Assembly: GCA_034430895.1 (NCBI GenBank)
Contig: DAOUDW010000035.1
Coordinates: 121,189 to 185,188 of the forward strand
Reading direction: 5' to 3'
Length of the DNA stretch: 64,000 bases
Origin: Anaerolineales bacterium
GTDB taxonomy: Bacteria > Chloroflexota > Anaerolineae > Anaerolineales > E44-bin32
In this document: positions 1 through 64,000 of the stretch, piece after piece
Layout: every line of letters begins with the position of its first letter
Numbering within the stretch: the stretch's first letter is position 1
Notes under the pieces: generated by a model
Told to the model about the DNA's origin: nothing
Databases searched by the model: none
What the model saw: only the letters and a program-made list of their open reading frames with translations
Translations under genes and position numbers: made by a program

Positions 1-22
1 TAGCACGTGGCGATAATTGAAT

Positions 23-1423
23 TTAAGGGAACAATTGCTTCATTCCTGCCACGGCTTCAACCACCCATGGATAACTCAACTGGGGGAAAATTCCCAATAA
101 CAAGCAAAATATCACACCAACGACCATAAAGCCTTTCTCGACAATTGGAATCGCTATCGGCTTTCCTTCATTCTCTGGCGACAAGAAAATCCGCACCCAA
201 TTCAATACAATTGCACCGATACAAGTCAGCGATAATAACAGTGACAATCCAGCCATGCTATCGGATGTGAGTAACGTTTCAATTAAAGCCCATCGTCCTG
301 GGAAACCTGCGAATAACGGAAATCCTGCTAGAGATAATAAACCCGTCAGAATCGCGATTACTGAAATCGGACAATAATATGCCGCGCCCATGAACGATTG
401 GTCTTCACTTGTTTCCACTTTGTATTTCTCAATTGTTGCCAGCCCGATGCCCAAAACGGTCAGACTGATTACACGAATTCCTGTCATTCCCAGGGCCAAT
501 TGGAATCCTTCCGGAGAATTTGTTCCAATCGCGAGTAAGGTAGCCCCAAAATCTGATACGAGTACATAGGCCATGACCTTACGAAGGGATTGTTGCGCCA
601 GCGCCCAGATACTTCCTACACCAATCATAATCATCGCAGCTATTCGAATGCCGTCAAACAAGGCGACATTTTCACGAAGCCACACAAATGTATCGATAAA
701 TCGAAGCAGAAAGAATATCCCCGCACTCTGAAGTAGAATCGTAACAAACGCCAGTGCATACGGATTGGACTGCTGCGCAGCACCTGGCAGCCAGATGTGG
801 AATGGCGGTACCGCCATGAGCACACAGAATCCAAGCGCAAGTAGAATGGTTGCTCGTGCTGCCAATTCAGGTGTTGCTGGTGTCACTCCCTGGCTTTCAA
901 GAATCCAACCTGCGATGAGAATTGCGATCATGCCGAAGGTGTATAGAACGAGAAGCCTGACACTTCCAGAACGGTTTCCTTGCTCCCGCGTAGATAGAAT
1001 AAGCACAGCCCCCATTGCGGTCAGCTCCAGGAAGATTGCTGCGAATAGAAATGGTTGAATCATAAAAGACGCAGCGACTACACCAATTGAAATAATTCCT
1101 ACAAAAACAAAAGTCCGATTAGGACGAGCGATCCATGCCCCACCGAATAACAATGCGCCTGCCAGGTACATGAACGCCACAGCAGCACGATTGCCTTGAT
1201 CGAGTATCATCGATCTTCCCAGTAACTGCCATGTGCTGCTCCACTTCAATGATGCACCCAGAAAGACAAACGGCTCTTCAAGTGAAGCCAATAATGTAAA
1301 TCCGCCAATTAACAATGCACCAATCGAGGCAATAGATGCCGTCAAGCCTAATCTTCTTCGAAATGGCAAGACAACAATCGCCATAATACCCGTCATTAAT
1401 AAAATGATGAATGGCGCACTCAC
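23..1423 (-). CDS. Polytopic membrane protein, divergent proton-conducting antiporter-like subunit (NuoN/MrpD/HyfF superfamily)
   Basis: 466-aa ORF with a GTG start directly abutting the upstream stop (TAAGTG). It is hydrophobic throughout. 'PPFHIWLPGAAQQSNP' resembles the PFHxWLPxA motif of Proton_antipo_M proteins, but the usual PTPVSALLH stretch is not conserved. Confidence 0.55.
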   Translation of the reverse strand: MSAPFIILLMTGIMAIVVLPFRRRLGLTASIASIGALLIGGFTLLASLEEPFVFLGASLKWSSTWQLLGRSMILDQGNRAAVAFMYLAGALLFGGAWIARPNRTFVFVGIISIGVVAASFMIQPFLFAAIFLELTAMGAVLILSTREQGNRSGSVRLLVLYTFGMIAILIAGWILESQGVTPATPELAARATILLALGFCVLMAVPPFHIWLPGAAQQSNPYALAFVTILLQSAGIFFLLRFIDTFVWLRENVALFDGIRIAAMIMIGVGSIWALAQQSLRKVMAYVLVSDFGATLLAIGTNSPEGFQLALGMTGIRVISLTVLGIGLATIEKYKVETSEDQSFMGAAYYCPISVIAILTGLLSLAGFPLFAGFPGRWALIETLLTSDSMAGLSLLLSLTCIGAIVLNWVRIFLSPENEGKPIAIPIVEKGFMVVGVIFCLLLGIFPQLSYPWVVEAVAGMKQLFP

Positions 1424-2038
1424 TTATATTTCCCTCGTTTCTGATGGATCGACACCCTGGATCATCAATAAATATCCCATAACAAGCGCGATACCGATAT
1501 GTACACACGCCAGCAATCCTACCACCGCCAAAGATGGTTCAATCAAACTGTAGGTTATTTCGAAACCGGATAAAAGTGTCAGCAGACCAATGCCCACGCG
1601 CATTGGTTCTTCACATAATCCCAAATGAAGAAAACTTAGACAAACCAGCAGGGCTGTACCCAGACCTACTTCAGGAGCGATGCCTTCAAGATTTATCAGA
1701 TTTACAGCGCCAAGACCGATAGCGACGAGCGTGACCAATAACACTGCAATGATTCGAAAAAAACTATTGAACGGGATTGTCCTTGATTCTCCAATATCAA
1801 ATTTCCCGTCTGTATTTCTTATGCAGATTAAGAATATCGCACAGGCGGCCATTCCTGCGAGCCATTTCGAACCTGCGATTTGCATGTTAAGCGTGGACGA
1901 TATCAGCAGGGCAACAAAGACATACTGCACGGCCAGTATCAATACCAACAATCGTCGATCGTCGAGCAGCACGATCAAACCACCAGTTATCCCTAAACCG
2001 ATCACCGCTATCTGGATCCAAATATCCGCTGTGATCAT
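1424..2038 (-). CDS. Small polytopic membrane protein (about 6 TM segments), possible HyfE/NuoJK-like partner of the flanking antiporter-like proteins
   Basis: I trimmed the ORF to the ATG at 2038, which overlaps the upstream stop as ATGA. The protein starts MITADIWIQIAVIGL and is hydrophobic throughout. The function is inferred only from size and position between two antiporter-like genes. Confidence 0.45.
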   Translation of the reverse strand: MITADIWIQIAVIGLGITGGLIVLLDDRRLLVLILAVQYVFVALLISSTLNMQIAGSKWLAGMAACAIFLICIRNTDGKFDIGESRTIPFNSFFRIIAVLLVTLVAIGLGAVNLINLEGIAPEVGLGTALLVCLSFLHLGLCEEPMRVGIGLLTLLSGFEITYSLIEPSLAVVGLLACVHIGIALVMGYLLMIQGVDPSETREI

Positions 2039-3600
2039 GCAATTCCTCGCACGCCCAAATAAGTGAGCAACAATATTACGACAATCCACAACATTGCGCC
2101 CTCTCCTTCTAACGCATCGCTTGCTCCACAGGCTACTCTCATTATCGCCCTACCGATTAACGCAAATAGACGTACAATGGGACCCATATCGAACCAGGCT
2201 AGAAGTCTTCCCCAACGATCTACGTCTCTCATTGGAAGTTTTCGTATCGCCAGTGTGAACACCACGGCCAAACCACCTATTACGAGAAACCCAATGAATC
2301 CGATAAGTGTAACCTCGTCAAACATTCTCAATCCAAGTCCGATTAAAACAACGACCGGGAAACTTAAACCAACGCCATACATAAAGCGGACCGAGCTTTC
2401 GGCAGTTAGCCACCTTACAGAAGGTAAATTTAAATAACGCAAGGTTCCCATACCCAACAAAACCATACCGATGATGCCAATGACAACTTTAATAATAGAA
2501 CTTAGGCCTGTGATCGAAACGATCATGTTCGTCAACACTACCCCACCTGGCGTCCATGGGCAGCCGGCGATAATAATTGCGTATAAAATCGGCCATATCC
2601 GGTGAGGCGGCGAGAATATTTCAATTGAGTAGAACACCCCTCCGATTAGAATCAATAAAGTACCCACGGCTGTGATCACACTGGCATCGCCAGGACTTAA
2701 ACTGGCAACAAAAATACCCAATCCGGAAATTGCCAATATAAAAGCTTGTTGAACTCTTGATTCGTCACGATCGAATACCCATTGCACACCGCCAATCAAC
2801 AAAGTTAATCCACCTGCCAGACTCAGCCATGGCACGACATCCTCGGGCACACCGTTGTCGAAAACTCTGGCAAGCAATGCAAAAGCTGCTCCTGCCGGTA
2901 ATAATTTTTGTAAAATTTCTATTCCGTGTCGTTCAGTCGGATAAGACACTGCCCCAAATTGGAACTGGAAGAACCCTAGTCGCAACATGGCCGCCAATGC
3001 GAGGAATAATACAGAACCAGATGAAACGAATGAACCTGTTAAGGAGCTGTTCCCGCCCTCTGATATATTTATCATCGCAGCCAGCAGAATCATGATCAAA
3101 CTTGCTCCATCGATCGATAAACGGGGTATCAAGGATGAAATACGGCTTTCTCGATCGAACAAATCAAGCATTACGACGATCGACACCACGTCCATTAACA
3201 TCCATGTCATCGCAAATGTGAGTATGTTTCCTGACAACATCGATACAATCGGAGATGCTGAATAAATCAACAACAATGCTTGCCTGCGAGTTTTCATTTT
3301 ATATCTTGCAGGGTGTGTGAGTACGATTACTAATAGTAGCGTTGTAGAAGCATATACGAATGGCCAACTTATCGAATCAAGCTTTAACTCAATCTGCGAT
3401 ATAAATAATGATTCTGGTCTCCATACCGATACTTCGTATACATCGGGAATGATTGTAATCAAAGCCAAACTGAGCAACCAAACAAGCAATGCCGTGGATG
3501 TCGAAATTGTCCAGCCAATTCGAGCCGGCCGATTTCGAACGTACCATGTTGCGATAGCGCCAAGAAGTAAAATGATGATTGTTAAAAATACCATTCCCAC
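2035..3600 (-). CDS. Large polytopic membrane protein, highly divergent antiporter-like (NuoL/M/HyfD-like) subunit
   Basis: 521-aa ORF with a GTG at 3600 or an ATG at 3594 preceded by GAGGTG. It has many hydrophobic segments. At the position where the PFHxW motif is expected it has only a degenerate 'LGFFQFQFG'. It is the first gene of a co-directional, translationally coupled triad. Confidence 0.45.
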   Translation of the reverse strand: MGMVFLTIIILLLGAIATWYVRNRPARIGWTISTSTALLVWLLSLALITIIPDVYEVSVWRPESLFISQIELKLDSISWPFVYASTTLLLVIVLTHPARYKMKTRRQALLLIYSASPIVSMLSGNILTFAMTWMLMDVVSIVVMLDLFDRESRISSLIPRLSIDGASLIMILLAAMINISEGGNSSLTGSFVSSGSVLFLALAAMLRLGFFQFQFGAVSYPTERHGIEILQKLLPAGAAFALLARVFDNGVPEDVVPWLSLAGGLTLLIGGVQWVFDRDESRVQQAFILAISGLGIFVASLSPGDASVITAVGTLLILIGGVFYSIEIFSPPHRIWPILYAIIIAGCPWTPGGVVLTNMIVSITGLSSIIKVVIGIIGMVLLGMGTLRYLNLPSVRWLTAESSVRFMYGVGLSFPVVVLIGLGLRMFDEVTLIGFIGFLVIGGLAVVFTLAIRKLPMRDVDRWGRLLAWFDMGPIVRLFALIGRAIMRVACGASDALEGEGAMLWIVVILLLTYLGVRGIA

Positions 3601-3731
3601 CTCAAGATCTTTCGATCTTTCTTCAACCTGGCAACAAGCATACCATGGCTGGCTTCAAGGTAGTTAATCTTCATCTTATCGAATCCGTAGAAAAACTATC
3701 TATGAAATTCTCATTCTACAAATAGAAACTT

Positions 3732-3761
3732 TTCGATATGGCTCACTCAATGTGCTATAAT
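3732..3761 (+). promoter_or_regulatory. Extended -10 promoter for hisS
   Basis: TGTGCTATAAT at 3751-3761 (TG-n-TATAAT), with a weak -35-like TTCGAT about 18 nt upstream. Confidence 0.5.
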
Positions 3762-3883
3762 CTTGTCCGTGATTTCTCGTCGCTCTCGGAAATCTTTCTA
3801 CCCATCGAGGCATCATTACTGTTATGAGGAGAATTGATCGGGAAAAAATCCCCGCCCTACTCGTAATATTTTAATGCATTCAA

Positions 3884-3914
3884 AGACGGCGTGGGGAACA
3901 CCACGCCGTCTTTT
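3884..3914 (+). terminator. Intrinsic-terminator-like hairpin inside the hisS 5' leader (candidate attenuator)
   Basis: AGACGGCGTGG (3884-3894) pairs perfectly over 11 bp with CCACGCCGTCT (3901-3911) across the loop GGAACA. The hairpin is followed by a T-run of about 4 and lies 25 nt upstream of the hisS ATG. Confidence 0.5.
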
Positions 3915-3938
3915 AGGTTATTGATCGGGAGATACAAC

Positions 3939-5207
3939 ATGTCCACGATTACTGCAGTAAAAGGCACCCGGGATTTTTACCCGTCCGACATGGCATTCCA
4001 TGATTGGCTATTTGATACCATTCGTTCAGTATCGGAACAATTTGGCTATCAAAAGTATGATGGCCCATACCTTGAAAGAATGGCATTGTATGCTGCGAAG
4101 TCCGGTGAAGAGTTAGTCAACGAACAATCATTCGTATTTGAAGATCGCGGCGGCGATATGGTTGCATTACGTCCGGAACTGACCCCCACGCTTGCTCGCA
4201 TGGTTGCGGCTCGCAGCCGCCAATTAATCCAGCCGATTCGATGGTGGTCTTTTGGACCTTTTTGGCGCTACGAACGTCCCCAGAAAGGGCGTACGCGTGA
4301 GTTCTTCCAATGGAACGTCGATCTTCTCGGCATCGTCTCTCCTCAGGCAGATGCCGAACTCGCCGCCATCTCGGCCACGTTCTTTCGAGCGGTCGGTCTA
4401 TCTCCTCAAATGATACGCTTGCAAATCAACAATCGTCGTCTTATGGACGCAAAATTGGAGTCGGTCGGGATCGCTATGGAGAATCGCCCTGCCGTCTTTC
4501 GTCTCATCGATCGCAAGGAGAAAATGGACGATCGCGCCTGGCAAGATAAAGCGAAATCGATTGGTATCGACAAGGATCAATTTTCCGTTTTGTGCAACAT
4601 TCTCGCAGACAAAGATGCATGGAAGGATTTTGATGAACTCCGCGAGTTTTTCGATTCTGTCGAAATGATGGGCGTGGCCGATTACTTCGAATATGATCCC
4701 AAGGTCATTCGCGGATTGGATTACTACACAGGAACCGTGTTTGAAGCACGGGACGCATCCGGCGAAGAGCGTGCGATTCTGGGTGGCGGTCGCTACGACA
4801 ACCTCGTTGCCGATGTGGGCGGCGATCCGTTACCTGGTGTCGGTTTTGCCATGGGCGACGTCGTCCTCGGTATCGTGCTTGAGAAGCACGGTTGCAAACC
4901 TTCGTTGCAGCCCAATCCATCAGATGTTTTTCTCCCCCTCTTTGACGAAACAACGCTTTCCGATAGCCTGCGTCTCGCTTCCGAACTCCGCAGCGCAGGT
5001 TTGCGTGTGGAATGGTACCCGCAACCCGACAAGCTTAAAAAGCAGTTTAAATATGCAGACCGCAATGACATTCCAATTGCCGTTGTGTTGGGGCCAGACG
5101 AGATTCAATCCGAATCGATCACGATCAAAGATTTACGCACGAAAACACAGGATTCTTTTCCTCGTGCAGAAATGATAAATAAAATTCGCGAGCTCCTGGA
5201 ATCCTAA
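3939..5207 (+). CDS. hisS: Histidine--tRNA ligase
   Basis: 'TAVKGTRDFYP', 'ALRPELTPTLARMVA' and 'RWWSFGPFWRYERPQKGRTREFFQWNVDLLG' are class II HisRS motifs. The start is set at ATG 3939, preceded by GGGAGA. The GTG at 3891 in the ORF track would include the leader hairpin. Confidence 0.95.
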   Translation: MSTITAVKGTRDFYPSDMAFHDWLFDTIRSVSEQFGYQKYDGPYLERMALYAAKSGEELVNEQSFVFEDRGGDMVALRPELTPTLARMVAARSRQLIQPIRWWSFGPFWRYERPQKGRTREFFQWNVDLLGIVSPQADAELAAISATFFRAVGLSPQMIRLQINNRRLMDAKLESVGIAMENRPAVFRLIDRKEKMDDRAWQDKAKSIGIDKDQFSVLCNILADKDAWKDFDELREFFDSVEMMGVADYFEYDPKVIRGLDYYTGTVFEARDASGEERAILGGGRYDNLVADVGGDPLPGVGFAMGDVVLGIVLEKHGCKPSLQPNPSDVFLPLFDETTLSDSLRLASELRSAGLRVEWYPQPDKLKKQFKYADRNDIPIAVVLGPDEIQSESITIKDLRTKTQDSFPRAEMINKIRELLES

Positions 5208-5270
5208 TCCATATCCAAATGATAGCTGTATGTAAGTTGTCTCAAGATGTTCCTATGATAGGATAAATTA

Positions 5271-5408
5271 AGTCGCCGCCTGGACGGATCGGGAGAGAAC
5301 AGTATATTAAACGGAGAGCGACTAGAGCCGAACTACATTGTAGCCATCGGCCTGCGCCTCAAAAATTTAGAGATGCTCTCCTCGATCCCAAGGCGGCGAT
5401 TTTTTTTC
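5271..5408 (+). ncRNA. Candidate rod-shaped small RNA, or an unusually elaborate hisS terminator
   Basis: A promoter-like TTGTCT-16-TGATAGGAT lies at 5237-5264. The paired helices are 5273-5281:5391-5399, 5286-5291:5383-5388, 5292-5297:5376-5381, 5314-5320:5355-5360 and 5327-5331:5347-5351. An AU-rich internal loop sits between the third and fourth helices, and eight T follow at 5400-5407. Confidence 0.35.
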
Positions 5409-5479
5409 TTAATAGAACTCTAATCCCTTGTATAGATTTCCTCGAAATATTCAATTCGTGTTAGAATGTGTCCGATCTT

Positions 5480-5553
5480 GGTGCCCGTAGCTCAACCGGT
5501 AGAGCGCCGCACTGTGGATGCGGTCGTTGAGGGTTCAAGTCCCTTCGGGCACC
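5480..5553 (+). tRNA. tRNA-His (anticodon GTG) with genomically encoded G-1
   Basis: Hand-folded cloverleaf with acceptor GTGCCCG/CGGGCAC, anticodon loop CTGTGGA and T-arm GAGGG-TTCAAGT-CCCTT. The extra 5' G at 5480 sits opposite discriminator C. CCA is not fully encoded. The extended -10 motif TGTTAGAAT lies upstream at 5459-5467. Confidence 0.93.
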
Positions 5554-5559
5554 CACATT

Positions 5560-5581
5560 ACGCCCAGAAATGGGCGTTATT
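5560..5581 (+). terminator. Hairpin terminator after tRNA-His
   Basis: ACGCCCA-GAAA-TGGGCGT followed by TTATT. It overlaps the stop codon of the convergent lipoprotein gene. Confidence 0.5.
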
Positions 5582-5945
5582 GATTCCCTGCCCCTTGCCA
5601 TTCTCCATTGACAACCTCAACGCGCCCTTCACATGCATCATTTAGCACGCTGAACGTCGCTGTATTCCCTCGCACTCCAACACGATACTTGCCTTCGATT
5701 TCGCCACAATCATCATCTACGAATAAGACTACGTTACCGCGAACATCATATTCCCCGCTTATCGTTCTACTACGCTCCCCTACCTGAAGTATAAAGGTTT
5801 CGTCTGTGTTGAAATTCATGCGGACGATATATTCATCGATCTGGCGTTCCCAAACGCCAGCAACCGATACGTTATCCTTGCCACATGCAGTAAGCAGAAG
5901 TATAAGGACTATTGCAATACAAAAGAAAAGCCATTGTTTTTTCAA
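5577..5945 (-). CDS. Small lipoprotein, unknown function
   Basis: Signal peptide with lipobox: 'MKKQWLFFCIAIVLILLLTAC'. 122 aa, with no motif I recognise. Confidence 0.6.
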   Translation of the reverse strand: MKKQWLFFCIAIVLILLLTACGKDNVSVAGVWERQIDEYIVRMNFNTDETFILQVGERSRTISGEYDVRGNVVLFVDDDCGEIEGKYRVGVRGNTATFSVLNDACEGRVEVVNGEWQGAGNQ

Positions 5946-6106
5946 TAGATCACCTGAGTTGTGTCTATCGATCGAATCTCACTCTACGAGAAAATGAAAA
6001 ATCAACACTTGTAACTGATCAGATCCCGAATTGAGTATGCAGTATCAATGATTGAGAGTCAAATACAAATAATAAGAACGATCAACCTTGGAGTTTTAAC
6101 ACCCTT

Positions 6107-7186
6107 CTATTCATCCTGCAGTTCAAATCCTGTGTCAACAAATCCTGCTGCGAGATCTTCGATCAATGCCAATGCCTCTTGCTCTCGCCCTGATGATAAC
6201 AAATCACGATTGACCTCGACAATCTGCAACTCCCACTGGATTTGGAAACCCCCTTTCCCTGCAAGCAGATCATTCCAGATGGTTTGCAGGCCTTCAAGAG
6301 CGGTAAATTGCACTGCCGCCATCCATTGGCTTTCCGGCACGATTTCCGGTCGCGGTCCATCTCCGATAATCGCGCTGTCGATCTGTGTCCATTCACTTAC
6401 TGTCGATTCGAACACACCTATCGGCGCCAGATAAATAACTCCGAGTTTGTTTTCGCGAATAATCCCAACAACTGATCCCCAGCCTTGTCCGTTTGAATCG
6501 AGATGCGTTGACTGAGGGTATTCATAGAAAGGCGGAAACGCGGGCCGGCATAATCCACAGAAGTACCGCGCGCCGTTTAGGAAACCCTCTTCAATGGCGC
6601 CATTTTCTTCACTCTCCCCAATGCTCACAACTCCTGCCCGCCAATCTTCGGCAACCATCGCAGAGATATAGCCGGCAACAAACGCCTGTTGATCCTTCCG
6701 CAGCCCATTTTCTCCAATGAGGCTTATATTGCTGCTGGGGGTGATGTTGGAAATTCCTACACCTATGAACTGGATTTCCGTAAACCTGGATGCGTAATTC
6801 TCAATCCCGGGATCATCCTCAAAGACAAATATGAGGAACACATCACTCTGGATATCTTCTTCGCTAATTTGATTTACGTTTTCAACAACAAGACCAGATT
6901 CTTCCGCCAGTAAAATTACTTCACCCATTAATTTACGCATCGCCCAATCTTCAGATTCCTGGGCGGCGTAAAACAGCACCTTTCGTTGGACTGGTTCAAT
7001 CGTTTCCCCGACATCGCTTGTAGTTGTCGGAGTAGATGTAATCATCCGCACCGCTTCAGTCGCCTCAGTACCACTTCCCGGGAAGTTACAACTTGTACAC
7101 AGAATCACGAATACAGCTGCAATCGCGAAGGCATGTAATGAGCCCTGCTTGATAAATTGACCTGCGGTTTTAGTTTTTATATCCAT
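6107..7186 (-). CDS. Lipoprotein, possibly a BMP/PnrA-family substrate-binding protein
   Basis: N-terminal hydrophobic anchor with Cys ('AVFVILCTSC'). 'QQAFVAGYISAMVAEDWRAGVVS' resembles the BMP-family AGYLAA core. No ABC partner genes are adjacent. Confidence 0.45.
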   Translation of the reverse strand: MDIKTKTAGQFIKQGSLHAFAIAAVFVILCTSCNFPGSGTEATEAVRMITSTPTTTSDVGETIEPVQRKVLFYAAQESEDWAMRKLMGEVILLAEESGLVVENVNQISEEDIQSDVFLIFVFEDDPGIENYASRFTEIQFIGVGISNITPSSNISLIGENGLRKDQQAFVAGYISAMVAEDWRAGVVSIGESEENGAIEEGFLNGARYFCGLCRPAFPPFYEYPQSTHLDSNGQGWGSVVGIIRENKLGVIYLAPIGVFESTVSEWTQIDSAIIGDGPRPEIVPESQWMAAVQFTALEGLQTIWNDLLAGKGGFQIQWELQIVEVNRDLLSSGREQEALALIEDLAAGFVDTGFELQDE

Positions 7187-7365
7187 TCCGATGTAACTCC
7201 TACCTGCTCCTTTATATTGTAAAGCGAAGAAATCATAATGTATTTTATTTCAACCGACGGAACTTTGCCGATAATTGATTACAATATCATATACAATTGC
7301 TGTCAAATTTCATCTACTATTGACCTCTCCAATAGATAGACGGTATGCTTATGCGGGAAATAATC

Positions 7366-8466
7366 ATGAAAGAGTCATCACGGATTAATCGCAGAGACAT
7401 GATGAAACTTGCTGGCCTTGGCGTTGCCAGTCTTGCTTTGCGTCATGAAACCTTCAGAACCTATTTACCCCCACTCCTTCCCGAATTCCCTGCATCCGAA
7501 CGACTCGGGAGGGTTTTTGTTGGAAAGACAGAAATCAAAACGAAGCCCGATAACAACAGCTCGACTGTGGAAGTCCTCTACGAAGACGGCGTCGTTCCCT
7601 GGCTGCGCGAGATTCCTGGACAACCTGTCTCAATCTTCGCTCCGAACGTCCGCTGGGTTGAGACGGATCGAGGTTACATTTGGTCGCCGCATCTCCAGCC
7701 CGTTAAAAACCTACCCCAAGAACCCATTCTTGAGTTGCCTTCTACGAGTTTGGGCGAAGGAATGTGGGCAGAGGTAACTGTTCCATACGTTGATATAGCA
7801 CTCGACAATCCACCCGCACGATCGCCCTGGCTTAAAGTTGCGCCGCATCCCCGCTTGTACTACAGTCAAATTTTATGGATCGACCAGATTGATACGGATT
7901 CAGCTGGTCGCTCGTATTACCGTGTTAATGAACGTTATGGATCTGGCGATATTCTATGGGCCGCATCGGAAGCTTTTCGTCCATTACAGGACGAAGATTT
8001 TTCACCAATCCACCCTTATGTTGAGGATAAGCGTGTAGCAATCAATCTCACCTATCAAACACTCTCTTGCTATGAAGGCAATGACGAAGTCTATTTCTGT
8101 CGGATTTCTTCGGGTGGGAAGTATGATGCACAGGGAAGTCCCAACGATAAATGGTCTACACCCTTAGGCCCTCACCCCATCTGGCGAAAGTTGACTTCGC
8201 TCCATATGAGTGGTGGAACAATGGTCGGCGGGTACGATCTGCCTGGCATTGGATGGACGATGTTGTTCGCTGCTAATGGGGTGGCGATTCATTCTACATT
8301 TTGGCACAACAATTTCGGCGTTCCGATGTCCCACGGTTGCGTCAACGCTCTTCCGGAAGATGCGCAGTGGATTTTTCGTTGGACTACGCCTCATGTAACC
8401 GCAGATCCTGGAGACGTTACCGTCGGAATGCCCGGGGGAACGCAGATATCGATTGAAGAGGCGTAA
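7366..8466 (+). CDS. L,D-transpeptidase (YkuD domain) with a Tat-type signal
   Basis: 'SRINRRDMMKLAGLGVASLAL' is a twin-arginine leader. 'GVAIHSTFWHNNFGVPMSHGCVNA' contains the YkuD catalytic H...SHGC motif. The start is set at ATG 7366. Confidence 0.85.
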   Translation: MKESSRINRRDMMKLAGLGVASLALRHETFRTYLPPLLPEFPASERLGRVFVGKTEIKTKPDNNSSTVEVLYEDGVVPWLREIPGQPVSIFAPNVRWVETDRGYIWSPHLQPVKNLPQEPILELPSTSLGEGMWAEVTVPYVDIALDNPPARSPWLKVAPHPRLYYSQILWIDQIDTDSAGRSYYRVNERYGSGDILWAASEAFRPLQDEDFSPIHPYVEDKRVAINLTYQTLSCYEGNDEVYFCRISSGGKYDAQGSPNDKWSTPLGPHPIWRKLTSLHMSGGTMVGGYDLPGIGWTMLFAANGVAIHSTFWHNNFGVPMSHGCVNALPEDAQWIFRWTTPHVTADPGDVTVGMPGGTQISIEEA

Positions 8467-8505
8467 TTCATCACGCTTCCCGTACGAAAATGGCATGGCA
8501 GGTTA

Positions 8506-9495
8506 ATGGATTTAACGAGTAAAGACATAGCTACTGCGCGAGCGCATCCAAATATTGCTTTGATCAAATACTGGGGCAACCTCGATAATGAACTACGCCT
8601 ACCAGCCAACAGTTCACTTTCGTTTTCTCTGGGCACCCTCGAGACCCAAACGACAGTTCAGTTCGATGAGCAATTGACTTCGGATCGGGTCGTCATCGAT
8701 GATGTTCCCGCTAGCGATTCAGCCAGCCAGCGTGTTTGTTTGCATCTTGACCGTATTCGCCGTTTGGCAGACATCAAGACGTATGCTTATGTGGAAAGCA
8801 ACAGTAACTTTCCCTCCGGTGCAGGTATTGCCTCATCTGCATCTGCCTTTGCCGCCCTCACGCTTGCTGCTTGCTCGGCTTGCAACCTTGAAATCAATTC
8901 GCGCGCACTTTCTCGCCTGGCTCGTCAAGGCTCCGGGTCTGCAAGTCGCTCAATATTTGGCGGATTCGTTATTTGGTACGCCGGCAAGACGGATGCGGAA
9001 TCCTACGCAGAATCCATCGCGGATAAGTATCATTGGCCGATTGTCGACTTAATCACCATTGTCAATACCAGCCATAAGACTGTAGGCTCCTCCGAAGGAC
9101 ATCTGCTGGCTGAAACCAGCCCCCTGCAGATCATCCGCGTTGAGGATACTCCCCGTCGGCTTGAGATTTGCCAGCAAGCGATCATGGACCGCGATTTCAA
9201 CGCATTGGCTTCGATCGTCGAGCTGGACAGCAACATGATGCATGCCGTGATGATGACATCGAAACCTGCGCTGCTGTATTGGTCTGCGGCGACGATCGAG
9301 ATCATGAAAACCGTCTCCCGCTTGCGTCACGAAGGCCTCGATATTTGTTACACCATTGATGCCGGCCCAAACGTGCATTGTATCTGCACGCGCGAACATG
9401 CCCATTCTGCTCATGATGTCCTCAAGAAAATCCCTGGCGTCGTCGACATTCTCGAATCACCACCCGGTGATGGTGCCGTTACGCTCGATCGCTAA
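8506..9495 (+). CDS. GHMP-family mevalonate (di)phosphate decarboxylase
   Basis: Matching motifs are 'HPNIALIKYWGN', 'FPSGAGIASSASAFAAL', 'QGSGSASRSIFGGF' and 'YTIDAGPNVH'. The substrate (diphospho- versus monophospho-mevalonate) cannot be decided by eye. Confidence 0.88.
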   Translation: MDLTSKDIATARAHPNIALIKYWGNLDNELRLPANSSLSFSLGTLETQTTVQFDEQLTSDRVVIDDVPASDSASQRVCLHLDRIRRLADIKTYAYVESNSNFPSGAGIASSASAFAALTLAACSACNLEINSRALSRLARQGSGSASRSIFGGFVIWYAGKTDAESYAESIADKYHWPIVDLITIVNTSHKTVGSSEGHLLAETSPLQIIRVEDTPRRLEICQQAIMDRDFNALASIVELDSNMMHAVMMTSKPALLYWSAATIEIMKTVSRLRHEGLDICYTIDAGPNVHCICTREHAHSAHDVLKKIPGVVDILESPPGDGAVTLDR

Positions 9496-9590
9496 CTTCT
9501 TACTTGGTATTCTTTACCCCCACAAAACCAAGAAGCTCATTTGCCACAGTGATATAATCCATAAGATCAAAAGCCTAAAGGATATTTGTC

Positions 9591-10637
9591 GTGCCTGATT
9601 TTCTTCTTTTCATTGTGGTTCTCGGAACATTGCTTCTAGCCCACGAGTTTGGCCATTTCATTGCAGCCAAATTAACCAAGGTCAGAGTTGATGAATTCGG
9701 AATTGGATTCCCGCCTCGCATCTTGTCACTATTTGAAGCGGGTGGCACCAAGTTCACGCTTAATTTAATCCCTCTTGGAGGTTTCAACAGAATCGCTGGC
9801 GAAGATGATCCCGAAATCCCGGATGGCCTTGCATCAGCCAGCAAACGTGTGCGCGTATTAGTTCTCTCCGCTGGTTCCATTGCGAACATCCTTCTTGGTC
9901 TATTGGCGTTTGTCCTGGCGTTTAAATTCGCTGCCCCCGATGTAAACCGTGTCATTATCGCGGATGTGGTTGAATCAGCTCCCGCAGATGAATTCGGCGT
10001 CCAGGTCGGCGACCTGGTCAAATACGTGGATGATAATGCAATCACCAGTTTTGAAACCATGATTGATGCCATTCAAAATCGACCGGAAGATACCGTTCGA
10101 ATTGTTGTCGAACGAGAGGACCAATCGTTCACCTTCGAACTTGCCCCTCGCCTCGATTATCCATCGGACCAGGGTCCAATCGGTGTTACGCTTGGCCATC
10201 CCGCACTCGAAACGAGCTGGTTTGAAGCTGTACGGCTTGGCGCGGATTCTATCGTCATGCAAGTCGACGCATTGCTCAGTTTACCCGCCCGACTGATTCA
10301 AGGCATCGCAGAACCGGAAGAGACACGTCTCAGTGGCTTAAAAGGGATCCACGATATGCTGGCATGGGCAAACGAGATCGACCGTTCTGCACAACGACCT
10401 TTTCTGACACTCAACCTGATTGGCGTCATCAGTGTCGGACTCGCCCTGGCGAACTTACTTCCGTTTCCCGCGCTTGATGGCGGAAGGCTTTTATTCGTCT
10501 TTGCGGAAGCAATTTTGGGAAGAAGAATCCCACCAAAATTTGAGGCAATTATCCACACTGTCGGATTTGCTTTCTTACTCGTGCTGATGATCTACATCAA
10601 CCTCAAGGATTTCACCGATCCGCTGCCCCTGCCGTAG
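9591..10637 (+). CDS. rseP: RIP metalloprotease RseP (site-2 protease, M50 family)
   Basis: GTG start. It has the 'HEFGHF' zinc motif, a central PDZ-like segment and 'NLLPFPALDGGRL'. The extended -10 motif TGATATAAT lies upstream at about 9551-9559. Confidence 0.9.
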   Translation: MPDFLLFIVVLGTLLLAHEFGHFIAAKLTKVRVDEFGIGFPPRILSLFEAGGTKFTLNLIPLGGFNRIAGEDDPEIPDGLASASKRVRVLVLSAGSIANILLGLLAFVLAFKFAAPDVNRVIIADVVESAPADEFGVQVGDLVKYVDDNAITSFETMIDAIQNRPEDTVRIVVEREDQSFTFELAPRLDYPSDQGPIGVTLGHPALETSWFEAVRLGADSIVMQVDALLSLPARLIQGIAEPEETRLSGLKGIHDMLAWANEIDRSAQRPFLTLNLIGVISVGLALANLLPFPALDGGRLLFVFAEAILGRRIPPKFEAIIHTVGFAFLLVLMIYINLKDFTDPLPLP

Positions 10638-10657
10638 TTGAATCCGATGGTATCGAT

Positions 10658-11623
10658 ATGGAAAAATCGTTTCTAGAACTGCTTGAGATCTTGCGTGATG
10701 AAAATCAATCGATTCCGGCTCAACGTCTCGATGAATTATCCGATCTCGATAAAGAACATTGCCGACAATTTTCCACTGTGTGGACTTCCATTCCAACGCA
10801 GCGAAAAATGCAACTTCTTCAGGTCATGGGACAGCAAGCATTCGATCATTTCGAACTATCATTCGAAGCGATCAATCGAATCGCAATTCTTGATCCCGCT
10901 TCAGAAGTACGATCGATCGCGATTGAGAATTTATGGGAAAGCGAAGACCCTTCTCTCATCCCGATTTTATTAGAATCCTTGACATGCAAAGACGATGCCC
11001 AAATTCGCGCAGTCGCAGCGACAGCCTTAGGGAAATTCGTATGGCTTGGCGAGATCGTCAAGATCACCCCTGAACTCTTACGACAAATCGAATCTGGCTT
11101 GCTCGCTGCATGCCGAGACGACGATGCTCATGATGTTCGGAAAAGATCTCTTGAATCTATCGGATATTCATCGCATGACCAAGTTCCACAACACATCGAA
11201 GAAGCCTACAACTCTGAAAACGAGGAGATGCAGCAATCCGCCATTCTCGCTATGGGGCGTTCAGCAAATGAACGTTGGGCTTCGTACATCCTCGCTGAAC
11301 TATCCAGCCCAAGTCCTTTAATCCGCCTGGAGGCTACTCACGCCGCAGGCGAACTCGAGGTCCTCGAAGCCGTCGATTCACTCATCGATTTACTTCAAGA
11401 CGTGAATGACGGGATTCGACTCGCCGCAATTTGGTCGCTCGCCGAATTGGGCGGCGAAGCCGCGGCGAATGCGCTCGTCGAGCTTGGCGAACAATCTGAA
11501 GACAGCGAATTGCAGGACGTGATCCAGGACGCTATCGATCATATGGCCTTTATGGAGGGCTCACGCAATTTGCTCTTGTTCGATTTCGATGAGGATCAAA
11601 ACTTCATGGCACCCGAATCTTGA
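10658..11623 (+). CDS. HEAT-repeat protein
   Basis: Repeated 'xxVRxxAaxaLGxig' units, for example 'IRLAAIWSLAELGGEAAANALVEL' and 'IRAVAATALGKF'. Confidence 0.8.
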   Translation: MEKSFLELLEILRDENQSIPAQRLDELSDLDKEHCRQFSTVWTSIPTQRKMQLLQVMGQQAFDHFELSFEAINRIAILDPASEVRSIAIENLWESEDPSLIPILLESLTCKDDAQIRAVAATALGKFVWLGEIVKITPELLRQIESGLLAACRDDDAHDVRKRSLESIGYSSHDQVPQHIEEAYNSENEEMQQSAILAMGRSANERWASYILAELSSPSPLIRLEATHAAGELEVLEAVDSLIDLLQDVNDGIRLAAIWSLAELGGEAAANALVELGEQSEDSELQDVIQDAIDHMAFMEGSRNLLLFDFDEDQNFMAPES

Positions 11624-12531
11624 TTGAACTACTCCATCTTTTCTCCTCCAACTTACTCCCGATCATTCTCGTCGCCGGAATCGGTTTTGCGCTGCAGAAA
11701 CGCATTGGAATCGATCCTCACCCAATTTCCCAGATCGTTTTCTACGCCTTATCCCCTGCCCTGGTTTTTAGTCTTTTAATATCTACCGAAATATCAGGCA
11801 ACGAATTGATGCAAATGGCCGCTCTGGCTGTGATCAATATCATCGTTGTTGCCATCCTATGCGTTGTAATCGGCCGCGTTCGGAGACTCGAAGCGCCCCT
11901 CCTTTCGGCTTTTATTCTCACATCCAGCTTCATGAACGCTGGAAATTATGGGCTTCCGCTTTCGCGATTGGCGTTTGGCGAAAGTGGATTGGCATGGGCA
12001 AGTATTTATTTTGTCACCAGCGCGATGATGGTTAATTCTTTGGGGGTTTATGTAGCAAGCGTTGGCAAACAATCACCCTTTAATGCACTTCTCGGCTTGC
12101 TAAAAGTGCCTTCTGTATATGCGATACCCCTTGCGCTTATTATCCGCTCGAACGGGATCGAACTTCCCGCGTGGATCTCACATCCCGTCGAAATGATGGG
12201 ATCCGGCTCGATACCCGTCATGCTCGTAGTTCTTGGAATTCAAATCGGTCGCCTGAACACCTTCAATCATAAAGGTCTTCTATCCCAAACTGTCCTGTTG
12301 CGATTGATCATCTCACCTCTCGTGGCATGGCTAATCTCACCGTTATTCAATCTTGATGCAATCGCCCGGGATGCCGCTTTCCTTCAGGCAGGCATGCCCT
12401 CTGCTGTGTTTAATATGGTTATTGCAACCAAGTATGATATTGAATCCGAATTTGTTACGGGCGCACTAGTGGCGACGACATTGATCAGCCCACTTACCGT
12501 CACTGCCCTGCTTTTCGTGCTTGGTGTTTAG
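11620..12531 (+). CDS. AEC (auxin efflux carrier) family transporter
   Basis: 303-aa polytopic protein starting 'LLPIILVAGIGFALQKRIGID...'. The length and two-half topology are typical of the AEC family. The TTG start overlaps the upstream stop. Confidence 0.75.
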   Translation: MIELLHLFSSNLLPIILVAGIGFALQKRIGIDPHPISQIVFYALSPALVFSLLISTEISGNELMQMAALAVINIIVVAILCVVIGRVRRLEAPLLSAFILTSSFMNAGNYGLPLSRLAFGESGLAWASIYFVTSAMMVNSLGVYVASVGKQSPFNALLGLLKVPSVYAIPLALIIRSNGIELPAWISHPVEMMGSGSIPVMLVVLGIQIGRLNTFNHKGLLSQTVLLRLIISPLVAWLISPLFNLDAIARDAAFLQAGMPSAVFNMVIATKYDIESEFVTGALVATTLISPLTVTALLFVLGV

Positions 12532-12592
12532 TCTTGGCACGATTCAAATTTATCCGTCGTCCGACCATATACATCGAGAGGATTTTCAAGCT

Positions 12593-13135
12593 ATGTCAAA
12601 AACCTTTGTCTTCGACCTGGAAACAAAACGCCTGGCTCAAGAAGTTGGCGGTTGGGATCATATTGATCGACTTGGTCTTGCCGTGGCCGTTCTATTCGAC
12701 ATTGAATCTGATTCGTATCTTCACTTTACAGAAGATCAATCCCAGTCGCTCGTCGATACCATACTCAACGCCGATCGAATGATCGGCTTTAATATCATTC
12801 GATTCGATTATGCTGTTTTGAAACCCTATGGCCTGGCTATGTCTTCATCCCTTATGGAAAAGACAACCGATTTATTGCTGGACATTTATCAAGCCCTTGG
12901 ATTTCGCGTCTCGCTTGACAATCTTGCTTCTGCTTCCATGCAAACCCAGAAGAGTGCCGACGGATTGCAAGCCGTGGCCTGGTATAAAGAAGGAAAAATG
13001 GAAGAGGTAATGAAGTACTGTGAAATCGATGTTGCCGTCACAAAGCAGTTATGGGAATTTGGAGTAGAACACGGCTGCGTCTACTTCCTGGATCGTAACG
13101 GTCGCCGCCGTTCCGTTAATGTAAACTGGCCTTAA
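12593..13135 (+). CDS. RNase H-fold (3'-5' exonuclease-like) domain protein
   Basis: Start set at ATG 12593, preceded by GAGAGGA. 'FVFDLETKRL...' (DxE motif) and 'IGFNIIRFDYAVL' are typical of DEDD/RNase-H-like exonuclease domains. Confidence 0.55.
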   Translation: MSKTFVFDLETKRLAQEVGGWDHIDRLGLAVAVLFDIESDSYLHFTEDQSQSLVDTILNADRMIGFNIIRFDYAVLKPYGLAMSSSLMEKTTDLLLDIYQALGFRVSLDNLASASMQTQKSADGLQAVAWYKEGKMEEVMKYCEIDVAVTKQLWEFGVEHGCVYFLDRNGRRRSVNVNWP

Positions 13136-13179
13136 TGAATCGGATCTCGCAGAGATGGTCCCAATCCTGTCACTCGTTA

Positions 13180-14796
13180 TCAATCCTCGCGCTTTCCCAA
13201 TATATCGGCGATATTTCCGTTTTCCGACGACCAAATGAAAGTAGCATTTCCATCGTCAGACGAAAGCGCATAGGAAAAAATCGCTCCCACGCCTTGCACG
13301 CTGTTGATTTGACGCTTGAACGCCAAGTACTGCTGCGCCTTAATTTCAGCTTTTCCGGCAATCGACGGGTTGTTGAACTCCGTAACGAAAAGCAATTTAT
13401 GCGGAAACGCCTTTCGATAGGCCATCACCCGGCCCTTTCCTTGCTTAGCGTACATCCCGCTCATGCCCGTCCAATAGCAATGAACACCAATCCAATCCGC
13501 ACTGTCCATTGCATCCTCTGCTTCATGCATGAACTGATCGGAATTTTCCCGCCTACCAGAAATCTCATCACCGGGCGATAATCCGGGAAACCCGATCTTT
13601 ATATCAGGAAAACTGTGCCTCAATTGATCCGTAACCCGTAGAAACCACCCACCGAAATCTCTCCCGTTCATCCAGGATCGACGCCAACCAGCCGATTGAA
13701 GATTTGGATTGGCATGCACTTCAAAATACTGCACCCCTTGGCGGTAAAAACGACCCACGTCGGCTTCCACTTTTCGCACAAAATCATCTGCCGTTACCGG
13801 GCTTCCTGAAAAATCTGCGGTCAAACGAACCATAATAAAGATCTCCGGATTTAACCCGCGCAATTGCGGTATTGCCTCTTCTTTCTCGCAGTTCTCGATT
13901 TTGATACATTCAAGTCGGGCACGGGAAATCAACGTAAGATCATCTTCTGTAAGCGGCGCGCCTATGCGACCATGAGCTCCAAATAACATTTTTCCCAAAG
14001 GCCAGCCATGGCTCACGATGCTCTTGCTGCATGCCGTTTCCGGCCACACCAGGAACGGTGTAGGATCGATCACGTCTTTTGGATAATCTGTCTCACCACG
14101 CTGTGTTGCGCCATCCTGTTTGAGAGTCAGATGGAGATGGGAACCTACCGATGCGCCGGTGGAGTCCGCTTTTCCAATGATATCTCCCGCTTTTACCATT
14201 TGCCCATTTACGACAAGCGACTTGGCGAAATGTGCATAGACCGTTTTGTATCCATGATCGTGTTGAATTCGAACGTGAATACCATAAGGATGATTGTCCG
14301 GATTTTTGTGCACGCTATATACAACACCATCCGCACAGGCATAGATGTTGGTATTCGGCCTTGCGCGGAAATCCACCCCTTCGTGTCCGGGAAAACCCCA
14401 ACGTCCATAGATTTCCGGATGTGCCCGGAATTCCTGTGTGATAACCGCAAATTCCGTGGGCCAGATCAAATAAAACGGCCGTTGTTTTTGACCGTATCGA
14501 TCATTGTCCTTAACGCGTGAAGCCAATGCTTCCTTGAAGCAAATGGGGTCTTTGGCCTCAACCGCATCCAAACGAATCCCGGGACAGGCATTCCTGAGCC
14601 ACTGCTGCATGTCTCCGTATTCACCATAGCCTTCCGCAACTTCCGGGAATGTAATCACCTGCCGAGGCGCCATGTACACCGCGGCGGTTTTTGGTTTGTA
14701 TGTTATGTTGGGACCAAAGCGCATCACGTACGAGCTGCTTGCTCGCACCCAAGTCCAATAGTCTTCGGACGGCAGTAACAAAATTTGATAATCCAT
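13180..14796 (-). CDS. M23 metallopeptidase fused to a C-terminal clan GH-A-like TIM-barrel domain
   Basis: The M23 motifs are 'HEGVDF' and 'GSHLHLTLK'. The C-terminal half has 'YFEVHANPN' and 'LLFVTEFNN', which resemble the beta-4 and beta-7 motifs of clan GH-A. No N-terminal signal peptide is visible. Confidence 0.8.
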   Translation of the reverse strand: MDYQILLLPSEDYWTWVRASSSYVMRFGPNITYKPKTAAVYMAPRQVITFPEVAEGYGEYGDMQQWLRNACPGIRLDAVEAKDPICFKEALASRVKDNDRYGQKQRPFYLIWPTEFAVITQEFRAHPEIYGRWGFPGHEGVDFRARPNTNIYACADGVVYSVHKNPDNHPYGIHVRIQHDHGYKTVYAHFAKSLVVNGQMVKAGDIIGKADSTGASVGSHLHLTLKQDGATQRGETDYPKDVIDPTPFLVWPETACSKSIVSHGWPLGKMLFGAHGRIGAPLTEDDLTLISRARLECIKIENCEKEEAIPQLRGLNPEIFIMVRLTADFSGSPVTADDFVRKVEADVGRFYRQGVQYFEVHANPNLQSAGWRRSWMNGRDFGGWFLRVTDQLRHSFPDIKIGFPGLSPGDEISGRRENSDQFMHEAEDAMDSADWIGVHCYWTGMSGMYAKQGKGRVMAYRKAFPHKLLFVTEFNNPSIAGKAEIKAQQYLAFKRQINSVQGVGAIFSYALSSDDGNATFIWSSENGNIADILGKRED

Positions 14797-14814
14797 TCGC
14801 CCCTCCCCAAAGTT

Positions 14815-15516
14815 TTACGAGAAACCCAATCCCTTGGACTTTAGTGACACATATCGGTTCTTTCCGATGATCAAATGATCTAACACTTCGATATCCAACA
14901 GCTCTCCGGATTCAACGAGCGCTTTCGTAACCCGCACATCTTCCGGACTTGGCGTAGGATCTCCGCTGGGATGATTGTGCGCCACAATGATTGCCGCGGC
15001 ATTGGCGCGTATTGCCTCTCGGAAAATCTCCCCGATACGGATCATCGAGCTGTTCAAAGAACCCCGATAGACTTCCACCGTTCGCAGTACGCGATTGCGT
15101 GTGTCCAAGAGCAGCACACGTAAATGCTCCTGCTCCAGTGCGCCCATCTCGTACAGCAGCAACGCAGCGGCGTCCTCCGGCGACTGAATAACCGGTCGCT
15201 CTTCGGGCGACGCGATGGACAATCTTCGCCCCAGTTCGATCGCTGCTTTTATCTGTGCGGCCTTTGCCGGACCAATGCCTCGACGATCGCACAACGCCTC
15301 CAAAGGTGCTTGATGCAACCCAGTCAACCCTCCCATTTCCAGGAGCAATTTTTGTGCCATCTGGAGTACGTTCATCCCTTCGATTCCCGCACGTAATAAA
15401 ATAGAGATCAACTCCGCGTTCGATAGCGAAGTCGGTCCAAGCATTAAAAGACGTTCCCTTGGTCGATCCGAGGATTCCATATCGGTGATACGGTAATATG
15501 CTTTGCTGTCCCCCAT
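14815..15516 (-). CDS. radC: RadC-family JAB/MPN domain protein
   Basis: It has 'RPRERLL', '[10 protein letters not shown]' and the JAMM motif '[14 protein letters not shown]'. A strong SD (GGAGGGGGA) precedes the ATG at 15516. Confidence 0.9.
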
Positions 15517-15650
15517 TCCCCCTCCACAATGTAGAAGATGCTTGCGTCACTATACTGTATAACGAACAACAGTGTCAAAACCCGGATCTCAATAAGGGAT
15601 TAAAGCATTTCCGTTTACCGTTTTCGTTATTAAAATTCTTTTTCCTTCCC

Positions 15651-15661
15651 TGTGCTATAAT
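15651..15661 (+). promoter_or_regulatory. Extended -10 promoter element
   Basis: TGTGCTATAAT, identical to the 11-mer upstream of hisS. It lies 21 nt upstream of the AAGGAG-ATG of the next gene. Confidence 0.5.
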
Positions 15662-15682
15662 CCGCAACCGAAGGAGCGCAAC

Positions 15683-16177
15683 ATGTTTGATGCGTTGAAT
15701 TTTGGATCGCTTGGAAATGTCCTTACCACGCTCACCGCCTTCTTTGGCGCGTTTCTCGCCGCTTTATGGTTAAGCCTGGTGTTCTGGACCTATCGTGACG
15801 CGCGAACACGAACGCAGGATCGAATCGTTCATATCCTGGCGGCTCTCGTTGTACTCGTCCTCAATATTTTGGGGGTCGTCATATATTACGTACTTCGCCC
15901 GCGGCAAACACTGGACGAAGCATATCAGCAATCCCTCGAAGAAGAAGCACTTCTGTCCCAAATCGAAAGCCGCATGGCTTGCCCGGGCTGCGGCGCCAAT
16001 ACGCATATCGACTGGCAAGTTTGCCCGCTGTGTCACACGCGATTGCGTAAACCTTGCGTACGCTGCGGGAAACTAATGGAACTCCCCTGGCAGATCTGTC
16101 CTTACTGCAGCACACCTGCTTCCAGCAACCATGAGGATTCTTCTCCTTCATCAAACGCAACTCCAGTATTCGACTAG
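15683..16177 (+). CDS. Membrane-anchored double zinc-ribbon protein
   Basis: Two N-terminal TM helices ('ALWLSLVFWTYRDARTR' resembles a PLDc_N-type anchor). They are followed by CPGC...CPLC and CVRC...CPYC zinc-ribbon pairs. Confidence 0.7.
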   Translation: MFDALNFGSLGNVLTTLTAFFGAFLAALWLSLVFWTYRDARTRTQDRIVHILAALVVLVLNILGVVIYYVLRPRQTLDEAYQQSLEEEALLSQIESRMACPGCGANTHIDWQVCPLCHTRLRKPCVRCGKLMELPWQICPYCSTPASSNHEDSSPSSNATPVFD

Positions 16178-16199
16178 CTGATATCTCCAACAAACACCA

Positions 16200-16231
16200 A
16201 GAGAGCGACTTTTGGTCAGTCGCTCTCTTTT
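16200..16231. terminator. Bidirectional intrinsic terminator (zinc-ribbon gene / eno)
   Basis: An 11-bp perfect stem AGAGAGCGACT/AGTCGCTCTCT with a 7-nt loop, flanked by a T-run on the plus strand and a T-rich tail on the minus strand. Confidence 0.7.
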
Positions 16232-16248
16232 AATCCTCGATCTAGCGA

Positions 16249-17700
<1,452 letters not shown>

Positions 17701-17752
17701 TTAACCCACCACACACACATCGCAAACCGGATATTCCGAGGCGTAGGTCAAA

Positions 17753-18823
17753 ATGATCTCGGCCATTACTCGCGTTGCCATCGCCATGAGTGGCGGCGTC
17801 GATAGTTCGGTTGCAGCGGCGTTACTCGTTGATAACGGATATGAAGTTTTGGGCGTTATGATGCGGCTTTGGAGTACAAGCCCGGATCTCCCCAACCGTT
17901 GCTGCACGCCAAAAGACGTCGAGATCGCACGCGGCGTCGCATCCCTCCTCGATATTCCTTTCTATGAACTCGACGTGATGACCTTGTTCAAACAAAACGT
18001 TGTTGACGCCTTCACTGATGCGTATCTCCGCGGGATTACGCCCAATCCATGTTTGATCTGTAACCGCAGCATACGCTGGGGCTTTCTATTAGAAAAAGCA
18101 CAAGAGATGGGCGCATCCCATCTTGCCACAGGCCATTATGCACGCGTTGATAAAAAAGACTCAGAATTTCGCCTGCTTCGAGGAGAAGACCTATCGAAGG
18201 ACCAGAGTTACGTACTCAGCACGCTTCAACAGTCCGATCTCGCCCATTCTATTTTCCCCCTTGGTGAACTCAGCAAAGAAGAAGTACGTCAACTCGCTCG
18301 GCGATTCAACTTTCCTGTGGCAGAAAAACCGGACAGCCAGGATTTGTGCTTCGTCCCTGACGGAGATTACCGTTCCTTCCTGCGCCAACAAGCGCCACGT
18401 CTTCCACCGCCTGGCCCAATCATCGACTTACGGGGAACGCAGATCGGCACGCATGCCGGTCTTTCAAATTACACTATCGGACAGCGTCGCGGGATTGGCA
18501 TTTCTGCCCCCGAGGCGCTTTATGTTGTCGATAAGCAAATTGAATCGAACACACTTGTCGTTGGCAAACGCAGCGCGCTTGGCCGAAAGGTATTCACCAC
18601 AGAACCGATCGATTGGATTGCCGGTTATCCGCCCGATCCATCGATGCCTCTCGTTGTGAGGGTTCGTTACAAGGCGGTCGAAGTTCCTGCAGCGATCGAT
18701 ATCAAAGAAGACAGGTCTGTCGAAGTCTACTTATCGAATGCCGTTGCGGATATTACACCCGGTCAATCTGCGGTATTCTATTCAGGTGAGATTTGTTTGG
18801 GTGGAGGCATCATTCGCATATGA
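17753..18823 (+). CDS. mnmA: tRNA 2-thiouridine(34) synthase MnmA
   Basis: PP-loop 'AMSGGVDSSVAA', 'CCTPKD' and 'ATGHYAR'. Confidence 0.95.
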   Translation: MISAITRVAIAMSGGVDSSVAAALLVDNGYEVLGVMMRLWSTSPDLPNRCCTPKDVEIARGVASLLDIPFYELDVMTLFKQNVVDAFTDAYLRGITPNPCLICNRSIRWGFLLEKAQEMGASHLATGHYARVDKKDSEFRLLRGEDLSKDQSYVLSTLQQSDLAHSIFPLGELSKEEVRQLARRFNFPVAEKPDSQDLCFVPDGDYRSFLRQQAPRLPPPGPIIDLRGTQIGTHAGLSNYTIGQRRGIGISAPEALYVVDKQIESNTLVVGKRSALGRKVFTTEPIDWIAGYPPDPSMPLVVRVRYKAVEVPAAIDIKEDRSVEVYLSNAVADITPGQSAVFYSGEICLGGGIIRI

Positions 18824-19122
18824 GCATTCCTTCCTTCTTTTTCGGATTGGTTATCGCCACAATCTGCGGCCTGTTGTTTCATTTACTGCGTGGAGGTCGC
18901 CTGTCGAGAATGCTGCTGTACATCGCAACAGCCTGGGTTTCTTTCTTTGCCGGACAATTGGTAAGCGAATGGATCTCCTGGCGTGTCTTGCGTTTCGGCT
19001 CGCTCAACCTCCTTCCCGATTTAATCGCCACGCTCATCGGCCTGATGACGGCGCATGTTCTGGCTGGCCCGGAAAGTAAATCCGACACATCGCCTCGCAA
19101 GAGGATACGCAGGCGTAAATAA
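18820..19122 (+). CDS. Small membrane protein, unknown function
   Basis: The ATG overlaps the mnmA stop as ATGA. It has three hydrophobic segments and a basic C-terminal tail. Confidence 0.5.
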   Translation: MSIPSFFFGLVIATICGLLFHLLRGGRLSRMLLYIATAWVSFFAGQLVSEWISWRVLRFGSLNLLPDLIATLIGLMTAHVLAGPESKSDTSPRKRIRRRK

Positions 19123-19128
19123 TCCTTA

Positions 19129-19137
19129 TGCTATAAT
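19129..19137 (+). promoter_or_regulatory. Extended -10 promoter element
   Basis: TGCTATAAT, 34 nt upstream of the GTG start at 19171. Confidence 0.45.
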
Positions 19138-19170
19138 GTTCGCAATCATCCAGAAAGCAAGGTTATTCGC

Positions 19171-19602
19171 GTGGATTTCGAAGAAAACCGAAACCAACCC
19201 AACGAAGAAGACGGAAGTTCTCCATGGTTGGTAATTCTCATTATATCTATCGTTTTGATTGTCATTGCCGGCTTGGTAGTTGCTGTGATTGTATTACTCA
19301 ATCATCCAGAACAGACGGAGGCACTGCGAGACATTGTCATTATCTTCGTCGCTGTCGAATCATTAATCATCGGGCTCGCCCTGATCTTATTAATCGTCCA
19401 AATCTCCCGTCTTACTGCCATCATCCAAAATGAAGTAAAACCTTTGATTGATTCTGGAAACGAAACCATCAATACGTTACGGGGAACATCTCAATTCCTT
19501 AGTGATAAAATGGTTCGACCGGTTATTAAAATGAACAGTACATTCGCTGCCATTCGACGAGCAGTCGATTTGATCAAGTCCGGACGCTCAAAACCACACT
19601 GA
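19171..19602 (+). CDS. Membrane protein, unknown function
   Basis: 143-aa ORF with a GTG start, two TM helices and then an amphipathic C-terminal region. No motif I recognise. Confidence 0.55.
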   Translation: MDFEENRNQPNEEDGSSPWLVILIISIVLIVIAGLVVAVIVLLNHPEQTEALRDIVIIFVAVESLIIGLALILLIVQISRLTAIIQNEVKPLIDSGNETINTLRGTSQFLSDKMVRPVIKMNSTFAAIRRAVDLIKSGRSKPH

Positions 19603-19628
19603 AGTTCTTACGTAGAGGAGTGATAACC

Positions 19629-20006
19629 ATGTCTGATCGTGATAGTGATTTCGGTACCTTTGTCTCTGGATTTATCATTGGTGGTGTTGTTGGCGCTGCT
19701 GTCGCTTTATTGCTCGCCCCACAATCTGGAGAAGAAACTCGAACCATGATTCGCGAGAAGAGTATCGAACTGCGCGAGCAAGTAGAACAAACTGCTTCCG
19801 AAACACGGTCGCGTGCAGAGTTACTCGCCCGTGAGGCACGTGAAAGAGCCGAAGATCTCCAAAAACGCGGCCAGGTGATCCTCGAAGAACAAAAAACCCG
19901 CATCGAGGAAGCCGTTGAGAAAGGCAAACAGGCAACACGCCGCAAGAAGAAAACAACCGAGCCTAAAAAGACTGAAAAGAAATCTGACTCAAAATCCAAT
20001 TCATAG
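19629..20006 (+). CDS. YtxH-like protein
   Basis: 'FVSGFIIGGVVGAAVALLLAPQSGEETR' is the YtxH signature, followed by a charged coiled-coil tail. GAGGAG lies 8 nt upstream of the ATG at 19629. Confidence 0.7.
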   Translation: MSDRDSDFGTFVSGFIIGGVVGAAVALLLAPQSGEETRTMIREKSIELREQVEQTASETRSRAELLAREARERAEDLQKRGQVILEEQKTRIEEAVEKGKQATRRKKKTTEPKKTEKKSDSKSNS

Positions 20007-20058
20007 TCTTCCATTTCACACGAGTCAGACATGCATATCTCGAAATATTAATAATAAA

Positions 20059-20090
20059 AACAGGGCGGCTTATTACGCGCCCTGTTTTCT
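20059..20090. terminator. Bidirectional intrinsic terminator
   Basis: AACAGGGCG ... CGCCCTGTT stem with an A-run upstream and TTTT downstream. Confidence 0.65.
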
Positions 20091-20195
20091 CATCCTATAG
20101 TGGTGTTGTGTTATTCAACCATGCGATCAATCGCCAATAAAAACTGCCGCAAATCGTGCCATTTCAACTTCATTGAACAGTTCAGTTGTTTCTTC

Positions 20196-21866
20196 TTATA
20201 CACGGCTTAACCCACCATCCAATTCAGACATCGCCAGAGCCAACGAATCCGCGACATCACCGGCGATTACTCCGGCCAAAGAGCCTACCATTTCCGCTGC
20301 AATTTCCCCGGCTCTGCCGTGCAAATACGCGCCCAACACTGCAGCCTCATATGGACCCACACCTTGTGCACGCAGGCCTGTAATAACACCAGCCAAGACA
20401 TCACCGGTTCCGGCCCGTGCAAGCGCTGGCGTAGCGAACGGTAAAACGGCACATTTACCATCAGGTGCCGCAATTACGGTAAATGCTCCCTTAAGCACTA
20501 CGATGTGTCCCCACTCATTTGCGGCTTGCTGCGCGTTTTTTACCCGATCGTTTTGAATATCATCCTTGTCAATACCTGTCATCTCAGACATCTCACCTGG
20601 ATGAGGCGTCAATATGGTCAACGGTGGAAGGAAGGATGGCCAATTGGAAATATTGGTTAATAACCTTAAACCATCCGCATCGATGACGCATGGAATTCCC
20701 ACCTTTGGCTTCTTAGCTTTCTCCCCATCCGTAGGCACCAAACCCATTTTCCCACGCGTACTCAAACGCTCGCCGCCCAATAATTGCTGCAGAAAACTCG
20801 CGGTGGGTGGTTCTTGCCCAAAACCTGGACCTATAAGCATCGCCTGTGAATTTTCCATTTCTTTAATCAACACGTCTGTCGCATTTTCAGCGATGACGCC
20901 CAACTCATCCGGCAGCACGATCCAAGTTGCTTCTGGCACTTGTGGCGCCAACATTACCTGAACCGGTGCAGGCACAGCAAGCGTAACCAATCCGGCACCG
21001 ACGCGGTAAGCCCCTAAAGCAGCAAGCGCTGCCGCACCGGGGTAATTTACCGATCCGGCGACAATCAATGCCCGTCCGAATGTTCCCTTGTGTGCATTTT
21101 TCGGTCGTGCAGGGACCCAGGCTCTTACCGTATCTGCTGTTGCAAGTTCAAGCTCCACGCTGGTTATCTCCTTTAAATCTTCTTTGATCCCAATGTCGCC
21201 AATAAATAATTTCCCGACTTTGTCTGCGCCCGGAAAAATGAATAGGCCCGGTTTCGCTGCGGCCAACGTAACGGTCAGGTCACACAGTAGTGCTTCATCT
21301 GCCACTTCACCGTGATCGCAATCCAGCCCTGAAGGACAATCCACGCCCACGATTATGGGTATTCTATCTCTGGCCTGCAACGCCTGATTGGCTTCACCCA
21401 GTATACTTTTCGCATTTCCGCGTAACGGAAGTTTGAACCCGGTTCCGAGAACTGCATCGATGACAAAATCCGCCTCACCTATCCATTCCCGCAGTTTTTT
21501 TCGTTTTGGGTCCTCTGCTGCGACGACAATCTCACATCCATCTTCCGTCAGCCGCTTCAGGTTTGTATCTCCTGCCGCGCGTTGTTTCGACAAATAAGCA
21601 CGAATTGTTGCTCCAGCATTATTTAAATAATGCCCCACAACCAACCCGTCACCACCATTGTTTCCGGAACCGACCAGAATTACAACGCTTTTTCCCTCCA
21701 TCCTGGTCCAATGCACAAGGATTGTATGCGCAATGGAACAACCAGCATTTTCCATCATTTGCGCGTAACTCAATCCCGAAGCGTCCGCGGCTTTCTCTAT
21801 TACTTGCATTTGTTCGACAGTTACGATTTTGGTCAAAACGGTTCTCACTTTCTTGTGCAGCATCAA
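20196..21866 (-). CDS. nnr: Bifunctional NAD(P)H-hydrate repair enzyme (epimerase/ADP-dependent dehydratase)
   Basis: The YjeF_N motif 'GSGNNGGDGLVVG' and the C-terminal carbohydrate-kinase motif 'GTGDVLAGVITGL'. The start overlaps the aor stop by 4 nt. Confidence 0.92.
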   Translation of the reverse strand: MMLHKKVRTVLTKIVTVEQMQVIEKAADASGLSYAQMMENAGCSIAHTILVHWTRMEGKSVVILVGSGNNGGDGLVVGHYLNNAGATIRAYLSKQRAAGDTNLKRLTEDGCEIVVAAEDPKRKKLREWIGEADFVIDAVLGTGFKLPLRGNAKSILGEANQALQARDRIPIIVGVDCPSGLDCDHGEVADEALLCDLTVTLAAAKPGLFIFPGADKVGKLFIGDIGIKEDLKEITSVELELATADTVRAWVPARPKNAHKGTFGRALIVAGSVNYPGAAALAALGAYRVGAGLVTLAVPAPVQVMLAPQVPEATWIVLPDELGVIAENATDVLIKEMENSQAMLIGPGFGQEPPTASFLQQLLGGERLSTRGKMGLVPTDGEKAKKPKVGIPCVIDADGLRLLTNISNWPSFLPPLTILTPHPGEMSEMTGIDKDDIQNDRVKNAQQAANEWGHIVVLKGAFTVIAAPDGKCAVLPFATPALARAGTGDVLAGVITGLRAQGVGPYEAAVLGAYLHGRAGEIAAEMVGSLAGVIAGDVADSLALAMSELDGGLSRV

Positions 21867-23689
21867 ACATCTTCGATAAGTTCAGCGATGTTCAATTCTT
21901 CCAATTTTTTCGGACCAGGAATGCCGGTTTCGACATCCCAGCCGCGCGCCTGGTAGTAAGTTTCCAACATGTCTTCGATCGGTATACGATACCCTGCCGC
22001 GCCACCTTCTTTTAGCGGCTCTAGTAATGCTTTGGGTAACCGATCGTCCGCTCTTTTCATTCCCATGCGAATATTTGCAATCCGTTTAATATTCCAGCCA
22101 CGCTCTCCTACACGCATCAATTCATCCAGATCGTAATGGAAACCAGTCACAGCATTAACCAATTCAAGAATCGTTTTCGGAGGCACATTTGCAAAATTGC
22201 ACATGATGAGTGAGTTAAAGATGGTACGCCAGTCTTGATGCCTGGCTACATTTCTAACCTTCTCTACACCCGCATGTCTTTCAAAGAATTCCACTCCGAT
22301 CTCTTCTACGCTTTGTCCTATTTCTACCATGAAGTAATCGCTTTGATTATGACAAGCCCCGCGAGGCGATGTCGCGTATACCACGCCCATACCAGACAAT
22401 GCGCGCGGGTCATGATAGGGAATTTCCAACCCTTTAACATGCACGGCCATGTCGCTGGCGTCGAATCGATCAGCCACTTTCACTGCCCCCTCAGACAGAA
22501 TCGCGCCGAATCCTTCTCTTCTTGCAATTCCATGGACCAGTTTCTCGACAACTTCGTAGTTCCCCCAAGTCAATACATCCCCATCCGTGTCTTCTTTTGT
22601 AAGAATACCCTTCTCAAAAAGCAAGAAAGCAAGCCCAATGGTATTCGAAACAGAAATCGTATCCATTCCGTATCGATCACACAGATCTCCCAGCAGCGTA
22701 ACCGAAGATAAATCATCGATCCCGAGATTCGGCCCAAAACCGACGATTGTCTCGTATTCTGGCCCTTTTCGATCTTTGCCATCTTTAAGCCGCACTACCC
22801 GTCCACATGCAATGACGCAACCATGACAGGCGCTCACGGAAGTAAGTATCGTCTCGGCCATCGCTGCACCAGTCATACGATCAATTCCTTCAGCAATCCC
22901 CTTCGAGAAATACTTCTTGGGCATGTCCCCCAAATAATCCAGGTAGTCCCCGGCGCTTGACGACCCGTACTGGCGCAGTGCATCGGACAGGCTGTCTGTG
23001 CGTAGATCTTTATTCGATTCCGTGCGAATCTTTGTAAACCGATCCGGATGCACGATCAAAGGTTCCTGGCTGCCTCTCACCGCGATTGCTTTTAATCGCT
23101 TGGCACCCATTACCGCACCCATCCCGGTTCTTCCGGCTGCTCTTCCGCGATCGCAGATTATCGAAGCAAAGTTAAGTTGATTCTCTCCAGCAAGCCCGAT
23201 ACTGGCTACACGAATTAATCTGTCCGCATGCGCCTCACGTATTGCAGCCTGCGTTTCATAGGGGTCACACTTTCCCCAGTATGATTCCGCATCACGAATT
23301 TCTATTTTTCCTTCCCGCACCCAGATATACACCGGACGGGAAGCTTGCCCGGTAATCCAAATGCCGTCGTATCCCGTTTTACGCATCTCGGGTCCGAAAA
23401 AACCCCCAACGTGGGATTCGCCCCATATCCCCGTCGCAGGCGATTTCCCGCAGATAACAAAGCGCCCAACAGCAGGGCCTTTCGTTCCCGTCAGAGGGCC
23501 TGTGAGGAATAGGAGCGGTGCATTCGCTGAAAGCGGATCAAGGTCTTCATCCAAATACGGCAGCAAGAGATGGGCAGCGAGGCTCGCACCGCCCAATGTC
23601 TCCCGCAGCATCATCGCATCGACCTGAATCACATGGGAATCCCCCGTTCCGATGTCGATGTGCAAAATTCGAAAAACGAATTCAGCCAT
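21863..23689 (-). CDS. aor: Aldehyde:ferredoxin oxidoreductase (tungstopterin AOR family)
   Basis: 608 aa with 'LGGASLAAHLL', 'GPEYETIVGFGPNLG' and 'LCDRYGMDTIS', an N-terminal AFOR_N-like domain, and C-terminal Cys residues typical of the AOR family. Confidence 0.9.
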   Translation of the reverse strand: MAEFVFRILHIDIGTGDSHVIQVDAMMLRETLGGASLAAHLLLPYLDEDLDPLSANAPLLFLTGPLTGTKGPAVGRFVICGKSPATGIWGESHVGGFFGPEMRKTGYDGIWITGQASRPVYIWVREGKIEIRDAESYWGKCDPYETQAAIREAHADRLIRVASIGLAGENQLNFASIICDRGRAAGRTGMGAVMGAKRLKAIAVRGSQEPLIVHPDRFTKIRTESNKDLRTDSLSDALRQYGSSSAGDYLDYLGDMPKKYFSKGIAEGIDRMTGAAMAETILTSVSACHGCVIACGRVVRLKDGKDRKGPEYETIVGFGPNLGIDDLSSVTLLGDLCDRYGMDTISVSNTIGLAFLLFEKGILTKEDTDGDVLTWGNYEVVEKLVHGIARREGFGAILSEGAVKVADRFDASDMAVHVKGLEIPYHDPRALSGMGVVYATSPRGACHNQSDYFMVEIGQSVEEIGVEFFERHAGVEKVRNVARHQDWRTIFNSLIMCNFANVPPKTILELVNAVTGFHYDLDELMRVGERGWNIKRIANIRMGMKRADDRLPKALLEPLKEGGAAGYRIPIEDMLETYYQARGWDVETGIPGPKKLEELNIAELIEDV

Positions 23690-23714
23690 GTTGAATGTCC
23701 AAATCTGCTTCTAC

Positions 23715-25349
23715 TTAGCGGTTTTCTTTTACTTCGATCCTGCTCATGGCGTATTCGGCCAATGCCGTGATGGTTAGACTGGGGTTGACGCCAGGATTTG
23801 CAGGGATGATCGATCCGTCTACGACATACAATCCTGGATAGTTAAACGCCTCACAATCGATATTGATCACGCCTTCGCCCTCATCCTTTCCGAAAACGCA
23901 TCCTCCCAACATGTGTGCCGTCATAGGGACGTTGATCAAACCTTGCGTTATTGCACCGCTTGGATGTCCACCAATTTTGTTGGCCAAAGAACGTGCAACT
24001 TTCTCTCCCAGATCGATTTTTACCGGCACGGTCTTTTCCGGATCCTGATCCCCCACGAGGCCTTTCCTAAAGAACGCGAAGGGATTTCTCCCCAACCGCA
24101 GGCTTAGTACATTATCCTTCGTTTGCATGACCATGATCGCAATCCCGCGTCTTGTCAAACCCGGCACTATTCGCACGTTAAGGAAATCGATCGGATGACG
24201 GCATATCTCGATCAGATTCCGCCACACACGCACCACAATTGATTTGCTTGGCTCAATTAACGGAGTTGCTAATACGCGAAACAGCATCGACGATCGCTCC
24301 TCCAGACGAACCGGTTCGATTTGCGTTTCTTCGTCTGCTTTGAAAATCGAGGTGATCGAAAGTCCTTCTGAATGGTCCTCCGCTGTTTTCCGACGAAAAG
24401 CGCCGAAAAAAGTCTCGCTGTTCGTACGAACCATGTTTCCGAGTCGAGAAGACAAAAGGGGAAGTGTCTTGGTTTCATCACGGCATCGCAACAACAGTTC
24501 GACCGTCCCTAATGTGCCTGCAGAAACGACAACGTTCCTCGTTAGAACACTTTTATTCTTTCCACCAATGAAACTCGTTGAAGGTCGATACTTCACGATA
24601 TATCGTGCATCCGCGAATGATTCGCCGTTTGTTGGTTCGATGCCTACGACTTTTGCTTCCTCCCTGATTTCAACACCCAACCGTTCTGCGAAGTACAAGT
24701 AGTTCTTCGGCAAGGTATTTTTGGCATCATAACGACAACCGACGATACAAGCGCCACAATGAATGCATCCGATTCTCGGCGGACCTTCACCACCAAAATA
24801 TGGATCCGGGCTTTCCTCCCCAGGTTTCCCGAAATAAATCCCCACATCTGTCGTCCGAAAACTATCTTCACGTCCTAGCTCAACCGCAATTTGTCGCAAG
24901 GCTTCATCTGCAGGCCAAATCTCGGGATTTCTTTCCACACCCAACATCTTCCGCGCGTTAGCATAGTGAGGTTTTAATTTATTCGCCCAATCACCCAAAT
25001 GCCGCCATGATTCTGCGGTAAAAAAGCTCTGATCCGGCTCCATGAGAACTGCTGCATAAACCAGGCTGCCTCCGCCTACACCGCTGGAGTGATATAGAAA
25101 ATATCCCTTGGAGAGATTAAGTTGAAGTATTCCGTAGCAACGTATGGCAGGCATCCAAAGATAGCGTCGAATATCCCAATTTGTCTTTGGAAGCTCGTGA
25201 TCCTCGTAACGCTTCCCTCGCTCCAGTATAAGTACGCGATAACCTTTCTCGGCTAATCGCAAAGCGGATACGCTGCCCCCGAATCCAGAACCCACTATCA
25301 CAAAATCATAGACGTATTGATTCTCACGATGCGGTTTGGACTTATCCAT
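23715..25349 (-). CDS. GMC-family FAD oxidoreductase (cholesterol-oxidase/alcohol-dehydrogenase-like)
   Basis: The FAD fold 'DFVIVGSGFGGSVSALRLAEKGYRVLILERG' and the C-terminal 'HMLGGC' and 'GLYVVDGSIIPANPGVNP' motifs. The start is set at ATG 25349, with GAGAGG upstream. It contains a CxxCxxCxxxC motif at 24735-24767. Confidence 0.85.
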   Translation of the reverse strand: MDKSKPHRENQYVYDFVIVGSGFGGSVSALRLAEKGYRVLILERGKRYEDHELPKTNWDIRRYLWMPAIRCYGILQLNLSKGYFLYHSSGVGGGSLVYAAVLMEPDQSFFTAESWRHLGDWANKLKPHYANARKMLGVERNPEIWPADEALRQIAVELGREDSFRTTDVGIYFGKPGEESPDPYFGGEGPPRIGCIHCGACIVGCRYDAKNTLPKNYLYFAERLGVEIREEAKVVGIEPTNGESFADARYIVKYRPSTSFIGGKNKSVLTRNVVVSAGTLGTVELLLRCRDETKTLPLLSSRLGNMVRTNSETFFGAFRRKTAEDHSEGLSITSIFKADEETQIEPVRLEERSSMLFRVLATPLIEPSKSIVVRVWRNLIEICRHPIDFLNVRIVPGLTRRGIAIMVMQTKDNVLSLRLGRNPFAFFRKGLVGDQDPEKTVPVKIDLGEKVARSLANKIGGHPSGAITQGLINVPMTAHMLGGCVFGKDEGEGVINIDCEAFNYPGLYVVDGSIIPANPGVNPSLTITALAEYAMSRIEVKENR

Positions 25350-25401
25350 GAGGACCTCTCGTTCTGGCATGAAGTTTTTGTTTCATGAATACATCGATTG
25401 G

Positions 25402-25833
25402 TTAGACTTGCCCTTCGATTGCGATTTCCACATTGCGACAGCAACGCACAAAATCCAATACGGTGGGCACATTGCGCAGCATATACCCGAGATTGCCTTT
25501 CACTCGCATTCTGCGGGTCAACATTGCCTGCATCGGATCCAAATCACCCTGGATAATACTCATAATGTTCTTCATGGATGTTCTCAGTACAAAGGAAGCA
25601 TTCGGAATTTCTTCGCGCGCAGGGTCAACAACACAAACCTCGCGACAACTCCCATGCCATAGATCGAGGTAAAATGCGATTGGTATTCTTGGATCGTCCT
25701 CTTTTGGATTCGGTTCGATAACAATGACAATTTCCCCTTCCCAATTTTTTGCCACTTCTGCATAACGGGAATCCGAATTGAGTTCATCTTTAAGCGCCAA
25801 CAGCCATTCTTCGCTCGGGAATGGATAAGCCAT
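25402..25833 (-). CDS. SCP2 (sterol carrier protein 2) domain protein
   Basis: 'IIQGDLDPMQAMLTRRMRVKGNLGYMLR' matches the SCP2 C-terminal helix and KxxGN motif. 143 aa. Confidence 0.75.
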   Translation of the reverse strand: MAYPFPSEEWLLALKDELNSDSRYAEVAKNWEGEIVIVIEPNPKEDDPRIPIAFYLDLWHGSCREVCVVDPAREEIPNASFVLRTSMKNIMSIIQGDLDPMQAMLTRRMRVKGNLGYMLRNVPTVLDFVRCCRNVEIAIEGQV

Positions 25834-25900
25834 ATTGCTTTCCTCGTAAATCGATTTTGGCGATTATGATCCAATCCTCGTAAAGAGTCAAAGATTTACA

Positions 25901-25930
25901 TTGACATCCTTACTTGGACTCGATTAGACT
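25901..25930 (+). promoter_or_regulatory. Candidate sigma-70-type promoter for greA
   Basis: TTGACA (25901-25906), an 18-nt spacer, then TAGACT (25925-25930). Confidence 0.4.
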
Positions 25931-25989
25931 ATCATCTTGCACGCAAGGTAATTTCAACCGAACCTGATGGAAAGAGGCTTCACTTCACA

Positions 25990-26460
25990 ATGGAATCGAA
26001 TCAAGATTATTATCTCACGCAAGAAGGTGCGGCGAAGTTGCAAACCGAGCTTGAAGTATTGAGCGGGCCCAAGAGAAATGATTTGGCAAAACGACTACGG
26101 TTTGCAATTCAACAAGGTGATTTATCCGAGAATGCGGATTACATCGCCGCCAAAGAAGAGCAAGCCTTTCTGGAGGGACGCATCCAGGAACTCGAGGTTA
26201 TTCTTCGAGATGCAATCATCATCGAGCAAACAGTATCCAATGAAAAAGTTGAAATCGGAAGTACGGTTCGAGTTGTCGAAGAAGGCAGGGAACCAGAAAC
26301 CTACCAAATTGTTGGCGTCAAGGAAGCCTATCCGCGCCAGCAAAAGATTTCTTACGCATCGCCCATCGGTGAGGCGCTTATTGGTAAAGGTGTTGGTGAA
26401 ACCGCGACCGCCGAAACACCAGGTGGTAAGATCAAAATTAAAATCATATCGATTCAGTAA
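25990..26460 (+). CDS. greA: Transcription elongation factor GreA
   Basis: 'LTQEGAAKLQTELEVL', 'DLSENADYIAAKEEQAFLEGRIQELE' and a C-terminal FKBP-like domain. Confidence 0.95.
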   Translation: MESNQDYYLTQEGAAKLQTELEVLSGPKRNDLAKRLRFAIQQGDLSENADYIAAKEEQAFLEGRIQELEVILRDAIIIEQTVSNEKVEIGSTVRVVEEGREPETYQIVGVKEAYPRQQKISYASPIGEALIGKGVGETATAETPGGKIKIKIISIQ

Positions 26461-26467
26461 TTAAAAA

Positions 26468-26495
26468 AGAGCGAGGATTCTCGCTCTCTTTCTTT
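26468..26495. terminator. Bidirectional intrinsic terminator
   Basis: AGAGCGAG-GATT-CTCGCTCT, flanked by A6 upstream and a T-rich tract downstream. Confidence 0.65.
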
Positions 26496-26531
26496 CCGAT
26501 ATTGAAAATCAACTTCGAAAATAAAATACAC

Positions 26532-27533
26532 TCACAGCACAGTCGGCAACGCCTTCAATTCGATGGTAAGTCGATCAAAATAACTTTCTGCTGGTAACGC
26601 CGAATCCCCATAATTGAGATCAACGATGCGAGCTTCAACAGTCAAGGATGCCGTCTGCAATGTGACCACATCGCCGCCTCTCGCCTCTATGGGGTCCCCT
26701 TTCGCAGCAAGCTTCGCACGGGTTTCTCCATCTTCGAATGTGTAGCGACTCATAATGACCTTGGTTACCGTTTGAATGTCGTTCTTGTCAAAAAGCCAGA
26801 TCTCAAACGCATTTACCTTCTTTGGTTCTCCAACGCCGATAACATCGCCGATGCCTACTCCACACTCGCCGAGGAAATCCCCGGAAGCGCTTTCGATGCT
26901 GAAGGAGTCATCATACAGATCATCCCCCAATGCATACGTCGTTCTGAATGTAGCCAGCGGCTGATCGTCTTGCAGGGGAACTTCTTGATCGTACATCTGC
27001 GCCGGCGCCAATTCTTCCTCGTATTCGTAATACTCTTCCTGTCCTCCGGCATCCACTCTTCGCCTTAACACCAGTGCGACGATGAGAAGCAGACCGAGCA
27101 GCAAAGTTGCTCCACAGACGGGCAGTAATAATCTAGATAGAGAAAACCCTTCTTCGTGACCTGATTCTGATGCAGTCGCGCTGGTATCTTCCGCCTCCAG
27201 ATAGGTCTCGACGATCTCTTTAAACCTTTGAATATTACTCGGGCTCACCATTCCGGGATCCCCGCCCACTTCTGCCAGAATTTTGTCTTTATCCGATCCG
27301 ATAGAATCATACCGTTGGATCGCGAGGTCCACATCTTCGTTCAATGCAAACGAGTCAATCGTCATCCTCAGATATTCCACACGAAGATCACGACGCAATT
27401 GGTTCACTTCCCCGTCCACCCATTCGACAGGACTAATAACCCATGCATAAAACACACCCAGCACAATACCCACGACCAAGGTTAAGAGTGCGATCATGAC
27501 ATTCCGATTTAGCTTGTTCATAATTTCATTCAT
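26532..27533 (-). CDS. Two-TM membrane protein, unknown function
   Basis: 333-aa ORF with TM helices near residues 15-35 and about 140-160, an acidic Tyr/Glu-rich linker ('EEYYEYEEEL') and a beta-rich C-terminal domain. No motif I recognise. Confidence 0.55.
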   Translation of the reverse strand: MNEIMNKLNRNVMIALLTLVVGIVLGVFYAWVISPVEWVDGEVNQLRRDLRVEYLRMTIDSFALNEDVDLAIQRYDSIGSDKDKILAEVGGDPGMVSPSNIQRFKEIVETYLEAEDTSATASESGHEEGFSLSRLLLPVCGATLLLGLLLIVALVLRRRVDAGGQEEYYEYEEELAPAQMYDQEVPLQDDQPLATFRTTYALGDDLYDDSFSIESASGDFLGECGVGIGDVIGVGEPKKVNAFEIWLFDKNDIQTVTKVIMSRYTFEDGETRAKLAAKGDPIEARGGDVVTLQTASLTVEARIVDLNYGDSALPAESYFDRLTIELKALPTVL

Positions 27534-27637
27534 TGCGTCTCTTCCCTCTGTTTGAACTTAGACGCTCCTTGGATTGCTTCAAATCTCGAGCATTCTAGCC
27601 CTATCTTTAGAACTAAGCAATCGACACGTTGCAGGAT

Positions 27638-29998
27638 TTATACCGGATCGCTTTCTTCGTTCTGCAAAATAGACTGAGCGAATTGCTCATCACATTCTGT
27701 ACAGCGCGCTTTCTGACGATTCTCGACAATCAACAATCCCCCACAACTGGGGCATGGAGAAGCGAGCGGCCGTTTCCATGATGTAAATTCGCATTCAGGA
27801 TAATTCTCACATCCATAAAACGGTCTGCCTTTTCGTGTTCGGCGAGCAACTAGGTCGCCTCCACATTTTGGGCATTTCACACCAATTTTCTCAAGCCATG
27901 GTTCTGTATGTCGACATTCGGGAAAATTGGAACAACCGATGAATTTTCCATATCGACCATGCCGCAGCACAAGCGGGCTGCCGCATTCTGGGCATTCACG
28001 CCCAATTTCTTCTGGTTCGGCCTTCATCTCTGGCATCGCGTCTTCTGCAATTTTAAGTTGTTCTGCAAACGGCTCGTAAAAATCACGGATGACTGCAACC
28101 CAATCGCGCTTTCCCCCTGCGATTTCATCCAATTGCTCTTCCATGCGTGCCGTAAAACCGGGATCAACGATGTTCGGGAAGTGGGCAACGATCAGGTCGT
28201 TCACAATTTCGCCAATTTCCGTGGTAATCAAGCGCCTATTCTGGCGTTCGATATATCCTCGCTGACGCAGTGTTGAAATAATGGGCGCGTATGTGGATGG
28301 CCTGCCGATCCCATTTTCTTCCAACGCGCGCACCAGGGATGCATCCGAGAACCGCGGCGGTGGCTGCGTGAAATGCTGATCAGTATTGATATCCCTGAGG
28401 AGAACAAAATCTCCCTTTTGAAGATCCGGAAGCTGAGTAAGCTGGGCTTTTAATTCTTGATCTAATCCGCCTTTAACATTGGCTCTTTCTTCCTCGCCAT
28501 TTCGATCGGCTTTATACACACTCAGGAAACCATCAAAACGAAGGCTGGAAGCCGTAACCCGGAATAAATACTCGTCGTTCACAGACTGACCCGTGACTTC
28601 AATTGTCAAAGTGTCATAAATCGCGGGCTTCATTTGAGAAGCCACAAATCTCTGCCAAATTAAGTTGTATAACTTATATTGATTCGCTGATAAATAGGGC
28701 TTTAATGATTTTGGTGTACGCATCACCGAGGTCGGTCGAATGGCTTCGTGCGCCTCCTGCGCCAAACGGCCACGAGTTCGATAGATAGGAGGCTGTTCAG
28801 GTAAATACGTCTCCCCATATTGATCGGTGATGAGTTTTCGCGCTTCCATCTGCGCTTGTTTTGACACCTGCGTAGAATCGGTACGCATATACGTTATAAG
28901 ACCCACGCGTTCACCTTCGCCGAAATCAATGCCTTCATACAATTGCTGCGCGATGACCATCGTGCGGCGTGCGGTGTAGCTGAACCGCTGTGAAGCTGTT
29001 TGCTGCATTGTTGAAGTCGTAAATGGTGCGGATGGCTTGCGTGTACGTTGCCCTCGGCGTACACCCGAAATCTGGTAGTCTGCACTTCGCAGGTCAGATA
29101 CGAGCGATTCTACTTCCTCGTTTGATTTTAATTCTGGCTTTTCCCCATTATGTTTAACGAGCCGGGCCATAAAGGCTGGCGGTTTTTCTTCGTTTAAGAA
29201 TTCCGCATCAATCGTCCAATATTCCTGGGGAACGAAATCTGCAATTTCGCGTTCTCTTTCAACGATTAGCCGCAATGCAACCGACTGCACGCGGCCTGCA
29301 GAAAGTCTTCCACGGACTTTTTCCCACAGCAAAGGACTTAGATTGTAGCCTACCAACCGATCTAGAATACGACGGGCCTGCTGCGCGTCGACCAAATCCA
29401 TGGCGATATCTCTAGGTTCCTCAAAAGCATGTTGGATGGCGGGTTTCGTGATTTCATTGAAGACCACACGTTTGGCGATATCCCGGTCGATCTCTGCGGC
29501 TTCCAACAAGTGCCAGGCAATGGCTTCCCCTTCACGATCGTGATCCGTCGCCAGATAAACCTGTGTTGTCTCTGCGGCTGCTGATTTGAGTTCCTTTACG
29601 ATTTCCCGTTTCTCATTGGGTACACGGTATTTCGGCTGAAAATCGTTTTCGACATCAACGGATATTTGCGATCGCAGCAAATCCCGTACGTGTCCGATTG
29701 ATGCCATAACCTTGAATTCTTTATCGAGGAAACGAGAAATTGTACGCGCCTTTGCCGGGGATTCGACGATCACCAGCTTTCCGCTGCGTTTCTTGCGTCG
29801 CTTCTTTCGACGCATCTTTGTTTCCGACACTTCCGGCGGCGTTAAGCCTTCATGTGCCGCAGTCTTCCCCATCCGATAGAGACCTGTACCGCAAACACCG
29901 CAGACGCCTCTCGTCGCCGGCGTTCCCGTTGCCGTGAACGTCGGTTCCGCCTGAGTAATTTCTCGTTTCTGTTTGCACTTTACACAATAAGCTTCCAC
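27638..29998 (-). CDS. topA: DNA topoisomerase I with an extra N-terminal zinc ribbon
   Basis: The Toprim start 'LVIVESPAKARTISRFL' and three C-terminal C4 zinc fingers. The start is set at GTG 29998, with AGGAG 7 nt upstream and just after the manC-like stop. The N-terminal 75 aa carry CVKC...CGVC plus the basic tract 'RRKKRRKKR'. Confidence 0.93.
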   Translation of the reverse strand: MEAYCVKCKQKREITQAEPTFTATGTPATRGVCGVCGTGLYRMGKTAAHEGLTPPEVSETKMRRKKRRKKRSGKLVIVESPAKARTISRFLDKEFKVMASIGHVRDLLRSQISVDVENDFQPKYRVPNEKREIVKELKSAAAETTQVYLATDHDREGEAIAWHLLEAAEIDRDIAKRVVFNEITKPAIQHAFEEPRDIAMDLVDAQQARRILDRLVGYNLSPLLWEKVRGRLSAGRVQSVALRLIVEREREIADFVPQEYWTIDAEFLNEEKPPAFMARLVKHNGEKPELKSNEEVESLVSDLRSADYQISGVRRGQRTRKPSAPFTTSTMQQTASQRFSYTARRTMVIAQQLYEGIDFGEGERVGLITYMRTDSTQVSKQAQMEARKLITDQYGETYLPEQPPIYRTRGRLAQEAHEAIRPTSVMRTPKSLKPYLSANQYKLYNLIWQRFVASQMKPAIYDTLTIEVTGQSVNDEYLFRVTASSLRFDGFLSVYKADRNGEEERANVKGGLDQELKAQLTQLPDLQKGDFVLLRDINTDQHFTQPPPRFSDASLVRALEENGIGRPSTYAPIISTLRQRGYIERQNRRLITTEIGEIVNDLIVAHFPNIVDPGFTARMEEQLDEIAGGKRDWVAVIRDFYEPFAEQLKIAEDAMPEMKAEPEEIGRECPECGSPLVLRHGRYGKFIGCSNFPECRHTEPWLEKIGVKCPKCGGDLVARRTRKGRPFYGCENYPECEFTSWKRPLASPCPSCGGLLIVENRQKARCTECDEQFAQSILQNEESDPV

Positions 29999-30008
29999 AC
30001 ACACACTC

Positions 30009-31109
30009 CTATAAGTAATTCTCCAACCCCTTCTCTTGCAGCAAACGCACGACTTCTCGTACGCCTTCCGCCTTTTCTTTGGGGCATACCAATAATACGT
30101 CTTCCATATCCACCACAATCAAATCATTCGTTCCCAGCGCAACAATCATTCGATTTGTGGCTGCATTTTCATCCTGATACAGCAAGGTGTTCTCCGCATC
30201 GACAATCAAACTGTTCTTTGCCTGGATCATATTGCCATGTTGATCGATCTCTTTGACCTCGAACATACGCGCCCAACCGCCAACATCACACCATCCCAGA
30301 TCGTCAGCAGGTATGACGCTCACGTTCCTGGCACCTTCCATGATGCCAAAATCAACCGTCTGGCTTTCTAATCTACACCATACGCTTTCGATGGTTTCGG
30401 CTTCTGCATCCGTGCCCAATGCACGATCGATTTCCTGCAGCCCTTGAAATAATTTAGGCATTTGTCTTTCAATTTCTTTCAGTATGCTTTCGGCCTTCCA
30501 CACAAACATACCTGAATTCCAGGCATACTCCCCACTGGCGATATATTCTTGCGCCAGTTCAAAATCGGGCTTTTCTTTGAAGGATTGAACACAGTAGGCC
30601 TTATAGCCTTTGAATACGCCACGTTGTTCACCTCGATGAATATAACCGTATCCGGTATCCGGATAACGAGGTGTAATACCCAATGTCACCAGATCTCCCT
30701 CCAGCGCCAATTCCCTTGCTGCTTGCAGGAGTTCCTGGAACTTATACTCATCCGCAATATAGTGGTCCGCCGTAAGGATGGCGATCACGCAATCGGGATT
30801 TTGTCTCTGGAGTTTAATAGCTGCCAGCCCAACAACGGATGCCGTCCCTCTTGGGCTGGGTTCTAGAATGAAATGATCGACTGGCAGCGATTCCACCTGT
30901 CTTGCCAATACTTTCGCCTGATCATCAACCGTAACTACAAAAATCCGATCGTGATCCATCACAGGCCCCAACCGTTTTACCGAGACTTCAAAGAGAGTCT
31001 GTTCTCCAAAAATCCGCAGCATCTGCTTTGGCCGACTACGCCTAGACAACGGCCAAAGTCGCGTTCCCCCTCCACCTGCCATGATCACTGCAAAATAATC
31101 GTCTTCCAT
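30009..31109 (-). CDS. Mannose-1-phosphate guanylyltransferase-like nucleotidyltransferase
   Basis: 'VIMAGGGGTRLWPLSRRSRPKQ' and 'HYIADE...'. At 366 aa it has no PMI/cupin extension. Confidence 0.85.
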   Translation of the reverse strand: MEDDYFAVIMAGGGGTRLWPLSRRSRPKQMLRIFGEQTLFEVSVKRLGPVMDHDRIFVVTVDDQAKVLARQVESLPVDHFILEPSPRGTASVVGLAAIKLQRQNPDCVIAILTADHYIADEYKFQELLQAARELALEGDLVTLGITPRYPDTGYGYIHRGEQRGVFKGYKAYCVQSFKEKPDFELAQEYIASGEYAWNSGMFVWKAESILKEIERQMPKLFQGLQEIDRALGTDAEAETIESVWCRLESQTVDFGIMEGARNVSVIPADDLGWCDVGGWARMFEVKEIDQHGNMIQAKNSLIVDAENTLLYQDENAATNRMIVALGTNDLIVVDMEDVLLVCPKEKAEGVREVVRLLQEKGLENYL

Positions 31110-31121
31110 TTGCCGTTCTTC

Positions 31122-32228
31122 CTATTGGTATATGGTTCGCGATTCTCTTATTTTGATGTACTGCATACCACTCAACTTCTTCACACGCCCCTTCAGTTCA
31201 AGCATCGCCAGGGCAGCCGAAATTTGTGAAATCGGCAATGCACAAGACTCTTTCAAATCGTCCACGTGAACCGGTTCTATGCCCAAGATCTCCAGGATCA
31301 ATCGCTCGGTTTTATCCTCCGGCAAGGCCTGAGATACTACCTCCTGCCGAACTGTGACCTCCAAGTTCAACGCTTCGAGCACATCCTGCGCATTAATCAA
31401 CGGCCTTGCGCCTGATTGTATCAAGCGATTGACTCCCTCGCTTGTTGTTCTATGAATATCTCCTGGTACCGCAAAGACCTCACGCCCTTGCTCAGCGGCG
31501 AAATCCGCAGTGATCAAAGCCCCGCTTCCTTCACCTGCCTCGACGACGATAACCGCCATCGAAAGTCCGCTGATAATCCGATTGCGAGGTGGAAAATTCT
31601 TCGCCTCCGGCCTGGTTCCTAACGGATAATCACTTATGATAACTCCGTTCTCCGCGATTCTCTCAGCCAATTTTCGATGCTCGGGCGGATAGATCCGATC
31701 CAACCCGGATCCTAGGACAGCTATCGTTCGTCCACCCGCATCCAATGCTGCTTCATGCGCGATCCGATCAATGCCGCGTGCCATGCCCGAAACAATCGTA
31801 ACACCACTTACCGCGAGTGTTCTTCCGAGATCACGAGTAACCGTTTCGCCATATGTCGACATCCTGCGTGTCCCTACTACCGCTGCCGCCCATCGATCCT
31901 GCGGCAGGAATTCACCCAATGTATACAGCACGGGCGGTGGCGCTGCGATCTCGCGCAATCTTTGCGGGTATTCGTCGCAATCCCATGTTAGGACTCGATA
32001 TCCGCTTGTTTTAATCTGGTCCCATAGTATTCCCAGATCGGTCCGATTCCGCATTTCGATCAATGCGTCTATTGTTTTCGGTCCTAATCCGGCAGACTTC
32101 AACTCTTTTCGATCCGCCTTCCAGGCAAGCTCTACGTCTCCAAAAGCATCCAGTAAATACTTCATACGCTGTGGCCCGATACCATAAACAAGATTGAAAC
32201 CTACCCAATATTGTTTTTTCTCCCCCAT
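31122..32228 (-). CDS. dprA: DNA-processing protein DprA
   Basis: 'SGMARGIDRIAHEAALDAGGRTIAVLGSGLDRIYPPEH' is the DprA Rossmann core, with a C-terminal winged-helix-like tail. The start is set at ATG 32228, with GGAGG 5 nt upstream. Confidence 0.9.
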   Translation of the reverse strand: MGEKKQYWVGFNLVYGIGPQRMKYLLDAFGDVELAWKADRKELKSAGLGPKTIDALIEMRNRTDLGILWDQIKTSGYRVLTWDCDEYPQRLREIAAPPPVLYTLGEFLPQDRWAAAVVGTRRMSTYGETVTRDLGRTLAVSGVTIVSGMARGIDRIAHEAALDAGGRTIAVLGSGLDRIYPPEHRKLAERIAENGVIISDYPLGTRPEAKNFPPRNRIISGLSMAVIVVEAGEGSGALITADFAAEQGREVFAVPGDIHRTTSEGVNRLIQSGARPLINAQDVLEALNLEVTVRQEVVSQALPEDKTERLILEILGIEPVHVDDLKESCALPISQISAALAMLELKGRVKKLSGMQYIKIRESRTIYQ

Positions 32229-32340
32229 CTCAGCCTCCAAAAGCCGTCCGAGCTTATCACAGCGATTCTGTCAGTGTCAAGTTGGTTCGTTTTCAATAGC
32301 CACTCTTCCGATATGCTCCGATCATTGCAGCCGCATTTCC

Positions 32341-32370
32341 AAGAAAAAACGCCTGATAAAAATCAGGCGT
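32341..32370 (-). terminator. Intrinsic terminator after tRNA-Asp
   Basis: A 9-bp stem ACGCCTGAT/ATCAGGCGT with a 4-nt loop. On the minus strand it is followed by TTTTTTCTT. Confidence 0.7.
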
Positions 32371-32375
32371 TTGTG

Positions 32376-32449
32376 CGGGGATGACGGGATTCGAACCCGC
32401 GATCTCTGCCTTGACAGGGCAGCGTGTTAAGCCGCTACACTACACCCCC
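32376..32449 (-). tRNA. tRNA-Asp (anticodon GTC)
   Basis: Hand-folded 74-nt cloverleaf on the minus strand. It has acceptor GGGGGTG/CATCCCC, anticodon loop CTGTCAA, T-arm GCGGG-TTCGAAT-CCCGT and discriminator G. Confidence 0.93.
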
Positions 32450-32521
32450 GGTCGCTGAGCAGTGTACCACAGCCGCAGAATTGACGTCAAGATTCACCGC
32501 TTACGCGGAAATCACCAGATA

Positions 32522-33625
32522 TCATTTCGGCGGAGGTATCAGTGTCCTTGTCGGCGTGGGTGTGATTGTGAGCGTAAAGGTCGGCGTCGGTGTGGGCGGA
32601 ATGTAACAGACACCAGGTTCTGTTCCACTCGGTGTGAAGCCTACCGCCCATCGGCATGTGTTATCCATCATCGCCGCCTGCTTGATCGGATAAAGTGAAC
32701 TGGTGATCTCCGGTGAACCAGCTTCTTCCGGTGTGAAATGATCGTTGTAATCCAACCATCCGGGTTGGATGACCATTTCTTCCGACCAAACTCCCCACAT
32801 GAATTCACCGATCGAACCGATCAATGTGTGCTTGAATGCCAACTGCACTTGATCTGGCTGCGTCGGCGACCTGCGTATCCATGCTGCATCCGGGTCATTG
32901 CCAATGCCCTGCGCGAACAGCTGCGTTTCATATCCATCCCATACCGGCGAAGGGCTATCGGCGTGTAACGGTGTTGTACCACCAACATCGTTATTGCTAT
33001 CTTTCCAGGCATACACGCCATCCGTGGTCCACTCACTCGACGCCGGTACGACTCCAGAAATGTACCAATCTCCGCGGCCGTCGATATCTGAGTCAATCTC
33101 CACAGCGTACACGGCTTGCGAGTCTGCAGGTGGCTCGCCTTCGAGGAAAATGGTCACGTACACCCAGTTCCCGCTCATACTCAGTTCGCCGCGGACGATA
33201 TCAAGATGCTCTAAATAATCCATCACTTCGGAAGTGTACGGTCGCTCAATGAGATTGATATCGAAGTTATCTGCGATCGCCCTGCGTTCTGCAGCAAAAT
33301 CTCGTGTGGAACGATCCGTCATGTAACTGGTTAAGCTGCCCGGATTTTCTGGGCGGACCATGTGTTCTACTGTTGGCGTTGGGGTCACATCAACATCAGG
33401 TTCATCCACTGCTTCAATTTCTTCTGGAGCTTCGCTCGATTCGCCTTCATCTTCAGCCATGGCCTGAAGTGTCCCTTCAACGATAATATCCAAAGCCTGC
33501 ATGGTTTGCGATGCTGCGACATTAATATCGCTTTCCTGGGATGTTGCTTTCGGGCCACAAGCAGCAATAACCAAAATCAACATCATCAGAAGCAGAGCAA
33601 CAATATCTCTATGTATCCTCATCAT
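32522..33625 (-). CDS. Lipoprotein with a PT-rich C-terminal tail, unknown function
   Basis: Start set at ATG 33625, preceded by GGAGGAAATC. The lipobox is in 'LLMMLILVIAAC', and the C-terminus is 'PPTPTPTFTLTITPTPTRTLIPPPK'. Confidence 0.6.
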   Translation of the reverse strand: MMRIHRDIVALLLMMLILVIAACGPKATSQESDINVAASQTMQALDIIVEGTLQAMAEDEGESSEAPEEIEAVDEPDVDVTPTPTVEHMVRPENPGSLTSYMTDRSTRDFAAERRAIADNFDINLIERPYTSEVMDYLEHLDIVRGELSMSGNWVYVTIFLEGEPPADSQAVYAVEIDSDIDGRGDWYISGVVPASSEWTTDGVYAWKDSNNDVGGTTPLHADSPSPVWDGYETQLFAQGIGNDPDAAWIRRSPTQPDQVQLAFKHTLIGSIGEFMWGVWSEEMVIQPGWLDYNDHFTPEEAGSPEITSSLYPIKQAAMMDNTCRWAVGFTPSGTEPGVCYIPPTPTPTFTLTITPTPTRTLIPPPK

Positions 33626-33759
33626 GATTTCCTCCATGGAATTATCCATCGCGTCCTGTTTTCTATAAACTATAACGTTACCCCTCTCTTTTTTGTGACG
33701 ATGTTGTCCAATTGATATAAGTATAACCTTAGGAAGGGATATTATTGCAATTCACTTTA

Positions 33760-33788
33760 TTGATGCGTAAGTGCTCATGACGTATAAT
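33760..33788 (+). promoter_or_regulatory. Sigma-70-type promoter for alaS
   Basis: TTGATG (33760-33765), a 17-nt spacer, then TATAAT (33783-33788). The leader is very short, only about 12 nt to the SD GGAG, so a T-box is excluded. Confidence 0.6.
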
Positions 33789-33806
33789 CGCTAACCAAGT
33801 GGAGTT

Positions 33807-36560
33807 ATGATGTCGAAGAAACCGATAAATAAACCGTCAACAAAATGGACAGGCGCAGAAATTCGTCAATCCTTCCTGGATTTTTTTAAGCAATACGGGC
33901 ATACCATTGTCCCGTCGGCATCGCTCGTGCCTGGAGGGGATCAAACCCTGCTCTTCACCAATGCCGGGATGGTGCAGTTTAAAGATGTTTTCCTGGGCAG
34001 TGGGTCGCGGCCGTATGTCCGTGCAGCCGACTGCCAAAAATGCATGCGTGTTGCTGGCAAGCACAACGATTTGGAGGACGTCGGTCGAGATGACACGCAT
34101 CACACGTTCTTCGAAATGCTCGGGAATTGGTCATTCGGGGATTATTACAAACATGAATCCATCACCTGGGCGTGGACATTGCTGACGGATGTGTGGGGAT
34201 TGCCGAAAGACCGGCTCTATGCCACATGTTTCGAAGACGAATTGAACGAGATTCCTCGCGATGATGAAGCGGCAGAGATCTGGCGCCAGCAATCGGGTTT
34301 CGATCCCGATCACTTGCTCTTTTTCGGCAGGGAAGAGAATTTTTGGGAAATGGCAGACACCGGTCCATGTGGTCCGGATAGTGAAATCCACTTCGATCGC
34401 GGTCCCGAATATTGCAACATGCAGGATGTGAAAGGTCACAAGTGTGCCGTTAACGGCGAATGCCAACGATATCTCGAGTTGTGGAATCTGGTATTCATTC
34501 AATACAACCGAATCAGCCCCCACAAACTCAAGCCCTTACCTGCGAAACATGTCGATACGGGCATGGGCTTCGAACGCATCGTTTCCGTGATGCAAGACGT
34601 CGATTCCAATTACAAAACTGATTTATTCACACCCCTATTGGATACCGTACAGCAACTGACTGGGGACGATGAACCAGCGCGCAATCAAAATCTTACGCCC
34701 TACCGCGTGATTGCAGATCATGGTCGCGCAGCATCCTTCCTGATTGCTGATGGCGTCGTGCCGGGAAACGTTGGCCGCAATTACGTCTGCCGCATGATCA
34801 TCCGCCGCGCAAGTCGATTCGGCGCCATGATCGGTCTCGATGAGCCGTTTCTCTCGGAAGTTGCAAAATCGGTGATCGCAAATTACGGTGACTTCTATCC
34901 GGAGCTCAAACGAAACCAGGCAGCCATATTTCAAACACTCAGCGAAGAAGAACGACGCTTTCACCGCACGATTGATATCGGCGTTGCCCATTTCATGACG
35001 TTGCTGGAGCAAACACAATCCTCAGGCTCGAAGACCATTTCCGGGCAATCTGCTTTTGACCTCTACGCGACATACGGCCTGCCTTACGAAATTACTCGCG
35101 ATCTCGCCGAGGAACATCAAATTTCAACAGACGAAACGGGTTTTTACGAGGCGATGGAGCAGCACCGACTGGCGTCCGGAAATGACGACGACAAAGCGCA
35201 TGCGGATGAAAACATCGATCTCTATCGGCATATTCTCGAAGACCTGCAAACCTCAAAATCATTGGGGCCGGATGGTGTGGATTACGATCCATATCAATTG
35301 AGCCAATCACAAGGAAAAATCCTGGCGCTTATTCGGAATGGCGAACCCGTCCAATCCGCCAATCAAGGCGAGCAAATTGAGGTTGTCCTGCCACAAACCT
35401 CCTTCTATGTTGAATCCGGTGGGCAGGTAACCGACAAGGGAAAGATTTCCGCTGCCGATCATTCCGCCTGGGAGATCGAAATTGATCGCACTCGTGAACC
35501 CGTAAAAGGGTTGATCCTACACGAAGGCAAGGTACTCAAGGGCACCCCACAGACGAACGATCAAGCGCAGGCAATGATTGATGCAAATCGGCGTTTGGAC
35601 ATCATGCGCAACCACACCGCCACGCACCTGCTTCACGCCGCGCTGCGAGAGGCGCTTGGAGAGCATGCGCGCCAGGCCGGCTCTCTAGTTTCCCCAGACC
35701 GTTTGCGATTCGATTTCACCCATCCCGAGGCGATGACACCTGAGGAAATTCGATTGGTTCAAGACCACGTGTCCAACGCCATTTTAGCGAACCATAAACT
35801 GACCGTGAATCACAAATCACGCGAGGAGGCGATCGAGGAAGGCGCAATGGCGCTTTTTGGCGAAACCTATGGCGAAATCGTGCGTACGGTCAGCATCGGC
35901 GAAGACGAAAGACACTCATACGAATTGTGCGGCGGAACACACGTCGATGAAACCGGCATTATCGGCCCCTTCTTGATCTTAAGCGAAGGCAGCGTTGCTG
36001 CAGGAATTCGCCGCATCGAAGCTGTCACCGGGCGCAGAGCGCAAGCCATTATCGATAAGCGCCTTCAAATTCTGGAAGATATTGCAGCGACGCTGGATTC
36101 TCCCGTGGATGAAGTCAATGACCGGGTGACAAGTTTAATTACAGAACGCAATCAGCTGGACCGTGAAGTTGCATCCTATCGAACGCAGCAAGCGATGGAT
36201 GCTTTCGATTTGATCGAACCGCAAGAACACGATGGTGTGCTCGTTCTCACAGGATTAATTCCCGATTCAAACGCCGACATTTTGCGACATTTGACGGATC
36301 GGTTCCGTGCCAAATACAAGTCAGGTGTGGTGTTGCTCGCTTCCGTCGTTGATAAGCGACCCATTCTCGTTGCAGCCGTTACCGAGGACCTCCTTTCCCG
36401 AAACCTGCATGCTGGCAAATTGGTTAAGCTCGCCGCCAAACCTATCGGCGGAGGCGGTGGAGGGAAAGCGATGTTAGCGCAAGCCGGCGGCAAAGATTCA
36501 TCCAAATTGAACGAGGCCTTTGAACTCGTTGCGGATTGGGTGAAATCAGAGCTCAAATGA
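33807..36560 (+). CDS. alaS: Alanine--tRNA ligase
   Basis: 'FTNAGMVQFK', 'HHTFFEMLGNWSFGDYYK', the editing-domain 'HTATHLLHAALR...CGGTH' and the C-terminal 'GGGGGGK'. Confidence 0.97.
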   Translation: MMSKKPINKPSTKWTGAEIRQSFLDFFKQYGHTIVPSASLVPGGDQTLLFTNAGMVQFKDVFLGSGSRPYVRAADCQKCMRVAGKHNDLEDVGRDDTHHTFFEMLGNWSFGDYYKHESITWAWTLLTDVWGLPKDRLYATCFEDELNEIPRDDEAAEIWRQQSGFDPDHLLFFGREENFWEMADTGPCGPDSEIHFDRGPEYCNMQDVKGHKCAVNGECQRYLELWNLVFIQYNRISPHKLKPLPAKHVDTGMGFERIVSVMQDVDSNYKTDLFTPLLDTVQQLTGDDEPARNQNLTPYRVIADHGRAASFLIADGVVPGNVGRNYVCRMIIRRASRFGAMIGLDEPFLSEVAKSVIANYGDFYPELKRNQAAIFQTLSEEERRFHRTIDIGVAHFMTLLEQTQSSGSKTISGQSAFDLYATYGLPYEITRDLAEEHQISTDETGFYEAMEQHRLASGNDDDKAHADENIDLYRHILEDLQTSKSLGPDGVDYDPYQLSQSQGKILALIRNGEPVQSANQGEQIEVVLPQTSFYVESGGQVTDKGKISAADHSAWEIEIDRTREPVKGLILHEGKVLKGTPQTNDQAQAMIDANRRLDIMRNHTATHLLHAALREALGEHARQAGSLVSPDRLRFDFTHPEAMTPEEIRLVQDHVSNAILANHKLTVNHKSREEAIEEGAMALFGETYGEIVRTVSIGEDERHSYELCGGTHVDETGIIGPFLILSEGSVAAGIRRIEAVTGRRAQAIIDKRLQILEDIAATLDSPVDEVNDRVTSLITERNQLDREVASYRTQQAMDAFDLIEPQEHDGVLVLTGLIPDSNADILRHLTDRFRAKYKSGVVLLASVVDKRPILVAAVTEDLLSRNLHAGKLVKLAAKPIGGGGGGKAMLAQAGGKDSSKLNEAFELVADWVKSELK

Positions 36561-36585
36561 TGCTGCTTGCACGCGATGTATCCAA

Positions 36586-38109
36586 GTGAAAGTCCACATC
36601 GTTCATCTTGATTCCCATGACGATTATGCCTCCGCCCGAGATAAATTGTGTTGGGCGAAGTCGCCGCGCGTGCTTATCGTTTGGCCCAAATATGGCCGTA
36701 TCCTCAACCGCAGGCTCGACCTTGTGCTGCTTCAACGCTACGCCTCGCAGCACAATCTTCAAATCGGACTTGTGACGCACGACGCTGAAGTTCTGGACAA
36801 CGCAGAAGCATTGTCCATCCCAACATTTGACAAAGCAGACAACGTCACCGATGCTGGCTGGCGCCGCCGAGCTAGAGGCCGCCCGAAGCCCATGCCAGCG
36901 TCTCCAAAACGAAAAGAAATCCCCATTCCAACATCCGATGTTCGCATTGAAACTCATCCCACAACAATGACGTCGTTGCATAAGATCCTTCGAGTTCTGT
37001 TACTAATATTCACGTTCACCGTGTTTGGCTGCTTTGCGATCCTGCTCGTCTCCCATGCGGAGTTGGTAATTACACCGCTTACCAAAACGCAAGCCGTTGA
37101 TTTTGTACTACTTCTCGACCCATCCCTGGATGCCCCTGGACTAGATGGTTCCATCCCGAGCCAGTTCCTCACAGTACGGGTTTCGGATGATCTTCGGTTG
37201 CCTACCAGCGGCGAAGTTGCCGTTCCCGATTCACCAGCGAAAGGCTTCGTCACTTTTACAAATCTGACTTCAGATTCCATCGACATTGAATCAGGAACGG
37301 GGCTTCGGGCAACGAATTTCGACAATCAACGTTTTGTGACGCTTGAAAGCGTGTCCCTATCCGGTGAAATCGGTGCGGAAGTGGAAGCAGCAATCGAAGC
37401 TGCCGTGCCGGGTCCTGCAGGGAACCTGTCCACTGGCGCCATAGATGCCGTGGAAGGCACATTGGGATTACAAGTTGAGGTTACCAACATCGTTTATCTT
37501 TCGGGTGGCGAAAACGAAATCCATGCGGCAGTTGCCGAAGAGGATTTTAATAGACTTGAAAAAGCGCTCCAGGAAAGTCTGGAAGACCAGGCACTTCAAA
37601 TGCTGAGCGCCCAACTTATCGACGATCAAATCCTCTTGGTAAATTCTCTTAATCTGACGCATCAATACGAACGGATTTTCGATCGAGAAATCGGTGAGCC
37701 GGCGGACACCCTGGGATTGACGATGGATGTTGAGTTCAGCGTTTATGCATATCTACAATCCGATGCCCAAACTGCAGCGAAATTCTCACTTGACGATCAA
37801 CTACTCACTGGCTTCCAGCCCGTCCCATCTAGTTTTGGCTTCGAAGTTAGGCATGATAATGTCCGCATGCAAAATGATAACTTCGAAATCGACACCCAAG
37901 CCTGGCAGGAAATCTTTTTACCCCCCGATAAAGACTTGCTGCGGGAAATCCTTCAATGGGAAAAGCCGGCGCAAGCGCTTTCGCTCGTATCCCAGAGAAT
38001 TAATGTCACGGAACCCCCCAAGTTGAATCTCCACCCCGCATGGCTGCCGCGCATCCCCTTCCTTGTCACGCAAATTTCTATTCGGTATTCATGGCAAGTG
38101 GATTCATGA
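36586..38109 (+). CDS. Single-pass membrane protein, unknown function (N-terminal cytoplasmic domain plus large extracytoplasmic domain)
   Basis: 507-aa ORF with a GTG start and one TM helix ('ILRVLLLIFTFTVFGCFAILLV'). 'AAVPGPAGNLSTGAIDAVEG' is reminiscent of baseplate-J/gp47-type 'GxxGNvxxgtI' motifs, but this is a weak, by-eye impression. Its stop overlaps the ruvX start. Confidence 0.6.
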   Translation: MKVHIVHLDSHDDYASARDKLCWAKSPRVLIVWPKYGRILNRRLDLVLLQRYASQHNLQIGLVTHDAEVLDNAEALSIPTFDKADNVTDAGWRRRARGRPKPMPASPKRKEIPIPTSDVRIETHPTTMTSLHKILRVLLLIFTFTVFGCFAILLVSHAELVITPLTKTQAVDFVLLLDPSLDAPGLDGSIPSQFLTVRVSDDLRLPTSGEVAVPDSPAKGFVTFTNLTSDSIDIESGTGLRATNFDNQRFVTLESVSLSGEIGAEVEAAIEAAVPGPAGNLSTGAIDAVEGTLGLQVEVTNIVYLSGGENEIHAAVAEEDFNRLEKALQESLEDQALQMLSAQLIDDQILLVNSLNLTHQYERIFDREIGEPADTLGLTMDVEFSVYAYLQSDAQTAAKFSLDDQLLTGFQPVPSSFGFEVRHDNVRMQNDNFEIDTQAWQEIFLPPDKDLLREILQWEKPAQALSLVSQRINVTEPPKLNLHPAWLPRIPFLVTQISIRYSWQVDS

Positions 38110-38501
38110 CCCGCATCCTTGCTGTCGATCCCGGAGATAAACGCATCGGCATCGCCGTCAGCGACCCGAGCGGTACGATCGCGAGGCCTCTTTTTGTGAT
38201 CGAGCACGTTTCCAGGCAAGCAGACGCACAAAGCATCGTGCAGCATGCAGTTGAATACGATGCAGAAATGATACTCGTCGGGATTGCATTGGATCCTTCA
38301 GGCCAAATCGGTCATCAAGCCAGAAAGGAACTCCGCCTGGTCGATGCCCTACGTACGATCACAGAATTAGAGATTGAAACCTGGGATGAAACCGATTCCA
38401 CGCAAACGGCGTTGCAACTTGCCGGTAAGCGAGACAAAATGACGGATGCCCTTGCAGCCGCCGTCTTATTACAGGAATATCTCGATGCCCAAAATACTTA
38501 A
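38106..38501 (+). CDS. ruvX: Holliday junction resolvase-like RuvX (YqgF)
   Basis: 'ILAVDPGDKRIGIAVSD'. The ATG at 38106 overlaps the upstream stop as ATGA. Confidence 0.9.
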   Translation: MTRILAVDPGDKRIGIAVSDPSGTIARPLFVIEHVSRQADAQSIVQHAVEYDAEMILVGIALDPSGQIGHQARKELRLVDALRTITELEIETWDETDSTQTALQLAGKRDKMTDALAAAVLLQEYLDAQNT

Positions 38502-39621
38502 ACGACCTACCTGTTTACTCACGTCAGCCATCGTCATACTTCTTATCTGTGGAGTGATCTGGATTGTGGGATTCGTCATTCTTGGTGTACCCAAGGCGAA
38601 TGAACGCCTGGGCACTCCTAACCCTCACTTAAATCCGCTCATGCGCACGCTGCTGTCGATATACCTCTTGTCAAACGAGTCGAATCTCGATGAACCCGCG
38701 GGCACGCCTGGCTCTTCCATCGATTTCGAAGTGTATGAAGGAGATCTCGCCAGCGACGTCATCGATCGATTGACGGAAACGGGAGCCATTCGCGATGGTT
38801 TCCTGCTTCGAAATTATCTTCGCTATCGCGGCTTTGACTACAGCATTGAGGCTGGCCATTATCAACTTTCTGGCGATATGTCGGTACGACAATTAGCGGA
38901 AGCGCTCCAGACTGCTCGCCCTGCGTCGATTTCCTTCATCGTGCTCGAGGGTTGGCGCATGGAAGAAATCGCCGAACGAATTGCACTCAGCGGTCTGAAC
39001 ATCACTTACGATGATTTCCTTTCAGCGTGCCGCGAAATCGCACAAAGTAACAACCTTCCGGTGGAATGGCCGGCAGAACCTTCCCTGGAGGGATTCCTAT
39101 TTCCCGATACCTATTTCTTCGACTTCGATGCTACCGCAGAGGAAGTGATCCTCGCCATGCTGGAGAACTTCGACACGAAAGTTGATACAGAAACACTTGA
39201 AGGCTTTGCGCAGCAGGGATTGAGTGTATTAGAAGCCATCACATTGTCTTCCATTGTCGAACGCGAAGCGATCATCCCGGATGAGCGACCACTTATCGCA
39301 TCGGTTTTCTTGAACCGCACAGCGCTGGGGATGAAATTGGAAGCGGATCCAACCGTTCAGTACTCTTTGGGTCTACAGCTCGATGGTTGGTGGAAGGCGC
39401 CGCTCAGCCTCTCCGATCTTGAAATCGATTCTCCTTATAACACATACATCTACACAGGTACTCCTCCCGGGCCAATTGCCAATCCCGGGTTAGCGGCGCT
39501 TGAGGCGGTTGCATTTCCTTCTGATAGCCAATATCTGTATTTTCGTGCACTTTGTGACGGATCGGGTCGCCACGCCTTTGCCGAGACCTTCGAAGAACAC
39601 CTCCAAAACGCCTGTCCGTGA
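38485..39621 (+). CDS. mltG: Endolytic murein transglycosylase MltG (YceG family)
   Basis: N-terminal TM anchor, then 'EGFLFPDTYFF', 'SSIVEREA' and 'SPYNTYIYTGTPPGPIANPG'. Confidence 0.9.
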   Translation: MPKILKRPTCLLTSAIVILLICGVIWIVGFVILGVPKANERLGTPNPHLNPLMRTLLSIYLLSNESNLDEPAGTPGSSIDFEVYEGDLASDVIDRLTETGAIRDGFLLRNYLRYRGFDYSIEAGHYQLSGDMSVRQLAEALQTARPASISFIVLEGWRMEEIAERIALSGLNITYDDFLSACREIAQSNNLPVEWPAEPSLEGFLFPDTYFFDFDATAEEVILAMLENFDTKVDTETLEGFAQQGLSVLEAITLSSIVEREAIIPDERPLIASVFLNRTALGMKLEADPTVQYSLGLQLDGWWKAPLSLSDLEIDSPYNTYIYTGTPPGPIANPGLAALEAVAFPSDSQYLYFRALCDGSGRHAFAETFEEHLQNACP

Positions 39622-39625
39622 TGTT

Positions 39626-41587
39626 ATGATGACCTCCAAAAAATTCGCCCCCTATGGTTCCTGGAAATCTCCGATACAAGCGGAGCATGTCGCTGCAAGC
39701 GGCTCTGGATGGGGTGGCTTGATGCGTGAAATCCAGGTGGATGGAAAGAATGTATTTTGGATCCTTCCCAGACCGCAAGAAGGTGGGCGCAACACCCTCA
39801 TGCAGTGCCGCGAAGATGGAAGCATCGCTGAAATCCTTCCCGCCGACTACAGCATACGAACACGCGTCCACGATTACGGCGGCGGCGATTATTGTGTCCG
39901 TGAAGGCACGATTGTTTTTTCCAACGCCGTTGATCAGCGTTTATATCTTCTCTCGCCGAATGCCGATCCCGTTCCCCTTACGGCCGCACCTCCTATAGAC
40001 GAATCCTGGCGTTATGCAGACGGCTCGATTGCGCCAGATGGTCTAACCCTGCTCTGCGTTCATGAACGCCACCTTTCAACCGGCGTGGTGGAAAACGAGA
40101 TCATTGCGATCGAAATCAATGGCACATTCGTAATTCACCCCATCGTTAAAGACAGCGACTTTTACGCCAGCCCGCGGGTGAGTCCGGACGGCAAGAAAGT
40201 AGCCTGGTTATCCTGGAATCTACCCCGTATGCCCTGGGACGGCACGGAATTATGGGTTGCGGAGCTTCAATCCGACGTCTCCGTTGCTTCAGCGGTAAGA
40301 ATCGCTGGAGGCGACGCAGAGTGGATTTCCAACCCGGCCTGGAGCTCAAACGGCGATCTATACTTTCTCTCGGATCGTTCCGATTGGAGCAATCTCTACC
40401 GCTGGGATGGCGATAAGGTCGAGCAGGTTTTTCAAATTAACGCCGACCTCGATCGGCCAGCCTGGACATTCGGGTATACGCGTTATGCGTTCTTGTCCCA
40501 TGACCGCATTGCCTTCGTCTACTGGGAAAATGGCATCGAGTATTTGGGCCTCTATGATCCGGTTTCTTCAAGCTACAAAGGAATCAACACGGACTACTCA
40601 GCCATCCCCTACATCACCAGCAACGGCGAGGACGAACTCTGGTTTCTGGGCGGCAACTTCCAATTGAAACCTTCGGTCGTCCGCTTGAAGATGAATGGCT
40701 CGAACCCTGAAGTTGTCTATCGTAATTCGTCTTTTATTTTTGATTCCGGATACATTTCCAATCCCCAGCCCATAGATTTTCCGGCTTCCGACGATCAGGT
40801 CGCCCACGCCCTGTATTACCCCCCGACGAATAAGGATTATGCTGCACCAACGGACGAATTGATCCCGCTCATCGTGCGCTGCCACGGCGGACCGACCTCT
40901 GCTGCGCATCCCTTCCTGCAGCCCACATTCCAATATTTCACCAGCCGCGGCTTCGGCATCCTCGACGTGAATTACCGCGGCAGTTCCGGCTACGGTCGAT
41001 CCTATCGTGAGGCATTGAAGGGGAAATGGGGCATTTTCGACACGCAGGATTGCATTACCGCAGCGCTTTATCTTGTCGATCGGGGTGAGGCGGATCCAAA
41101 GAGATTGATTATGCGCGGGGGAAGCGCAGGGGGCTGGACGACCTTGTGTGCGCTTACATTTCACGATCTGTTCAAGGCCGGCGCCATTTATTACGGAATT
41201 GCGGACGCCGAGAAATTGGCGAAAACTACTCATAAGTTTGAAGCCGATTACCTTGAATATCTTATCGGGCCCTATCCCGATGAAAGGCAGCTTTATGTCA
41301 AACGCTCGCCGATCCATCACACGGACAGCATTTCATGCCCACTGATCGTTTTTCAAGGCCTGGACGACAATGTCGTTCCCCCATCGCAAGCGGAGATCTT
41401 GGTTAAAGCTTTGCAAGAAAAGAAATTGCCCCACGCCTATCTGACCTTCTCCGGTGAAGGCCATGGGTTTCGACGTGCCGATAGCATCAAGCGCAGCCTC
41501 GAAGCCGAGCTCTCGTTCTACGCACAGATTTTCGAATTCGACCTTGCTGATCCATTCGCAGCGATTACAATTCAACATCTCACGTAA
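39626..41587 (+). CDS. S9-family serine peptidase (prolyl oligopeptidase / acylaminoacyl-peptidase type)
   Basis: N-terminal beta-propeller-like half. The C-terminal half has 'GGSAGGWTT' (the GxSxGG nucleophile elbow), 'FQGLDDNVVP' and 'GEGHGF'. Confidence 0.85.
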   Translation: MMTSKKFAPYGSWKSPIQAEHVAASGSGWGGLMREIQVDGKNVFWILPRPQEGGRNTLMQCREDGSIAEILPADYSIRTRVHDYGGGDYCVREGTIVFSNAVDQRLYLLSPNADPVPLTAAPPIDESWRYADGSIAPDGLTLLCVHERHLSTGVVENEIIAIEINGTFVIHPIVKDSDFYASPRVSPDGKKVAWLSWNLPRMPWDGTELWVAELQSDVSVASAVRIAGGDAEWISNPAWSSNGDLYFLSDRSDWSNLYRWDGDKVEQVFQINADLDRPAWTFGYTRYAFLSHDRIAFVYWENGIEYLGLYDPVSSSYKGINTDYSAIPYITSNGEDELWFLGGNFQLKPSVVRLKMNGSNPEVVYRNSSFIFDSGYISNPQPIDFPASDDQVAHALYYPPTNKDYAAPTDELIPLIVRCHGGPTSAAHPFLQPTFQYFTSRGFGILDVNYRGSSGYGRSYREALKGKWGIFDTQDCITAALYLVDRGEADPKRLIMRGGSAGGWTTLCALTFHDLFKAGAIYYGIADAEKLAKTTHKFEADYLEYLIGPYPDERQLYVKRSPIHHTDSISCPLIVFQGLDDNVVPPSQAEILVKALQEKKLPHAYLTFSGEGHGFRRADSIKRSLEAELSFYAQIFEFDLADPFAAITIQHLT

Positions 41588-41619
41588 ATCTCTTCTTCAA
41601 ATTCCAACAGGATAAATGG

Positions 41620-42849
41620 ATGTTTGGAAACCGCGTTCGTCTTCAATTTTCAGAATCATGGCAGCGCACGCTGTATATCACTTTCATCGCCCAGATTCTT
41701 ACGGCGATCGGATTTTCTAGTATCTTTCCTTTCTTGCCGCTGTACGTTGAGTCGCTGGGTTCTTCATCCCAGCTAAGCATCGAATTCCTTGCGGGTTTGG
41801 TGTACTCTGCCCAAGCTTTCTGCATGATGCTTGCTTCCCCCATTTGGGGCGCGATTGCGGATCGCTATGGAAGGAAACTCATGGTGCAGCGCGCCTGTTT
41901 TGGCGGTGTTGCGGTCATTTTTCTCATGGCCTTTGTACGTTCCGCCGAGGAGTTGGTGTTTTTGCGTGCCATACAAGGGCTGATGACCGGTTCTGTTGCA
42001 GCATCCAGTGCGTTAATTGCCGCAGAAGCCCCTCGCACGAGAACCGGATACGCCCTGGGATTGCTGCAGACGGGTCTCGGAATTGGCATCGCTTTGGGAC
42101 CACTCATCGGCGGCGCCATTGCAGACGCTTTCGGATACAGCGCCGCATTTTATATCACCGCGGCTCTCCTGCTCATCGCGGGGATCATGGTCCACTTCGG
42201 TGTAGAAGAAACCTACGTTCCAACGACTGCGCCAAGGATCGATCTGCGTGGGTTCTTCTCCGACTGGCGCCACATCTTCCAATCCCCCGGCGTTACGACT
42301 ACGTATGCTTTGGATATGATCTCGCAGCTTGCGCGCATGATGGTCATACCGATCTTGCCCATTCTGATCCAATCCTTCATCACCGACCTCGGTACCGTCA
42401 ACACTATCACCGGCGTCGTTTTCGGTGTGTATTCGGCAACAATGACCTTGAGTGCAATCTACCTGGGCAAACTGGGAGATCGCATCGGCCACCGCATGAT
42501 CTTGATCGTTAGTTTGATCACGCTTGCGATTTTTTACTTTCCGCAAGCTTACGTGGATGAAGCCTGGCAGATTCTAATTTTTCAATCTTTATCGGGTATT
42601 TCCATGGGGGGCATACTGCCATCGATCGGCGCCTTGCTGGCTAAACTCACCGTTCAGGGAGAGGAAGGAACGGTATACGGGTTGTCGAATTCGCTGCGCG
42701 CCGGCGCACGCTCCGTAGCTCCCCTCCTCGGCGCCGGAATCGCAACCTGGTTTAGCAATCAGGCCACGTTCGTTTTTGCCGCCGGGTTTTATCTACTGGC
42801 GGGAATCCTGGCTGCCATCAGGCTGCCTAGGCTATCCAATAATTCTTAG
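41620..42849 (+). CDS. MFS transporter
   Basis: About 12 TM segments and 'GAIADRYGRKLM' (MFS motif A, GxxxDRxGRR-like). Confidence 0.85.
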   Translation: MFGNRVRLQFSESWQRTLYITFIAQILTAIGFSSIFPFLPLYVESLGSSSQLSIEFLAGLVYSAQAFCMMLASPIWGAIADRYGRKLMVQRACFGGVAVIFLMAFVRSAEELVFLRAIQGLMTGSVAASSALIAAEAPRTRTGYALGLLQTGLGIGIALGPLIGGAIADAFGYSAAFYITAALLLIAGIMVHFGVEETYVPTTAPRIDLRGFFSDWRHIFQSPGVTTTYALDMISQLARMMVIPILPILIQSFITDLGTVNTITGVVFGVYSATMTLSAIYLGKLGDRIGHRMILIVSLITLAIFYFPQAYVDEAWQILIFQSLSGISMGGILPSIGALLAKLTVQGEEGTVYGLSNSLRAGARSVAPLLGAGIATWFSNQATFVFAAGFYLLAGILAAIRLPRLSNNS

Positions 42850-42868
42850 TATTCGATTACACAATGTA

Positions 42869-44176
42869 TTAATCACCCACAGTCCGATAAAACAACGGCA
42901 GCGGTTCGATTTTCTTATCTTCTATCCGATGCGCGTCAAGCAAGCGCTGGGCGGATTCATTAATAAGTTTCTTGTCATTGGCATGGACTTCGAACAGGGG
43001 ATCTCCCGCCTGGATACGATCCCCGATGTTGGTGTGCACGATCACACCCACGGCATGATCGATGGAATCACCTTTCTTTTCCCGTCCAGCGCCCAAATCC
43101 ACGGCCGTGAGAGCCACTTCACGCGCGTCGATCTGCGCAACCGTTCCACTCGAAGGCGCAGATACGATCTTGATATATTTGGCTTGAGGTAAACGACCGG
43201 GATCATCCACCATACCTGTATCGCCGCCCTGTGCCCGCACGAGATCGAGGAACTTATCATAGGACTTGCCGCTCTCGATGACCGAATGTGCCATCGCCCG
43301 AGCGGATTCTACGTCCTCTGCGCGCTTCCCGAGCACGAGCATATGACTCGCTACTTCGATGCAGTGTTCGAGAAAATCCTGCGGACCTTCTCCATGCAGC
43401 GTGGCAATCGCTTCTTTTACCTCCAACGCATTGCCCACGGCATCCCCCAGTGGCTGATTCATATCCGATAACAGCGCCACAGCGCGACGGTCCGCATGGC
43501 GGGCGATTTCAACCATCAACTCCGCCAGCTCGACCGCTTGATCCATCGTTCGCATGAACGCCCCTCTGCCAACTTTAACATCCAGCACGATCCCCTGTGC
43601 GCCGCCGGCGATTTTCTTACTCATGATCGACGAAGCGATTAACGGAATGGACGGCACCGTCCCGGTGACGTCCCGCAGCGCGTAAAGCTTGCCGTCTGCC
43701 GGGGTGAGTTTCGCCGTCTGACCGGATAACACGATCCCTACTTCGCCCAGCTGAGCCAGAAACTCATCCTTGTTTAGATCGGATCGAAAGCCGCTGATCG
43801 ACTCCATCTTGTCCAGCGTGCCGCCGCTGAATCCCAAAGCCCTGCCGGACATTTTACCGACCGCAAGACCACATGCCGCCACCGTCGGCAGAACGACGAG
43901 CGAGGTTTTATCTCCCACACCACCTGTGGAATGTTTATCGACTGCGATGGGCACGACGCTCGACAGATCGATCTGTTCACCGGATTCGACGATCACTTGT
44001 GTCAATTCCGCCGTTTCGCGCGGCGTCATCCCGCGGAACAGCACCGCCATACACCAGGCTGCAACCTGATAATCCGGGATTTCCCCGCGCGTGAAGCCCT
44101 CGATGAAATATCGGATCTCATCCCGGCTGAGTTCCATCCCTTCACGCTTTTTGATCACAATGTCTACGGCGCGCAT
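42869..44176 (-). CDS. pdp: Pyrimidine-nucleoside (thymidine) phosphorylase
   Basis: 'DKHSTGGVGDKTSLVV' and 'SGRALGFSGGTLDKMESI'. The start is set at ATG 44176, with GGAGG 7 nt upstream. Confidence 0.92.
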   Translation of the reverse strand: MRAVDIVIKKREGMELSRDEIRYFIEGFTRGEIPDYQVAAWCMAVLFRGMTPRETAELTQVIVESGEQIDLSSVVPIAVDKHSTGGVGDKTSLVVLPTVAACGLAVGKMSGRALGFSGGTLDKMESISGFRSDLNKDEFLAQLGEVGIVLSGQTAKLTPADGKLYALRDVTGTVPSIPLIASSIMSKKIAGGAQGIVLDVKVGRGAFMRTMDQAVELAELMVEIARHADRRAVALLSDMNQPLGDAVGNALEVKEAIATLHGEGPQDFLEHCIEVASHMLVLGKRAEDVESARAMAHSVIESGKSYDKFLDLVRAQGGDTGMVDDPGRLPQAKYIKIVSAPSSGTVAQIDAREVALTAVDLGAGREKKGDSIDHAVGVIVHTNIGDRIQAGDPLFEVHANDKKLINESAQRLLDAHRIEDKKIEPLPLFYRTVGD

Positions 44177-44377
44177 ACATCGCCTCCTGGATCGTGTATT
44201 GATTATACTTTCCAGCCTGTAACTCGCCACATAGCTTCGCACTTCATTCATTTTGATACGCTGATTATCAAGCGAAACGAACGTATCCGTGATACGATTT
44301 AACAACATCCAACGATTTCACTCTTCCATTTGATGTTTCTCTATCCGTCATGATGTATTCCATTTACAGAGGATCCT

Positions 44378-46354
44378 ATGCAAAAGGTTGATGTTATTCT
44401 AAAAAACGCCTTGATCGTCACAATGGACGAGGACGAGCGTGTGCTTGCAGACGGCGCCATCGCCATAAGCGGCGATTCGATTCAAGCCGTCGGCGAGACC
44501 AAAGAGATCACCAGCGAATACAAAGCCGAGGAAACGATCGACTGCGCCGGTAAAACGATAACCCCTGGCCTGGTCAATTCGCACACCCATGCAGCGATGA
44601 CGCTGCTGCGCGGTCTTGCCGATGACCTGCGCCTGGATGTCTGGCTGCTGGGCTACATGATGCCCGTCGAGCGTGAGTTCGTCTCGCCGGAATTCTGCCG
44701 CCTGGGCACACTTTTGGGCTGCGCCGAGATGATCCGCGGCGGGACGACATGTTTTGCGGATATGTACTACTACGAAGAGGCGGTCGCCGAAGCTGCTGCA
44801 GAAGCCGGCATACGGGCGATATGCGGTCAAACGGTGCTTAAATTTCCCTCGCCGGATGCGGAATCCTATGAAGATGCGCTCGATTACGCACGCAGTTATA
44901 TGGAAAAGTGGCGGGATCATCCACTCGTCATACCTGCCATCGCGCCGCACGCACCGTATACAACCACAGAGGAGATTCTCAAAGCCTGTACCGAACTTGC
45001 CATGGAATTCGATGTTCCCCTGCTCACTCATATCGCTGAGACAATGGACGAGGTGGAAAACTGGCGCGACACCTACGACATGCCCGTTGTACCCTGGGTC
45101 AAGAAACTTGGTCTCTTGGACGCCAAAGTCGTTGCCGCCCACTGTGTGCACATCGACGATGGCGAGATTCATACCCTGGAACACGCGGGCACGGGAATTT
45201 CGCACAACCCTTCCAGCAACCTTAAACTTGCATCCGGTTTCGCACCGGTCACCGAAATGCTGGAAACCGGACTCAACGTCGGCGTTGCCACAGACGGTCC
45301 ATCTTCCAACAACGACCTCGACATGTGGGAGGAGATGCGCCTGGCTTCGTTCATCGCCAAAGCCTACGGCGAGAATCCGACGGCGCTGCCTGCGAAAACG
45401 GTATTCGATATGGCTACGCGCATGGCCGCGAAGGTGCTCTACCTCGGCGATATCACCGGCTCACTCGAAGCCGGCAAACGCGCCGATATCATCATGCTCG
45501 ACCTCCAGTCCGTGCACAACGCCCCCCACTTCGCCCGCAGCCCCGATGCGGTCTATTCTCGTCTGGTCTACACCGCCAAAGCGACCGACGTGACGGATGT
45601 GATCATCGATGGCAAATGGGTGCTTCGAGAGCGACAATTACAAACCATCGATCTCGAGCCTTTACTCAAAGAAGCCGACGAGTATGCCGCTAAAATAGAC
45701 GCCTTCCTCATCGAACGCGAAGGTTCGGTCCTATCCAAGCTGATCGCCATCGGCGGTGCCGAGCAGGAAGAGAGCTACGAGGTACAGATCAAAGTGCGCA
45801 TCCCCGATTCAGCACCGTTTGTCGAAAGATTGAACAGCGGCGAATTCGAAATCGTTCGCACGGCGCACTATCTGGAATACGATACCTATTTCGCTTTCGA
45901 CGCCCCGGAAGTCAATCGTCTGCGCTATCGGGAAGATGAATTCATCGACGCTGACGGTGAGGTTTTCAACATGCGCTACCGCCTGACGCTAACGGGCCCG
46001 GCAGCCGAAGGTGAATACCACGACGCCATCTTCCTCTCGCGTTCACGTTTCATCGCCCCGGCGATCCACAGCCTCCGTTTCTATCAGGAGTACTTCAACC
46101 CCGCTTCCTCCATCGAGGTCAATAAGGACCGTCTCCGCTGGCTGCTGCGCTACGAAGGTGTCGAACTCTTCGTTAACATCGACCGGCTGATTAAGCCCAA
46201 ATCGGAATGCTGCTTCCTGGAAATTAAAAGCCGCACGTGGTCGCGACGCGATGCGCAGCAAAAGGCGGACAAAATTTCCCGTCTTCTTCATGCGCTGGGC
46301 GCGGGAGATGCCGATACCGTACGGACGGAATATCCGCAGCTTGTCTCGGATTAA
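44378..46354 (+). CDS. MtaD-like amidohydrolase (MTA/SAH deaminase family) fused to a C-terminal CYTH-like domain
   Basis: Residues 1-430 carry 'PGLVNSHTHAAMTLLRG', 'HCVH' and 'VATDGPSSNN', typical of the MtaD/TM0936 family. Residues about 465-658 carry 'YEVQIKV' and 'CFLEIKS' at the positions of the CYTH ExExK and hxEIE strands. Confidence 0.85.
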   Translation: MQKVDVILKNALIVTMDEDERVLADGAIAISGDSIQAVGETKEITSEYKAEETIDCAGKTITPGLVNSHTHAAMTLLRGLADDLRLDVWLLGYMMPVEREFVSPEFCRLGTLLGCAEMIRGGTTCFADMYYYEEAVAEAAAEAGIRAICGQTVLKFPSPDAESYEDALDYARSYMEKWRDHPLVIPAIAPHAPYTTTEEILKACTELAMEFDVPLLTHIAETMDEVENWRDTYDMPVVPWVKKLGLLDAKVVAAHCVHIDDGEIHTLEHAGTGISHNPSSNLKLASGFAPVTEMLETGLNVGVATDGPSSNNDLDMWEEMRLASFIAKAYGENPTALPAKTVFDMATRMAAKVLYLGDITGSLEAGKRADIIMLDLQSVHNAPHFARSPDAVYSRLVYTAKATDVTDVIIDGKWVLRERQLQTIDLEPLLKEADEYAAKIDAFLIEREGSVLSKLIAIGGAEQEESYEVQIKVRIPDSAPFVERLNSGEFEIVRTAHYLEYDTYFAFDAPEVNRLRYREDEFIDADGEVFNMRYRLTLTGPAAEGEYHDAIFLSRSRFIAPAIHSLRFYQEYFNPASSIEVNKDRLRWLLRYEGVELFVNIDRLIKPKSECCFLEIKSRTWSRRDAQQKADKISRLLHALGAGDADTVRTEYPQLVSD

Positions 46355-46381
46355 TACTCCATAAATTGTCCGGCTGTATGG

Positions 46382-48988
46382 CTAGGCTTTTGATTCGCCA
46401 TCCGAAGGATCATCACCGTTATCATCCATGAAACGCTGCTGCCATTCATACAGACGATTGAGCGCTTCCAACGGCGGAAGACTATTGAGGTCGATTTTCT
46501 TTAATTCTTCGAGTATGGGGTTTTTCTGCGGGAACAGGTTTAGCTGACGATCCGGTACATTCTTCTCATCACGCATGGCGTTCGAATCCATTTCAAAATG
46601 ATTCAGGATCTCCTGTGCCCTGTGGATCACCGGACGAGGCATGCCCGCCAATTCCGCCACGTGAATACCGTACGATTTATCCGCACCGCCGGGCACAATG
46701 GCGTGCAGGAATACGACTTCACCCCCTTCTTCCGACACTGCCACGTTGTAATTTCGTACGCCGGGTAACACTTCGGATAACTGCGTCAATTCATGATAAT
46801 GCGTGGCGAAGAGTGTTCGGGCGCGTAAACGTGGGTGATTATGCACGTATTCCACGACCGCCCAGGCGATCGAGACGCCATCATATGTACTCGTACCGCG
46901 CCCGACCTCGTCCAGGACAAGCAGACTTCGGTTTGTGGCATGATTGAGGATATTGGCCGTTTCCACCATCTCCACCATGAACGTCGATTGGCCGGCGTGA
47001 ATTTCATCTTGCGCGCCTATGCGCGTGAAAATACGATCGGTTATTCCCAGGCGCGCCGATTTCGCCGGTACGAAACTGCCCATCTGCGCCAGGAGGACGA
47101 TCAAGGCCACCTGCCGAAGATAGGTTGATTTGCCGGACATGTTCGGTCCGGTGATGATGCGAATCTTCTCGCCGTCCTCGAATACAGCGTCATTGGGGAC
47201 AAAGCGTTTCGATTCGAGGAACTTTTCGACAACCGGATGCCGTGCGCCGTAGATATCGAGCGCGTCGCCTTCAATCAATTGGGGGCGCACGTAGCCCTCG
47301 TTAGCTGCCACATCCGCCAAACCGGCGACCACGTCCAAACGCGCCAAGGCGCGAGCGGTGTTCAACAAACGCCGCGCCTGTTCGCCGATTTCCTGACATA
47401 TCTCTCGAAACAACTGTGTTTCCATTTCACGGATTTGCTCTTCCGCCGTAAGCACGCGCGATTCGTAATCCTTCATCTCCGGCGTGATGAATCTTTCGGC
47501 GTTGACCAGCGTCTGCTTGCGGATATATTCTTCTGGGACTTCTTCGCTGTGCGTGCGGGTGACCTCGATGTAGTATCCGAAGACTTTGTTGTAGCCGACC
47601 TTCAAGCTTTTGATCCCCGTGCGTTCCCGCTCCACCGATTCCAGTGCTCCGATCCACTCCCGCGCTTCTCTGGTTCCCTCAACCACATCGTCCAACGCTT
47701 GGGAAAACCCTTCACGGATCACACCAGTGTGGGCCAACGTCGCCGGCGGATCTTCGGCAATGGCGCGATGCAGCAAATCACACACATCCTCACATGCATC
47801 CAACTGCTCGCCTGTCGATGCGAATGGTCCATCTTTGTGTCCTTGCATCAATTCGATCAACGCGGGTATCCGCCCAAGCAGCTCCCGTAGGCTGGTCAGA
47901 TCGTTCGGGCCGGCGACCCCGATCGAAATACGGTTGGTCAGCCGTTCGATATCGCCAATTTTCTTCAGGTGTTCCCGCATCTCGGCCCGCCAGAGCCCAT
48001 CAGCGTAAAATGCGTCCACTTGGTCCAGACGTACCTCGATCCGTTCGATGTCGAGCAGCGGATTGCCGATCCAATGCCGGATCAGGCGTTTTCCCATTGG
48101 AGTCAAGGTCGCGTCCACAACGCCGAGCAGCGACCCCTGCACTTTTCCCGTGCGCAGGGTCTCGGTCAACTCCAGGTTCCGACGCGTAGCCGCATCCAAC
48201 ACCATCGCCTCGCTGAGCGAATAGCTCGACAATCCGGTCATCAGCTTGACGGCTTCATTCTGAGTCGACTTCAGATATTCGAGAATGGCAGCCGCGGCGC
48301 GTGCGGCCTGCGGCTTTTTACCCAAACCGAATCCATCCAGCGTCCCCGCTTTGAAATGATCTTTCAGGGTCTCCGCTGCACGGTCCAATTCGAAGCGCCA
48401 ATCCGGCAGTTTCGTGCTGTGCCCGGACCATTCCCCCTCGAGATCGAGCGACTCGGGCAGGATCACTTCCGCCGGCCGCAGGCGAATTAATTCCTGTCGA
48501 ATCACGGCCATCGCCGTCGATGTCTCCACCTGCGTGGCGGCGAATTCACTCGTGCTAACATCGGCATAGGCGATTCCGACGCCATCGTCCTCCACGACGA
48601 TAGCAAGCAAGTAGTTATTCGCATCCCCCGGCAGCAATTCCGCCTCGACGACCGTGCCCGGCGTGATTACACGTACGACCTCGCGGGGGAATAAACCGCT
48701 CACCGGTCCGTCCCCGACCTGTTCGCAAATTGCAACGTGATAGCCCTTCTCGATCAGGCGGGAGAGGTAATTTTCAGCGGCGTGATGGGGGATGCCCGCC
48801 ATGGGCACACGCGCGCCCTTGGCCACGTTGCGCGAAGTAAGCACGATGTCCAATTCCCGGGAGGTGATCTCCGCATCTTCGTCGAAGGTCTCGTAGAAAT
48901 CCCCCAGACGGAAGAAGAGAATCGCATCGGGATGCTGCTTCTTGATCTCGAGATACTGTTTACGAACCGGGGTGATTTTGGCACTCAT
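46382..48988 (-). CDS. mutS: DNA mismatch repair protein MutS
   Basis: 'TPVRKQYLEIKKQHPDAILFFRLGDFYE' and the Walker A motif 'GPNMSGKSTYLRQ'. 868 aa. Confidence 0.97.
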   Translation of the reverse strand: MSAKITPVRKQYLEIKKQHPDAILFFRLGDFYETFDEDAEITSRELDIVLTSRNVAKGARVPMAGIPHHAAENYLSRLIEKGYHVAICEQVGDGPVSGLFPREVVRVITPGTVVEAELLPGDANNYLLAIVVEDDGVGIAYADVSTSEFAATQVETSTAMAVIRQELIRLRPAEVILPESLDLEGEWSGHSTKLPDWRFELDRAAETLKDHFKAGTLDGFGLGKKPQAARAAAAILEYLKSTQNEAVKLMTGLSSYSLSEAMVLDAATRRNLELTETLRTGKVQGSLLGVVDATLTPMGKRLIRHWIGNPLLDIERIEVRLDQVDAFYADGLWRAEMREHLKKIGDIERLTNRISIGVAGPNDLTSLRELLGRIPALIELMQGHKDGPFASTGEQLDACEDVCDLLHRAIAEDPPATLAHTGVIREGFSQALDDVVEGTREAREWIGALESVERERTGIKSLKVGYNKVFGYYIEVTRTHSEEVPEEYIRKQTLVNAERFITPEMKDYESRVLTAEEQIREMETQLFREICQEIGEQARRLLNTARALARLDVVAGLADVAANEGYVRPQLIEGDALDIYGARHPVVEKFLESKRFVPNDAVFEDGEKIRIITGPNMSGKSTYLRQVALIVLLAQMGSFVPAKSARLGITDRIFTRIGAQDEIHAGQSTFMVEMVETANILNHATNRSLLVLDEVGRGTSTYDGVSIAWAVVEYVHNHPRLRARTLFATHYHELTQLSEVLPGVRNYNVAVSEEGGEVVFLHAIVPGGADKSYGIHVAELAGMPRPVIHRAQEILNHFEMDSNAMRDEKNVPDRQLNLFPQKNPILEELKKIDLNSLPPLEALNRLYEWQQRFMDDNGDDPSDGESKA

Positions 48989-49048
48989 GACAGTTGCATT
49001 CTAAGCGCTGCACGTTCAAACTTCAAGCGTCTATGATATACTCGCCGC

Positions 49049-50002
49049 ATGTCGCAAATCGTATCCGTTGACCTTGGCGGTACGCACATTCGGGCGGCGT
49101 TCTTCCCGACATTCGAACCGACCCCGGCTACGCAGACCAAAATCGAAACGCTCGCCGCTGAAGGTCCGGATGCGGTCATCGAACGCATCGCCAAAACGAT
49201 CGAATCCCAGATTTCCGATAACGTTGAAAACAATCAAATCCGCATCGGCATCGGCGCGCCGGGCCCGCTCGATCCGGCCACCGGCGTGATCCTCGAGGCG
49301 CCCAATCTGCCTGGATGGAAAAACATCCCCCTTGTCGAGCGGATCCAGGCGTATTTCAACTGCCCGGTCTTGCTGGGCAACGACGCCAACATGGCCGCGC
49401 TTGCCGAGTGGCGCTTCGGCGCCGGCGCAGGCACGCAGCATCTCGTTTATTTGACCATCAGCACCGGGATTGGCGGCGGGATTATCATCGACGGGCGTCT
49501 GCTGACCGGCGCGCATGGTTATGCCGGCGAAGTGGGCCATGTCAGCATATCGCTCGACGGGCCCCGCTGTGGCTGCGGCCAATACGGACACGTGGAGGCA
49601 TTGGCCGCCGGCCCTGCAATCGCCCGTCGGGCAAACGATAAATTATCCGCCGGCCAGGAATCTTCGTTGCGCGAGAAGTACGAAGCCGGAGGAGAAATCC
49701 GAGCCGAAGACATCGGCCAGGCAGCGCACCAAGGCGATTCCCTGGCCCTGGAAACGCTCAACGAAATCGGAGACATTCTCGGCAATCACCTGGCGAATTT
49801 GGCGCACACATTCAATCCTGAAATTTTCGTTCTCGGTGGAGGAGTCTCGCAGATCGGAGAACCATTCTTTGAGCCCATCCGAGAAGCCATTCGAAAGTAC
49901 GTCATTCACCCGTTTTATCTAGAGGGTCTGCGTATCATCCCTGCGGCTTTGGGGGACGATGCCGGGCTCGTAGGCGCAATGATTCTCGCCCATCAAATAT
50001 AA
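49049..50002 (+). CDS. ROK-family sugar kinase (glucokinase-like)
   Basis: 'VSVDLGGTHIRAA', 'GNDANMAALAE' and the ROK zinc motif 'GHVSISLDGPRCGCGQYGHVEA'. Confidence 0.85.
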   Translation: MSQIVSVDLGGTHIRAAFFPTFEPTPATQTKIETLAAEGPDAVIERIAKTIESQISDNVENNQIRIGIGAPGPLDPATGVILEAPNLPGWKNIPLVERIQAYFNCPVLLGNDANMAALAEWRFGAGAGTQHLVYLTISTGIGGGIIIDGRLLTGAHGYAGEVGHVSISLDGPRCGCGQYGHVEALAAGPAIARRANDKLSAGQESSLREKYEAGGEIRAEDIGQAAHQGDSLALETLNEIGDILGNHLANLAHTFNPEIFVLGGGVSQIGEPFFEPIREAIRKYVIHPFYLEGLRIIPAALGDDAGLVGAMILAHQI

Positions 50003-50004
50003 AC

Positions 50005-51591
50005 ATGGAAAATAAAATCACATCAAAATTGACCATCACTATCCTTGCCTGCGCGCTGATCGTATGTGCTTGTTCGAGTTCAAACGAGGCGAATTCGATC
50101 GTCTACGGACTCACGCTGGCACCCTCCGGCATCGACCCGCATTTGAACGCCTCCGCCGAACTGGGTATCCCACTCAGTTCGGTGTACGACACGCTGATCT
50201 TTCAAGATCCGGACAGCGGTGCGTTCGTTCCCGGGCTCGCCGAAGAATGGACGATCAGCGACGACGGTCTTACCTACACGTTCGACCTGCGCGACGACGT
50301 CATTTTTCACGACGGAACCCCATTCAATGCCGACGCCGTGATCGCCAATATCGACTACACCACCGATCCCGAGAACCATTCTTTTAAAGCCGCTCTCATG
50401 CTGGGGCCATTGGCGGGCGTCGAAGTACTCGACGAATACACCGTCGTTTTCCGCCTCGAAGAACCCTATGCACCGCTGCTGGACGCCCTCTCACAGGTCT
50501 ATCTGGGAATGGCATCGCCGCTTGCCCTGGAAACCTGGGGACCGAGTGAATATCAATACCATCAAGTAGGCACGGGTCCTTATCGATTCGTTGAATACGT
50601 TCCCAACGATCACCTTACCCTTTCCCGCTATGAAGATTACAACTGGGCGCCATCGATTTACAATCAACGCAGCGCTTCGATCGAAACCATTGTCTTCCGT
50701 TTCTATGAAGATTCCGCCACACGCGCCCTTGCGCTGGAAAGTGGTGAAGTCGATGTTATTGGCGAGGTGCCGCATCTCGATGCCACCCGGCTGGATGCGG
50801 ATGAGGATTTCGAGCTGCACCCCATCGCCATACCCGGCCAGCCAATGCAATTCTTGTTCAACACGCTGCGCAGCCCAACCGACGATGTGCGTGTACGTGA
50901 AGCGTTAATCGCCGCCGTCGATCGCGCCGATGTGGTCAAGACTGTATTTGGGACACACTCCCCGGTCGCAAATGGCCCGTTGTCTGCCGTCACAAAAGGT
51001 TACTCGCCCGAGGCGCCCTTCCCCGGCTACGATCCGGGCCATGCGGCAGATCTGCTGGAAGCAGCCGGATGGCAAGACGATGACGGTGATGGAATCCGCA
51101 GGCGTGAAGGTGAAGAGCTTCACATTCACATCGTCGCGCCACCCTGGGGCTCGAATTCAGAAGTCGCCCAACTGCTGCGTGCGGCATGGGATAAAGTGGG
51201 CGCCACCGTCGAAATCGAGATCGCCCCGGGTTTCGGCCCACTCAACGAAGTCCAAGCATCGGGAGCGTATCATCTTATTGGAATCAATCTTTTTGATTCC
51301 GATCCCGATCTGCTGCGGTCCTTTTACACCAGCGAGGGGTTTTATAATTGGAGCGGATATTCCGATCCGGATCTAGATCGCATACTCAATCAGGCTGCAC
51401 AGGCTTCCCTGGACGCTGAACTGCGTTGGGAGTTGTACGCGGCAGCAGCCACACTGATACGCGATCAGGCGTTGCTGATACCGATTCGGGATTACGTCAA
51501 TCTCGTGGTGACCAGCAATCGCCTGGAAGGTTTACATTTCTCAGCCCAAGGATGGTTTCCTTTACTGATCGATCTGGAAACGGCGCGCTAA
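50005..51591 (+). CDS. ABC transporter substrate-binding lipoprotein (family 5, peptide/oligosaccharide type)
   Basis: A lipobox in 'LACALIVCACSSS' and family-5 SBP-like motifs ('YTFDLRDDVIFHDGTPFNA'). The start lies 3 nt after the ROK stop. Confidence 0.85.
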   Translation: MENKITSKLTITILACALIVCACSSSNEANSIVYGLTLAPSGIDPHLNASAELGIPLSSVYDTLIFQDPDSGAFVPGLAEEWTISDDGLTYTFDLRDDVIFHDGTPFNADAVIANIDYTTDPENHSFKAALMLGPLAGVEVLDEYTVVFRLEEPYAPLLDALSQVYLGMASPLALETWGPSEYQYHQVGTGPYRFVEYVPNDHLTLSRYEDYNWAPSIYNQRSASIETIVFRFYEDSATRALALESGEVDVIGEVPHLDATRLDADEDFELHPIAIPGQPMQFLFNTLRSPTDDVRVREALIAAVDRADVVKTVFGTHSPVANGPLSAVTKGYSPEAPFPGYDPGHAADLLEAAGWQDDDGDGIRRREGEELHIHIVAPPWGSNSEVAQLLRAAWDKVGATVEIEIAPGFGPLNEVQASGAYHLIGINLFDSDPDLLRSFYTSEGFYNWSGYSDPDLDRILNQAAQASLDAELRWELYAAAATLIRDQALLIPIRDYVNLVVTSNRLEGLHFSAQGWFPLLIDLETAR

Positions 51592-52514
51592 GAACCGTCG
51601 CTCGCCGATTGCTTGAGGGTTTGATCACCGCCTGGGCAGCGGTAACGGTTACGTTTTTTGCGCTTCATCTCACTGCCGGTGATCCGCTCTCGGGTTTGTT
51701 CAGCCGAGGCCTTGCGACTCAAGAACAGATCGAAACCACTCGCATCAGCCTTGGCCTCGATGCCCCATTACTCATTCAGTATCTTCGTTATTTAGCCGGC
51801 ATCTTTCGCGGCGACCTGGGCGTTTCGCTCTACACGCGTCGTCCTGTCAGCCAGGAAATCTTCGCGCAGCTCCCGTCGACACTGGAATTGGCCTTCTCTG
51901 GACTGTTGATTGCCATTTCGCTCGGCTTCGTTCTTGGGATTCTATCTGCCTGGAGAGAGCATCACTTCACTGGGAAACTTGCCGCGTTGGTCACCGGCAT
52001 GGCGACTGGTTTTCCCGTCGCCTTCACAGGCATCCTTGCCCTCTACGCCGTACGAACCAGCTACCAACATCTACCCAATGGATCTTTATCCCCCATTCAG
52101 CATCTCGTACTTCCTGCACTCGTGCTCGGATTCGCTTCGGCAGGCGGCATTGCGCGTGTGGTTCATGCCGGATTGCGAGAGAGTATGCGCAAGCCCTACA
52201 TGCTCGCCGTGCAAGCTCGAGGCATACAGCGAGGCTTTCGATTCCTCTGGCACGCGTTGAAACCTTCCCTCCCACCTGCTGTCTCCATGAGCGCCTTGGA
52301 AGCAGCTTTCTTGCTCTCCGGAACCGTTGTCACGGAGACGATCTTCGCCCGCCCGGGACTTGGAAGGTTGTTGATCGATTCGATCCTCGATGGGGATTAT
52401 CCCATCGCCATGGGAATCGTTGCCATCGTCGCCATTTTCTACACATTGAGTCACATCTTCGCCGATCTCGTCTCTGTGGCAATCGACCCCCGTCTTCGCA
52501 GGCGTTCCCAATGA
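51552..52514 (+). CDS. ABC transporter permease (DppB/OppB type)
   Basis: 'RRLLEGLITAWAAVTVTFFALHL' is a typical N-terminus. The only in-frame start near it is ATG 51552, which overlaps the SBP gene by 40 nt. The exact start is uncertain. Confidence 0.82.
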   Translation: MVSFTDRSGNGALRTVARRLLEGLITAWAAVTVTFFALHLTAGDPLSGLFSRGLATQEQIETTRISLGLDAPLLIQYLRYLAGIFRGDLGVSLYTRRPVSQEIFAQLPSTLELAFSGLLIAISLGFVLGILSAWREHHFTGKLAALVTGMATGFPVAFTGILALYAVRTSYQHLPNGSLSPIQHLVLPALVLGFASAGGIARVVHAGLRESMRKPYMLAVQARGIQRGFRFLWHALKPSLPPAVSMSALEAAFLLSGTVVTETIFARPGLGRLLIDSILDGDYPIAMGIVAIVAIFYTLSHIFADLVSVAIDPRLRRRSQ

Positions 52515-53314
52515 AACGACTGGCGGATTACCTGGCATTCTTCTGGCTGTCGCTGGTTGTGATCCTCGCCATCCTCGCTCCCTGGATCGCACCTGCAAAT
52601 CCCTACCACCCCGTCGCCGATCCGCTCTTGTCGCCGCATGCCCACCCTCCCCTTGGGACAGATAATCTTGGCCGCGATCTCTGGTCGCGGCTGCTGTTCG
52701 GTTGCCGGATCAGCCCTGGCGCTGCTCTGCTCTCAGCACTACTAACGTTGGTCATTGGCAGTCTACTGGGATTCGTCGCCGCCATTCTGGGCGGGAAGAT
52801 CGATCGTATCCTCTCCGCAGTTGTCAACGCTGCGCTTGCTGTCCCGGCTCTTTTACTGGCCATGCTTCTTGTTGCCGGTTTCGGTCCGGGCATCACGACG
52901 GTAATTGTGGCGATCGGCCTGGGTGGCGCGCCTGCCTTCGCGCGTGTGACGCGCACGATCTGTCTGCAGTTAATGGAAAAAGAATACATCTACGCCGCAG
53001 AGGCTTTGGGCGCCACTCGTCCGCACATCGTGTTTCGACATCTGCTTCCCAACGCTGCCGGCCAGATCGTCATCCTCGCCACGACCCACTATGCCTGGGC
53101 GTTCATGGGTATCACCACTCTGACGTTCCTCGGCCTGGCCGGCGATCCATCCCTTCCAGATTGGGGATCGATCCTCAATCAAGGTCGTTCCTTTCTCACA
53201 CAAGCGCCCTGGTTCGTCTTGGCGCCAGGGTCCGCGATTACGATGACCATTTTGTCCATCCACCACATCGGTGCTTCGTTTACCGCTCCGGAATTCCCTG
53301 CACACATTCGCTGA
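52511..53314 (+). CDS. ABC transporter permease (DppC/OppC type)
   Basis: 'PLGTDNLGRDLWSRLLFG' is the conserved OppC N-terminal motif. There is a 4-nt overlap with the upstream permease gene. Confidence 0.87.
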   Translation: MKRLADYLAFFWLSLVVILAILAPWIAPANPYHPVADPLLSPHAHPPLGTDNLGRDLWSRLLFGCRISPGAALLSALLTLVIGSLLGFVAAILGGKIDRILSAVVNAALAVPALLLAMLLVAGFGPGITTVIVAIGLGGAPAFARVTRTICLQLMEKEYIYAAEALGATRPHIVFRHLLPNAAGQIVILATTHYAWAFMGITTLTFLGLAGDPSLPDWGSILNQGRSFLTQAPWFVLAPGSAITMTILSIHHIGASFTAPEFPAHIR

Positions 53315-53438
53315 GTGCCAATCTGATATTCAGTGTGGTAAACTGGATCAACATCGTTCCTGTGCTGTGATTAATGGGATTATGGCTTGGCTTATTGCCC
53401 TCTCACAGATAGATACTTCGGTCAGATAGGCAAACGAC

Positions 53439-54410
53439 TTGATCGTCACCCTGCTGGCATTGGCACTGATTTTTGACTTTCTAAACGGCATTCACGACAG
53501 CTCCAACATCGTTGCCGGTGTGATTTCGTCTCGCGCCATGCGGCCCAAAAACGCGTTGGCGCTTTCTGCGGTGGCAAATTTCATCGGTCCATTCTTGTTT
53601 GGCGTGGCAGTTGCCAAGACTGTTGGCGATGGCCTGCTCGACATCGACGCTATCGATCTGAACGTTGTCACAGCCGCACTGACATCAGCGATCCTTTGGA
53701 ATGTGATCACCTGGTATATTGGTATCCCATCATCATCTTCACACGCACTGATCGGCGGTCTTTTGGGCGGCGCCATTCTTGCGGATGGCTTTAAAGTCGT
53801 TCAAATCGCTGGTCTACTCAAAATCTTACTCACATTGCTGATTTCACCTCTGCTCGGGATGCTGGTCGGATTCTTCTTCATTCGACTTATTCTCTGGTTG
53901 TTTCGCAAAGCAACACCAAAAGTCAACACCCTTTTTCGACGCATTCAGGTTTTGACCCTTCTCGGTCTGGCTCTGAGCCATGGCGCCAACGACGCCCAGA
54001 AAACAATGGGCGTTATTACCCTGGGCCTGGTATTAATGGGGAGAATATCCACTTTTACCGTACCGATCTGGGTAATTACGATCAGCGCGGCCGCCATTGC
54101 GTTGGGAACTGCAATCGGCGGCTGGCGCCTGATCCGCACACTTGGCGGCAAGATCTTCCGCATCCGCCCCGTGCACGCCTTCTCATCTCAAGTCGCTGGA
54201 TCGGCCGTAATTCTCAGCGCTGCTATCTTTGGCGGACCGGTCAGCACGACTCAAGTCATGAGCTCCGCCATCGTGGGTGTTGGTGCGGGTCAGCGCATGA
54301 ACATGGTGCGTTGGCAGGTTTTGGGCGAGATGGTCGTAGCCTGGCTTTTTACCATCCCCCTTACAGCCGGATTATCTGCCCTCTTGTTCCTGATTTTCGA
54401 AGCCTTCTAA
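53439..54410 (+). CDS. Inorganic phosphate transporter, PiT family
   Basis: 'FDFLNGIHDSSNIVA' and 'SHGANDAQKTMG' are the duplicated PiT signatures. A TTG start is inferred. Confidence 0.9.
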   Translation: MIVTLLALALIFDFLNGIHDSSNIVAGVISSRAMRPKNALALSAVANFIGPFLFGVAVAKTVGDGLLDIDAIDLNVVTAALTSAILWNVITWYIGIPSSSSHALIGGLLGGAILADGFKVVQIAGLLKILLTLLISPLLGMLVGFFFIRLILWLFRKATPKVNTLFRRIQVLTLLGLALSHGANDAQKTMGVITLGLVLMGRISTFTVPIWVITISAAAIALGTAIGGWRLIRTLGGKIFRIRPVHAFSSQVAGSAVILSAAIFGGPVSTTQVMSSAIVGVGAGQRMNMVRWQVLGEMVVAWLFTIPLTAGLSALLFLIFEAF

Positions 54411-55339
54411 TCCGTTTCCATGCACCACGCCGATATTATCGAAACCATCTCTTTACCAACATCCAGGTTTGCATCCAGCCAATGAATCTTTGGGTCATCC
54501 GGTTTAAACCAGTTCGCTTGCCTGCGTACAAATTGCCTCGTTAAACGGCGGATTTGCAGGATAGCTTCATCCAGAGTTATTTTTCCCTGCAAGTGCTCTG
54601 CAATTTGCTTGTATCCAATTGCGGACATCGCCACGTTCTTCGGACCTACGCCTTTGGATAACAGCGTCCGGACCTCCTCGATAAAACCTGCTTCGATCAT
54701 GGCATCGATGCGTGCATCGATTCTGGCATACAGCTGCTTACGCGGCATTTGAAGTCCAATCCGCAGCACATCAAATTTTGGCGGCGCTTTTCTGCGCATA
54801 CTGCTTGCCGGCACGCCGCTGATATGGCTGATTTCCAAGGCACGAACCACGCGGCGCACATTTCGATGATCGATACGCTGCGCCGAAACCGGATCGATTT
54901 CGTTAAGTCTTTCGTGCAACGCCTGGGAGCCATGTTCCCTTGCATACGCCTCGAATTCGCGCCGCAGTTCTGGATCGCTTTCCTTCGGCGGTGGCTGCCA
55001 TCCTTCTAAAATGGCGGCAAAATATTGCCCCGTCCCCCCGACGAGCATCGGCAGTCGCTCTCGCGCATGGATTTCACCAATCGCATCCAATGCAGCCTGA
55101 CAATAATCGACCAATGACCAAGGCGTTTCAGGATCGGCCACATCGATGAGATGATGGGGAACCTGTGCCCTTTGTTGCGGTGTCGGTTTCGCCGTGCCGA
55201 TATCCATGCCGCGGTAGATCTGACGTGAATCCACAGAGATAATTTCCGAATTCATTTCTCGGGCTGCGAGTATCGCCGCATCGGTCTTACCAACGGCGGT
55301 GGGCCCGAAAACGGCAGCAACCCGATTGGCGATATTCAC
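54407..55339 (-). CDS. miaA: tRNA dimethylallyltransferase
   Basis: P-loop 'GPTAVGKT', 'SVDSRQIYRGMDIGTAKP' and 'HHLID'. Confidence 0.93.
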   Translation of the reverse strand: MNIANRVAAVFGPTAVGKTDAAILAAREMNSEIISVDSRQIYRGMDIGTAKPTPQQRAQVPHHLIDVADPETPWSLVDYCQAALDAIGEIHARERLPMLVGGTGQYFAAILEGWQPPPKESDPELRREFEAYAREHGSQALHERLNEIDPVSAQRIDHRNVRRVVRALEISHISGVPASSMRRKAPPKFDVLRIGLQMPRKQLYARIDARIDAMIEAGFIEEVRTLLSKGVGPKNVAMSAIGYKQIAEHLQGKITLDEAILQIRRLTRQFVRRQANWFKPDDPKIHWLDANLDVGKEMVSIISAWCMETD

Positions 55340-55737
55340 AATCCCTGCTCCTCTTCGATCGCATTTTCGTAATGTGCGATGCGATCCACACTCCCGTATC
55401 GATGGGCATCAATGGCTACAACGTCGATTCTCCAACTCGTATCAAAGTGATCGTGTTCTTGCAGATAACTTAAAGCCGCTTGTTGAATGTGTCGGCGTTT
55501 ATCTCTCGTCAGGCTTTCCTCAGGCGTACCGTAGGCATCCGATGTACGTGTGCGAACCTCCACAATCACCAGGGTTTCATTGTCCAGAGCGACGATATCG
55601 ATCTCGCCTTCCTCGCAGCACCAATTTCGGTCCAATATTTCAAATCCCTTCGACTGCAGATAGCGCGCTGCCACATCTTCTCCCCATTTGCCCAATTCAT
55701 GCGATCGCATCACAATATTCACTCCACGGTAAACCAT
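55336..55737 (-). CDS. yraN: YraN-family (UPF0102) endonuclease-like protein
   Basis: 'GEDVAARYLQSKGFEILDRNW' and 'GEIDIVALDNETLVIVEVRTR'. The start could instead be the ATG at 55710. Confidence 0.85.
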   Translation of the reverse strand: MVYRGVNIVMRSHELGKWGEDVAARYLQSKGFEILDRNWCCEEGEIDIVALDNETLVIVEVRTRTSDAYGTPEESLTRDKRRHIQQAALSYLQEHDHFDTSWRIDVVAIDAHRYGSVDRIAHYENAIEEEQGL

Positions 55738-55840
55738 ATCATTGTACAGGATTCATGGACCAGAATCCGGTCCGCGCGAATATAATAGGCATAATCAAAT
55801 CATCGACTCATAGAAAAACGAGCTGTCCATAAAGAATATC

Positions 55841-56986
55841 ATGCAAGCAGAGATCATCTCTATCGGCACTGAATTGCTACTGGGCGAAATCGTCGACACC
55901 AACACGCGCCTCATTGCACGAGCGCTGCGCGAAATTGGCGTGAATGTTTTCCGCACATCCACTGTCGGGGATAACGCCGATCGAATTGCCGAGGCCATTC
56001 GCGAGAGCACTCAGCGTGCGCAAATCGTGATCACAACAGGCGGCCTGGGTCCAACGATCGATGATGCCACACGAGAAGGCATTGCGTTGGCGCTCGAGCG
56101 AGTGCTCGAATTCCGTCCTGAACTTTGGCGGCAGATCCAGGACCGTTTCGCCCGCTTTGGGCGAAAACCTACAAAGAACAATCGCCGTCAAGCGCACCTG
56201 CCACGCGGTGCAACGGCGATCGAGAATCCCATCGGTACGGCCCCAGGATTCTATTTCGAAAGCGCTACATCCGTCATCTTCGCCCTTCAAGGCGTTCCAG
56301 CAGAGATGGAGTACGCGGTGGAAAATGCTGTGATTCCATATCTGCGCGAAAAATTTAACTTGAAGAGTGTCATCAAGACACGCATTATTCGCACTTCAGG
56401 CCTGGGCGAATCCGCCGTGGATACACGCATCGAGGACCTGGAGAAACTCAACAACCCTACTGTGGGTTTGGCGGCACACCCCGGATGTGTTGATGTTCGC
56501 ATCACGGCGAAGGCGAAAACTATCGATCAGGCGGATGAGTTGATCTCTCGTTTCGAATCCACGATCCGTCAACGCCTGGGCGAGCATGTTTATGGCGTAG
56601 ACGACCACACTTTGGAAGCCGCCACATTGGCCCGTGTCGCAGCCTACCGTTTGCGCCTGGTTGTCGTTGAATGTGGCACGAACGGAGCACTCACCGCCGC
56701 GCTGGCTCCAATGGAAGATCCATTTGTGTGCGGTCAGATCTTGACTCACGATGAAGATCAAGAGCAATTCTCCGCCGCATTGAGGCTTCTGCAGCAATCC
56801 CAAATGGCACGACTTGGAATGGGTGTATATTTGACATCGGAAGGTGAGCGCCACATCTGCAAGATTTTCATCAACTCACCGGTCGGAAATGAGTTGCTGA
56901 CACGTACCTACGGCGGTCCTCCATCGTATGCAGCACAATGGGCAGCGAATGTGGCCCTCGATCGTTTGCGCCGCCATCTTGCTTGA
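55841..56986 (+). CDS. cinA: CinA-like competence/damage-inducible protein (MoCF domain; degenerate C-terminal domain)
   Basis: 'AEIISIGTELLLGEIVDTNT' and 'ITTGGLGPTIDD'. In the C-terminal region, 'VVECGTNGALTAAL' stands where PncC has 'AESCTGG'. Confidence 0.8.
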   Translation: MQAEIISIGTELLLGEIVDTNTRLIARALREIGVNVFRTSTVGDNADRIAEAIRESTQRAQIVITTGGLGPTIDDATREGIALALERVLEFRPELWRQIQDRFARFGRKPTKNNRRQAHLPRGATAIENPIGTAPGFYFESATSVIFALQGVPAEMEYAVENAVIPYLREKFNLKSVIKTRIIRTSGLGESAVDTRIEDLEKLNNPTVGLAAHPGCVDVRITAKAKTIDQADELISRFESTIRQRLGEHVYGVDDHTLEAATLARVAAYRLRLVVVECGTNGALTAALAPMEDPFVCGQILTHDEDQEQFSAALRLLQQSQMARLGMGVYLTSEGERHICKIFINSPVGNELLTRTYGGPPSYAAQWAANVALDRLRRHLA

Positions 56987-57011
56987 CAACCCGATCAGCG
57001 ACTTCTATAAT
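56983..57011 (+). promoter_or_regulatory. Consensus sigma-70 promoter for tRNA-Gly
   Basis: A perfect TTGACA (56983-56988), a 17-nt spacer, then a perfect TATAAT (57006-57011). The -35 element overlaps the cinA stop codon. The tRNA starts 14 nt downstream. Confidence 0.7.
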
Positions 57012-57024
57012 CCGCCACGAAGAT

Positions 57025-57096
57025 GCGGGTGTCGCCAAGTGGTAAGGCAGTAGCTTCCCAAGCTACCATTCGTGGGTTCGAATCCCATCACCCGCT
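57025..57096 (+). tRNA. tRNA-Gly (anticodon CCC)
   Basis: Hand-folded 72-nt cloverleaf with acceptor GCGGGTG/CACCCGC, anticodon loop TTCCCAA, T-arm GTGGG-TTCGAAT-CCCAT and discriminator T. It is followed by CTTTTTT. Confidence 0.93.
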
Positions 57097-57169
57097 CTTT
57101 TTTATCATCGGAGCACTTGTCTGACAATTGATTATTGACAAGCATCAAAGCTATGATAGATTAATAGCT

Positions 57170-57356
57170 ATATAATTCCGCTATTTTCGTATATATGTAA
57201 TAGCTGTGGTAAAAATATCTTTGTCGTTTGGATGTCCTGCACCTTGAATTGGCGTCCGGACGTAATCCAAAAAGTATCCGGTGTCCAGGGCGGTGCGCGA
57301 CAGGATCGTGAAGGCTCGCGTGGGACACCTCCCAGCCGGGAGGTGTTTGTTGTTTA
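57170..57356 (+). ncRNA. Candidate cis-regulatory leader or small RNA upstream of the liv operon
   Basis: The promoter-like motif is TTGACA (57135-57140) followed by TGATAGATT (57154-57162). Three overlapping helices follow: 57256-57260:57277-57281, then 57280-57286:57323-57329, then the terminator 57325-57333:57338-57346 with a TTGTTGTTT tail. Confidence 0.35.
57325..57355 (+). terminator. Intrinsic terminator ending the leader/sRNA candidate
   Basis: ACACCTCCC-AGCC-GGGAGGTGT (9 bp, perfect) followed by TTGTTGTTT. Confidence 0.6.
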
Positions 57357-57373
57357 CTGGCAAGGGAATTTTC

Positions 57374-57402
57374 TTGACAATCCGTTTCAATCCAATTTTA
57401 AT
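57374..57402 (+). promoter_or_regulatory. Candidate promoter proximal to the liv SBP gene
   Basis: TTGACA (57374-57379), a 17-nt spacer, then TTTAAT (57397-57402). Confidence 0.35.
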
Positions 57403-57544
57403 TTCCTGAATTATTTGCATACGTTTTATACCAATCGAAAGGAGGAATTCGCGCCACAGATCAAACATTTCCACTTACGAAAACATCCCCGAAAACGACT
57501 TTGGCTAATCAAAGTCAATTTGAATGTAGGAGGAGAGGATAACC

Positions 57545-58807
57545 ATGAAACGTCATTCGCCACTATTCGTAATTCTCGTTGCCAGCTTGCTTCTCGTAAG
57601 TTGCTCAGGCGGTAAATGTGAAGTTGATCCCGATGCTGTGCTCACCATGGGCATGACTGCCAGCGAACTTGCTGATGCTGGTTACGTCGTCGTCGGCCCT
57701 GGTTGCACCATCCGCATTGGCCAATCCGTCGGTCTGACTGGGCCGCTCCCTGACCCAGGTCTCGATATTCAACAAGCCGCCGAACTCGCAGTTGATGACC
57801 TCAATGCCGCAGGCGGCTTCGAAGGTCACGATTGGGAACTCATAACTGAAGACGGCGCCTGCGACGGTGATGCCGGAACGGTAGTCGGAAACAAATTCGC
57901 TGCCGATCCCTCGATCGTAGCCATTCAGGGCGGCATGTGCACGGGTGAGACTCTGGCATTGATCCCGATCTTCACCGAAGCGCGCATCCCCTTCGTTACA
58001 GCCAGTTCCACCAACCCAGCCGTCACGAGCGAGGAATGTGACGTCTGTAACCGCGTTGTGCTTAGCGACAAACTGCAAGCCGACGTTGATGCCGACTACA
58101 TCACAAATGTGCTAAATGTCACTTCAGTCGCGATCATGCACGACAACTCGGATTATGGGCTTGGGATCGCCGAACTCTTCCAAACTGCGTTTGAGTTGCT
58201 CGGTGGCACGGTCACTGATTTCCAGGGTGCTCAGGTTGGTGACACTGATTTCCGTTCGGTTCTAGGCCAGATTGCACCGAGTAATCCTGAATTGATTTTC
58301 TTCGGTGGCTACTCCACGGAAGCCGGTTTGATCACCATTCAAATGGACGAAGTAGAAGGTCTGCAGGATACGATCTTCTTCAGCGACGATGGCACATACA
58401 CGCAACAGTATCTGGACACAGCGGGGGCGGCCGCCGAAGGTGCTTATGCCAGCTTCGTGGCCGGCGATGAGACCGAAGATGCCAACGCTGAATTCGATGC
58501 TAAATATCTCGAAAAATACGGCGTCGCTCCGGATTCTCTTGGGCCGTTCCACGCTCAGACATACGACGCAATCAATCTTCTCGCAGAGGCGATTAAAAGC
58601 GTCGCCATGGCCGATGATGCAGGTGAAGGTTACTTGATCATCGAGCGCGAGGCGGTTATTACTGCTGTTCGCACCACAACTGGGCTGCAAGGTCTGGCTG
58701 GTGTGATGAACTGTAATGCGATCGGCGATTGTGGTGCCGGTGGTATCCAGGTCTTCCAGGTTCAGGATGGCGCCTGGGTTCAGGTATCGGGCTTTGGCCT
58801 CGAGTAA
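57545..58807 (+). CDS. Branched-chain amino acid ABC transporter substrate-binding lipoprotein (LivK/LivJ type)
   Basis: A lipobox in 'VASLLLVSCSGG' and a type I periplasmic-binding fold pattern ('IRIGQSVGLTGP', 'AIQGGMCTGE'). The strong SD AGGAGGAGAGG lies upstream. Confidence 0.85.
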   Translation: MKRHSPLFVILVASLLLVSCSGGKCEVDPDAVLTMGMTASELADAGYVVVGPGCTIRIGQSVGLTGPLPDPGLDIQQAAELAVDDLNAAGGFEGHDWELITEDGACDGDAGTVVGNKFAADPSIVAIQGGMCTGETLALIPIFTEARIPFVTASSTNPAVTSEECDVCNRVVLSDKLQADVDADYITNVLNVTSVAIMHDNSDYGLGIAELFQTAFELLGGTVTDFQGAQVGDTDFRSVLGQIAPSNPELIFFGGYSTEAGLITIQMDEVEGLQDTIFFSDDGTYTQQYLDTAGAAAEGAYASFVAGDETEDANAEFDAKYLEKYGVAPDSLGPFHAQTYDAINLLAEAIKSVAMADDAGEGYLIIEREAVITAVRTTTGLQGLAGVMNCNAIGDCGAGGIQVFQVQDGAWVQVSGFGLE

Positions 58808-58837
58808 CCACTTCTGTATCTGATCGATAGAACAATG

Positions 58838-58868
58838 ACTGGGGTAGAGCTTTCTACCCCAGTCTTCT
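58838..58868 (+). terminator. Intra-operon hairpin after the SBP gene
   Basis: An 11-bp perfect stem ACTGGGGTAGA/TCTACCCCAGT with the loop GCTT and a weak T-rich tail. This is typical of differential SBP versus permease expression. Confidence 0.55.
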
Positions 58869-58934
58869 CGATTACAATTCTATGCAATTATTTTTTCATT
58901 CTGAACAAAATTCTGTACGAGTGAACACCTTCAA

Positions 58935-60026
58935 ATGCAGACTTCGACAAAATCCGCTTCACGTAAAAAAATATTGGGGGGGATTCGCCAAAGGACTCTT
59001 AGCAGGATCCTGATTTATTCATTTGGCATTATCATCACCAGCCTTCTCATCTGGCGCATTGTTGTCGTTGCTGAGCAAACATCCTACACGTCTCAGTACT
59101 GGGTTTCTCAGACCATTAACGGTCTATTACTCGGTGGCGTTTACGCACTCGTCGCCCTGGGTTACACCCTGGTATATGGGATCCTCTTTATGATCAATTT
59201 CGCCCATGGTGAAGTAATGATGATTGGAGGATTTGCAGGTTACTTTACCCTGCAAATATTTACTACCCTGGGTTGGACTGAAGGTCCTGCCTATCTTGCC
59301 GTCCTATCAATTCTATTGGTCATCGCAGCGGGGATGGTTGCATCCGTGCTAACTGGTATGACTCTGGAGCGCATTGCCTACCGGCCTTTACGCACGGCAC
59401 CTCGCCTGGTTCCGCTGATCAGCGCCATTGGCGCATCTTTCTTCCTGCAATATGCTGCGTTGCGTATTTTCGGCCCTTCTCCGGTGAATTACCGAAAGCC
59501 TACGCTAATCGCAGGTGGCTGGTCGCTTGGTGAAACCGGAATTATCGTCACGCGCACAGGTGTGCTGATCGCTGTGATTTCCACCCTGATGATGATAGGC
59601 CTCTTCATCATCGTACGTCGCAGTAAAATCGGGCGCGCCATGCGAGCCGTCGCCGAGGACAAGGAAACCGCCTCGCTGATGGGTATCGATATCGATAAAG
59701 TTATCGCTTTTACCTTTGCACTCGGTTCAGCGCTTGCCGGTGCCGGCGGCGTGATGATCGGGTTCCACAATACACTTATGAAATTTAATACTGGATTTAT
59801 TCCAGGATTAAAAGCCTTTACTGCCGCCGTCCTCGGCGGTATTGGAAACATTCCAGGCGCCATGTTTGGTGCGATTCTACTCGGTGTCCTTGAGGCGCTT
59901 GGGCCAAGCGCTCTTGGATTACCGACTGAGTATAAAGACGTAATCGCTTTTTCACTGCTTGTTCTTGTTCTAATCTTCCGGCCGATGGGCTTATTGGGTG
60001 AAGTCCTTGCCGAGGAAAAGGCTTGA
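58935..60026 (+). CDS. livH: Branched-chain amino acid ABC transporter permease (LivH type) with an N-terminal extension
   Basis: 'INGLLLGGVYALVALGYTLVYG' and 'INFAHGE'. It is about 55 aa longer at the N-terminus than typical LivH proteins, and no alternative in-frame start lies nearer the core. Confidence 0.87.
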   Translation: MQTSTKSASRKKILGGIRQRTLSRILIYSFGIIITSLLIWRIVVVAEQTSYTSQYWVSQTINGLLLGGVYALVALGYTLVYGILFMINFAHGEVMMIGGFAGYFTLQIFTTLGWTEGPAYLAVLSILLVIAAGMVASVLTGMTLERIAYRPLRTAPRLVPLISAIGASFFLQYAALRIFGPSPVNYRKPTLIAGGWSLGETGIIVTRTGVLIAVISTLMMIGLFIIVRRSKIGRAMRAVAEDKETASLMGIDIDKVIAFTFALGSALAGAGGVMIGFHNTLMKFNTGFIPGLKAFTAAVLGGIGNIPGAMFGAILLGVLEALGPSALGLPTEYKDVIAFSLLVLVLIFRPMGLLGEVLAEEKA

Positions 60027-60029
60027 TCC

Positions 60030-61682
60030 ATGAACTTCAAAGAAAGCATACGCCTCGGTTTAATCACATCCGGAATACTCATCTTCCTGGACTTGATCGG
60101 TTTGCCACTTACATCCGGCAGCGCTATCGTATTTATTTTTACAATCGTCGTCGGATTACTCTCCTTCTTAATGCTGCGCAACCGAAACGGAGAGCGGAGC
60201 ACTCTTCTCAACGCTTCGATCAGTGGATCGATAATTGGGGCGATTAGCAGCATCGGCATAGTTACAATCACGACAATATTCGCCAGATTGCAGGCAGACG
60301 GCATTCGCGTCAATAAAGTGTTTGCACAGATTCTCCCCGAACACACCGGCGCCCTCACGGGTCTGACCAAGGTGGAAGTTTTATCCGGCGCCAGTATCTG
60401 GCCTGGTATATTGAAACTTTGCATCCTGTTTATTGTGGCCGGAACCATTGGCGGGGGATTGACCGCTTTACAGAGTGACAAGACCAGTTCAAGAACAAAG
60501 CAATTTTCTTCTTCTCCATATGGCCGCTATGCACTTTTAGTCCTGCCCTTTCTGCTCTTTGGTTCCTTCATGCTCTTAAAAGTCGAGGGGGTACAAATCG
60601 GCGGCGAAGATGAGAACACACTTGGGTTATTGCTTGTATTTCTTTTCATCAGCACAGCATTGTTTGCATTTCGCGGTGCCAGGCCGGGCAATGAACGAAA
60701 ATTAATCTCGATCGCGATCGTTTTTCTTATACTGGTATTGCCTCAACTTACTGATCTCTTTCAAAATGCCGTTCTCAGTGCGGTGATAATTTTCGTTGTT
60801 ATGGGGCTGGGGCTTAACATCGTCGTGGGGTATGCGGGTTTACTCGATCTCGGCTACGTCGCCTTTTTTGGCATCGGCGCTTATACTTTCGGACTGCTCT
60901 CTGCCCCCGAATCATTCGTCCTCGTAAACCTGCCTGCTTTTGGTGGCGTCACTTTTTGGAGTGGTCTGCCGATCGCTATCCTTGCTGGAGTAATTACAGG
61001 CGTCCTGCTTGGCATTCCGGTGTTGCGAATGCGCGGCGACTACCTGGCGATCGTTACCTTGGGTTTTGGCGAAATTATTCGTCTGCTGTTACTCAACCTG
61101 CGCGATTTCACCGGAGGTCCTGGCGGTGTACTCAACATTCCTGCCCCCATTGTATTCGGAGTAGACCTGGGAAATCCAAAGGGAATATTCTATCTAGGCA
61201 TGCTTTTTAGCGGTATCGTAGCTTTTATAACAATCCGCTTGCGTGATTCTCGCTTAGGGAGATCGTGGATCGCCTTACGCGAAGATGAAGACGTTGCCCG
61301 AGCGATGGGCATCAACCTGGTAGCAATCAAGCTTCTTGCTTTCGCCACGGGCGCTGCATTTGCCGCCGCTGCGGGAGCGTTGTATGCATCCAGGCAGGTT
61401 AACATATTTCCGGATAATTTCACGCTTCTCGTGTCCATCGACGTGCTTTCGCTGATTATCATCGGCGGACTGGGCAGCATCGAGGGAGTCGTTCTCGGCT
61501 CGATCGCGCTCATCGGTCTTCCGGAAATTTTACGCAGTGTAAATGAGTACCGCATCCTAACCTTCGGTGCGCTATTGGTAGTGATGATGATCCTGCGTCC
61601 AGAAGGATTGTTGCCGTCTGCAAGACGGCAACGCGAGTTGCGCGGTGAAGCCATAGCTGAATCCGGAATAGCCTCCGAATGA
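60030..61682 (+). CDS. livM: Branched-chain amino acid ABC transporter permease (LivM type) with a long N-terminal membrane extension
   Basis: The core motifs are 'NIVVGYAGLLDLGYVAFFGIGAY' and 'MRGDYLAIVTLGFGEI'. At 550 aa it has about 200 extra N-terminal residues with several TM helices. Confidence 0.87.
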   Translation: MNFKESIRLGLITSGILIFLDLIGLPLTSGSAIVFIFTIVVGLLSFLMLRNRNGERSTLLNASISGSIIGAISSIGIVTITTIFARLQADGIRVNKVFAQILPEHTGALTGLTKVEVLSGASIWPGILKLCILFIVAGTIGGGLTALQSDKTSSRTKQFSSSPYGRYALLVLPFLLFGSFMLLKVEGVQIGGEDENTLGLLLVFLFISTALFAFRGARPGNERKLISIAIVFLILVLPQLTDLFQNAVLSAVIIFVVMGLGLNIVVGYAGLLDLGYVAFFGIGAYTFGLLSAPESFVLVNLPAFGGVTFWSGLPIAILAGVITGVLLGIPVLRMRGDYLAIVTLGFGEIIRLLLLNLRDFTGGPGGVLNIPAPIVFGVDLGNPKGIFYLGMLFSGIVAFITIRLRDSRLGRSWIALREDEDVARAMGINLVAIKLLAFATGAAFAAAAGALYASRQVNIFPDNFTLLVSIDVLSLIIIGGLGSIEGVVLGSIALIGLPEILRSVNEYRILTFGALLVVMMILRPEGLLPSARRQRELRGEAIAESGIASE

Positions 61683-62491
61683 ACGAGTTAGATATGACGC
61701 CTTTCTTCGAAATTCGCGATTTGGTGAAACGCTTTGGCGGCCTTGGAGCCGTAAATAATTTCGATTTCCAATGCGAAGAGGGCTCGATCGTGAGCATTAT
61801 CGGTCCCAATGGCGCAGGGAAAACGACTGTGTTTAATTGCATCACCGGTTTCTATAAGATTGACGGTGGCGAGATCCATTTCAGAGGGGATCTTATTAAC
61901 GACCGCTCACCCGACCGCATCACCCGCAGCGGGATCGCGCGAACCTATCAAAACATTCGCCTTTTTTCCAACATGACGGGCGTAGAGAATATCCTGGTTG
62001 GCATGGAGCCTCACTTGCGATCTACATTTTTCGGCTCCATGATTCGCTCGAAATTCACTCGAGATGAAGAACGACTGGCGCATGCGGAAGCTGTCCACCT
62101 GCTCGAATTTGTCGGCATTTCGCCCGAAGCCGACGATCTTGCAAAGAACTTTTCCTACGGTGACCAGCGGCGCCTGGAAATTGCACGTGCGCTGGCCAGC
62201 AAACCCGAATTGCTGCTGCTGGATGAACCAACCGCAGGTATGAACATCACCGAAAGCGTGGAAACGATGCACTTCATCCAACAATTACGAAATGAATTGG
62301 GCATCACGATCATTTTGATCGAACACGACATGCGCGTGGTTATGGGTATTTCAGAGCGGATCACGGTTTTGGATTACGGTCAAAAAATCGCCGAAGGAAC
62401 ACCCGAAGATATTCAGAACAATCCAAGAGTGATCGAAGCGTATCTCGGACGCGGCGCTGCTTCCGGCATTACGACATATGCATCCACATAG
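61679..62491 (+). CDS. livG: Branched-chain amino acid ABC transporter ATP-binding protein (LivG type)
   Basis: Walker A 'GPNGAGKTT', signature 'FSYGDQRRLEIARAL', Walker B 'LLLLDEP' and the C-terminal 'VIEAYLG'. Confidence 0.92.
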   Translation: MNELDMTPFFEIRDLVKRFGGLGAVNNFDFQCEEGSIVSIIGPNGAGKTTVFNCITGFYKIDGGEIHFRGDLINDRSPDRITRSGIARTYQNIRLFSNMTGVENILVGMEPHLRSTFFGSMIRSKFTRDEERLAHAEAVHLLEFVGISPEADDLAKNFSYGDQRRLEIARALASKPELLLLDEPTAGMNITESVETMHFIQQLRNELGITIILIEHDMRVVMGISERITVLDYGQKIAEGTPEDIQNNPRVIEAYLGRGAASGITTYAST

Positions 62492-62510
62492 TATTTCAGG
62501 AGCCTGATTA

Positions 62511-63224
62511 ATGTCCTTGCTCGAACTTCGAGACGTACACAGTTATTACGGCAACATCCACGCCTTGAAAGGGATTTCCATCGACGTCGATGAGGGCGAG
62601 ATCGTCACCTTGATCGGCACGAATGGCGCCGGTAAAACAACCACACTACGGACCATCTGCGGTGTGCTCAAACCACGCGAGGGATCGGTTCGATTTTCCG
62701 GAGAGGATTTGTCGCCATATAAAATGCATGAAATTGTCTACAAAGGAATCGCCATGGTCCCTGAAGGTAGACGTATTTTTTCTCGGCTAACCGTCACCGA
62801 AAACCTGGACATGGGTGCCTACCACCGTACGGATGGCGACGGTATTGAAGAAGATTTGGACCGCGTATTTACTTTATTTCCTCGCCTTAAAGAACGGGAA
62901 CATCAAGTTGCCGGAACGCTGAGCGGCGGAGAACAACAAATGCTGGCCACGGGCCGCGCCCTTATGGCACATCCCAGCCTGATGCTGCTCGATGAGCCTT
63001 CCATGGGCCTGGCTCCCGTGCTTGTCGAAAGCATTTTCGACACCATCCAGGAAATCAATCGTGAAGGCAGAACCATTCTCCTCGTAGAACAAAATGCACA
63101 CATGGCACTTCAAGTCGCCCATCGCGGCTACGTCCTGCAAACTGGCGAAATCGTCATCAGTGACACCGCAGAAGCCTTGCGCAATAACCCGATCGTCCAG
63201 AAAAGCTATTTCGGAATCGACTGA
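62511..63224 (+). CDS. livF: Branched-chain amino acid ABC transporter ATP-binding protein (LivF type)
   Basis: Walker A 'GTNGAGKTT', signature 'LSGGEQQMLATGRAL' and Walker B 'LMLLDEPS'. Confidence 0.92.
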   Translation: MSLLELRDVHSYYGNIHALKGISIDVDEGEIVTLIGTNGAGKTTTLRTICGVLKPREGSVRFSGEDLSPYKMHEIVYKGIAMVPEGRRIFSRLTVTENLDMGAYHRTDGDGIEEDLDRVFTLFPRLKEREHQVAGTLSGGEQQMLATGRALMAHPSLMLLDEPSMGLAPVLVESIFDTIQEINREGRTILLVEQNAHMALQVAHRGYVLQTGEIVISDTAEALRNNPIVQKSYFGID

Positions 63225-63313
63225 TCACGATCCCAAGAAATCCCTACAATACCTATCGGATCTGTTAGCTTTTCGTAAGCTAGTCATTCCTTTTAAAATG
63301 CTAAGATGGGTCA

Positions 63314-63510
63314 AGCAATAGCCGCCGTGTCGGTATCAGGGGAAGAACACAAATAAACACATCTCAGGCTGAGTAAGTCCTACGGGCACCCACATAAAAC
63401 CCGTAAGGATCTCGATAATCAAAGTCCTCGAGATACCCAAGTAGGTCAGGCTTATTGCTCTCCTCCTCCTCAGAGCCCTCGCTGGCACGGGGGCTCTACT
63501 TTGTTATATG
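63314..63510 (+). ncRNA. Candidate about 200-nt structured small RNA with an exposed CU-rich tract
   Basis: The extended -10 motif TGCTAAGAT lies at 63299-63307. A closing helix pairs 63314-63323 with 63449-63459. Internal hairpins are 63378-63386:63400-63409 and 63410-63415:63428-63433. The CTCCTCCTCCTC tract lies at 63460-63471. The terminator-like hairpin 63472-63478:63491-63497 is followed by ACTTTGTT. Confidence 0.35.
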
Positions 63511-63535
63511 TTATGTAAGGAAATCGGTGCAGCAC

Positions 63536-63563
63536 TTGCCTTGGGGATTGTCTGCACTATAAT
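63536..63563 (+). promoter_or_regulatory. Candidate promoter for the response-regulator gene
   Basis: TTGCCT (63536-63541), a 16-nt spacer, then TATAAT (63558-63563). Confidence 0.45.
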
Positions 63564-63591
63564 CTAGCTATCCATTATTTTAGGTCTGAAC

Positions 63592-63993
63592 ATGGGTGCG
63601 GTAGCGACGATGGAATCCTATACGGTTCTCTATGTCGAAGACACTGTCGACAACCTAATCCTCGTGCGACGTATCCTTCAAGCGGAAGGCTATACCCTTC
63701 TTGAAGCAGAGTCTGCGCAAGAAGGGTTGCAACTCGCTCTTTCTGAGCATCCTGATTTAATTCTCGTCGATATCAATCTACCCGAGGTGGATGGGTTGAC
63801 GTTTACGAAACGGTTGAAATCCAATCCGAAATTAGCTAACGTACCTATCGTTGCGCTCACTGCGAATGTCCTGCGCGGCGATCGCGAACGAAGTCTTCGG
63901 GCAGGCTGCGACGGCTATATCCAGAAACCGATCGATGTCGACCTGTTTCCGTCGCAGATCAAACACTTTATTATACAACCCACTCAATCGTGA
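63592..63993 (+). CDS. Single-domain response regulator (CheY-like receiver)
   Basis: 'VLYVEDT', 'LILVDINLPEVDG' (phospho-acceptor Asp), 'VALTA' and 'GYIQKP'. At 133 aa it has no output domain. Confidence 0.85.
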   Translation: MGAVATMESYTVLYVEDTVDNLILVRRILQAEGYTLLEAESAQEGLQLALSEHPDLILVDINLPEVDGLTFTKRLKSNPKLANVPIVALTANVLRGDRERSLRAGCDGYIQKPIDVDLFPSQIKHFIIQPTQS

Positions 63994-64000
63994 ACTACGA

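Follow-up and report, generated by a model that had tools for sequence, protein, structure and literature searches.

Positions 5270-5407 (+) of the 64-kb stretch of Anaerolineales DNA analysed here (the window) are, with high confidence, an independent gene for a structured small RNA. The RNA family is absent from Rfam 15, it is a new family of structured sRNAs, and in the genomes sampled only one subclade of Anaerolineales (Chloroflexota) carries it. The element sits between hisS and the tRNA-His gene, as the original prediction had it and as the gene coordinates 3939-5207 and 5481-5554 agree, and strong support for the discrete promoter-to-terminator RNA claimed there comes from a promoter at a fixed distance in 13/13 homologues, from purifying selection and from compensatory base changes. 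The RNA would be transcribed from its own extended -10 promoter at 5256-5264, probably with the help of an activator bound to an 11-bp-phased direct repeat at 5220-5236, and its transcription would end at the GC-rich closing stem and U-tract at 5391-5407. The product may work by binding a protein as a decoy rather than by base-pairing. Among possible partners, RNA polymerase holoenzyme is the likeliest single one, and the RNA might serve it, by analogy and only tentatively, as a 6S-like decoy.

Anatomy of the RNA and its locus

The locus is made up of the following features:

3939-5207 (+): hisS (histidine--tRNA ligase), from the ORF and its translation, with 100% identity to protein P0001
5220-5236 (+): direct repeat TGATAG-CTGTA-TGTAAG, of the form TG[T/A][A/T]A-N6-TGTAAG, with an 11-bp period
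5256-5264 (+): extended -10 element TGATAGGAT (TGnTAnnAT) at conserved spacing, with the -10 hexamer at 5259-5264
5270-5407 (+): small RNA gene, from A5270/A5271 to the U-tract, recognised by its fold, CM matches, invariant columns and pairing
5400-5407 (+): U-tract T8, directly after the GC-rich helix P1
5459-5467 (+): extended -10 element of tRNA-His itself, TGTTAGAAT, a conserved alignment block
5481-5554 (+): tRNA-His (GTG), with the extra G-1 encoded at 5480, found by ARAGORN, by Rfam (tRNA, 65.7 bits) and from the sequence

P0001, identical to the HisS of the window, carries Pfam tRNA-synt_His/HGTP_anticodon, and the best HisS matches of the window are Anaerolineales MAGs. The spacer between hisS and tRNA-His is 273 nt long and holds the hairpin element, the hisS stop codon lying 13 nt ahead of the upstream promoter element of the RNA. 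A terminator scan found no terminator-like site between 5207 and 5270. Because tRNA-His has an extended -10 of its own (with TGGTACAAT at the equivalent position in L082), the tRNA would be a separate transcription unit. A Pfam search with four neighbouring ORFs returned YkuD as the sole informative match. In relatives, the order is a Lyase_aromatic gene (probably hutH), hisS, the RNA and tRNA-His, which makes for a histidine-themed locus; tRNA-His lies 70-340 nt beyond the RNA wherever the contig of the homologue reaches far enough, and the genes downstream of the element vary from clade to clade.

On the + strand, 5265-5410 folds into one long imperfect hairpin with a minimum free energy of -61.5 kcal/mol, as compared with -36.6 +/- 3.3 kcal/mol for 200 dinucleotide shuffles, none of which folds as well (z = -7.6). 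The - strand folds less well (z = -5.0), and the counts of G-U and A-C pairs, 15 vs 16, are uninformative on strand; the + strand is assigned on the fold energies together with the promoter and the U-tract. The predicted transcript is ~131-138 nt across all homologues, and every distinct homologue folds as a rod. From the 5' end, its parts are:

5270-5281 (+): 5' strand of P1, AAGUCGCCGCCU, paired with 5391-5402
5286-5296 (+): 5' strand of P2a, GGAUCG GGAGA, paired with 5377-5388
5297-5301 (+; G28-A32): GAACA bulge of 5 nt, identical in 13/13 sequences and unpaired in the RNAalifold consensus
5302-5305 (+): 5' strand of P2b, GUAU, a covarying helix of 4 bp with 5373-5376 (AUGC)
5306-5313 (+): 5' strand of the central internal loop, AUUAAACG, A-rich and variable, 8-10 nt across the family
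5314-5360 (+): apical arm, GAG(A/U)GCGACUAGAGCCG / CGGCCUGCGCCUC, an irregular invariant helix
5361-5372 (+): 3' strand of the central internal loop, AAAAAUUUAGAG, its first AAA invariant and the rest A/U/G-rich and variable
5373-5399 (+): 3' strands of P2b, P2a and P1, AUGC UCUCC U CGAUCC CAA GGCGGCGA

The helices of the original prediction (5273-5281/5391-5399, 5286-5291/5383-5388, 5292-5297/5376-5381 and an apical arm at 5314-5360) are all found in place. Its single internal loop of 16 x 15 nt is indeed an open region, but is better described, on the RNAalifold consensus, as the GAACA bulge, a covarying 4-bp helix and a loop of 8 x 12 nt. These corrections are drawn from comparison with the 12 other homologues.

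Conservation is distributed unevenly along the rod. The P1 core UCGCCGC/GCGGCGA is nearly invariant, with pairs 4-10/129-135 unchanged in 12-13 of the 13 sequences, and the adjoining pair 11/128 covaries (CG in six, UA in five, UG in two). The outer half of P2a covaries as well, with pairs 19-22/119-122 exchanging GC, UA and UG, and its inner half GGAGA/UCUCC (pairs 23-26/114-117) is invariant, as is GGAGAGAACA at the junction of closing arm and bubble. P2b appears across clades as GUAU/AUGC, UUUU/GAGA and GCUU/AAGA; pair 33/112 is GC in six sequences and UA in four, and pair 35/110 is AU in six and UA in six. The central loop measures 8-10 x 11-13 nt in all 13 sequences, with A-rich sequence on both sides, and the duplex energy between its two strands ranges from -2.9 to +2.0 kcal/mol. 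A test for selection against complementarity within this loop was negative, its openness being not clearly above that of shuffled A-rich sequence. The apical helix consists of 14 bp with four single-nucleotide bulges, every one of them on the 5' strand; 11 of these 14 are the same in every sequence, and pairing is present in 98.4% of cells. Its tip, a stem-loop at 5333-5343, is variable and covarying (pair 69/77 is CG in eight sequences and UA in five).

Of the 143 columns in the alignment of the 13 sequences, 67 are invariant, and the flanking sequence defies alignment. This is seen even though 30-35% of positions differ between the window and distant members, and the lineages that share the invariant columns include some with HisS only 64-68% identical. 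Invariance is concentrated in paired columns (55/88, vs 12/55 of the unpaired ones), and the invariant unpaired runs are only 3-5 nt long (GAACA, AAA). In the consensus, 94.2% of pair cells are standard pairs, as compared with 37-45% when the partners are slid by 1-3 columns. The compensatory changes in relatives that had been put forward as a check were found: double changes occur in 11 base pairs, vs 6.7 +/- 1.2 in column shuffles (0/500 of which reach 11) and 0-6 in the slid controls.

Two other sets of candidates were set aside. A small-ORF reading was rejected, as the + strand has no ORF of at least 20 aa and the variable segments differ by indels of 1-2 nt. A K-turn, a loop-E/sarcin-ricin motif, CsrA GGA repeats, a tRNA-His mimic and a T-box specifier were sought by eye, and their motifs are not conserved across clades.

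Promoter, 3' end and distribution

The extended -10 element named in the original prediction is conserved: TGnTAnn[AT]T begins at -14/-15 from the first RNA base in 13/13 homologues, in surroundings that are unalignable. The -35 hexamer proposed with it, TTGTCT, is present at 5237-5242 but is not conserved in the homologues. The promoters seen here in this lineage are of the extended -10 type.

A second conserved element lies further upstream. The direct repeat starts at -50/-51 in 13/13 hisS-linked homologues, exactly 36 nt upstream of the TG of the extended -10, and is centred at about -43 from the RNA start. It matches once in the window, where 0.06 matches are expected, and all 18 of its matches in 143 loci lie upstream of this RNA and nowhere else. 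The proximal half of the repeat ends 22 nt before the -10 hexamer, a spacing that would be too long for a sigma-70 -35 box. The repeat is a putative activator site of the response-regulator type. With its 11-bp phasing it resembles OmpR/PhoB-type boxes, a likeness that serves as a lead only. A phased repeat private to this RNA suggests condition-specific induction.

At the other end, transcription is likely to terminate intrinsically at the T8 following P1, hisS read-through included; since there is no terminator between hisS and the RNA, the same hairpin would serve both. The eight T predicted at 5400-5407 are present, but such a long run is limited to the subclade of the window. In relatives, GCGrCGATTT alone is invariant at the 3' end and only the first three T are kept family-wide, the tract decaying to AUUU plus mixed bases while the body of the RNA stays conserved. 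An additional canonical terminator stands ~20 nt further downstream in L099, L133 and L109.

The 13 distinct full-length sequences come from Anaerolineales genomes and metagenome contigs, each immediately downstream of hisS, in lineages whose HisS is 64-94% identical to that of the window. Scanning a single genome for each GTDB species with HisS as guide yielded 80 Anaerolineales hisS loci, three of which carry the element. These are the closest three (HisS 78-94% identical); their RNA is 91-98% identical to that of the window, and the similarity of the flanks drops fast. Intermediate relatives (HisS 64-68% identical) have four more diverged copies, in L081, L082, L083 and L139, that score 86-112 bits with the covariance models. 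CM matches of 102-170 bits were obtained in 18 loci. Among the carriers are the assemblies GCA_001303965.1 (Anaerolineae bacterium SM23_63, from estuary sediment, a likely source habitat of the group), GCA_011174845.1 and GCA_964385305.1 and the MAGs to which contigs DAOUEK010000098.1, DAOUEE010000201.1 and CAYYVY010000030.1 belong. Metagenomes were scanned with a two-block pattern taken from the invariant apical helix, and the 52 matches comprise 12 true homologues, several of them new sequences, and 40 chance matches in coding sequence. No intact copy at another site was seen among these matches. The copy in L109 follows a 153-aa ORF. It has neither a promoter nor the 5' strand of the closing stem, and could stem from a rearrangement or from chimeric assembly. 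In viral contigs, the pattern scan gave two chance matches and no true copy.

The element is absent downstream of hisS in the 77 other Anaerolineales species representatives searched with models R1 and R2, and many of these loci keep hisS and tRNA-His adjacent with a gap of 40-130 nt. When the 450 nt behind hisS in these 77 loci were folded in sliding windows, what emerged was coding sequence, tRNAs and terminators of the ordinary kind, and no rod resembling 6S. The element is also absent in L137, L138 and L140, lineages as near to the window as the most distant carriers; GCA_024277995.1 and GCA_027058695.1 are near-sister assemblies without it. Within the 64-kb window it is single-copy. This single-copy, syntenic and clade-restricted occurrence indicates a gene and not a repeat.

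What the RNA may bind

No known family accounts for the element. At the Rfam gathering score, the whole 64-kb window returned three tRNAs only. With relaxed filters and E up to 10, positions 5150-5500 gave one noise match outside the hairpin, and six homologue loci searched at E up to 10 gave tRNAs and noise only. With no match among 4227 Rfam models, 6S (RF00013) included, the element lies outside all Rfam families. It is not a T-box or other aaRS leader, being located downstream of hisS, with tRNA-His served by a promoter of its own, and having no Rfam T-box match, and as an intrinsic terminator it would have a 'loop' of ~105 nt and is not called by the terminator scan.

The pattern of conservation offers a first indication of function. 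Invariant helices and bulges, together with an open loop that is conserved in size and variable in sequence, fit the recognition of shape by a protein and argue against a seed-based sRNA. Among known systems, 6S RNA comes closest in architecture. It mimics an open promoter and is described as a rod whose central bubble is unstructured and whose apical arm, opposite the closing arm, is interrupted by bulges, with limited sequence identity and a -10-like element in the 3' strand of the bubble (PMC8876501). The element shares with 6S RNA the rod, the closing arm, the open central loop of variable sequence and the bulged apical arm, and also has its own promoter, a single copy and a place among housekeeping genes. 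The original suggestion of a 6S-like RNA is therefore borne out in architecture (closing stem, large open variable loop, apical stem) but not by a match to the Rfam 6S model. The differences are considerable. The element has 131-138 nt, whereas 153-237 nt is reported for 6S genes, with ~200 nt typical (PMC7726162, citing Wehner 2014). Its apical arm is too short for a full -35 mimic, its helices are invariant in sequence, a 4-bp helix and the GAACA bulge interrupt its central region, and it is restricted to one Anaerolineales subclade. That source reports Chloroflexi with recognisable 6S and expects 6S to be near-universal (PMC7726162); a literature search for 6S in this group found no report specific to Anaerolineae.

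Taken as a 6S-like decoy, the RNA could be read as follows. The closing arm would mimic downstream DNA. The melted bubble would correspond to the A-rich 9 x 12 loop combined with the weak 4-bp helix and the GAACA bulge, and the -12 to -25 spacer/extended -10 duplex to the invariant apical helix with its bulges. The non-template-like strand would start with the invariant AAA, and GGAGAGAACA would serve as template for initial transcription, at the place where 6S RNAs template pRNA, with ...UGUUCUCUCC as the predicted product. A -35 arm may not be needed in a lineage with extended -10 promoters. Support for such a reduced design comes from B. subtilis 6S-1, an engineered 78-nt core of which binds sigma-A RNAP and templates pRNA in vitro even though its -35 region is missing; the terminal stem of 6S is likewise dispensable for RNAP binding (PMC8876501). 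Since the 78-nt core is functional, a natural version of 135 nt is physically plausible.

Other structured RNAs associate with RNA polymerase as well. Ms1 of Actinobacteria is roughly twice as long as the element and binds core RNAP. It has no sequence or model similarity to the element, but with the RNAs identified by RIP-seq it provides a precedent for lineage-restricted rods that supplement or replace 6S and go unseen by the 6S model (PMC11077062).

Several observations count against a 6S-like reading. At the level of sequence, these are the lack of a 6S model match, a length below the reported range, the narrow distribution among hisS loci, and an invariance of the apical helix and distal closing stem that is atypical for 6S. 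At the level of modelling, the predicted pRNA-triggered refolding helix appears limited to the subclade of the window: when pRNA masking was simulated with a 14-nt template, the second GGAGAG paired with the released CUCUCC in four of five window-subclade sequences (not in L003), and no conserved alternative helix formed in the other eight. It is on balance somewhat doubtful that the RNA is the smallest natural 6S-type decoy (~135 nt), one that lacks the -35 arm, mimics the extended -10 and spacer, has diverged beyond the Rfam 6S models, replaces or supplements canonical 6S and is switched by an activator.

A genomic parallel may be mentioned separately. The aspS gene is the second gene of the hisS-aspS operon. 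In B. subtilis, the 6S-1 gene (bsrA) lies just downstream of aspS (PMC11077062). That the present element lies downstream of hisS is a weak lead toward 6S.

An alternative possibility, a serious one that nonetheless falls short of an even chance, is that of a regulatory RNA, specific to the lineage, whose bound or sequestered partner is not RNA polymerase but another protein. Its recognition sites on the RNA would be the apical helix, the closing stem and the GAACA bulge. The A-rich loop would act as a hinge or a second surface, and a signal-responsive activator at the direct repeat would switch the RNA on. Invariant helices and bulges with variable loops are the pattern expected for protein recognition of shaped dsRNA, the private phased repeat suggests induction under specific conditions, and the narrow phyletic range suits an accessory regulator better than a universal one; the lack of an Rfam match is in keeping with this. 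Against it, no candidate for a partner is linked to the element, which is surrounded by hisS, tRNA-His and unannotated ORFs that lack a Pfam match, and the proposal is too general to specify a mechanism open to a test on sequence. Y RNAs offer a comparison here: they are ~100-130 nt long, their two ends pair into a conserved stem that binds protein, and they have a large internal loop and a 3' U-tail. The element resembles them in size, end-pairing stem, large internal loop and U-tail, but it has no match to Rfam Y_RNA or YrlA, lacks the bacterial tRNA-like module, and no Rsr/TROVE gene was identified adjoining it.

A trans-acting, base-pairing sRNA of the 3'-UTR type, with an internal promoter, a short seed and targets maybe in histidine metabolism, is unlikely. 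MicL and DapZ are such 3'-UTR-embedded sRNAs with an internal promoter, and they act through conserved single-stranded seeds. The element is similar in that its promoter lies just after or inside the 3' end of the upstream gene, and in that its terminator hairpin with a U-tail is common with the upstream mRNA. The hutH-hisS-tRNA-His neighbourhood of relatives would fit targets of that kind, and CCUC/CUCC motifs in the RNA could pair with Shine-Dalgarno sequences. However, its invariant segments are nearly all helical and its single-stranded parts are the variable ones, the opposite of what a conserved accessible seed would look like.

That the hairpin is nothing but a terminator and 3'-UTR stabiliser of hisS, the 'giant terminator' of the original prediction, is improbable. 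It would account for the absence of another terminator between hisS and the element and for the GC-rich closing stem of 9-12 bp that in the window, at 5391-5407, runs directly into T8 as in any intrinsic terminator. It fails on the conserved, structured insert of ~105 nt in place of a loop, on the invariant bulges and helices and on the promoter at fixed distance, none of which termination needs. It fails as well on the loss of the U-tract in relatives that keep the RNA body, and most Anaerolineales have a hisS-tRNA-His gap of 40-130 nt without the element.

A DNA-level element, either a MITE/REP-like inverted repeat or the remnant of a mobile element, is suggested by the long inverted repeat and by the different context of the L109 copy but can be dismissed as extremely improbable, as there is one copy in 64 kb, the 13/13 intact copies occupy one syntenic site, none is viral, compensatory changes preserve RNA pairing, and there are no target-site duplications or transposase genes.

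Chloroflexota, and Anaerolineae especially, are abundant in sediments and digesters. Lineage-specific sRNAs are common, and this one stands out by its clean anatomy, its private repeat and the possibility that it is a minimal 6S analogue. It is a clean candidate in that its promoter and ends are defined and its structure is supported by covariation. If RNA polymerase is what it binds, the natural size limit of 6S-type decoys would be lowered, a promoter mimic without the -35 arm would be shown to suffice where a lineage relies on extended -10 promoters, and 6S-like regulators would be under-counted by model-based annotation. If it binds another protein, a new RNA-protein pair would be defined. 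Whichever the partner, the private upstream direct repeat gives a handle on the regulator and its signal.

The upstream repeat and an alternative fold

A direct repeat, TG(T/A)(A/T)A-N6-TGTAAG, lies in 11-bp phase at window positions 5220-5236, upstream of the structured RNA encoded between hisS and tRNA-His. Across the hisS- or RNA-bearing loci compared with the window (L-numbers), it is found at -50/-51 from the RNA in L001-L003, L081, L083, L091, L099, L103, L105, L133 and L139. Its distance to the extended -10 of the RNA downstream is constant at 36 nt, and among 143 loci it was seen solely in front of the RNA. By analogy, the repeat looks like a response-regulator box of the OmpR/PhoB type.

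Within the RNA, the window's subclade carries two copies of GGAGAG (window 5292-5297 and 5313-5318). In simulated refolding, masking the first copy left the second able to pair with the 3' CUCUCC in this subclade, and the same simulations gave no such GGAGAG/CUCUCC alternative fold in other clades.

Variation at the 3' end and the L109 copy

In one clade, comprising L099, L133 and L109, the RNA is followed about 20 nt further on by another terminator hairpin, this one of canonical form (CCCUUGG-UCAA-CCCAAGGG, with a U-run after it). The primary transcript in the clade may be longer and subsequently 3'-trimmed. The L109 copy (462-598, minus strand) has its 5' closing strand replaced, with GCUUCCGAGC instead of ACAUCGCCGC, lacks both the promoter and hisS, and is located after a 153-aa ORF. 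Its downstream flank closely resembles that of L133 across the approximately 80 nt compared. The copy could stem from rearrangement of the genome or from a chimeric assembly.

The tRNA-His unit

The tRNA-His gene has a conserved extended -10 of its own and is directly followed by an ordinary terminator-like hairpin:

5459-5467, extended -10 of tRNA-His, TGTTAGAAT
5480-5554, tRNA-His including G-1
5560-5577, terminator-like hairpin, ACGCCCAGAAATGGGCGT

The extra G-1 is gene-encoded at position 5480, and the gene does not encode the full CCA end, its 3' sequence being ...CGGGCACC-CAC.

Gene neighbourhood of hisS

Three ORFs flank the RNA locus in the window:

2035-3600, minus strand, ORF of 521 aa
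5577-5945, minus strand, ORF of 122 aa
6107-7186, minus strand, ORF of 359 aa

Pfam gave no match to any of the three at E up to 0.01. In L081, L082 and L141, the equivalent positions hold ORFs of comparable size on the same strand. Over window 1-64000, G+C climbs from 0.45 at the left end to 0.57 near 48-52 kb; GC skew stays below zero along the entire stretch.

The window lineage has no Lyase_aromatic gene before hisS, and the gap between hisS and the minus-strand 521-aa ORF (a gap at 3600-3939) is only about 300 nt. Among the relatives for which gene calls were available (L081-L083 and L137-L140), all seven carry a Lyase_aromatic gene directly upstream of hisS, for example:

L081, 1204-2799, Lyase_aromatic gene
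L082, 728-2317, Lyase_aromatic gene
L083, 1233-2789, Lyase_aromatic gene

This gene is likely a histidine ammonia-lyase (hutH), and a hutH-like gene next to hisS would thus make the locus in these relatives a histidine-themed cluster, hutH-hisS-(RNA)-tRNA-His.

Follow-up and report, generated by a model that had tools for sequence, protein, structure and literature searches.

A modular SCP2-GMC-AOR-Nnr operon in Anaerolineales that may oxidize an alcohol to an acid without oxygen

Structure of the operon

The window, a 64,000-nucleotide (nt) stretch of an Anaerolineales (Chloroflexota) chromosome, contains four co-directional open reading frames (ORFs) on the minus strand, with coordinates identical to those in a preliminary description of this DNA. 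In order of transcription, the genes and their bounding signals are as follows.

25863..25891, minus strand: predicted sigma70-like promoter, TTGACT-17-CATAAT (consensus scan, 10 of 12 matches; a consensus match only)
25402..25833, minus strand: stand-alone SCP2-fold protein, 143 amino acids (aa), soluble, of the Thermus TT1886/TTHA0401 type (PF02036, E = 6e-10)
23715..25370, minus strand: GMC-family FAD flavoprotein, 551 aa, cytoplasmic (Pfam GMC_oxred_N and GMC_oxred_C; NCBIfam)
21863..23689, minus strand: aldehyde:ferredoxin oxidoreductase (AOR) of the AOR clade proper, 608 aa (AFOR_N, 240 bits, and AFOR_C, 408 bits, full length)
20196..21866, minus strand: bifunctional NAD(P)HX epimerase/dehydratase Nnr (YjeF_N and Carb_kinase; TIGR00196 and TIGR00197, both above cutoff)
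about 20050..20094, minus strand: intrinsic terminator, hairpin ACAGGGCG...CGCCCTGT followed by a U-run

The SCP2 and GMC genes are separated by 31 nt, the GMC and AOR genes by 25 nt, and the AOR and Nnr genes overlap by 4 nt. The ORFs, these gaps and the bounding signals agree, bearing out the earlier view that the tightly packed genes form one operon: SCP2-GMC-AOR-Nnr is a single transcription unit. The promoter-like site lies 5' of the SCP2 gene, within the 156 nt that separate this gene from the divergently oriented greA, and the SCP2 start codon (ATG at 25833) has a GAGGA ribosome-binding site ahead of it. The terminator closes the operon about 100 nt past the Nnr stop codon, and none of 200 shuffled sequences folded into an equally stable RNA (dG of -21 kcal/mol, z = -5.56). 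An alternative GMC start is possible at an in-frame ATG (25349) preceded by GAGAGG, which would widen the SCP2-GMC gap to 52 nt.

The Nnr reading frame opens with a TTG at 21866 (556 aa), but its second codon, the ATG at 21863 (555 aa), is the most likely start, and in a 91%-identical relative a gene caller likewise placed the start there. Given this start, the AOR stop and Nnr start codons overlap as TGATG, an arrangement that predicts translational coupling of Nnr to AOR.

The operon is surrounded by housekeeping genes (enolase, MnmA, GreA and TopA). No regulator, transporter or beta-oxidation gene is attached to it within the window, no Rfam element was found in or near the four-gene cluster, and a scan of the larger ORFs of the window, about 50 in number, turned up no ferredoxin, tungstate-transporter or pterin-synthesis gene.

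The encoded proteins

The SCP2 protein has a real SCP2 fold. Its profile matches the Thermus thermophilus structures 1wfr and 2cx7 (TT1886/TTHA0401) with E = 2.5e-18, sharing the subfamily motifs WEG and LDLWHGxCR, and its AF2 model (pLDDT 93.8) superimposes on 2cx7 with Foldseek TM scores of 0.79 to 0.87. UbiJ also appears among its structural matches, and UbiJ-type proteins provide a precedent for a small SCP2 protein serving enzymes with hydrophobic substrates.

By its residues, the AOR appears intact. It aligns with Pyrococcus furiosus AOR (1aor) over its full length (434 bits), and it has in common with that enzyme and with Aromatoleum AorB (8c0z) the [4Fe-4S] ligands, the catalytic Glu and His, and the first pterin-binding Asp. 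All of the 34 orthologs compared have the cluster cysteines (Cys288, Cys291, Cys295 and Cys497), Glu311 and His447, and 33 have Asp338. The window AOR differs from known AORs in its second pterin motif, where Asn492 replaces Asp, as in most of its clade (27 N and 7 D among the 34 orthologs). Its partners are different too: SCP2 and Nnr genes accompany it, in place of those for AorA/AorC-type electron-transfer subunits or a cmo gene.

The GMC protein contains a cysteine loop (C202-x2-C205-x2-C208-x3-C212) and the catalytic pair His486/Asn529. Both are conserved throughout the family, the cysteine motif in 82 to 83 of 83 homologs and the catalytic pair in all 83. [quoted passage not shown] In these enzymes a Cys-rich loop near residue 200 holds an Fe-S center 11 to 13 A from FAD, which serves as the electron exit. 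In AceDH the C-x2-C-x2-C-x3-C motif ligates a [Cu-4Fe-4S] cluster that lies 10.9 A from FAD (bioRxiv 10.64898/2026.06.11.731722), and the equivalent loop of FAD-GDH carries a 3Fe-4S center 12 to 13 A from FAD (PMC6719666). In the window protein the cysteines are spaced exactly as in AceDH (C-x2-C-G-x-C-x2-G-C) and occupy a similar position along the chain, although the overall identity of the protein to the Fe-S enzymes is only about 18%. It is the Cys motif alone that suggests a putative Fe-S cluster in this protein; the loop is modeled with a pLDDT below 50, and the top Foldseek matches are tied between Fe-S GMC dehydrogenases (8jej and 6a2u) and cholesterol oxidase.

To judge from its sequence, the window GMC protein is probably a dehydrogenase and not an O2-dependent oxidase. 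The preliminary description did not recognize the pairing of a GMC flavoenzyme with an AOR, a family usually described as oxygen-sensitive, as a known arrangement, but the seeming paradox disappears because the invariant Fe-S-type Cys motif of the family, like those of AceDH and FAD-GDH, points to a dehydrogenase. The known Fe-S GMC enzymes reach the periplasm together with a small "hitchhiker" subunit that carries a Tat signal, and their electrons go to cytochrome c or high-potential acceptors. By contrast, neither a signal peptide nor a transmembrane segment is found in the window protein, and its gene has no hitchhiker partner and no cytochrome gene nearby. The absent hitchhiker and the cytoplasmic location count against the Fe-S reading.

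The best NCBIfam match of the GMC protein is cholesterol oxidase ChoxAB (NF058674), but its score of 528 bits falls far below the 850-bit cutoff, and the founding enzyme of that family has very low activity on cholesterol (0.054 U/mg; PMC8409315). The earlier label "cholesterol-oxidase-like" and the accompanying idea of a steroid substrate find no specific support.

Modularity of the gene neighborhood

Gene neighborhoods were surveyed at 80 GMC, 80 SCP2 and 8 AOR loci. Of the SCP2 loci, 67 were readable; the GMC counts below refer to 75 loci, and those for AOR to 7 orthologs sampled at 56 to 59% identity. The adjacency is conserved well outside the source genome. SCP2-GMC-AOR(-Nnr) occurs at many loci (L002, L009, L017, L035, L041, L074, part of L081-L093, L135, L161 and L167), and the arrangement persists to about 53% AOR identity and is found in the nonsyntenic L014. 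Many further genomes and contigs from metagenomes show the identical gene order, which places the arrangement beyond chance.

The operon is modular: AOR-Nnr is the constant pair, SCP2 usually lies ahead of AOR, and GMC is facultative. In the AOR-first sample of seven orthologs, Nnr/YjeF was directly 3' of AOR in every case, despite differing flanks, while SCP2 was present in five and GMC in two. The old, widely conserved core is AOR-Nnr, usually with a Thermus-type SCP2-fold protein 5' of it. In the AOR tree, GMC is inherited vertically with AOR in the clade of the window and is missing from the entire sister clade, as well as from L137 and L094, both of which are syntenic with the window.

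SCP2 had been proposed as a dedicated carrier for the GMC enzyme, a role that the survey does not support. SCP2 directly precedes AOR, with no GMC gene, in 41 of the 67 readable SCP2 loci and precedes GMC in 17; about 68 of the 75 GMC loci lack SCP2, and two loci (L060 and L061) retain GMC when both SCP2 and AOR are absent. Since SCP2 often abuts AOR directly and GMC is facultative, SCP2 tracks AOR rather than GMC. In the literature searched, no report of an SCP2 gene conserved next to an AOR gene came to light.

Aldehyde-oxidizing neighbors of GMC homologs

Among the 75 GMC homologs, AOR lies within three genes in 8 loci and an NAD-type ALDH in 9, the latter rising to 11 over the full flanks of 8 kb on either side (cluster c2). 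In addition, L007 has the order GMC-AOR-acyl-CoA synthetase and L033 the order GMC-acyl-CoA synthetase, and each synthetase has a long-chain fatty-acid-CoA ligase family as its best match, with a score under the cutoff. These neighbors support alcohol-to-aldehyde-to-acid chemistry and lend independent weight to the earlier suggestion that the GMC product is an aldehyde oxidized by the adjacent enzyme. GMC-AOR adjacency is seen at three or more distinct positions in the GMC tree, but two vertically inherited lineages account for most of the GMC-AOR and GMC-ALDH cases, and the independent events are accordingly few. About three-quarters of the homologs have no aldehyde-oxidizing neighbor and instead lie beside kynureninase, GNAT, thiolase or unrelated genes.

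The same logic is known from AlkJ-AlkH-AlkK of Pseudomonas putida, BetA-BetB and PegA-PegC, in which an O2-independent GMC alcohol dehydrogenase is encoded beside an aldehyde-oxidizing enzyme, in these systems an NAD(P)-dependent ALDH. In the alk operon an acyl-CoA synthetase comes next, an order reproduced by L007. Unlike these systems, the window employs a ferredoxin-linked pterin enzyme, AOR, as the putative aldehyde oxidizer, and its GMC protein belongs to another, Cys-motif-bearing clade. The window also has neither a hydroxylase nor an acyl-CoA synthetase gene, and its GMC and AOR genes come with SCP2 and Nnr.

Proposed pathway and alternatives

The best full explanation, to which we assign a probability of about 0.5, is that the unit oxidizes an alcohol via an aldehyde to an acid without O2. 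The GMC enzyme would act as an O2-independent dehydrogenase converting a primary, probably hydrophobic, alcohol to the aldehyde, and the two electrons would leave FAD through a [4Fe-4S]-type cluster at C202/C205/C208/C212 for an external acceptor. AOR, a pterin-W/Mo and [4Fe-4S] enzyme, would then oxidize the aldehyde to the carboxylate and reduce ferredoxin. SCP2 would work with AOR and not with GMC, most plausibly keeping hold of the aldehyde, which would be reactive and poorly soluble, or of the acid that AOR makes, and Nnr would be co-translated with AOR. A cholesterol oxidase would yield a ketone, which AOR cannot use, and the fact that the closest curated family of the GMC protein is a weakly active cholesterol oxidase counts against the aldehyde-product reading. 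Also weighing against the explanation are the many GMC homologs with no aldehyde-oxidizing neighbor, the small number of independent events, and the lack of ferredoxin, tungstate-transporter and pterin-synthesis genes among the scanned ORFs.

It is possible, although we consider it unlikely, that the genes are co-transcribed with no common pathway, SCP2-AOR-Nnr being an ancestral Anaerolineae operon in which GMC landed or was retained at a permissive site. GMC would then act on something unrelated (e.g., a sugar, or a secondary alcohol of the 3-hydroxy-steroid or hopanoid-like kind) and would make nothing that AOR can use. The facultative nature of GMC, which is missing from the sister clade and from L137 and L094 despite their synteny, favors this explanation, as do the two loci that keep GMC alone, the unrelated neighbors of most homologs and the cholesterol oxidase family as best curated match. 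That match, however, is far below cutoff with a founding enzyme barely active on cholesterol, and GMC and AOR have been inherited as neighbors down to about 53% AOR identity. Moreover, GMC and AOR are also neighbors in the nonsyntenic L014 and L007, where the GMC is of another lineage and so is the AOR (38 to 41% identity), and another GMC clade is fixed beside an NAD-type ALDH, amounting to a functional replacement of the aldehyde-oxidizing partner.

Less probable again is a damage-control operon, in which reactive aldehydes, possibly from lipids, are sequestered by SCP2 and detoxified by AOR while Nnr restores NAD(P)H from its hydrated forms, the genes being joined by common regulation as housekeeping repair rather than as a catabolic route, with GMC an occasional add-on. 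The constancy (7 of 7) and predicted translational coupling of AOR-Nnr fit such a role, as do the housekeeping surroundings and the lack of an attached regulator, transporter or beta-oxidation gene. Conservation of AOR-Nnr could, however, reflect descent within a single class, and the GMC-ALDH, GMC-AOR-acyl-CoA synthetase and GMC-acyl-CoA synthetase arrangements are left unexplained. To our knowledge AOR and NAD(P)HX are not linked biochemically, and the literature searched offers no such link.

Least probable is operation in the reductive direction, in which AOR, drawing on reduced ferredoxin, would turn a carboxylic acid (a fatty acid delivered by SCP2) into an aldehyde, either to dispose of electrons or to supply lipid synthesis, with GMC no longer the upstream enzyme: AOR enzymes are reversible and are used for acid reduction in acetogens, and PlsX (phospholipid synthesis) adjoins SCP2-AOR in several loci, but no alcohol dehydrogenase or aldehyde reductase lies beside the pair in any surveyed locus, and GMC flavoproteins are thermodynamically alcohol oxidizers, not aldehyde reductases.

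With respect to the substrate of the proposed oxidative pathway, the genes most often found beside SCP2-AOR encode a polar-amino-acid ABC transporter, which hints at amino-acid-derived rather than lipid aldehydes.

Organization of the operon

The preliminary description had placed a lipid-carrier-fold protein (SCP2), an FAD flavoprotein (GMC), an aldehyde:ferredoxin oxidoreductase (AOR), and an NAD(P)HX repair enzyme (Nnr) in one tightly packed operon. The positions that it gave for these four open reading frames (ORFs), all on the minus strand, proved exact, and their families were confirmed with Pfam and NCBIfam. In transcription order, the features are as follows.

25891-25863, upstream of SCP2: sigma70-like promoter, TTGACT-17-CATAAT, matching the consensus
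25402-25833, minus strand: SCP2, 143 aa, PF02036 at 39.7 bits
23715-25370, minus strand: GMC, 551 aa, GMC_oxred_N/C (PF00732 and PF05199)
21863-23689, minus strand: AOR, 608 aa, AFOR_N and AFOR_C, full length
20196-21866, minus strand: Nnr, 556 aa, both YjeF domains above the TIGR00196 and TIGR00197 cutoffs

A GAGGA ribosome-binding site lies 5' of SCP2, the intergenic spacing is 31 nt (SCP2/GMC) and then 25 nt (GMC/AOR), and AOR and Nnr overlap by 4 nt, the AOR stop and the Nnr start meeting in TGATG. About 100 nt past Nnr there is a hairpin followed by a U-run (dG of -21 kcal/mol; z = -5.6). Judged from these sequence features, SCP2-GMC-AOR-Nnr is a single transcription unit. An Rfam search of the operon returned no element, including no Moco/Tuco riboswitch, whether gathering cutoffs were applied or the limit was relaxed to E <= 1. 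The operon has housekeeping genes on both sides: enolase and MnmA, with a small membrane ORF, on one, and topA and greA, the latter in divergent orientation, with a conserved membrane ORF on the other.

SCP2 accompanies AOR, and GMC is facultative

Gene neighborhoods were surveyed from GMC (80 species-representative genome loci at 46 to 59% identity, with neighbor counts for 75 GMC homologs, typed through ORF clustering and Pfam scans), from SCP2 (80 metagenome loci, 67 of which had readable downstream sequence), and from AOR (eight orthologs, seven of them at 56 to 59% identity, each on a long contig for which genes had been called independently).

Gene neighborhoods of GMC, SCP2, and AOR homologs
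GMC survey; AOR as neighbor: 8 loci of 75
GMC survey; NAD-type aldehyde dehydrogenase (ALDH): 9 loci within three genes, mostly directly downstream; 11 within the full flanks
GMC survey; kynureninase: about 9 loci of 75
GMC survey; thiolase and 3-hydroxyacyl-CoA dehydrogenase: 6 to 13 loci of 75
GMC survey; SCP2: 7 loci of 75
GMC survey; GNAT: 6 loci of 75
SCP2 survey; AOR directly downstream, no GMC, gaps of -6 to 168 nt: 41 of 67 loci
SCP2 survey; GMC downstream, then AOR wherever the contig goes on: 17 of 67 loci
SCP2 survey; one other gene in between (an MFS transporter in locus L155): 2 of 67 loci
SCP2 survey; downstream arrangement unclear: 7 of 67 loci
AOR survey; SCP2 upstream: 5 of 7 orthologs at 56 to 59% identity
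AOR survey; GMC present: 2 of 7 orthologs at 56 to 59% identity

The gene order of the window, together with the wider TopA-to-enolase synteny, was found again by tblastn in homologous loci L002, L009, L017, L041, L074, and L035. The operon is thus real and conserved, which removes the main objection that the preliminary description raised against itself, namely, that the adjacency might be confined to one genome. The homologs with source names belong to Anaerolineales or Anaerolineae. A neighbor-joining (NJ) tree of AOR indicates that SCP2-GMC-AOR-Nnr has been inherited vertically within the window's clade down to about 53% identity, and a GMC-less clade (SCP2-AOR-Nnr or AOR-Nnr) adjoins it. 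Because L014, a locus outside the window synteny that reads SCP2-GMC-(DUF559 insert)-AOR, falls outside both AOR clades, the trees do not separate gain of GMC from its loss; in the NJ tree of GMC, the deep branches have a star-like topology.

Across the surveys, the operon is built in layers, with AOR-Nnr as the constant pair, SCP2 often joined to AOR on its upstream side, and GMC as a facultative member. SCP2 tracks AOR rather than GMC, since the two are found together in loci that lack GMC, SCP2 is missing from nearly all other GMC loci, and it disappears along with AOR, although GMC stands between them, in L060 and L061, which share the window synteny and have GMC directly 5' of Nnr. Conversely, L137 and L094 have the window synteny and no GMC. 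A divergent polar-amino-acid ABC transporter flanks SCP2-AOR in 35 loci; elsewhere the flanks vary, with the TopA/GreA context of the window, PlsX, PurH, and a paired nucleotidyltransferase and aminotransferase among them.

The claim that SCP2 is a dedicated partner of GMC therefore finds no support, since SCP2 goes with AOR and about 68 of the 75 GMC loci lack it. Its absence from these loci and its lack of a Tat signal also led us to reject SCP2 as a GMC small subunit of the GmcB or FAD-glucose dehydrogenase (FAD-GDH) gamma type. The predicted structure of the window SCP2 (pLDDT of 93.8) matches 2cx7 (TM of 0.79 to 0.87; rmsd of 2.0 A), supporting an alpha/beta SCP2 fold (PF02036). Its sequence aligns with that of the structurally solved SCP2 of Thermus thermophilus (E = 2.5e-18), and the two share WEG and LDLWHGxCR motifs. 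Neither a signal peptide nor a transmembrane segment was predicted in GMC or SCP2, both being soluble.

Several loci depart in detail from the window. Between SCP2 and GMC, where the window has only its short gap, L009, L017, L035, L041, and L167 (L167:3002-3229) have a 75- to 99-aa ORF with a weak match to PF14026 (SCO4226-like). Tandem SCP2 paralogs occur at L160:474-884 and 954-1337, the second being about 35% identical to the window SCP2, and DUF559 and Uma2 endonuclease-like genes lie inside and just past the SCP2-GMC-AOR cluster of L014 (L014:2533-2946 and 4795-5484).

AOR and its link to Nnr

AOR-family genes are plentiful in uncultured Chloroflexota and are often cited in metagenomic papers without a defined role (e.g., PMC3971608). 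Residues 7 to 604 of the window AOR (AFOR_N, 240 bits; AFOR_C, 408 bits) align with residues 7 to 604 of the Pyrococcus furiosus enzyme (1aor; 434 bits), giving a full-length, three-domain architecture. The [4Fe-4S] ligands C288, C291, C295, and C497 (C288, C291, C295, and C494 in P. furiosus) and the residues E311 and H447 (catalytic Glu313 and His448) are kept in 34 of 34 orthologs, and D338 of the first pterin-binding motif is kept in 33 of 34. By architecture and cluster ligands, the protein is assigned to the AOR clade proper (PF02730 and PF01314). Its only apparent departure is in the second pterin motif: like 27 of 34 orthologs, the window AOR has Asn (N492) there and not Asp, a substitution that is a clade trait.

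Scores of 130 bits to TIGR00197 (cutoff, 88.6) and 199.7 bits to TIGR00196 (cutoff, 129.85) accompany the assignment of Nnr, from its YjeF_N and carbohydrate-kinase domains, as a bifunctional NAD(P)HX epimerase and ADP-dependent dehydratase. The GMC-Nnr arrangement of L060, which lacks AOR, would cast Nnr as a mere passenger. This view was dropped because, in sampling that started from AOR, Nnr/YjeF lay directly 3' of AOR, often overlapping it, in seven of seven orthologs (56 to 59% identity) with different flanks, representing five flank contexts. In the window, Nnr is translationally coupled to AOR through TGATG, and the two enzymes are not known to be linked biochemically.

In a complete Anaerolineaceae genome (CP070708.1), the gene following AOR (L161:7853-8437) encodes a YjeF_N epimerase only, of 195 aa, with the dehydratase half absent. 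XdhC-family and SPFH/HTH genes lie just 3' of Nnr at L164:9873-10670, L166:10042-10839, and L145:11740-12378, in the same lineage that has the ABC transporter flanking SCP2-AOR. XdhC-family proteins are molybdenum-cofactor insertion chaperones, and the XdhC-family gene near Nnr may bear on the maturation of the AOR cofactor. The preliminary description had proposed a check for tungstate (tupABC) and pterin cofactor genes; no tungstate-transport, pterin-synthesis, or ferredoxin gene was present among the approximately 50 larger window ORFs scanned, in which the sole MoCF_biosynth match was a CinA-type protein.

GMC is probably a dehydrogenase

The FAD-binding motif GxGxxG of GMC reads GSGFGG (residues 27 to 32), and H486 and N529, which align with H447 and N485 of the Streptomyces cholesterol oxidase ChoA, are kept in 83 of 83 homologs; these motifs place the protein in the GMC oxidoreductase superfamily. 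The preliminary description called it cholesterol-oxidase-like, and the best curated match is indeed NF058674 (cholesterol oxidase ChoxAB), but at 528 bits it falls well below the cutoff of 850. Moreover, only patchy matches to 1b4v were obtained (83 bits), and ChoA has no cysteines at the motif described below. The founding choxAB enzyme of Acinetobacter, on which the label is based, has a very low reported activity (PMC8409315). The evidence speaks against labeling members of this GMC family automatically as cholesterol oxidases.

The motif C202-x2-C205-x2-C208-x3-C212 is invariant across a 22-homolog alignment and is kept in 82 to 83 of 83 homologs. According to a 2026 preprint (bioRxiv 10.64898/2026.06.11.731722), the [Cu-4Fe-4S] cluster held by C187-x2-C190-x2-C193-x3-C197 in the GMC alpha subunit of acetol dehydrogenase (AceDH) from Methylacidiphilum is 10.9 A away from the flavin, and the equivalent loop of Burkholderia FAD-GDH carries a 3Fe-4S cluster 12 to 13 A from the FAD (PMC6719666). 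The spacing in GMC equals that of AceDH, although the loop is poorly modeled (pLDDT of < 50), and the Cys-rich loop near residue 200 that characterizes AceDH, FAD-GDH, and fructose dehydrogenase (FDH) is matched at the motif level only. The overall model (pTM of 0.81) fits FDH and FAD-GDH as well as it does cholesterol oxidase.

GMC is thus probably a dehydrogenase and not an oxidase, its electron acceptor most likely being a protein or a quinone instead of O2. This reading would dispose of the puzzle, raised initially, of a GMC flavoenzyme paired with an oxygen-sensitive AOR. Unlike GMC, the Fe-S GMC enzymes known so far reside in the periplasm and come with a small Tat "hitchhiker" subunit, and FAD-GDH and FDH also have a cytochrome c partner; genes for neither kind of partner were found in the window operon or its flanks.

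A candidate route from alcohol to acid

The counts of AOR and ALDH neighbors make an aldehyde oxidizer, drawn from two unrelated enzyme families, the commonest functional partner of the GMC family, albeit in only about one-fourth of GMC loci and mostly within two lineages. L007, which like L014 lies outside the window synteny, reads GMC-AOR-acyl-CoA synthetase, and L033 reads GMC-acyl-CoA synthetase; the AORs of L007 and L014 are only 38 to 41% identical to that of the window. The synthetases of L007 and L033 best match long-chain fatty-acid-CoA ligase models, below cutoff. The ALDH subtype was uninformative as a clue to chain length, the best match being to a generic succinic-semialdehyde-dehydrogenase-type model, also below cutoff.

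Given these partners of GMC relatives and the analogy to AlkJ-AlkH-AlkK, BetA-BetB, and PegA-PegC, what fits the clade of the window best is a chain in which GMC would oxidize an alcohol to an aldehyde and AOR would oxidize the aldehyde to an acid. The likeness to the AlkJ/AlkH/AlkK module, which joins a GMC alcohol dehydrogenase to an NAD(P)-dependent ALDH and an acyl-CoA synthetase, is one of functional analogy only, since the window has AOR instead of ALDH and no acyl-CoA synthetase, whereas L007 has all three steps as GMC, AOR, and synthetase. Only two features, the fold of SCP2 and the long-chain type of the synthetases, would point to a hydrophobic substrate; the amino-acid transporter context points elsewhere.

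We give roughly one chance in four to a joint reading in which anaerobic Chloroflexota possess a hitherto undescribed, O2-independent alcohol-to-acid route, through an Fe-S GMC and an SCP2-aided AOR, and in which the dependence between AOR and Nnr is real. A cytoplasmic GMC with its own [4Fe-4S] electron exit would hand the aldehyde to the pterin-dependent AOR, which, with a dedicated SCP2 carrier, would gain reduced ferredoxin from lipid-type alcohols and aldehydes. That AOR and Nnr are translationally coupled in a conserved way would then reflect a functional dependence between them. If this were true, it would be the first carrier-assisted AOR.

Each of the protein families is already known, as are modules of GMC with an aldehyde oxidizer. 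The literature searched held no description of SCP2 combined with AOR or of an SCP2-AOR(-Nnr) module, of AOR in place of ALDH beside a GMC dehydrogenase, or of a large cytoplasmic GMC family that has the AceDH-type Cys motif and occurs in lineages rich in anaerobes. Such a family (about 8,000 hits scored) would add cytoplasmic members from anaerobes to the recently recognized Fe-S GMC dehydrogenases of aerobic, periplasmic systems. The surveys offer three concrete starting points for testing the physiology of AOR in a lineage of major standing in sediments and bioreactors: the conserved SCP2-AOR-Nnr module, a clade with the putative GMC dehydrogenase fixed between SCP2 and AOR, and a sister GMC clade fixed beside NAD-dependent ALDH.

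Other features of the GMC loci and the window

Kynureninase lies directly 3' of the GMC homologs of L008, L031, L046, L050, L052, L055, L057, L067, and L071, and thiolase and 3-hydroxyacyl-CoA dehydrogenase lie upstream of GMC homologs in other loci. In the window, the interval between topA and greA contains a 333-aa ORF (26532-27533, minus strand) that has two strongly hydrophobic segments and no Pfam or NCBIfam match and is retained in all syntenic relatives. The adjacent topoisomerase I (27638-30118, minus strand) has a DUF5679 domain N-terminal to its Toprim domain. The G+C content is 0.55 to 0.585 at 42000-54000, compared with 0.46 to 0.51 in the first 34 kb. Three tRNA genes (5481-5553, plus strand; 32376-32449, minus strand; and 57025-57096, plus strand) are the only Rfam matches of the window, and a diphosphomevalonate-decarboxylase-like gene (8506-9495, plus strand) represents a mevalonate-pathway gene in this Chloroflexota genome.

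Follow-up and report, generated by a model that had tools for sequence, protein, structure and literature searches.

A conserved promoter-proximal leader RNA with alternative folds upstream of a liv-like transporter operon in uncultured Anaerolineales: a possible transcription attenuator

The window analyzed here, a 64-kb stretch (64,000 nucleotides) of an Anaerolineales genome, contains an operon for an amino-acid-type ABC transporter preceded by a tRNA-Gly gene. Its first gene is livK-like and encodes a Peripla_BP_6 substrate-binding protein, followed by LivH-, LivM-, and LivG-like genes. The best NCBIfam matches of these genes are LivK, LivH, LivM, and LivG, with every score under the curated cut-offs. 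Between the tRNA gene and the operon lies a leader RNA of about 190 bases with its own promoter and terminator hairpin. The features of the locus are as follows.

57025-57097: tRNA-Gly(CCC), upstream of the element
57135-57162, plus strand: promoter P1, with -35 TTGACA (57135-40), a 16-nt spacer, TG (57154-55), and -10 TAGATT (57157-62)
57165-57170, plus strand: palindromic TAGCTA at the predicted transcription start
57171-57276, plus strand: variable 5' domain with the region 1 strands GCACC (57239-43), UUGGCG (57249-54), and CCGGA (57256-60)
57277-57296, plus strand: region 2, UCCGGUGUCCAGGGCGGUGC, containing the antiterminator 5' strand GGUGUCC (57280-86)
57287-57299: AGGGCGGTGCGCG
57295-57321, plus strand: small hairpin P2, GCGCGA (57295-300) with UCGCGU (57316-21), enclosing a variable 15-nt loop
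57323-57356, plus strand: terminator-like hairpin and tail, consisting of region 3 GGACACCUCCC (57323-33), loop AGCC, region 4 GGGAGGUGUUU (57338-48), and tail GUUGUUUA
57374-57402, plus strand: second promoter-like motif, TTGACA (57374-79), a 17-nt spacer, and TTTAAT (57397-402)
57437-57457, plus strand: downstream leader box GAAAGGAGGA ... CGCCAC, Shine-Dalgarno-like and followed by no start codon; context, outside the element
57497-57516, plus strand: hairpin directly preceding the ribosome-binding site, with arms GACUUUG and CAAAGUC around the loop GCUAAU; context
57545-58807, plus strand: livK-like gene, first of the downstream operon

A preceding sequence-only reading had placed a promoter, three overlapping pairings, a terminator, a second promoter-like motif, and AGGGCGGTGCGCG in this interval, and every one of these features was recovered at its coordinates. 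The promoter, described there as a good extended -10 type with TTGACA at 57135, scored 10 of 12 in the promoter scan with its TG extension and proved to be conserved across lineages. Transcription would start near 57168-57170. The perfect 9-bp terminator, whose 5' arm was said to be able to pair upstream instead, was also confirmed. It joins 57325-33 to 57338-46, extends to 11 bp when two G-U pairs are included (57323-57348), and is followed by the tail UUGUUGUUUA. In the scan it registers as a terminator-like site of 11 pairs, with a tail rich in U, about 155 nt past the predicted start.

The upstream pairings define alternative conformers. In helix 2:3, GGUGUCC (57280-86) pairs with GGACACC (57323-29) over 7 bp, and in helix 1:2, CCGGA (57256-60) pairs with UCCGG (57277-81). 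Minimum-free-energy folds pair the region 1 strands with 57277-57296. The two competing window conformers are nearly isoenergetic, at -56.7 kcal/mol for the terminator and -54.7 kcal/mol for the antiterminator. When folding of the nascent RNA is modeled, a transcript ending at 57322 adopts 1:2 and one ending at 57333 adopts the antiterminator, which thus precedes the terminator. The energy gained when region 3 pairs upstream was compared with that of dinucleotide shuffles. The gain is modest in the window (z = -2.1; 4% of shuffles) and reaches z = -2.9 in the closest relative (L004) and -3.0 in a short copy (L028). For the single sequence alone, evidence beyond chance is weak: folding z-scores of -1.0 and -1.2 are not significant, and the scan found one terminator-like site against 1.0 expected.

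The comparative evidence is of a different kind. The element is real rather than a chance arrangement, because the whole unit recurs in 17 distinct copies from about seven lineages of uncultured Anaerolineales, here termed groups A-G. Each of the 17 immediately precedes the same liv-like ABC transporter gene in the same orientation, with one copy per locus. In the 64-kb window, a covariance model of the core detects a single copy, at 86.7 bits (E = 1.5e-18); the runner-up scores 11.6 bits. Some close orthologous loci lack the element (for example, L039 and L044), and at orthologous liv loci of this kind the covariance model of the core detects no copy. A scan of 241 million metagenome records with a 26-base core pattern, which fits groups A-D only, returned 6 loci, each upstream of livK; groups E, F, and G were recovered through the neighboring gene. 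Viral contigs searched for the hairpin plus GTGG gave 21 matches, all with covariance-model scores of at most 17.7 bits that cover the hairpin part only. Such hairpins therefore exist elsewhere, and in the viral contigs the element itself does not. The natural variants resemble a set of designed mutants, with one copy that lacks the 5' domain and copies with or without a leader ORF, a U tail, or a second promoter.

Conservation is greatest in the promoter, the start-site TAGCTA, a small CRCG/CGYG hairpin, and an invariant CACCUCC(C)/(G)GGAGGUG hairpin. In P1, the TTGACA, the TG, and the T-A-n-n-n-T of the -10 element are constant in all copies and the remaining positions vary. These invariant positions match the pattern expected of a sigma-70 promoter, and P1 thus behaves like a true one. 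TAGCTA is present in every copy except L037, which reads TATCTA. In the sequences of groups A, B, and G, it can be read as one half of an inverted repeat whose other half lies in the promoter spacer (AGCTA-N12-TAGCT).

The terminator-like hairpin is 96.5% paired over the 17 copies. Seven stem pairs are invariant, the loop is variable, and the pair flanking the invariant seven covaries: 11 copies have A-U there and 6 have G-C. The U tails of groups D and G are poor. Such total invariance of the stem is unusual for a plain terminator. P2, which the sequence-only reading had not described, can form its CRCG/CGYG pairing in all copies, with 98.5% of cells paired in the shared register and one pair seen as G-U, A-U, and G-C; its 6-bp register is restricted to groups A-C.

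The upstream helices are less uniform. The GGUGUCC/GGACACC pairing proposed earlier is present in the window and modestly exceeds shuffles there, but outside the window's own groups A-C the 7-bp helix does not occur. The alternative 2:3 pairing of groups D-G has only 4-5 bp and in groups D, F, and G is no better than shuffles. A single antiterminator model common to all lineages was tried and fails, with column 20-58 broken in 7 of the 17 copies. The sequences of groups A-C are too alike to yield covariation evidence. Helix 1:2 likewise exists in the window as proposed, yet it is replaced by other segments from lineage to lineage and is missing in L028. That short copy keeps the promoter and the core and has lost the whole 5' domain, including region 1; elsewhere, the 5' domain differs between lineages. 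In region 2, GGU and GG.G are invariant in all 17 copies, and every long copy carries its own lineage-specific upstream complement to it instead of the window's helix. In group D, one 1:2 pair is changed on both sides, from A-U in L020 and L037 to G-C in the four other copies. The 1:2 duplex energies are not above those of shuffles (z from -2.2 to +0.6), since a segment as rich in G as region 2 can also pair with random sequence. What speaks for 1:2 is accordingly this compensatory pair together with the lineage-specific complements. Of the helices, only the terminator hairpin and P2 are kept in all lineages.

Leader ORFs follow the lineages as well. The absence of a leader peptide, claimed previously, is true of the window copy. 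Its sole ATG (57232) lacks a Shine-Dalgarno sequence and its frame continues through the terminator, leaving no intact leader ORF. Groups A and B likewise show no codon periodicity on the plus strand (variable columns 9/10/9). Sister lineages nonetheless carry a short ORF with a coding signature. In groups D-G, it spans 17-31 residues, with a peptide that is not conserved between all groups. In group D, the three codon positions hold 14, 2, and 11 variable columns, compared with 7/8/7 and 9/10/9 in the flanks. The ORFs of groups D and E give a gap-free alignment with 7 shared codons whose differences are purely synonymous in this frame, against 1-2 in the other two frames. This sequence signature is what a translated ORF in groups D and E would be expected to leave. 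The stop codons fall from about 11 nt 5' of region 2 to within it. No single amino acid clearly dominates the candidate peptides. Their frames contain scattered Ile, Leu, and Val codons and, in groups D-G, one to three Trp codons with no run of identical codons; in group D, residues of the Ile/Leu/Val class are kept at several positions. Two other ORFs were rejected. A minus-strand frame of 97 amino acids (57181-57474), a gene call in the public assembly, is not conserved and differs in length and frame per lineage. For a short ORF after the hairpin, the alignments of groups A and B show neither a conserved peptide nor a conserved frame.

A second promoter after the terminator had also been suggested. 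The motif is present at 57374-57402, but its TTTAAT lacks the A at the second -10 position that the scan requires, and it was not flagged. Both hexamers are changed in L004, the closest relative, and the motif is altered in L028 too. Groups B and E keep it (TTGACA-N17/18-TTTAAT), and in groups D and G there is no promoter-like site between the hairpin and livK, so P1 must drive the operon through the hairpin there. A promoter function for this motif appears doubtful. Its alignment with the transcribed leader of orthologs lacking the element is too ambiguous to use. Further downstream, 23 of 27 orthologous loci, with and without the element, carry an [AG]AAGGAG box 80-146 nt before the ATG. At the site of the hairpin at 57497-57516, alignments show differing complements in other lineages (ACUCGG/CCGAGU, CCCAG/CUGGG, AGACC/GGUCU, and UCCGGC/GCCGGA).

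The element had been called unclassified, and the catalogs agree. Rfam 15 was scanned with the whole window at gathering thresholds, with 56950-57600 at E <= 10, and with six relatives at E <= 1. These scans matched tRNA only, with no riboswitch family and nothing else meaningful; a serC leader match at E = 2.2 covers the terminator alone, and the remaining low matches are noise. Literature searches turned up no account of the element, and a search of full texts returned no paper on leader-peptide attenuation in Chloroflexi.

Taken together, these observations lead us to favor, tentatively and with a probability somewhat short of even, a cis-acting transcription attenuator of the liv-like operon, situated in its promoter-proximal leader. 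RNA polymerase would start at P1 near 57169 and copy the variable 5' domain, followed by the conserved 3' module of region 2, P2, region 3, and region 4. Pairing of regions 3 and 4 would create the GC-rich hairpin with its U-rich tail and stop transcription about 190 nt past the start, ahead of the operon. Pairing of region 3 with the GGUGUCC of region 2 would prevent that hairpin, and polymerase would continue into livK. The region 1 strands could in turn sequester region 2. The sequence elements, their conservation and fixed placement before livK, the balanced energies, and the lack of a catalogued family are observed; that termination is conditional, and what would set the choice, is inferred. 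The best guess for the input signal is translation of the short leader ORF, with a ribosome reporting amino-acid supply. The ORF of sister lineages overlaps region 1 and stops beside or inside region 2. In the window copy, which has no intact ORF, folding kinetics or another factor may operate the switch, or the hairpin may act as a fixed partial terminator.

Several lines of evidence argue for the attenuator: the 17 copies share one site and orientation before livK, P1 is conserved, the hairpin includes a compensatory pair, the 2:3 helix of groups A-C lies above shuffles, and the conformer energies are balanced. The lineage-specific complements of region 2, with the 1:2 pair changed on both sides in group D, and the leader ORF of relatives count in its favor too. 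For action in cis in particular, groups D and G combine poor U tails with no promoter-like site after the hairpin, and the second motif is weak. Counted against it are the missing ORF of the window copy, leader peptides with no clear enrichment in a single amino acid, the weak 2:3 pairing in groups D, F, and G, a 1:2 pairing not above shuffles, the loss of region 1 in L028, and the invariant hairpin stem, for which the model does not account.

Known leader-peptide attenuators, in which a ribosome mediates the control of amino-acid operons, include trpL, leuL, ilvL, and thrL of Escherichia coli. Like these, the element is a promoter-proximal leader of an amino-acid-related operon, in which the 5' arm of the terminator can also pair upstream (3:4 versus 2:3) and a further upstream strand can hold region 2 (1:2). 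Its relatives also share the short ORF over region 1 with a stop at or near region 2. The differences lie in the operon, which encodes a transporter and not a biosynthetic pathway, in the absence of a run of identical regulatory codons, and in a window copy that has no intact ORF. In addition, the invariant stem mimics a Shine-Dalgarno/anti-Shine-Dalgarno duplex, strong 2:3 pairing occurs in some lineages only, and the host belongs to an uncultured Chloroflexota lineage.

An unlikely alternative, which nonetheless deserves weight, is a stand-alone small RNA of about 188 nt that runs from P1 to the terminator and is either trans-acting or merely stable, with liv transcribed from 57374-57402. 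As in terminator-ended intergenic small RNAs, the unit has its own promoter (here conserved), a length within 90-190 nt, and a GC-rich hairpin with a U-rich tail. The window and groups B and E place TTGACA-N17/18-TTTAAT after the hairpin, L028 retains only the promoter and core, and the patchy occurrence among close relatives (absent from L039 and L044) recalls accessory genes. The same second motif weakens this reading, however, since it lacks the A at the second -10 position, goes undetected in the scan, and differs in L004, the closest relative. Groups D and G, with their poor U tails, show neither it nor any other promoter-like site before livK. In those two lineages, the element is the sole promoter-bearing unit 5' of the operon. 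Moreover, all copies hold a constant position and orientation before livK, the window contains a single copy, and no conserved single-stranded seed is visible, most of the conserved bases lying within helices.

A riboswitch-like leader that binds a metabolite or protein is clearly unlikely. Here, GGUGUCC, AGGGCGGU, P2, a G, and GGACACC would form the core, and an amino acid or regulatory protein bound to it would stabilize the antiterminator. As in small aptamers, groups A-C show almost no variation in the closing helix, the 8-nt junction, or the P2 stem, and the P2 loop is variable; the core stands without the 5' domain in L028, and the two conformers are close in energy. This core is not kept in all lineages, however, as groups D-G have A/GGA in place of AGGGCGGU/G and a closing helix of only 4-5 bp. 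Groups A-C are too similar to supply covariation evidence, neither the window nor the relatives match an Rfam riboswitch, and the element is very rare, with 6 loci in 241 million metagenome records by a pattern that fits groups A-D only. The livK RNA motif in Rfam, a candidate cis-regulatory RNA upstream of livK genes, resembles the element in preceding a livK-type substrate-binding gene, but the scans of the window and six relatives matched tRNA only.

A further proposal gives the stem invariance a function. The CACCUCC(C)/(G)GGAGGUG arms look like an anti-Shine-Dalgarno/Shine-Dalgarno pair, as they copy the anti-Shine-Dalgarno sequence of 16S rRNA (CACCUCC) and a full Shine-Dalgarno sequence (GGAGGUG). 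The invariance of the stem hints at a sequence-specific role outside the attenuator model. If the element were a ribosome switch, capture of region 3 by upstream sequence would expose a perfect ribosome-binding site, and a bound 30S subunit would lock the read-through state. In groups A, B, C, and F, a UUG or AUG follows GGAGGUG after 6 nt. A leader switch of a new class, responding in this manner to ribosome availability, or a new small amino-acid aptamer in the core of groups A-C, is regarded as a long shot. The mechanism probably falls within a well-known class.

It is improbable that the element is a small-protein gene or its remnant, that is, the mRNA of the 17-31 residue peptide of groups D-G with its own terminator, whose frame has been lost in the window lineage. 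The 14/2/11 codon-position periodicity of group D, the synonymous-only differences common to the group D and E ORFs, and the presence of a promoter and an end hairpin agree with such a gene. Nevertheless, the best-conserved parts are the promoter and the 3' core, which groups A, B, and C retain although they lack the ORF. The peptide, with lengths from 17 to 31 residues, is not conserved across all groups, and the ORF overlaps structured RNA with compensatory changes.

An even smaller probability is assigned to a DNA-level operator, an 8-4-8 palindrome (CACCTCCC-N4-GGGAGGTG) recognized by a dimeric transcription factor instead of an RNA hairpin. Both arms are invariant around four varying central bases, a pattern typical of operators and unusual for terminators, and the seven inner pairs show no G-U intermediates. 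Against this reading, the T-rich run is one-sided and downstream on the P1 strand, as fits a directional terminator. The palindrome also keeps a constant 160-170 nt from the conserved promoter, its adjoining outer pair switches from A-T to G-C, and the upstream G[CU]GGRR is conserved on one side only.

A T-box riboswitch sensing uncharged tRNA is effectively refuted, and the earlier rejection of this class is upheld. The likeness extends to an amino-acid-related operon downstream, terminator/antiterminator logic, and a G-rich stretch, AGGGCGGUGCGCG (in group D, UGGUGGUGUAACGCG), superficially similar to the T-box sequence AGGGUGGNACCGCG, but the Rfam T-box model matches neither the window at E <= 10 nor six relatives at E <= 1. 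A Stem I, a specifier domain, and any conserved long stem are absent, the 5' domain being variable and missing in L028. The window reads CGGU where UGGN is needed, and the U/C position of this would-be motif varies in group D in step with an upstream A/G. The look-alike bases therefore belong to a helix with the upstream strand and not to a free bulge.

Since Chloroflexota, the Anaerolineales among them, are seldom grown in culture, their gene regulation has hardly been studied. The clade bearing the element is narrow and the class of mechanism is probably well known, so the general impact of the finding is moderate. For the organisms themselves, a leader that is conserved ahead of an amino-acid-type ABC transporter and whose alternative folds are balanced suggests how these bacteria might tune nutrient uptake. 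The invariant Shine-Dalgarno/anti-Shine-Dalgarno hairpin could, in turn, point to a ribosome-linked mechanism.

The element lies in the gap between cinA and a LivK-like gene, and every coordinate assigned to it by a sequence-only reading, including the three alternative pairings, proved correct when the sequence was read again. The features of this gap are listed below.

Features of the element-bearing gap (window positions)
55841-56986: cinA
56983-57011: perfect promoter, TTGACA-17-TATAAT, overlapping the end of cinA and serving tRNA-Gly(CCC)
57025-57097: tRNA-Gly(CCC)
57135 (TTGACA), 57154-55 (TG), 57157-62 (TAGATT): P1, second promoter in order, followed by an AT-rich stretch
57256-60 with 57277-81: 1:2 pairing, CCGGA with UCCGG
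57280-86 with 57323-29: 2:3 pairing (antiterminator), GGUGUCC with GGACACC
57323-57348: terminator-like hairpin (3:4) at the end of a G+C-rich block, with a perfect 9-bp stem (57325-33 with 57338-46) and tail UUGUUGUUUA
57374: third TTGACA, then 17 nt and TTTAAT
57181-57474, minus strand: 97-aa ORF spanning the element
57545: ATG of the LivK-like gene

The three TTGACA motifs fall within 400 nt on one strand. The minus-strand ORF, called as a 95-aa gene without a Pfam match in the public assembly, is most likely a spurious gene call; the open stretch ranges from 27 to 115 residues in relatives, in differing frames. By itself, the window sequence is statistically unremarkable, with folding z-scores of about -1 and one terminator-like site, the number given by shuffles.

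Orthologous loci were gathered from the LivK-like protein (genome-collection scan and look-ups of the encoding contigs), by a DNA pattern scan of metagenomes, and with nhmmer over the loci already gathered. Alignment upstream of orthologous livK genes, a check proposed in the sequence-only reading, establishes the element as real and conserved. It occurs in 17 distinct copies sorted into lineages A-G, all 17 directly 5' of the same LivK-like gene, on its strand. It is absent from some close orthologs (loci L039 and L044) and wherever the orthologous protein is about 69% identical or less. Searched with a covariance model of the core, the 64-kb window yields one copy (86.7 bits; next match, 11.6) and the orthologous loci without the element yield none. 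The proposed comparison with Rfam (release 15), riboswitch and leader classes included, returned no matching family in the window or its relatives. The upstream tRNA-Gly is common to groups A, B, and C; in groups D (L037), E, and G, a gene for a cNMP-binding domain takes its place.

Lineages of the element (L numbers are loci), strands of the 1:2 pairing, and leader peptides
Group A: window, L004; region 1 GCACC..UUGGCG.CCGGA, region 2 UCCGGUG.CCAG..GGUGC
Group B: L005, L006, L007, L041 (plus L026, core identical to L006); region 1 ACUGCC..UGGCACC, region 2 GGUG.CCA.GGCGGU
Group C: L028
Group D: L020, L021, L027, L029, L030, L037; region 1 CCRCC-AA-CCGGA, region 2 UCCGG-UUAU-GGYGG; peptide MTSANRILAITIHWRLYYWLRLH
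Group E: L031, L045; region 1 GUCUCAACUUUGUACUGG, region 2 CCGGUUGCAAGGGUGAGAC; peptide MIKSNRSLVSTLYWCYWYTLRP
Group F: L036; region 1 AAACGGUUUC, region 2 GAAACCGUUU; peptide MTQKRFHTKITRWWYAIWMADEKPF
Group G: L042; peptide MILRRITDPVLYWCRMT

At P1, TTGACA, the TG extension, and a -10 of the form T-A-n-n-n-T are kept in every lineage while the remaining positions drift; this pattern is characteristic of a working sigma-70-type promoter. A palindromic TAGCTA marks the inferred transcription start. An inverted repeat, AGCTA-N12-TAGCT (57150-57170), covers the P1 spacer and start region and overlaps the -10; groups A, B, and G retain it and group E does so in part, and a P1 repressor could use it as its operator.

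The 5' domain (about 100 nt) diverges strongly among groups and is wholly missing in group C, where TAGCTATAC joins UUUCCGGUGUCC directly. The 3' module (alignment A4) has the invariant motifs GGU, GG.G, C.CG, and G.G, and hairpin arms that read CACCUCC(C)/(G)GGAGGUG. The terminator-like hairpin is 96.5% paired over the 17 copies, with seven pairs that never vary; the pair outside these shows a compensatory change, with A-U in 11 copies against G-C in 6. Its loop reads AGCC, UGCC, UGCU, AACC, AACU, or GAAC. The small hairpin P2 (57295-300 with 57316-21 in the window) is possible in all copies (98.5% paired, shared 4-bp register), and one of its pairs is seen as G-U, A-U, and G-C. In four group D copies (L020, L029, L030, L037), the terminator-like hairpin can be extended by about 8 pairs, formed between AAGCGUGG 5' of the hairpin and CUA.CGUUU 3' of it; the extension takes the 3' strand of P2 and leaves no U tail, and the result resembles a long, stable stem more than an intrinsic terminator.

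The alternative pairings differ among lineages. The 1:2 strands vary, and the duplex energy is not better than that of shuffles. One pair in group D covaries: L020 and L037 have A-U, and the remaining four copies have G-C. This substitution also accounts for the U or C seen in the T-box look-alike. Only groups A, B, and C have the 2:3 helix GGUGUCC/GGACACC unchanged; groups D-G have just GGUG(U) against (R)CACC, and no single antiterminator model fits all lineages. Compared with dinucleotide shuffles of the upstream RNA, the energy gained when region 3 pairs upstream has z = -2.1 in the window, -2.9 in L004, -2.4 in L006, and -3.0 in L028, and is about 0 in most of groups D and F. The energy of the full window RNA is -56.7 kcal/mol in the terminator fold and -54.7 when the antiterminator is imposed; region 1 folds on region 2 in RNA ending at 57322, and RNA ending at 57333 switches to 2:3. 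Given these near-equal energies and this switch, the three-way logic proposed from the sequence is therefore present, and finely balanced, in the window's lineage; its 2:3 helix is confined to groups A-C.

For the input of the switch, we tentatively favor translation-dependent attenuation. A short ORF starting 32-45 nt past the inferred transcription start is carried by groups D, E, F, and G, and in groups D and E two sequence patterns suggest that it is translated. Variable columns in the group D ORF number 14, 2, and 11 by codon position (flanks, 7/8/7 and 9/10/9), and residues of the Ile/Leu/Val/Met/Phe class are retained through first-position changes. No gap is needed to align the ORFs of groups D and E, which have 7 synonymous-only codons in frame versus one or two in other frames. 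Overlap of the ORF with region 1 is seen in groups D and F, and the stop falls between about 11 nt before region 2 and inside it (e.g., GGUG-UAA, GGG-UGA), a geometry that in groups D-G matches classical ribosome-mediated attenuation. Group B has a possible 18-codon ORF with a UUG start 5-6 nt past GGAG or AAGGA (L006, L007), containing I-L-V-W and stopping 13 nt before GGUGUCC; variable columns in groups A and B show no codon periodicity (9/10/9). In the window copy, neither a canonical start 5' of the I-F-V-V-W codons nor a stop ahead of region 2 is present, so the earlier statement that it has no Leu/Ile/Val-rich leader peptide stands. Translation-dependent attenuation may have decayed or been modified in the window's lineage. 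The main alternative is a core in groups A-C that binds a ligand or a protein, because in these groups both helices and junction AGGGCGGU stay fixed and the P2 loop varies.

Whether the element is a cis leader or a separate sRNA turns on the promoter proposed at 57374, which several findings weaken. Its -10, TTTAAT, lacks an A at the second position; the motif scan demands one and left the site unflagged. Both hexamers differ in the nearest relative, L004, and L028 lacks a good -10. From the hairpin to livK, groups D and G are without any plus-strand promoter-like site, and their U tails are poor (CCUAGCGUUUACCC and UUCGGGGUUUAUUGG); P1 must therefore be the operon promoter there, with the element as part of the 5' leader. 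Orthologs without the element have promoters 175-205 nt 5' of the ATG (TTGACC, 17 nt, TAGAAT and similar), which P1 resembles. On our reading, the element was inserted between the promoter and the leader; any terminator within it would then have to be bypassed conditionally. We tentatively regard it as a cis-acting transcription attenuator, a reading with somewhat under even chances; a stand-alone sRNA, or a dual role, is unlikely for the window.

The hairpin arms comprise an anti-Shine-Dalgarno and a full Shine-Dalgarno sequence, and show zero variation, without even a G-U wobble, among lineages about 25% divergent in LivK protein. A UUG or AUG lies 6 nt past GGAGG of the 3' arm in groups A, B, C, and F; the ensuing peptides and frames are not conserved and differ between close relatives. 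In the window, this UUG opens a 19-codon frame (57342-57409). The invariance of the arms could come from two constraints acting on region 3, from a role linked to the ribosome, or from an operator at the DNA level.

Further downstream, a Shine-Dalgarno-like box (GAAAGGAGGA, then CGCCAC; 57437-57457) lies about 100 nt 5' of the livK start with no start codon after it. Of 27 orthologous loci, 23 have an [AG]AAGGAG box 80-146 nt 5' of the ATG, loci without the element among them; a ribosome standby site and a structural element are both possibilities. A hairpin, GACUUUG-GCUAAU-CAAAGUC (57497-57516), sits about 12 nt 5' of the ribosome-binding site, and other lineages carry different complements there (ACUCGG/CCGAGU, CCCAG/CUGGG, AGACC/GGUCU, UCCGGC/GCCGGA; judged by eye), which suggests a conserved structure in the liv leader. 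The best NCBIfam matches of the operon are LivK, LivH, LivM, and LivG, all under curated cut-offs, so 'liv operon' is a family-level label only. The LivM-like permease (60030-61682; 550 aa) matches the 418-position LivM profile only from around residue 221, with roughly 200 extra residues ahead of the match; the permease is equally long in relatives.

A T-box, already rejected in the sequence-only reading, is dismissed here too, with no model match, no Stem I, and the look-alike bases sitting in a helix. The closest working likeness is to a classical transcription attenuator. The distribution is narrow and the mechanism probably conventional. The element represents a clean, conserved leader that is not catalogued and that has natural structural variants; regulation in this phylum is little known.
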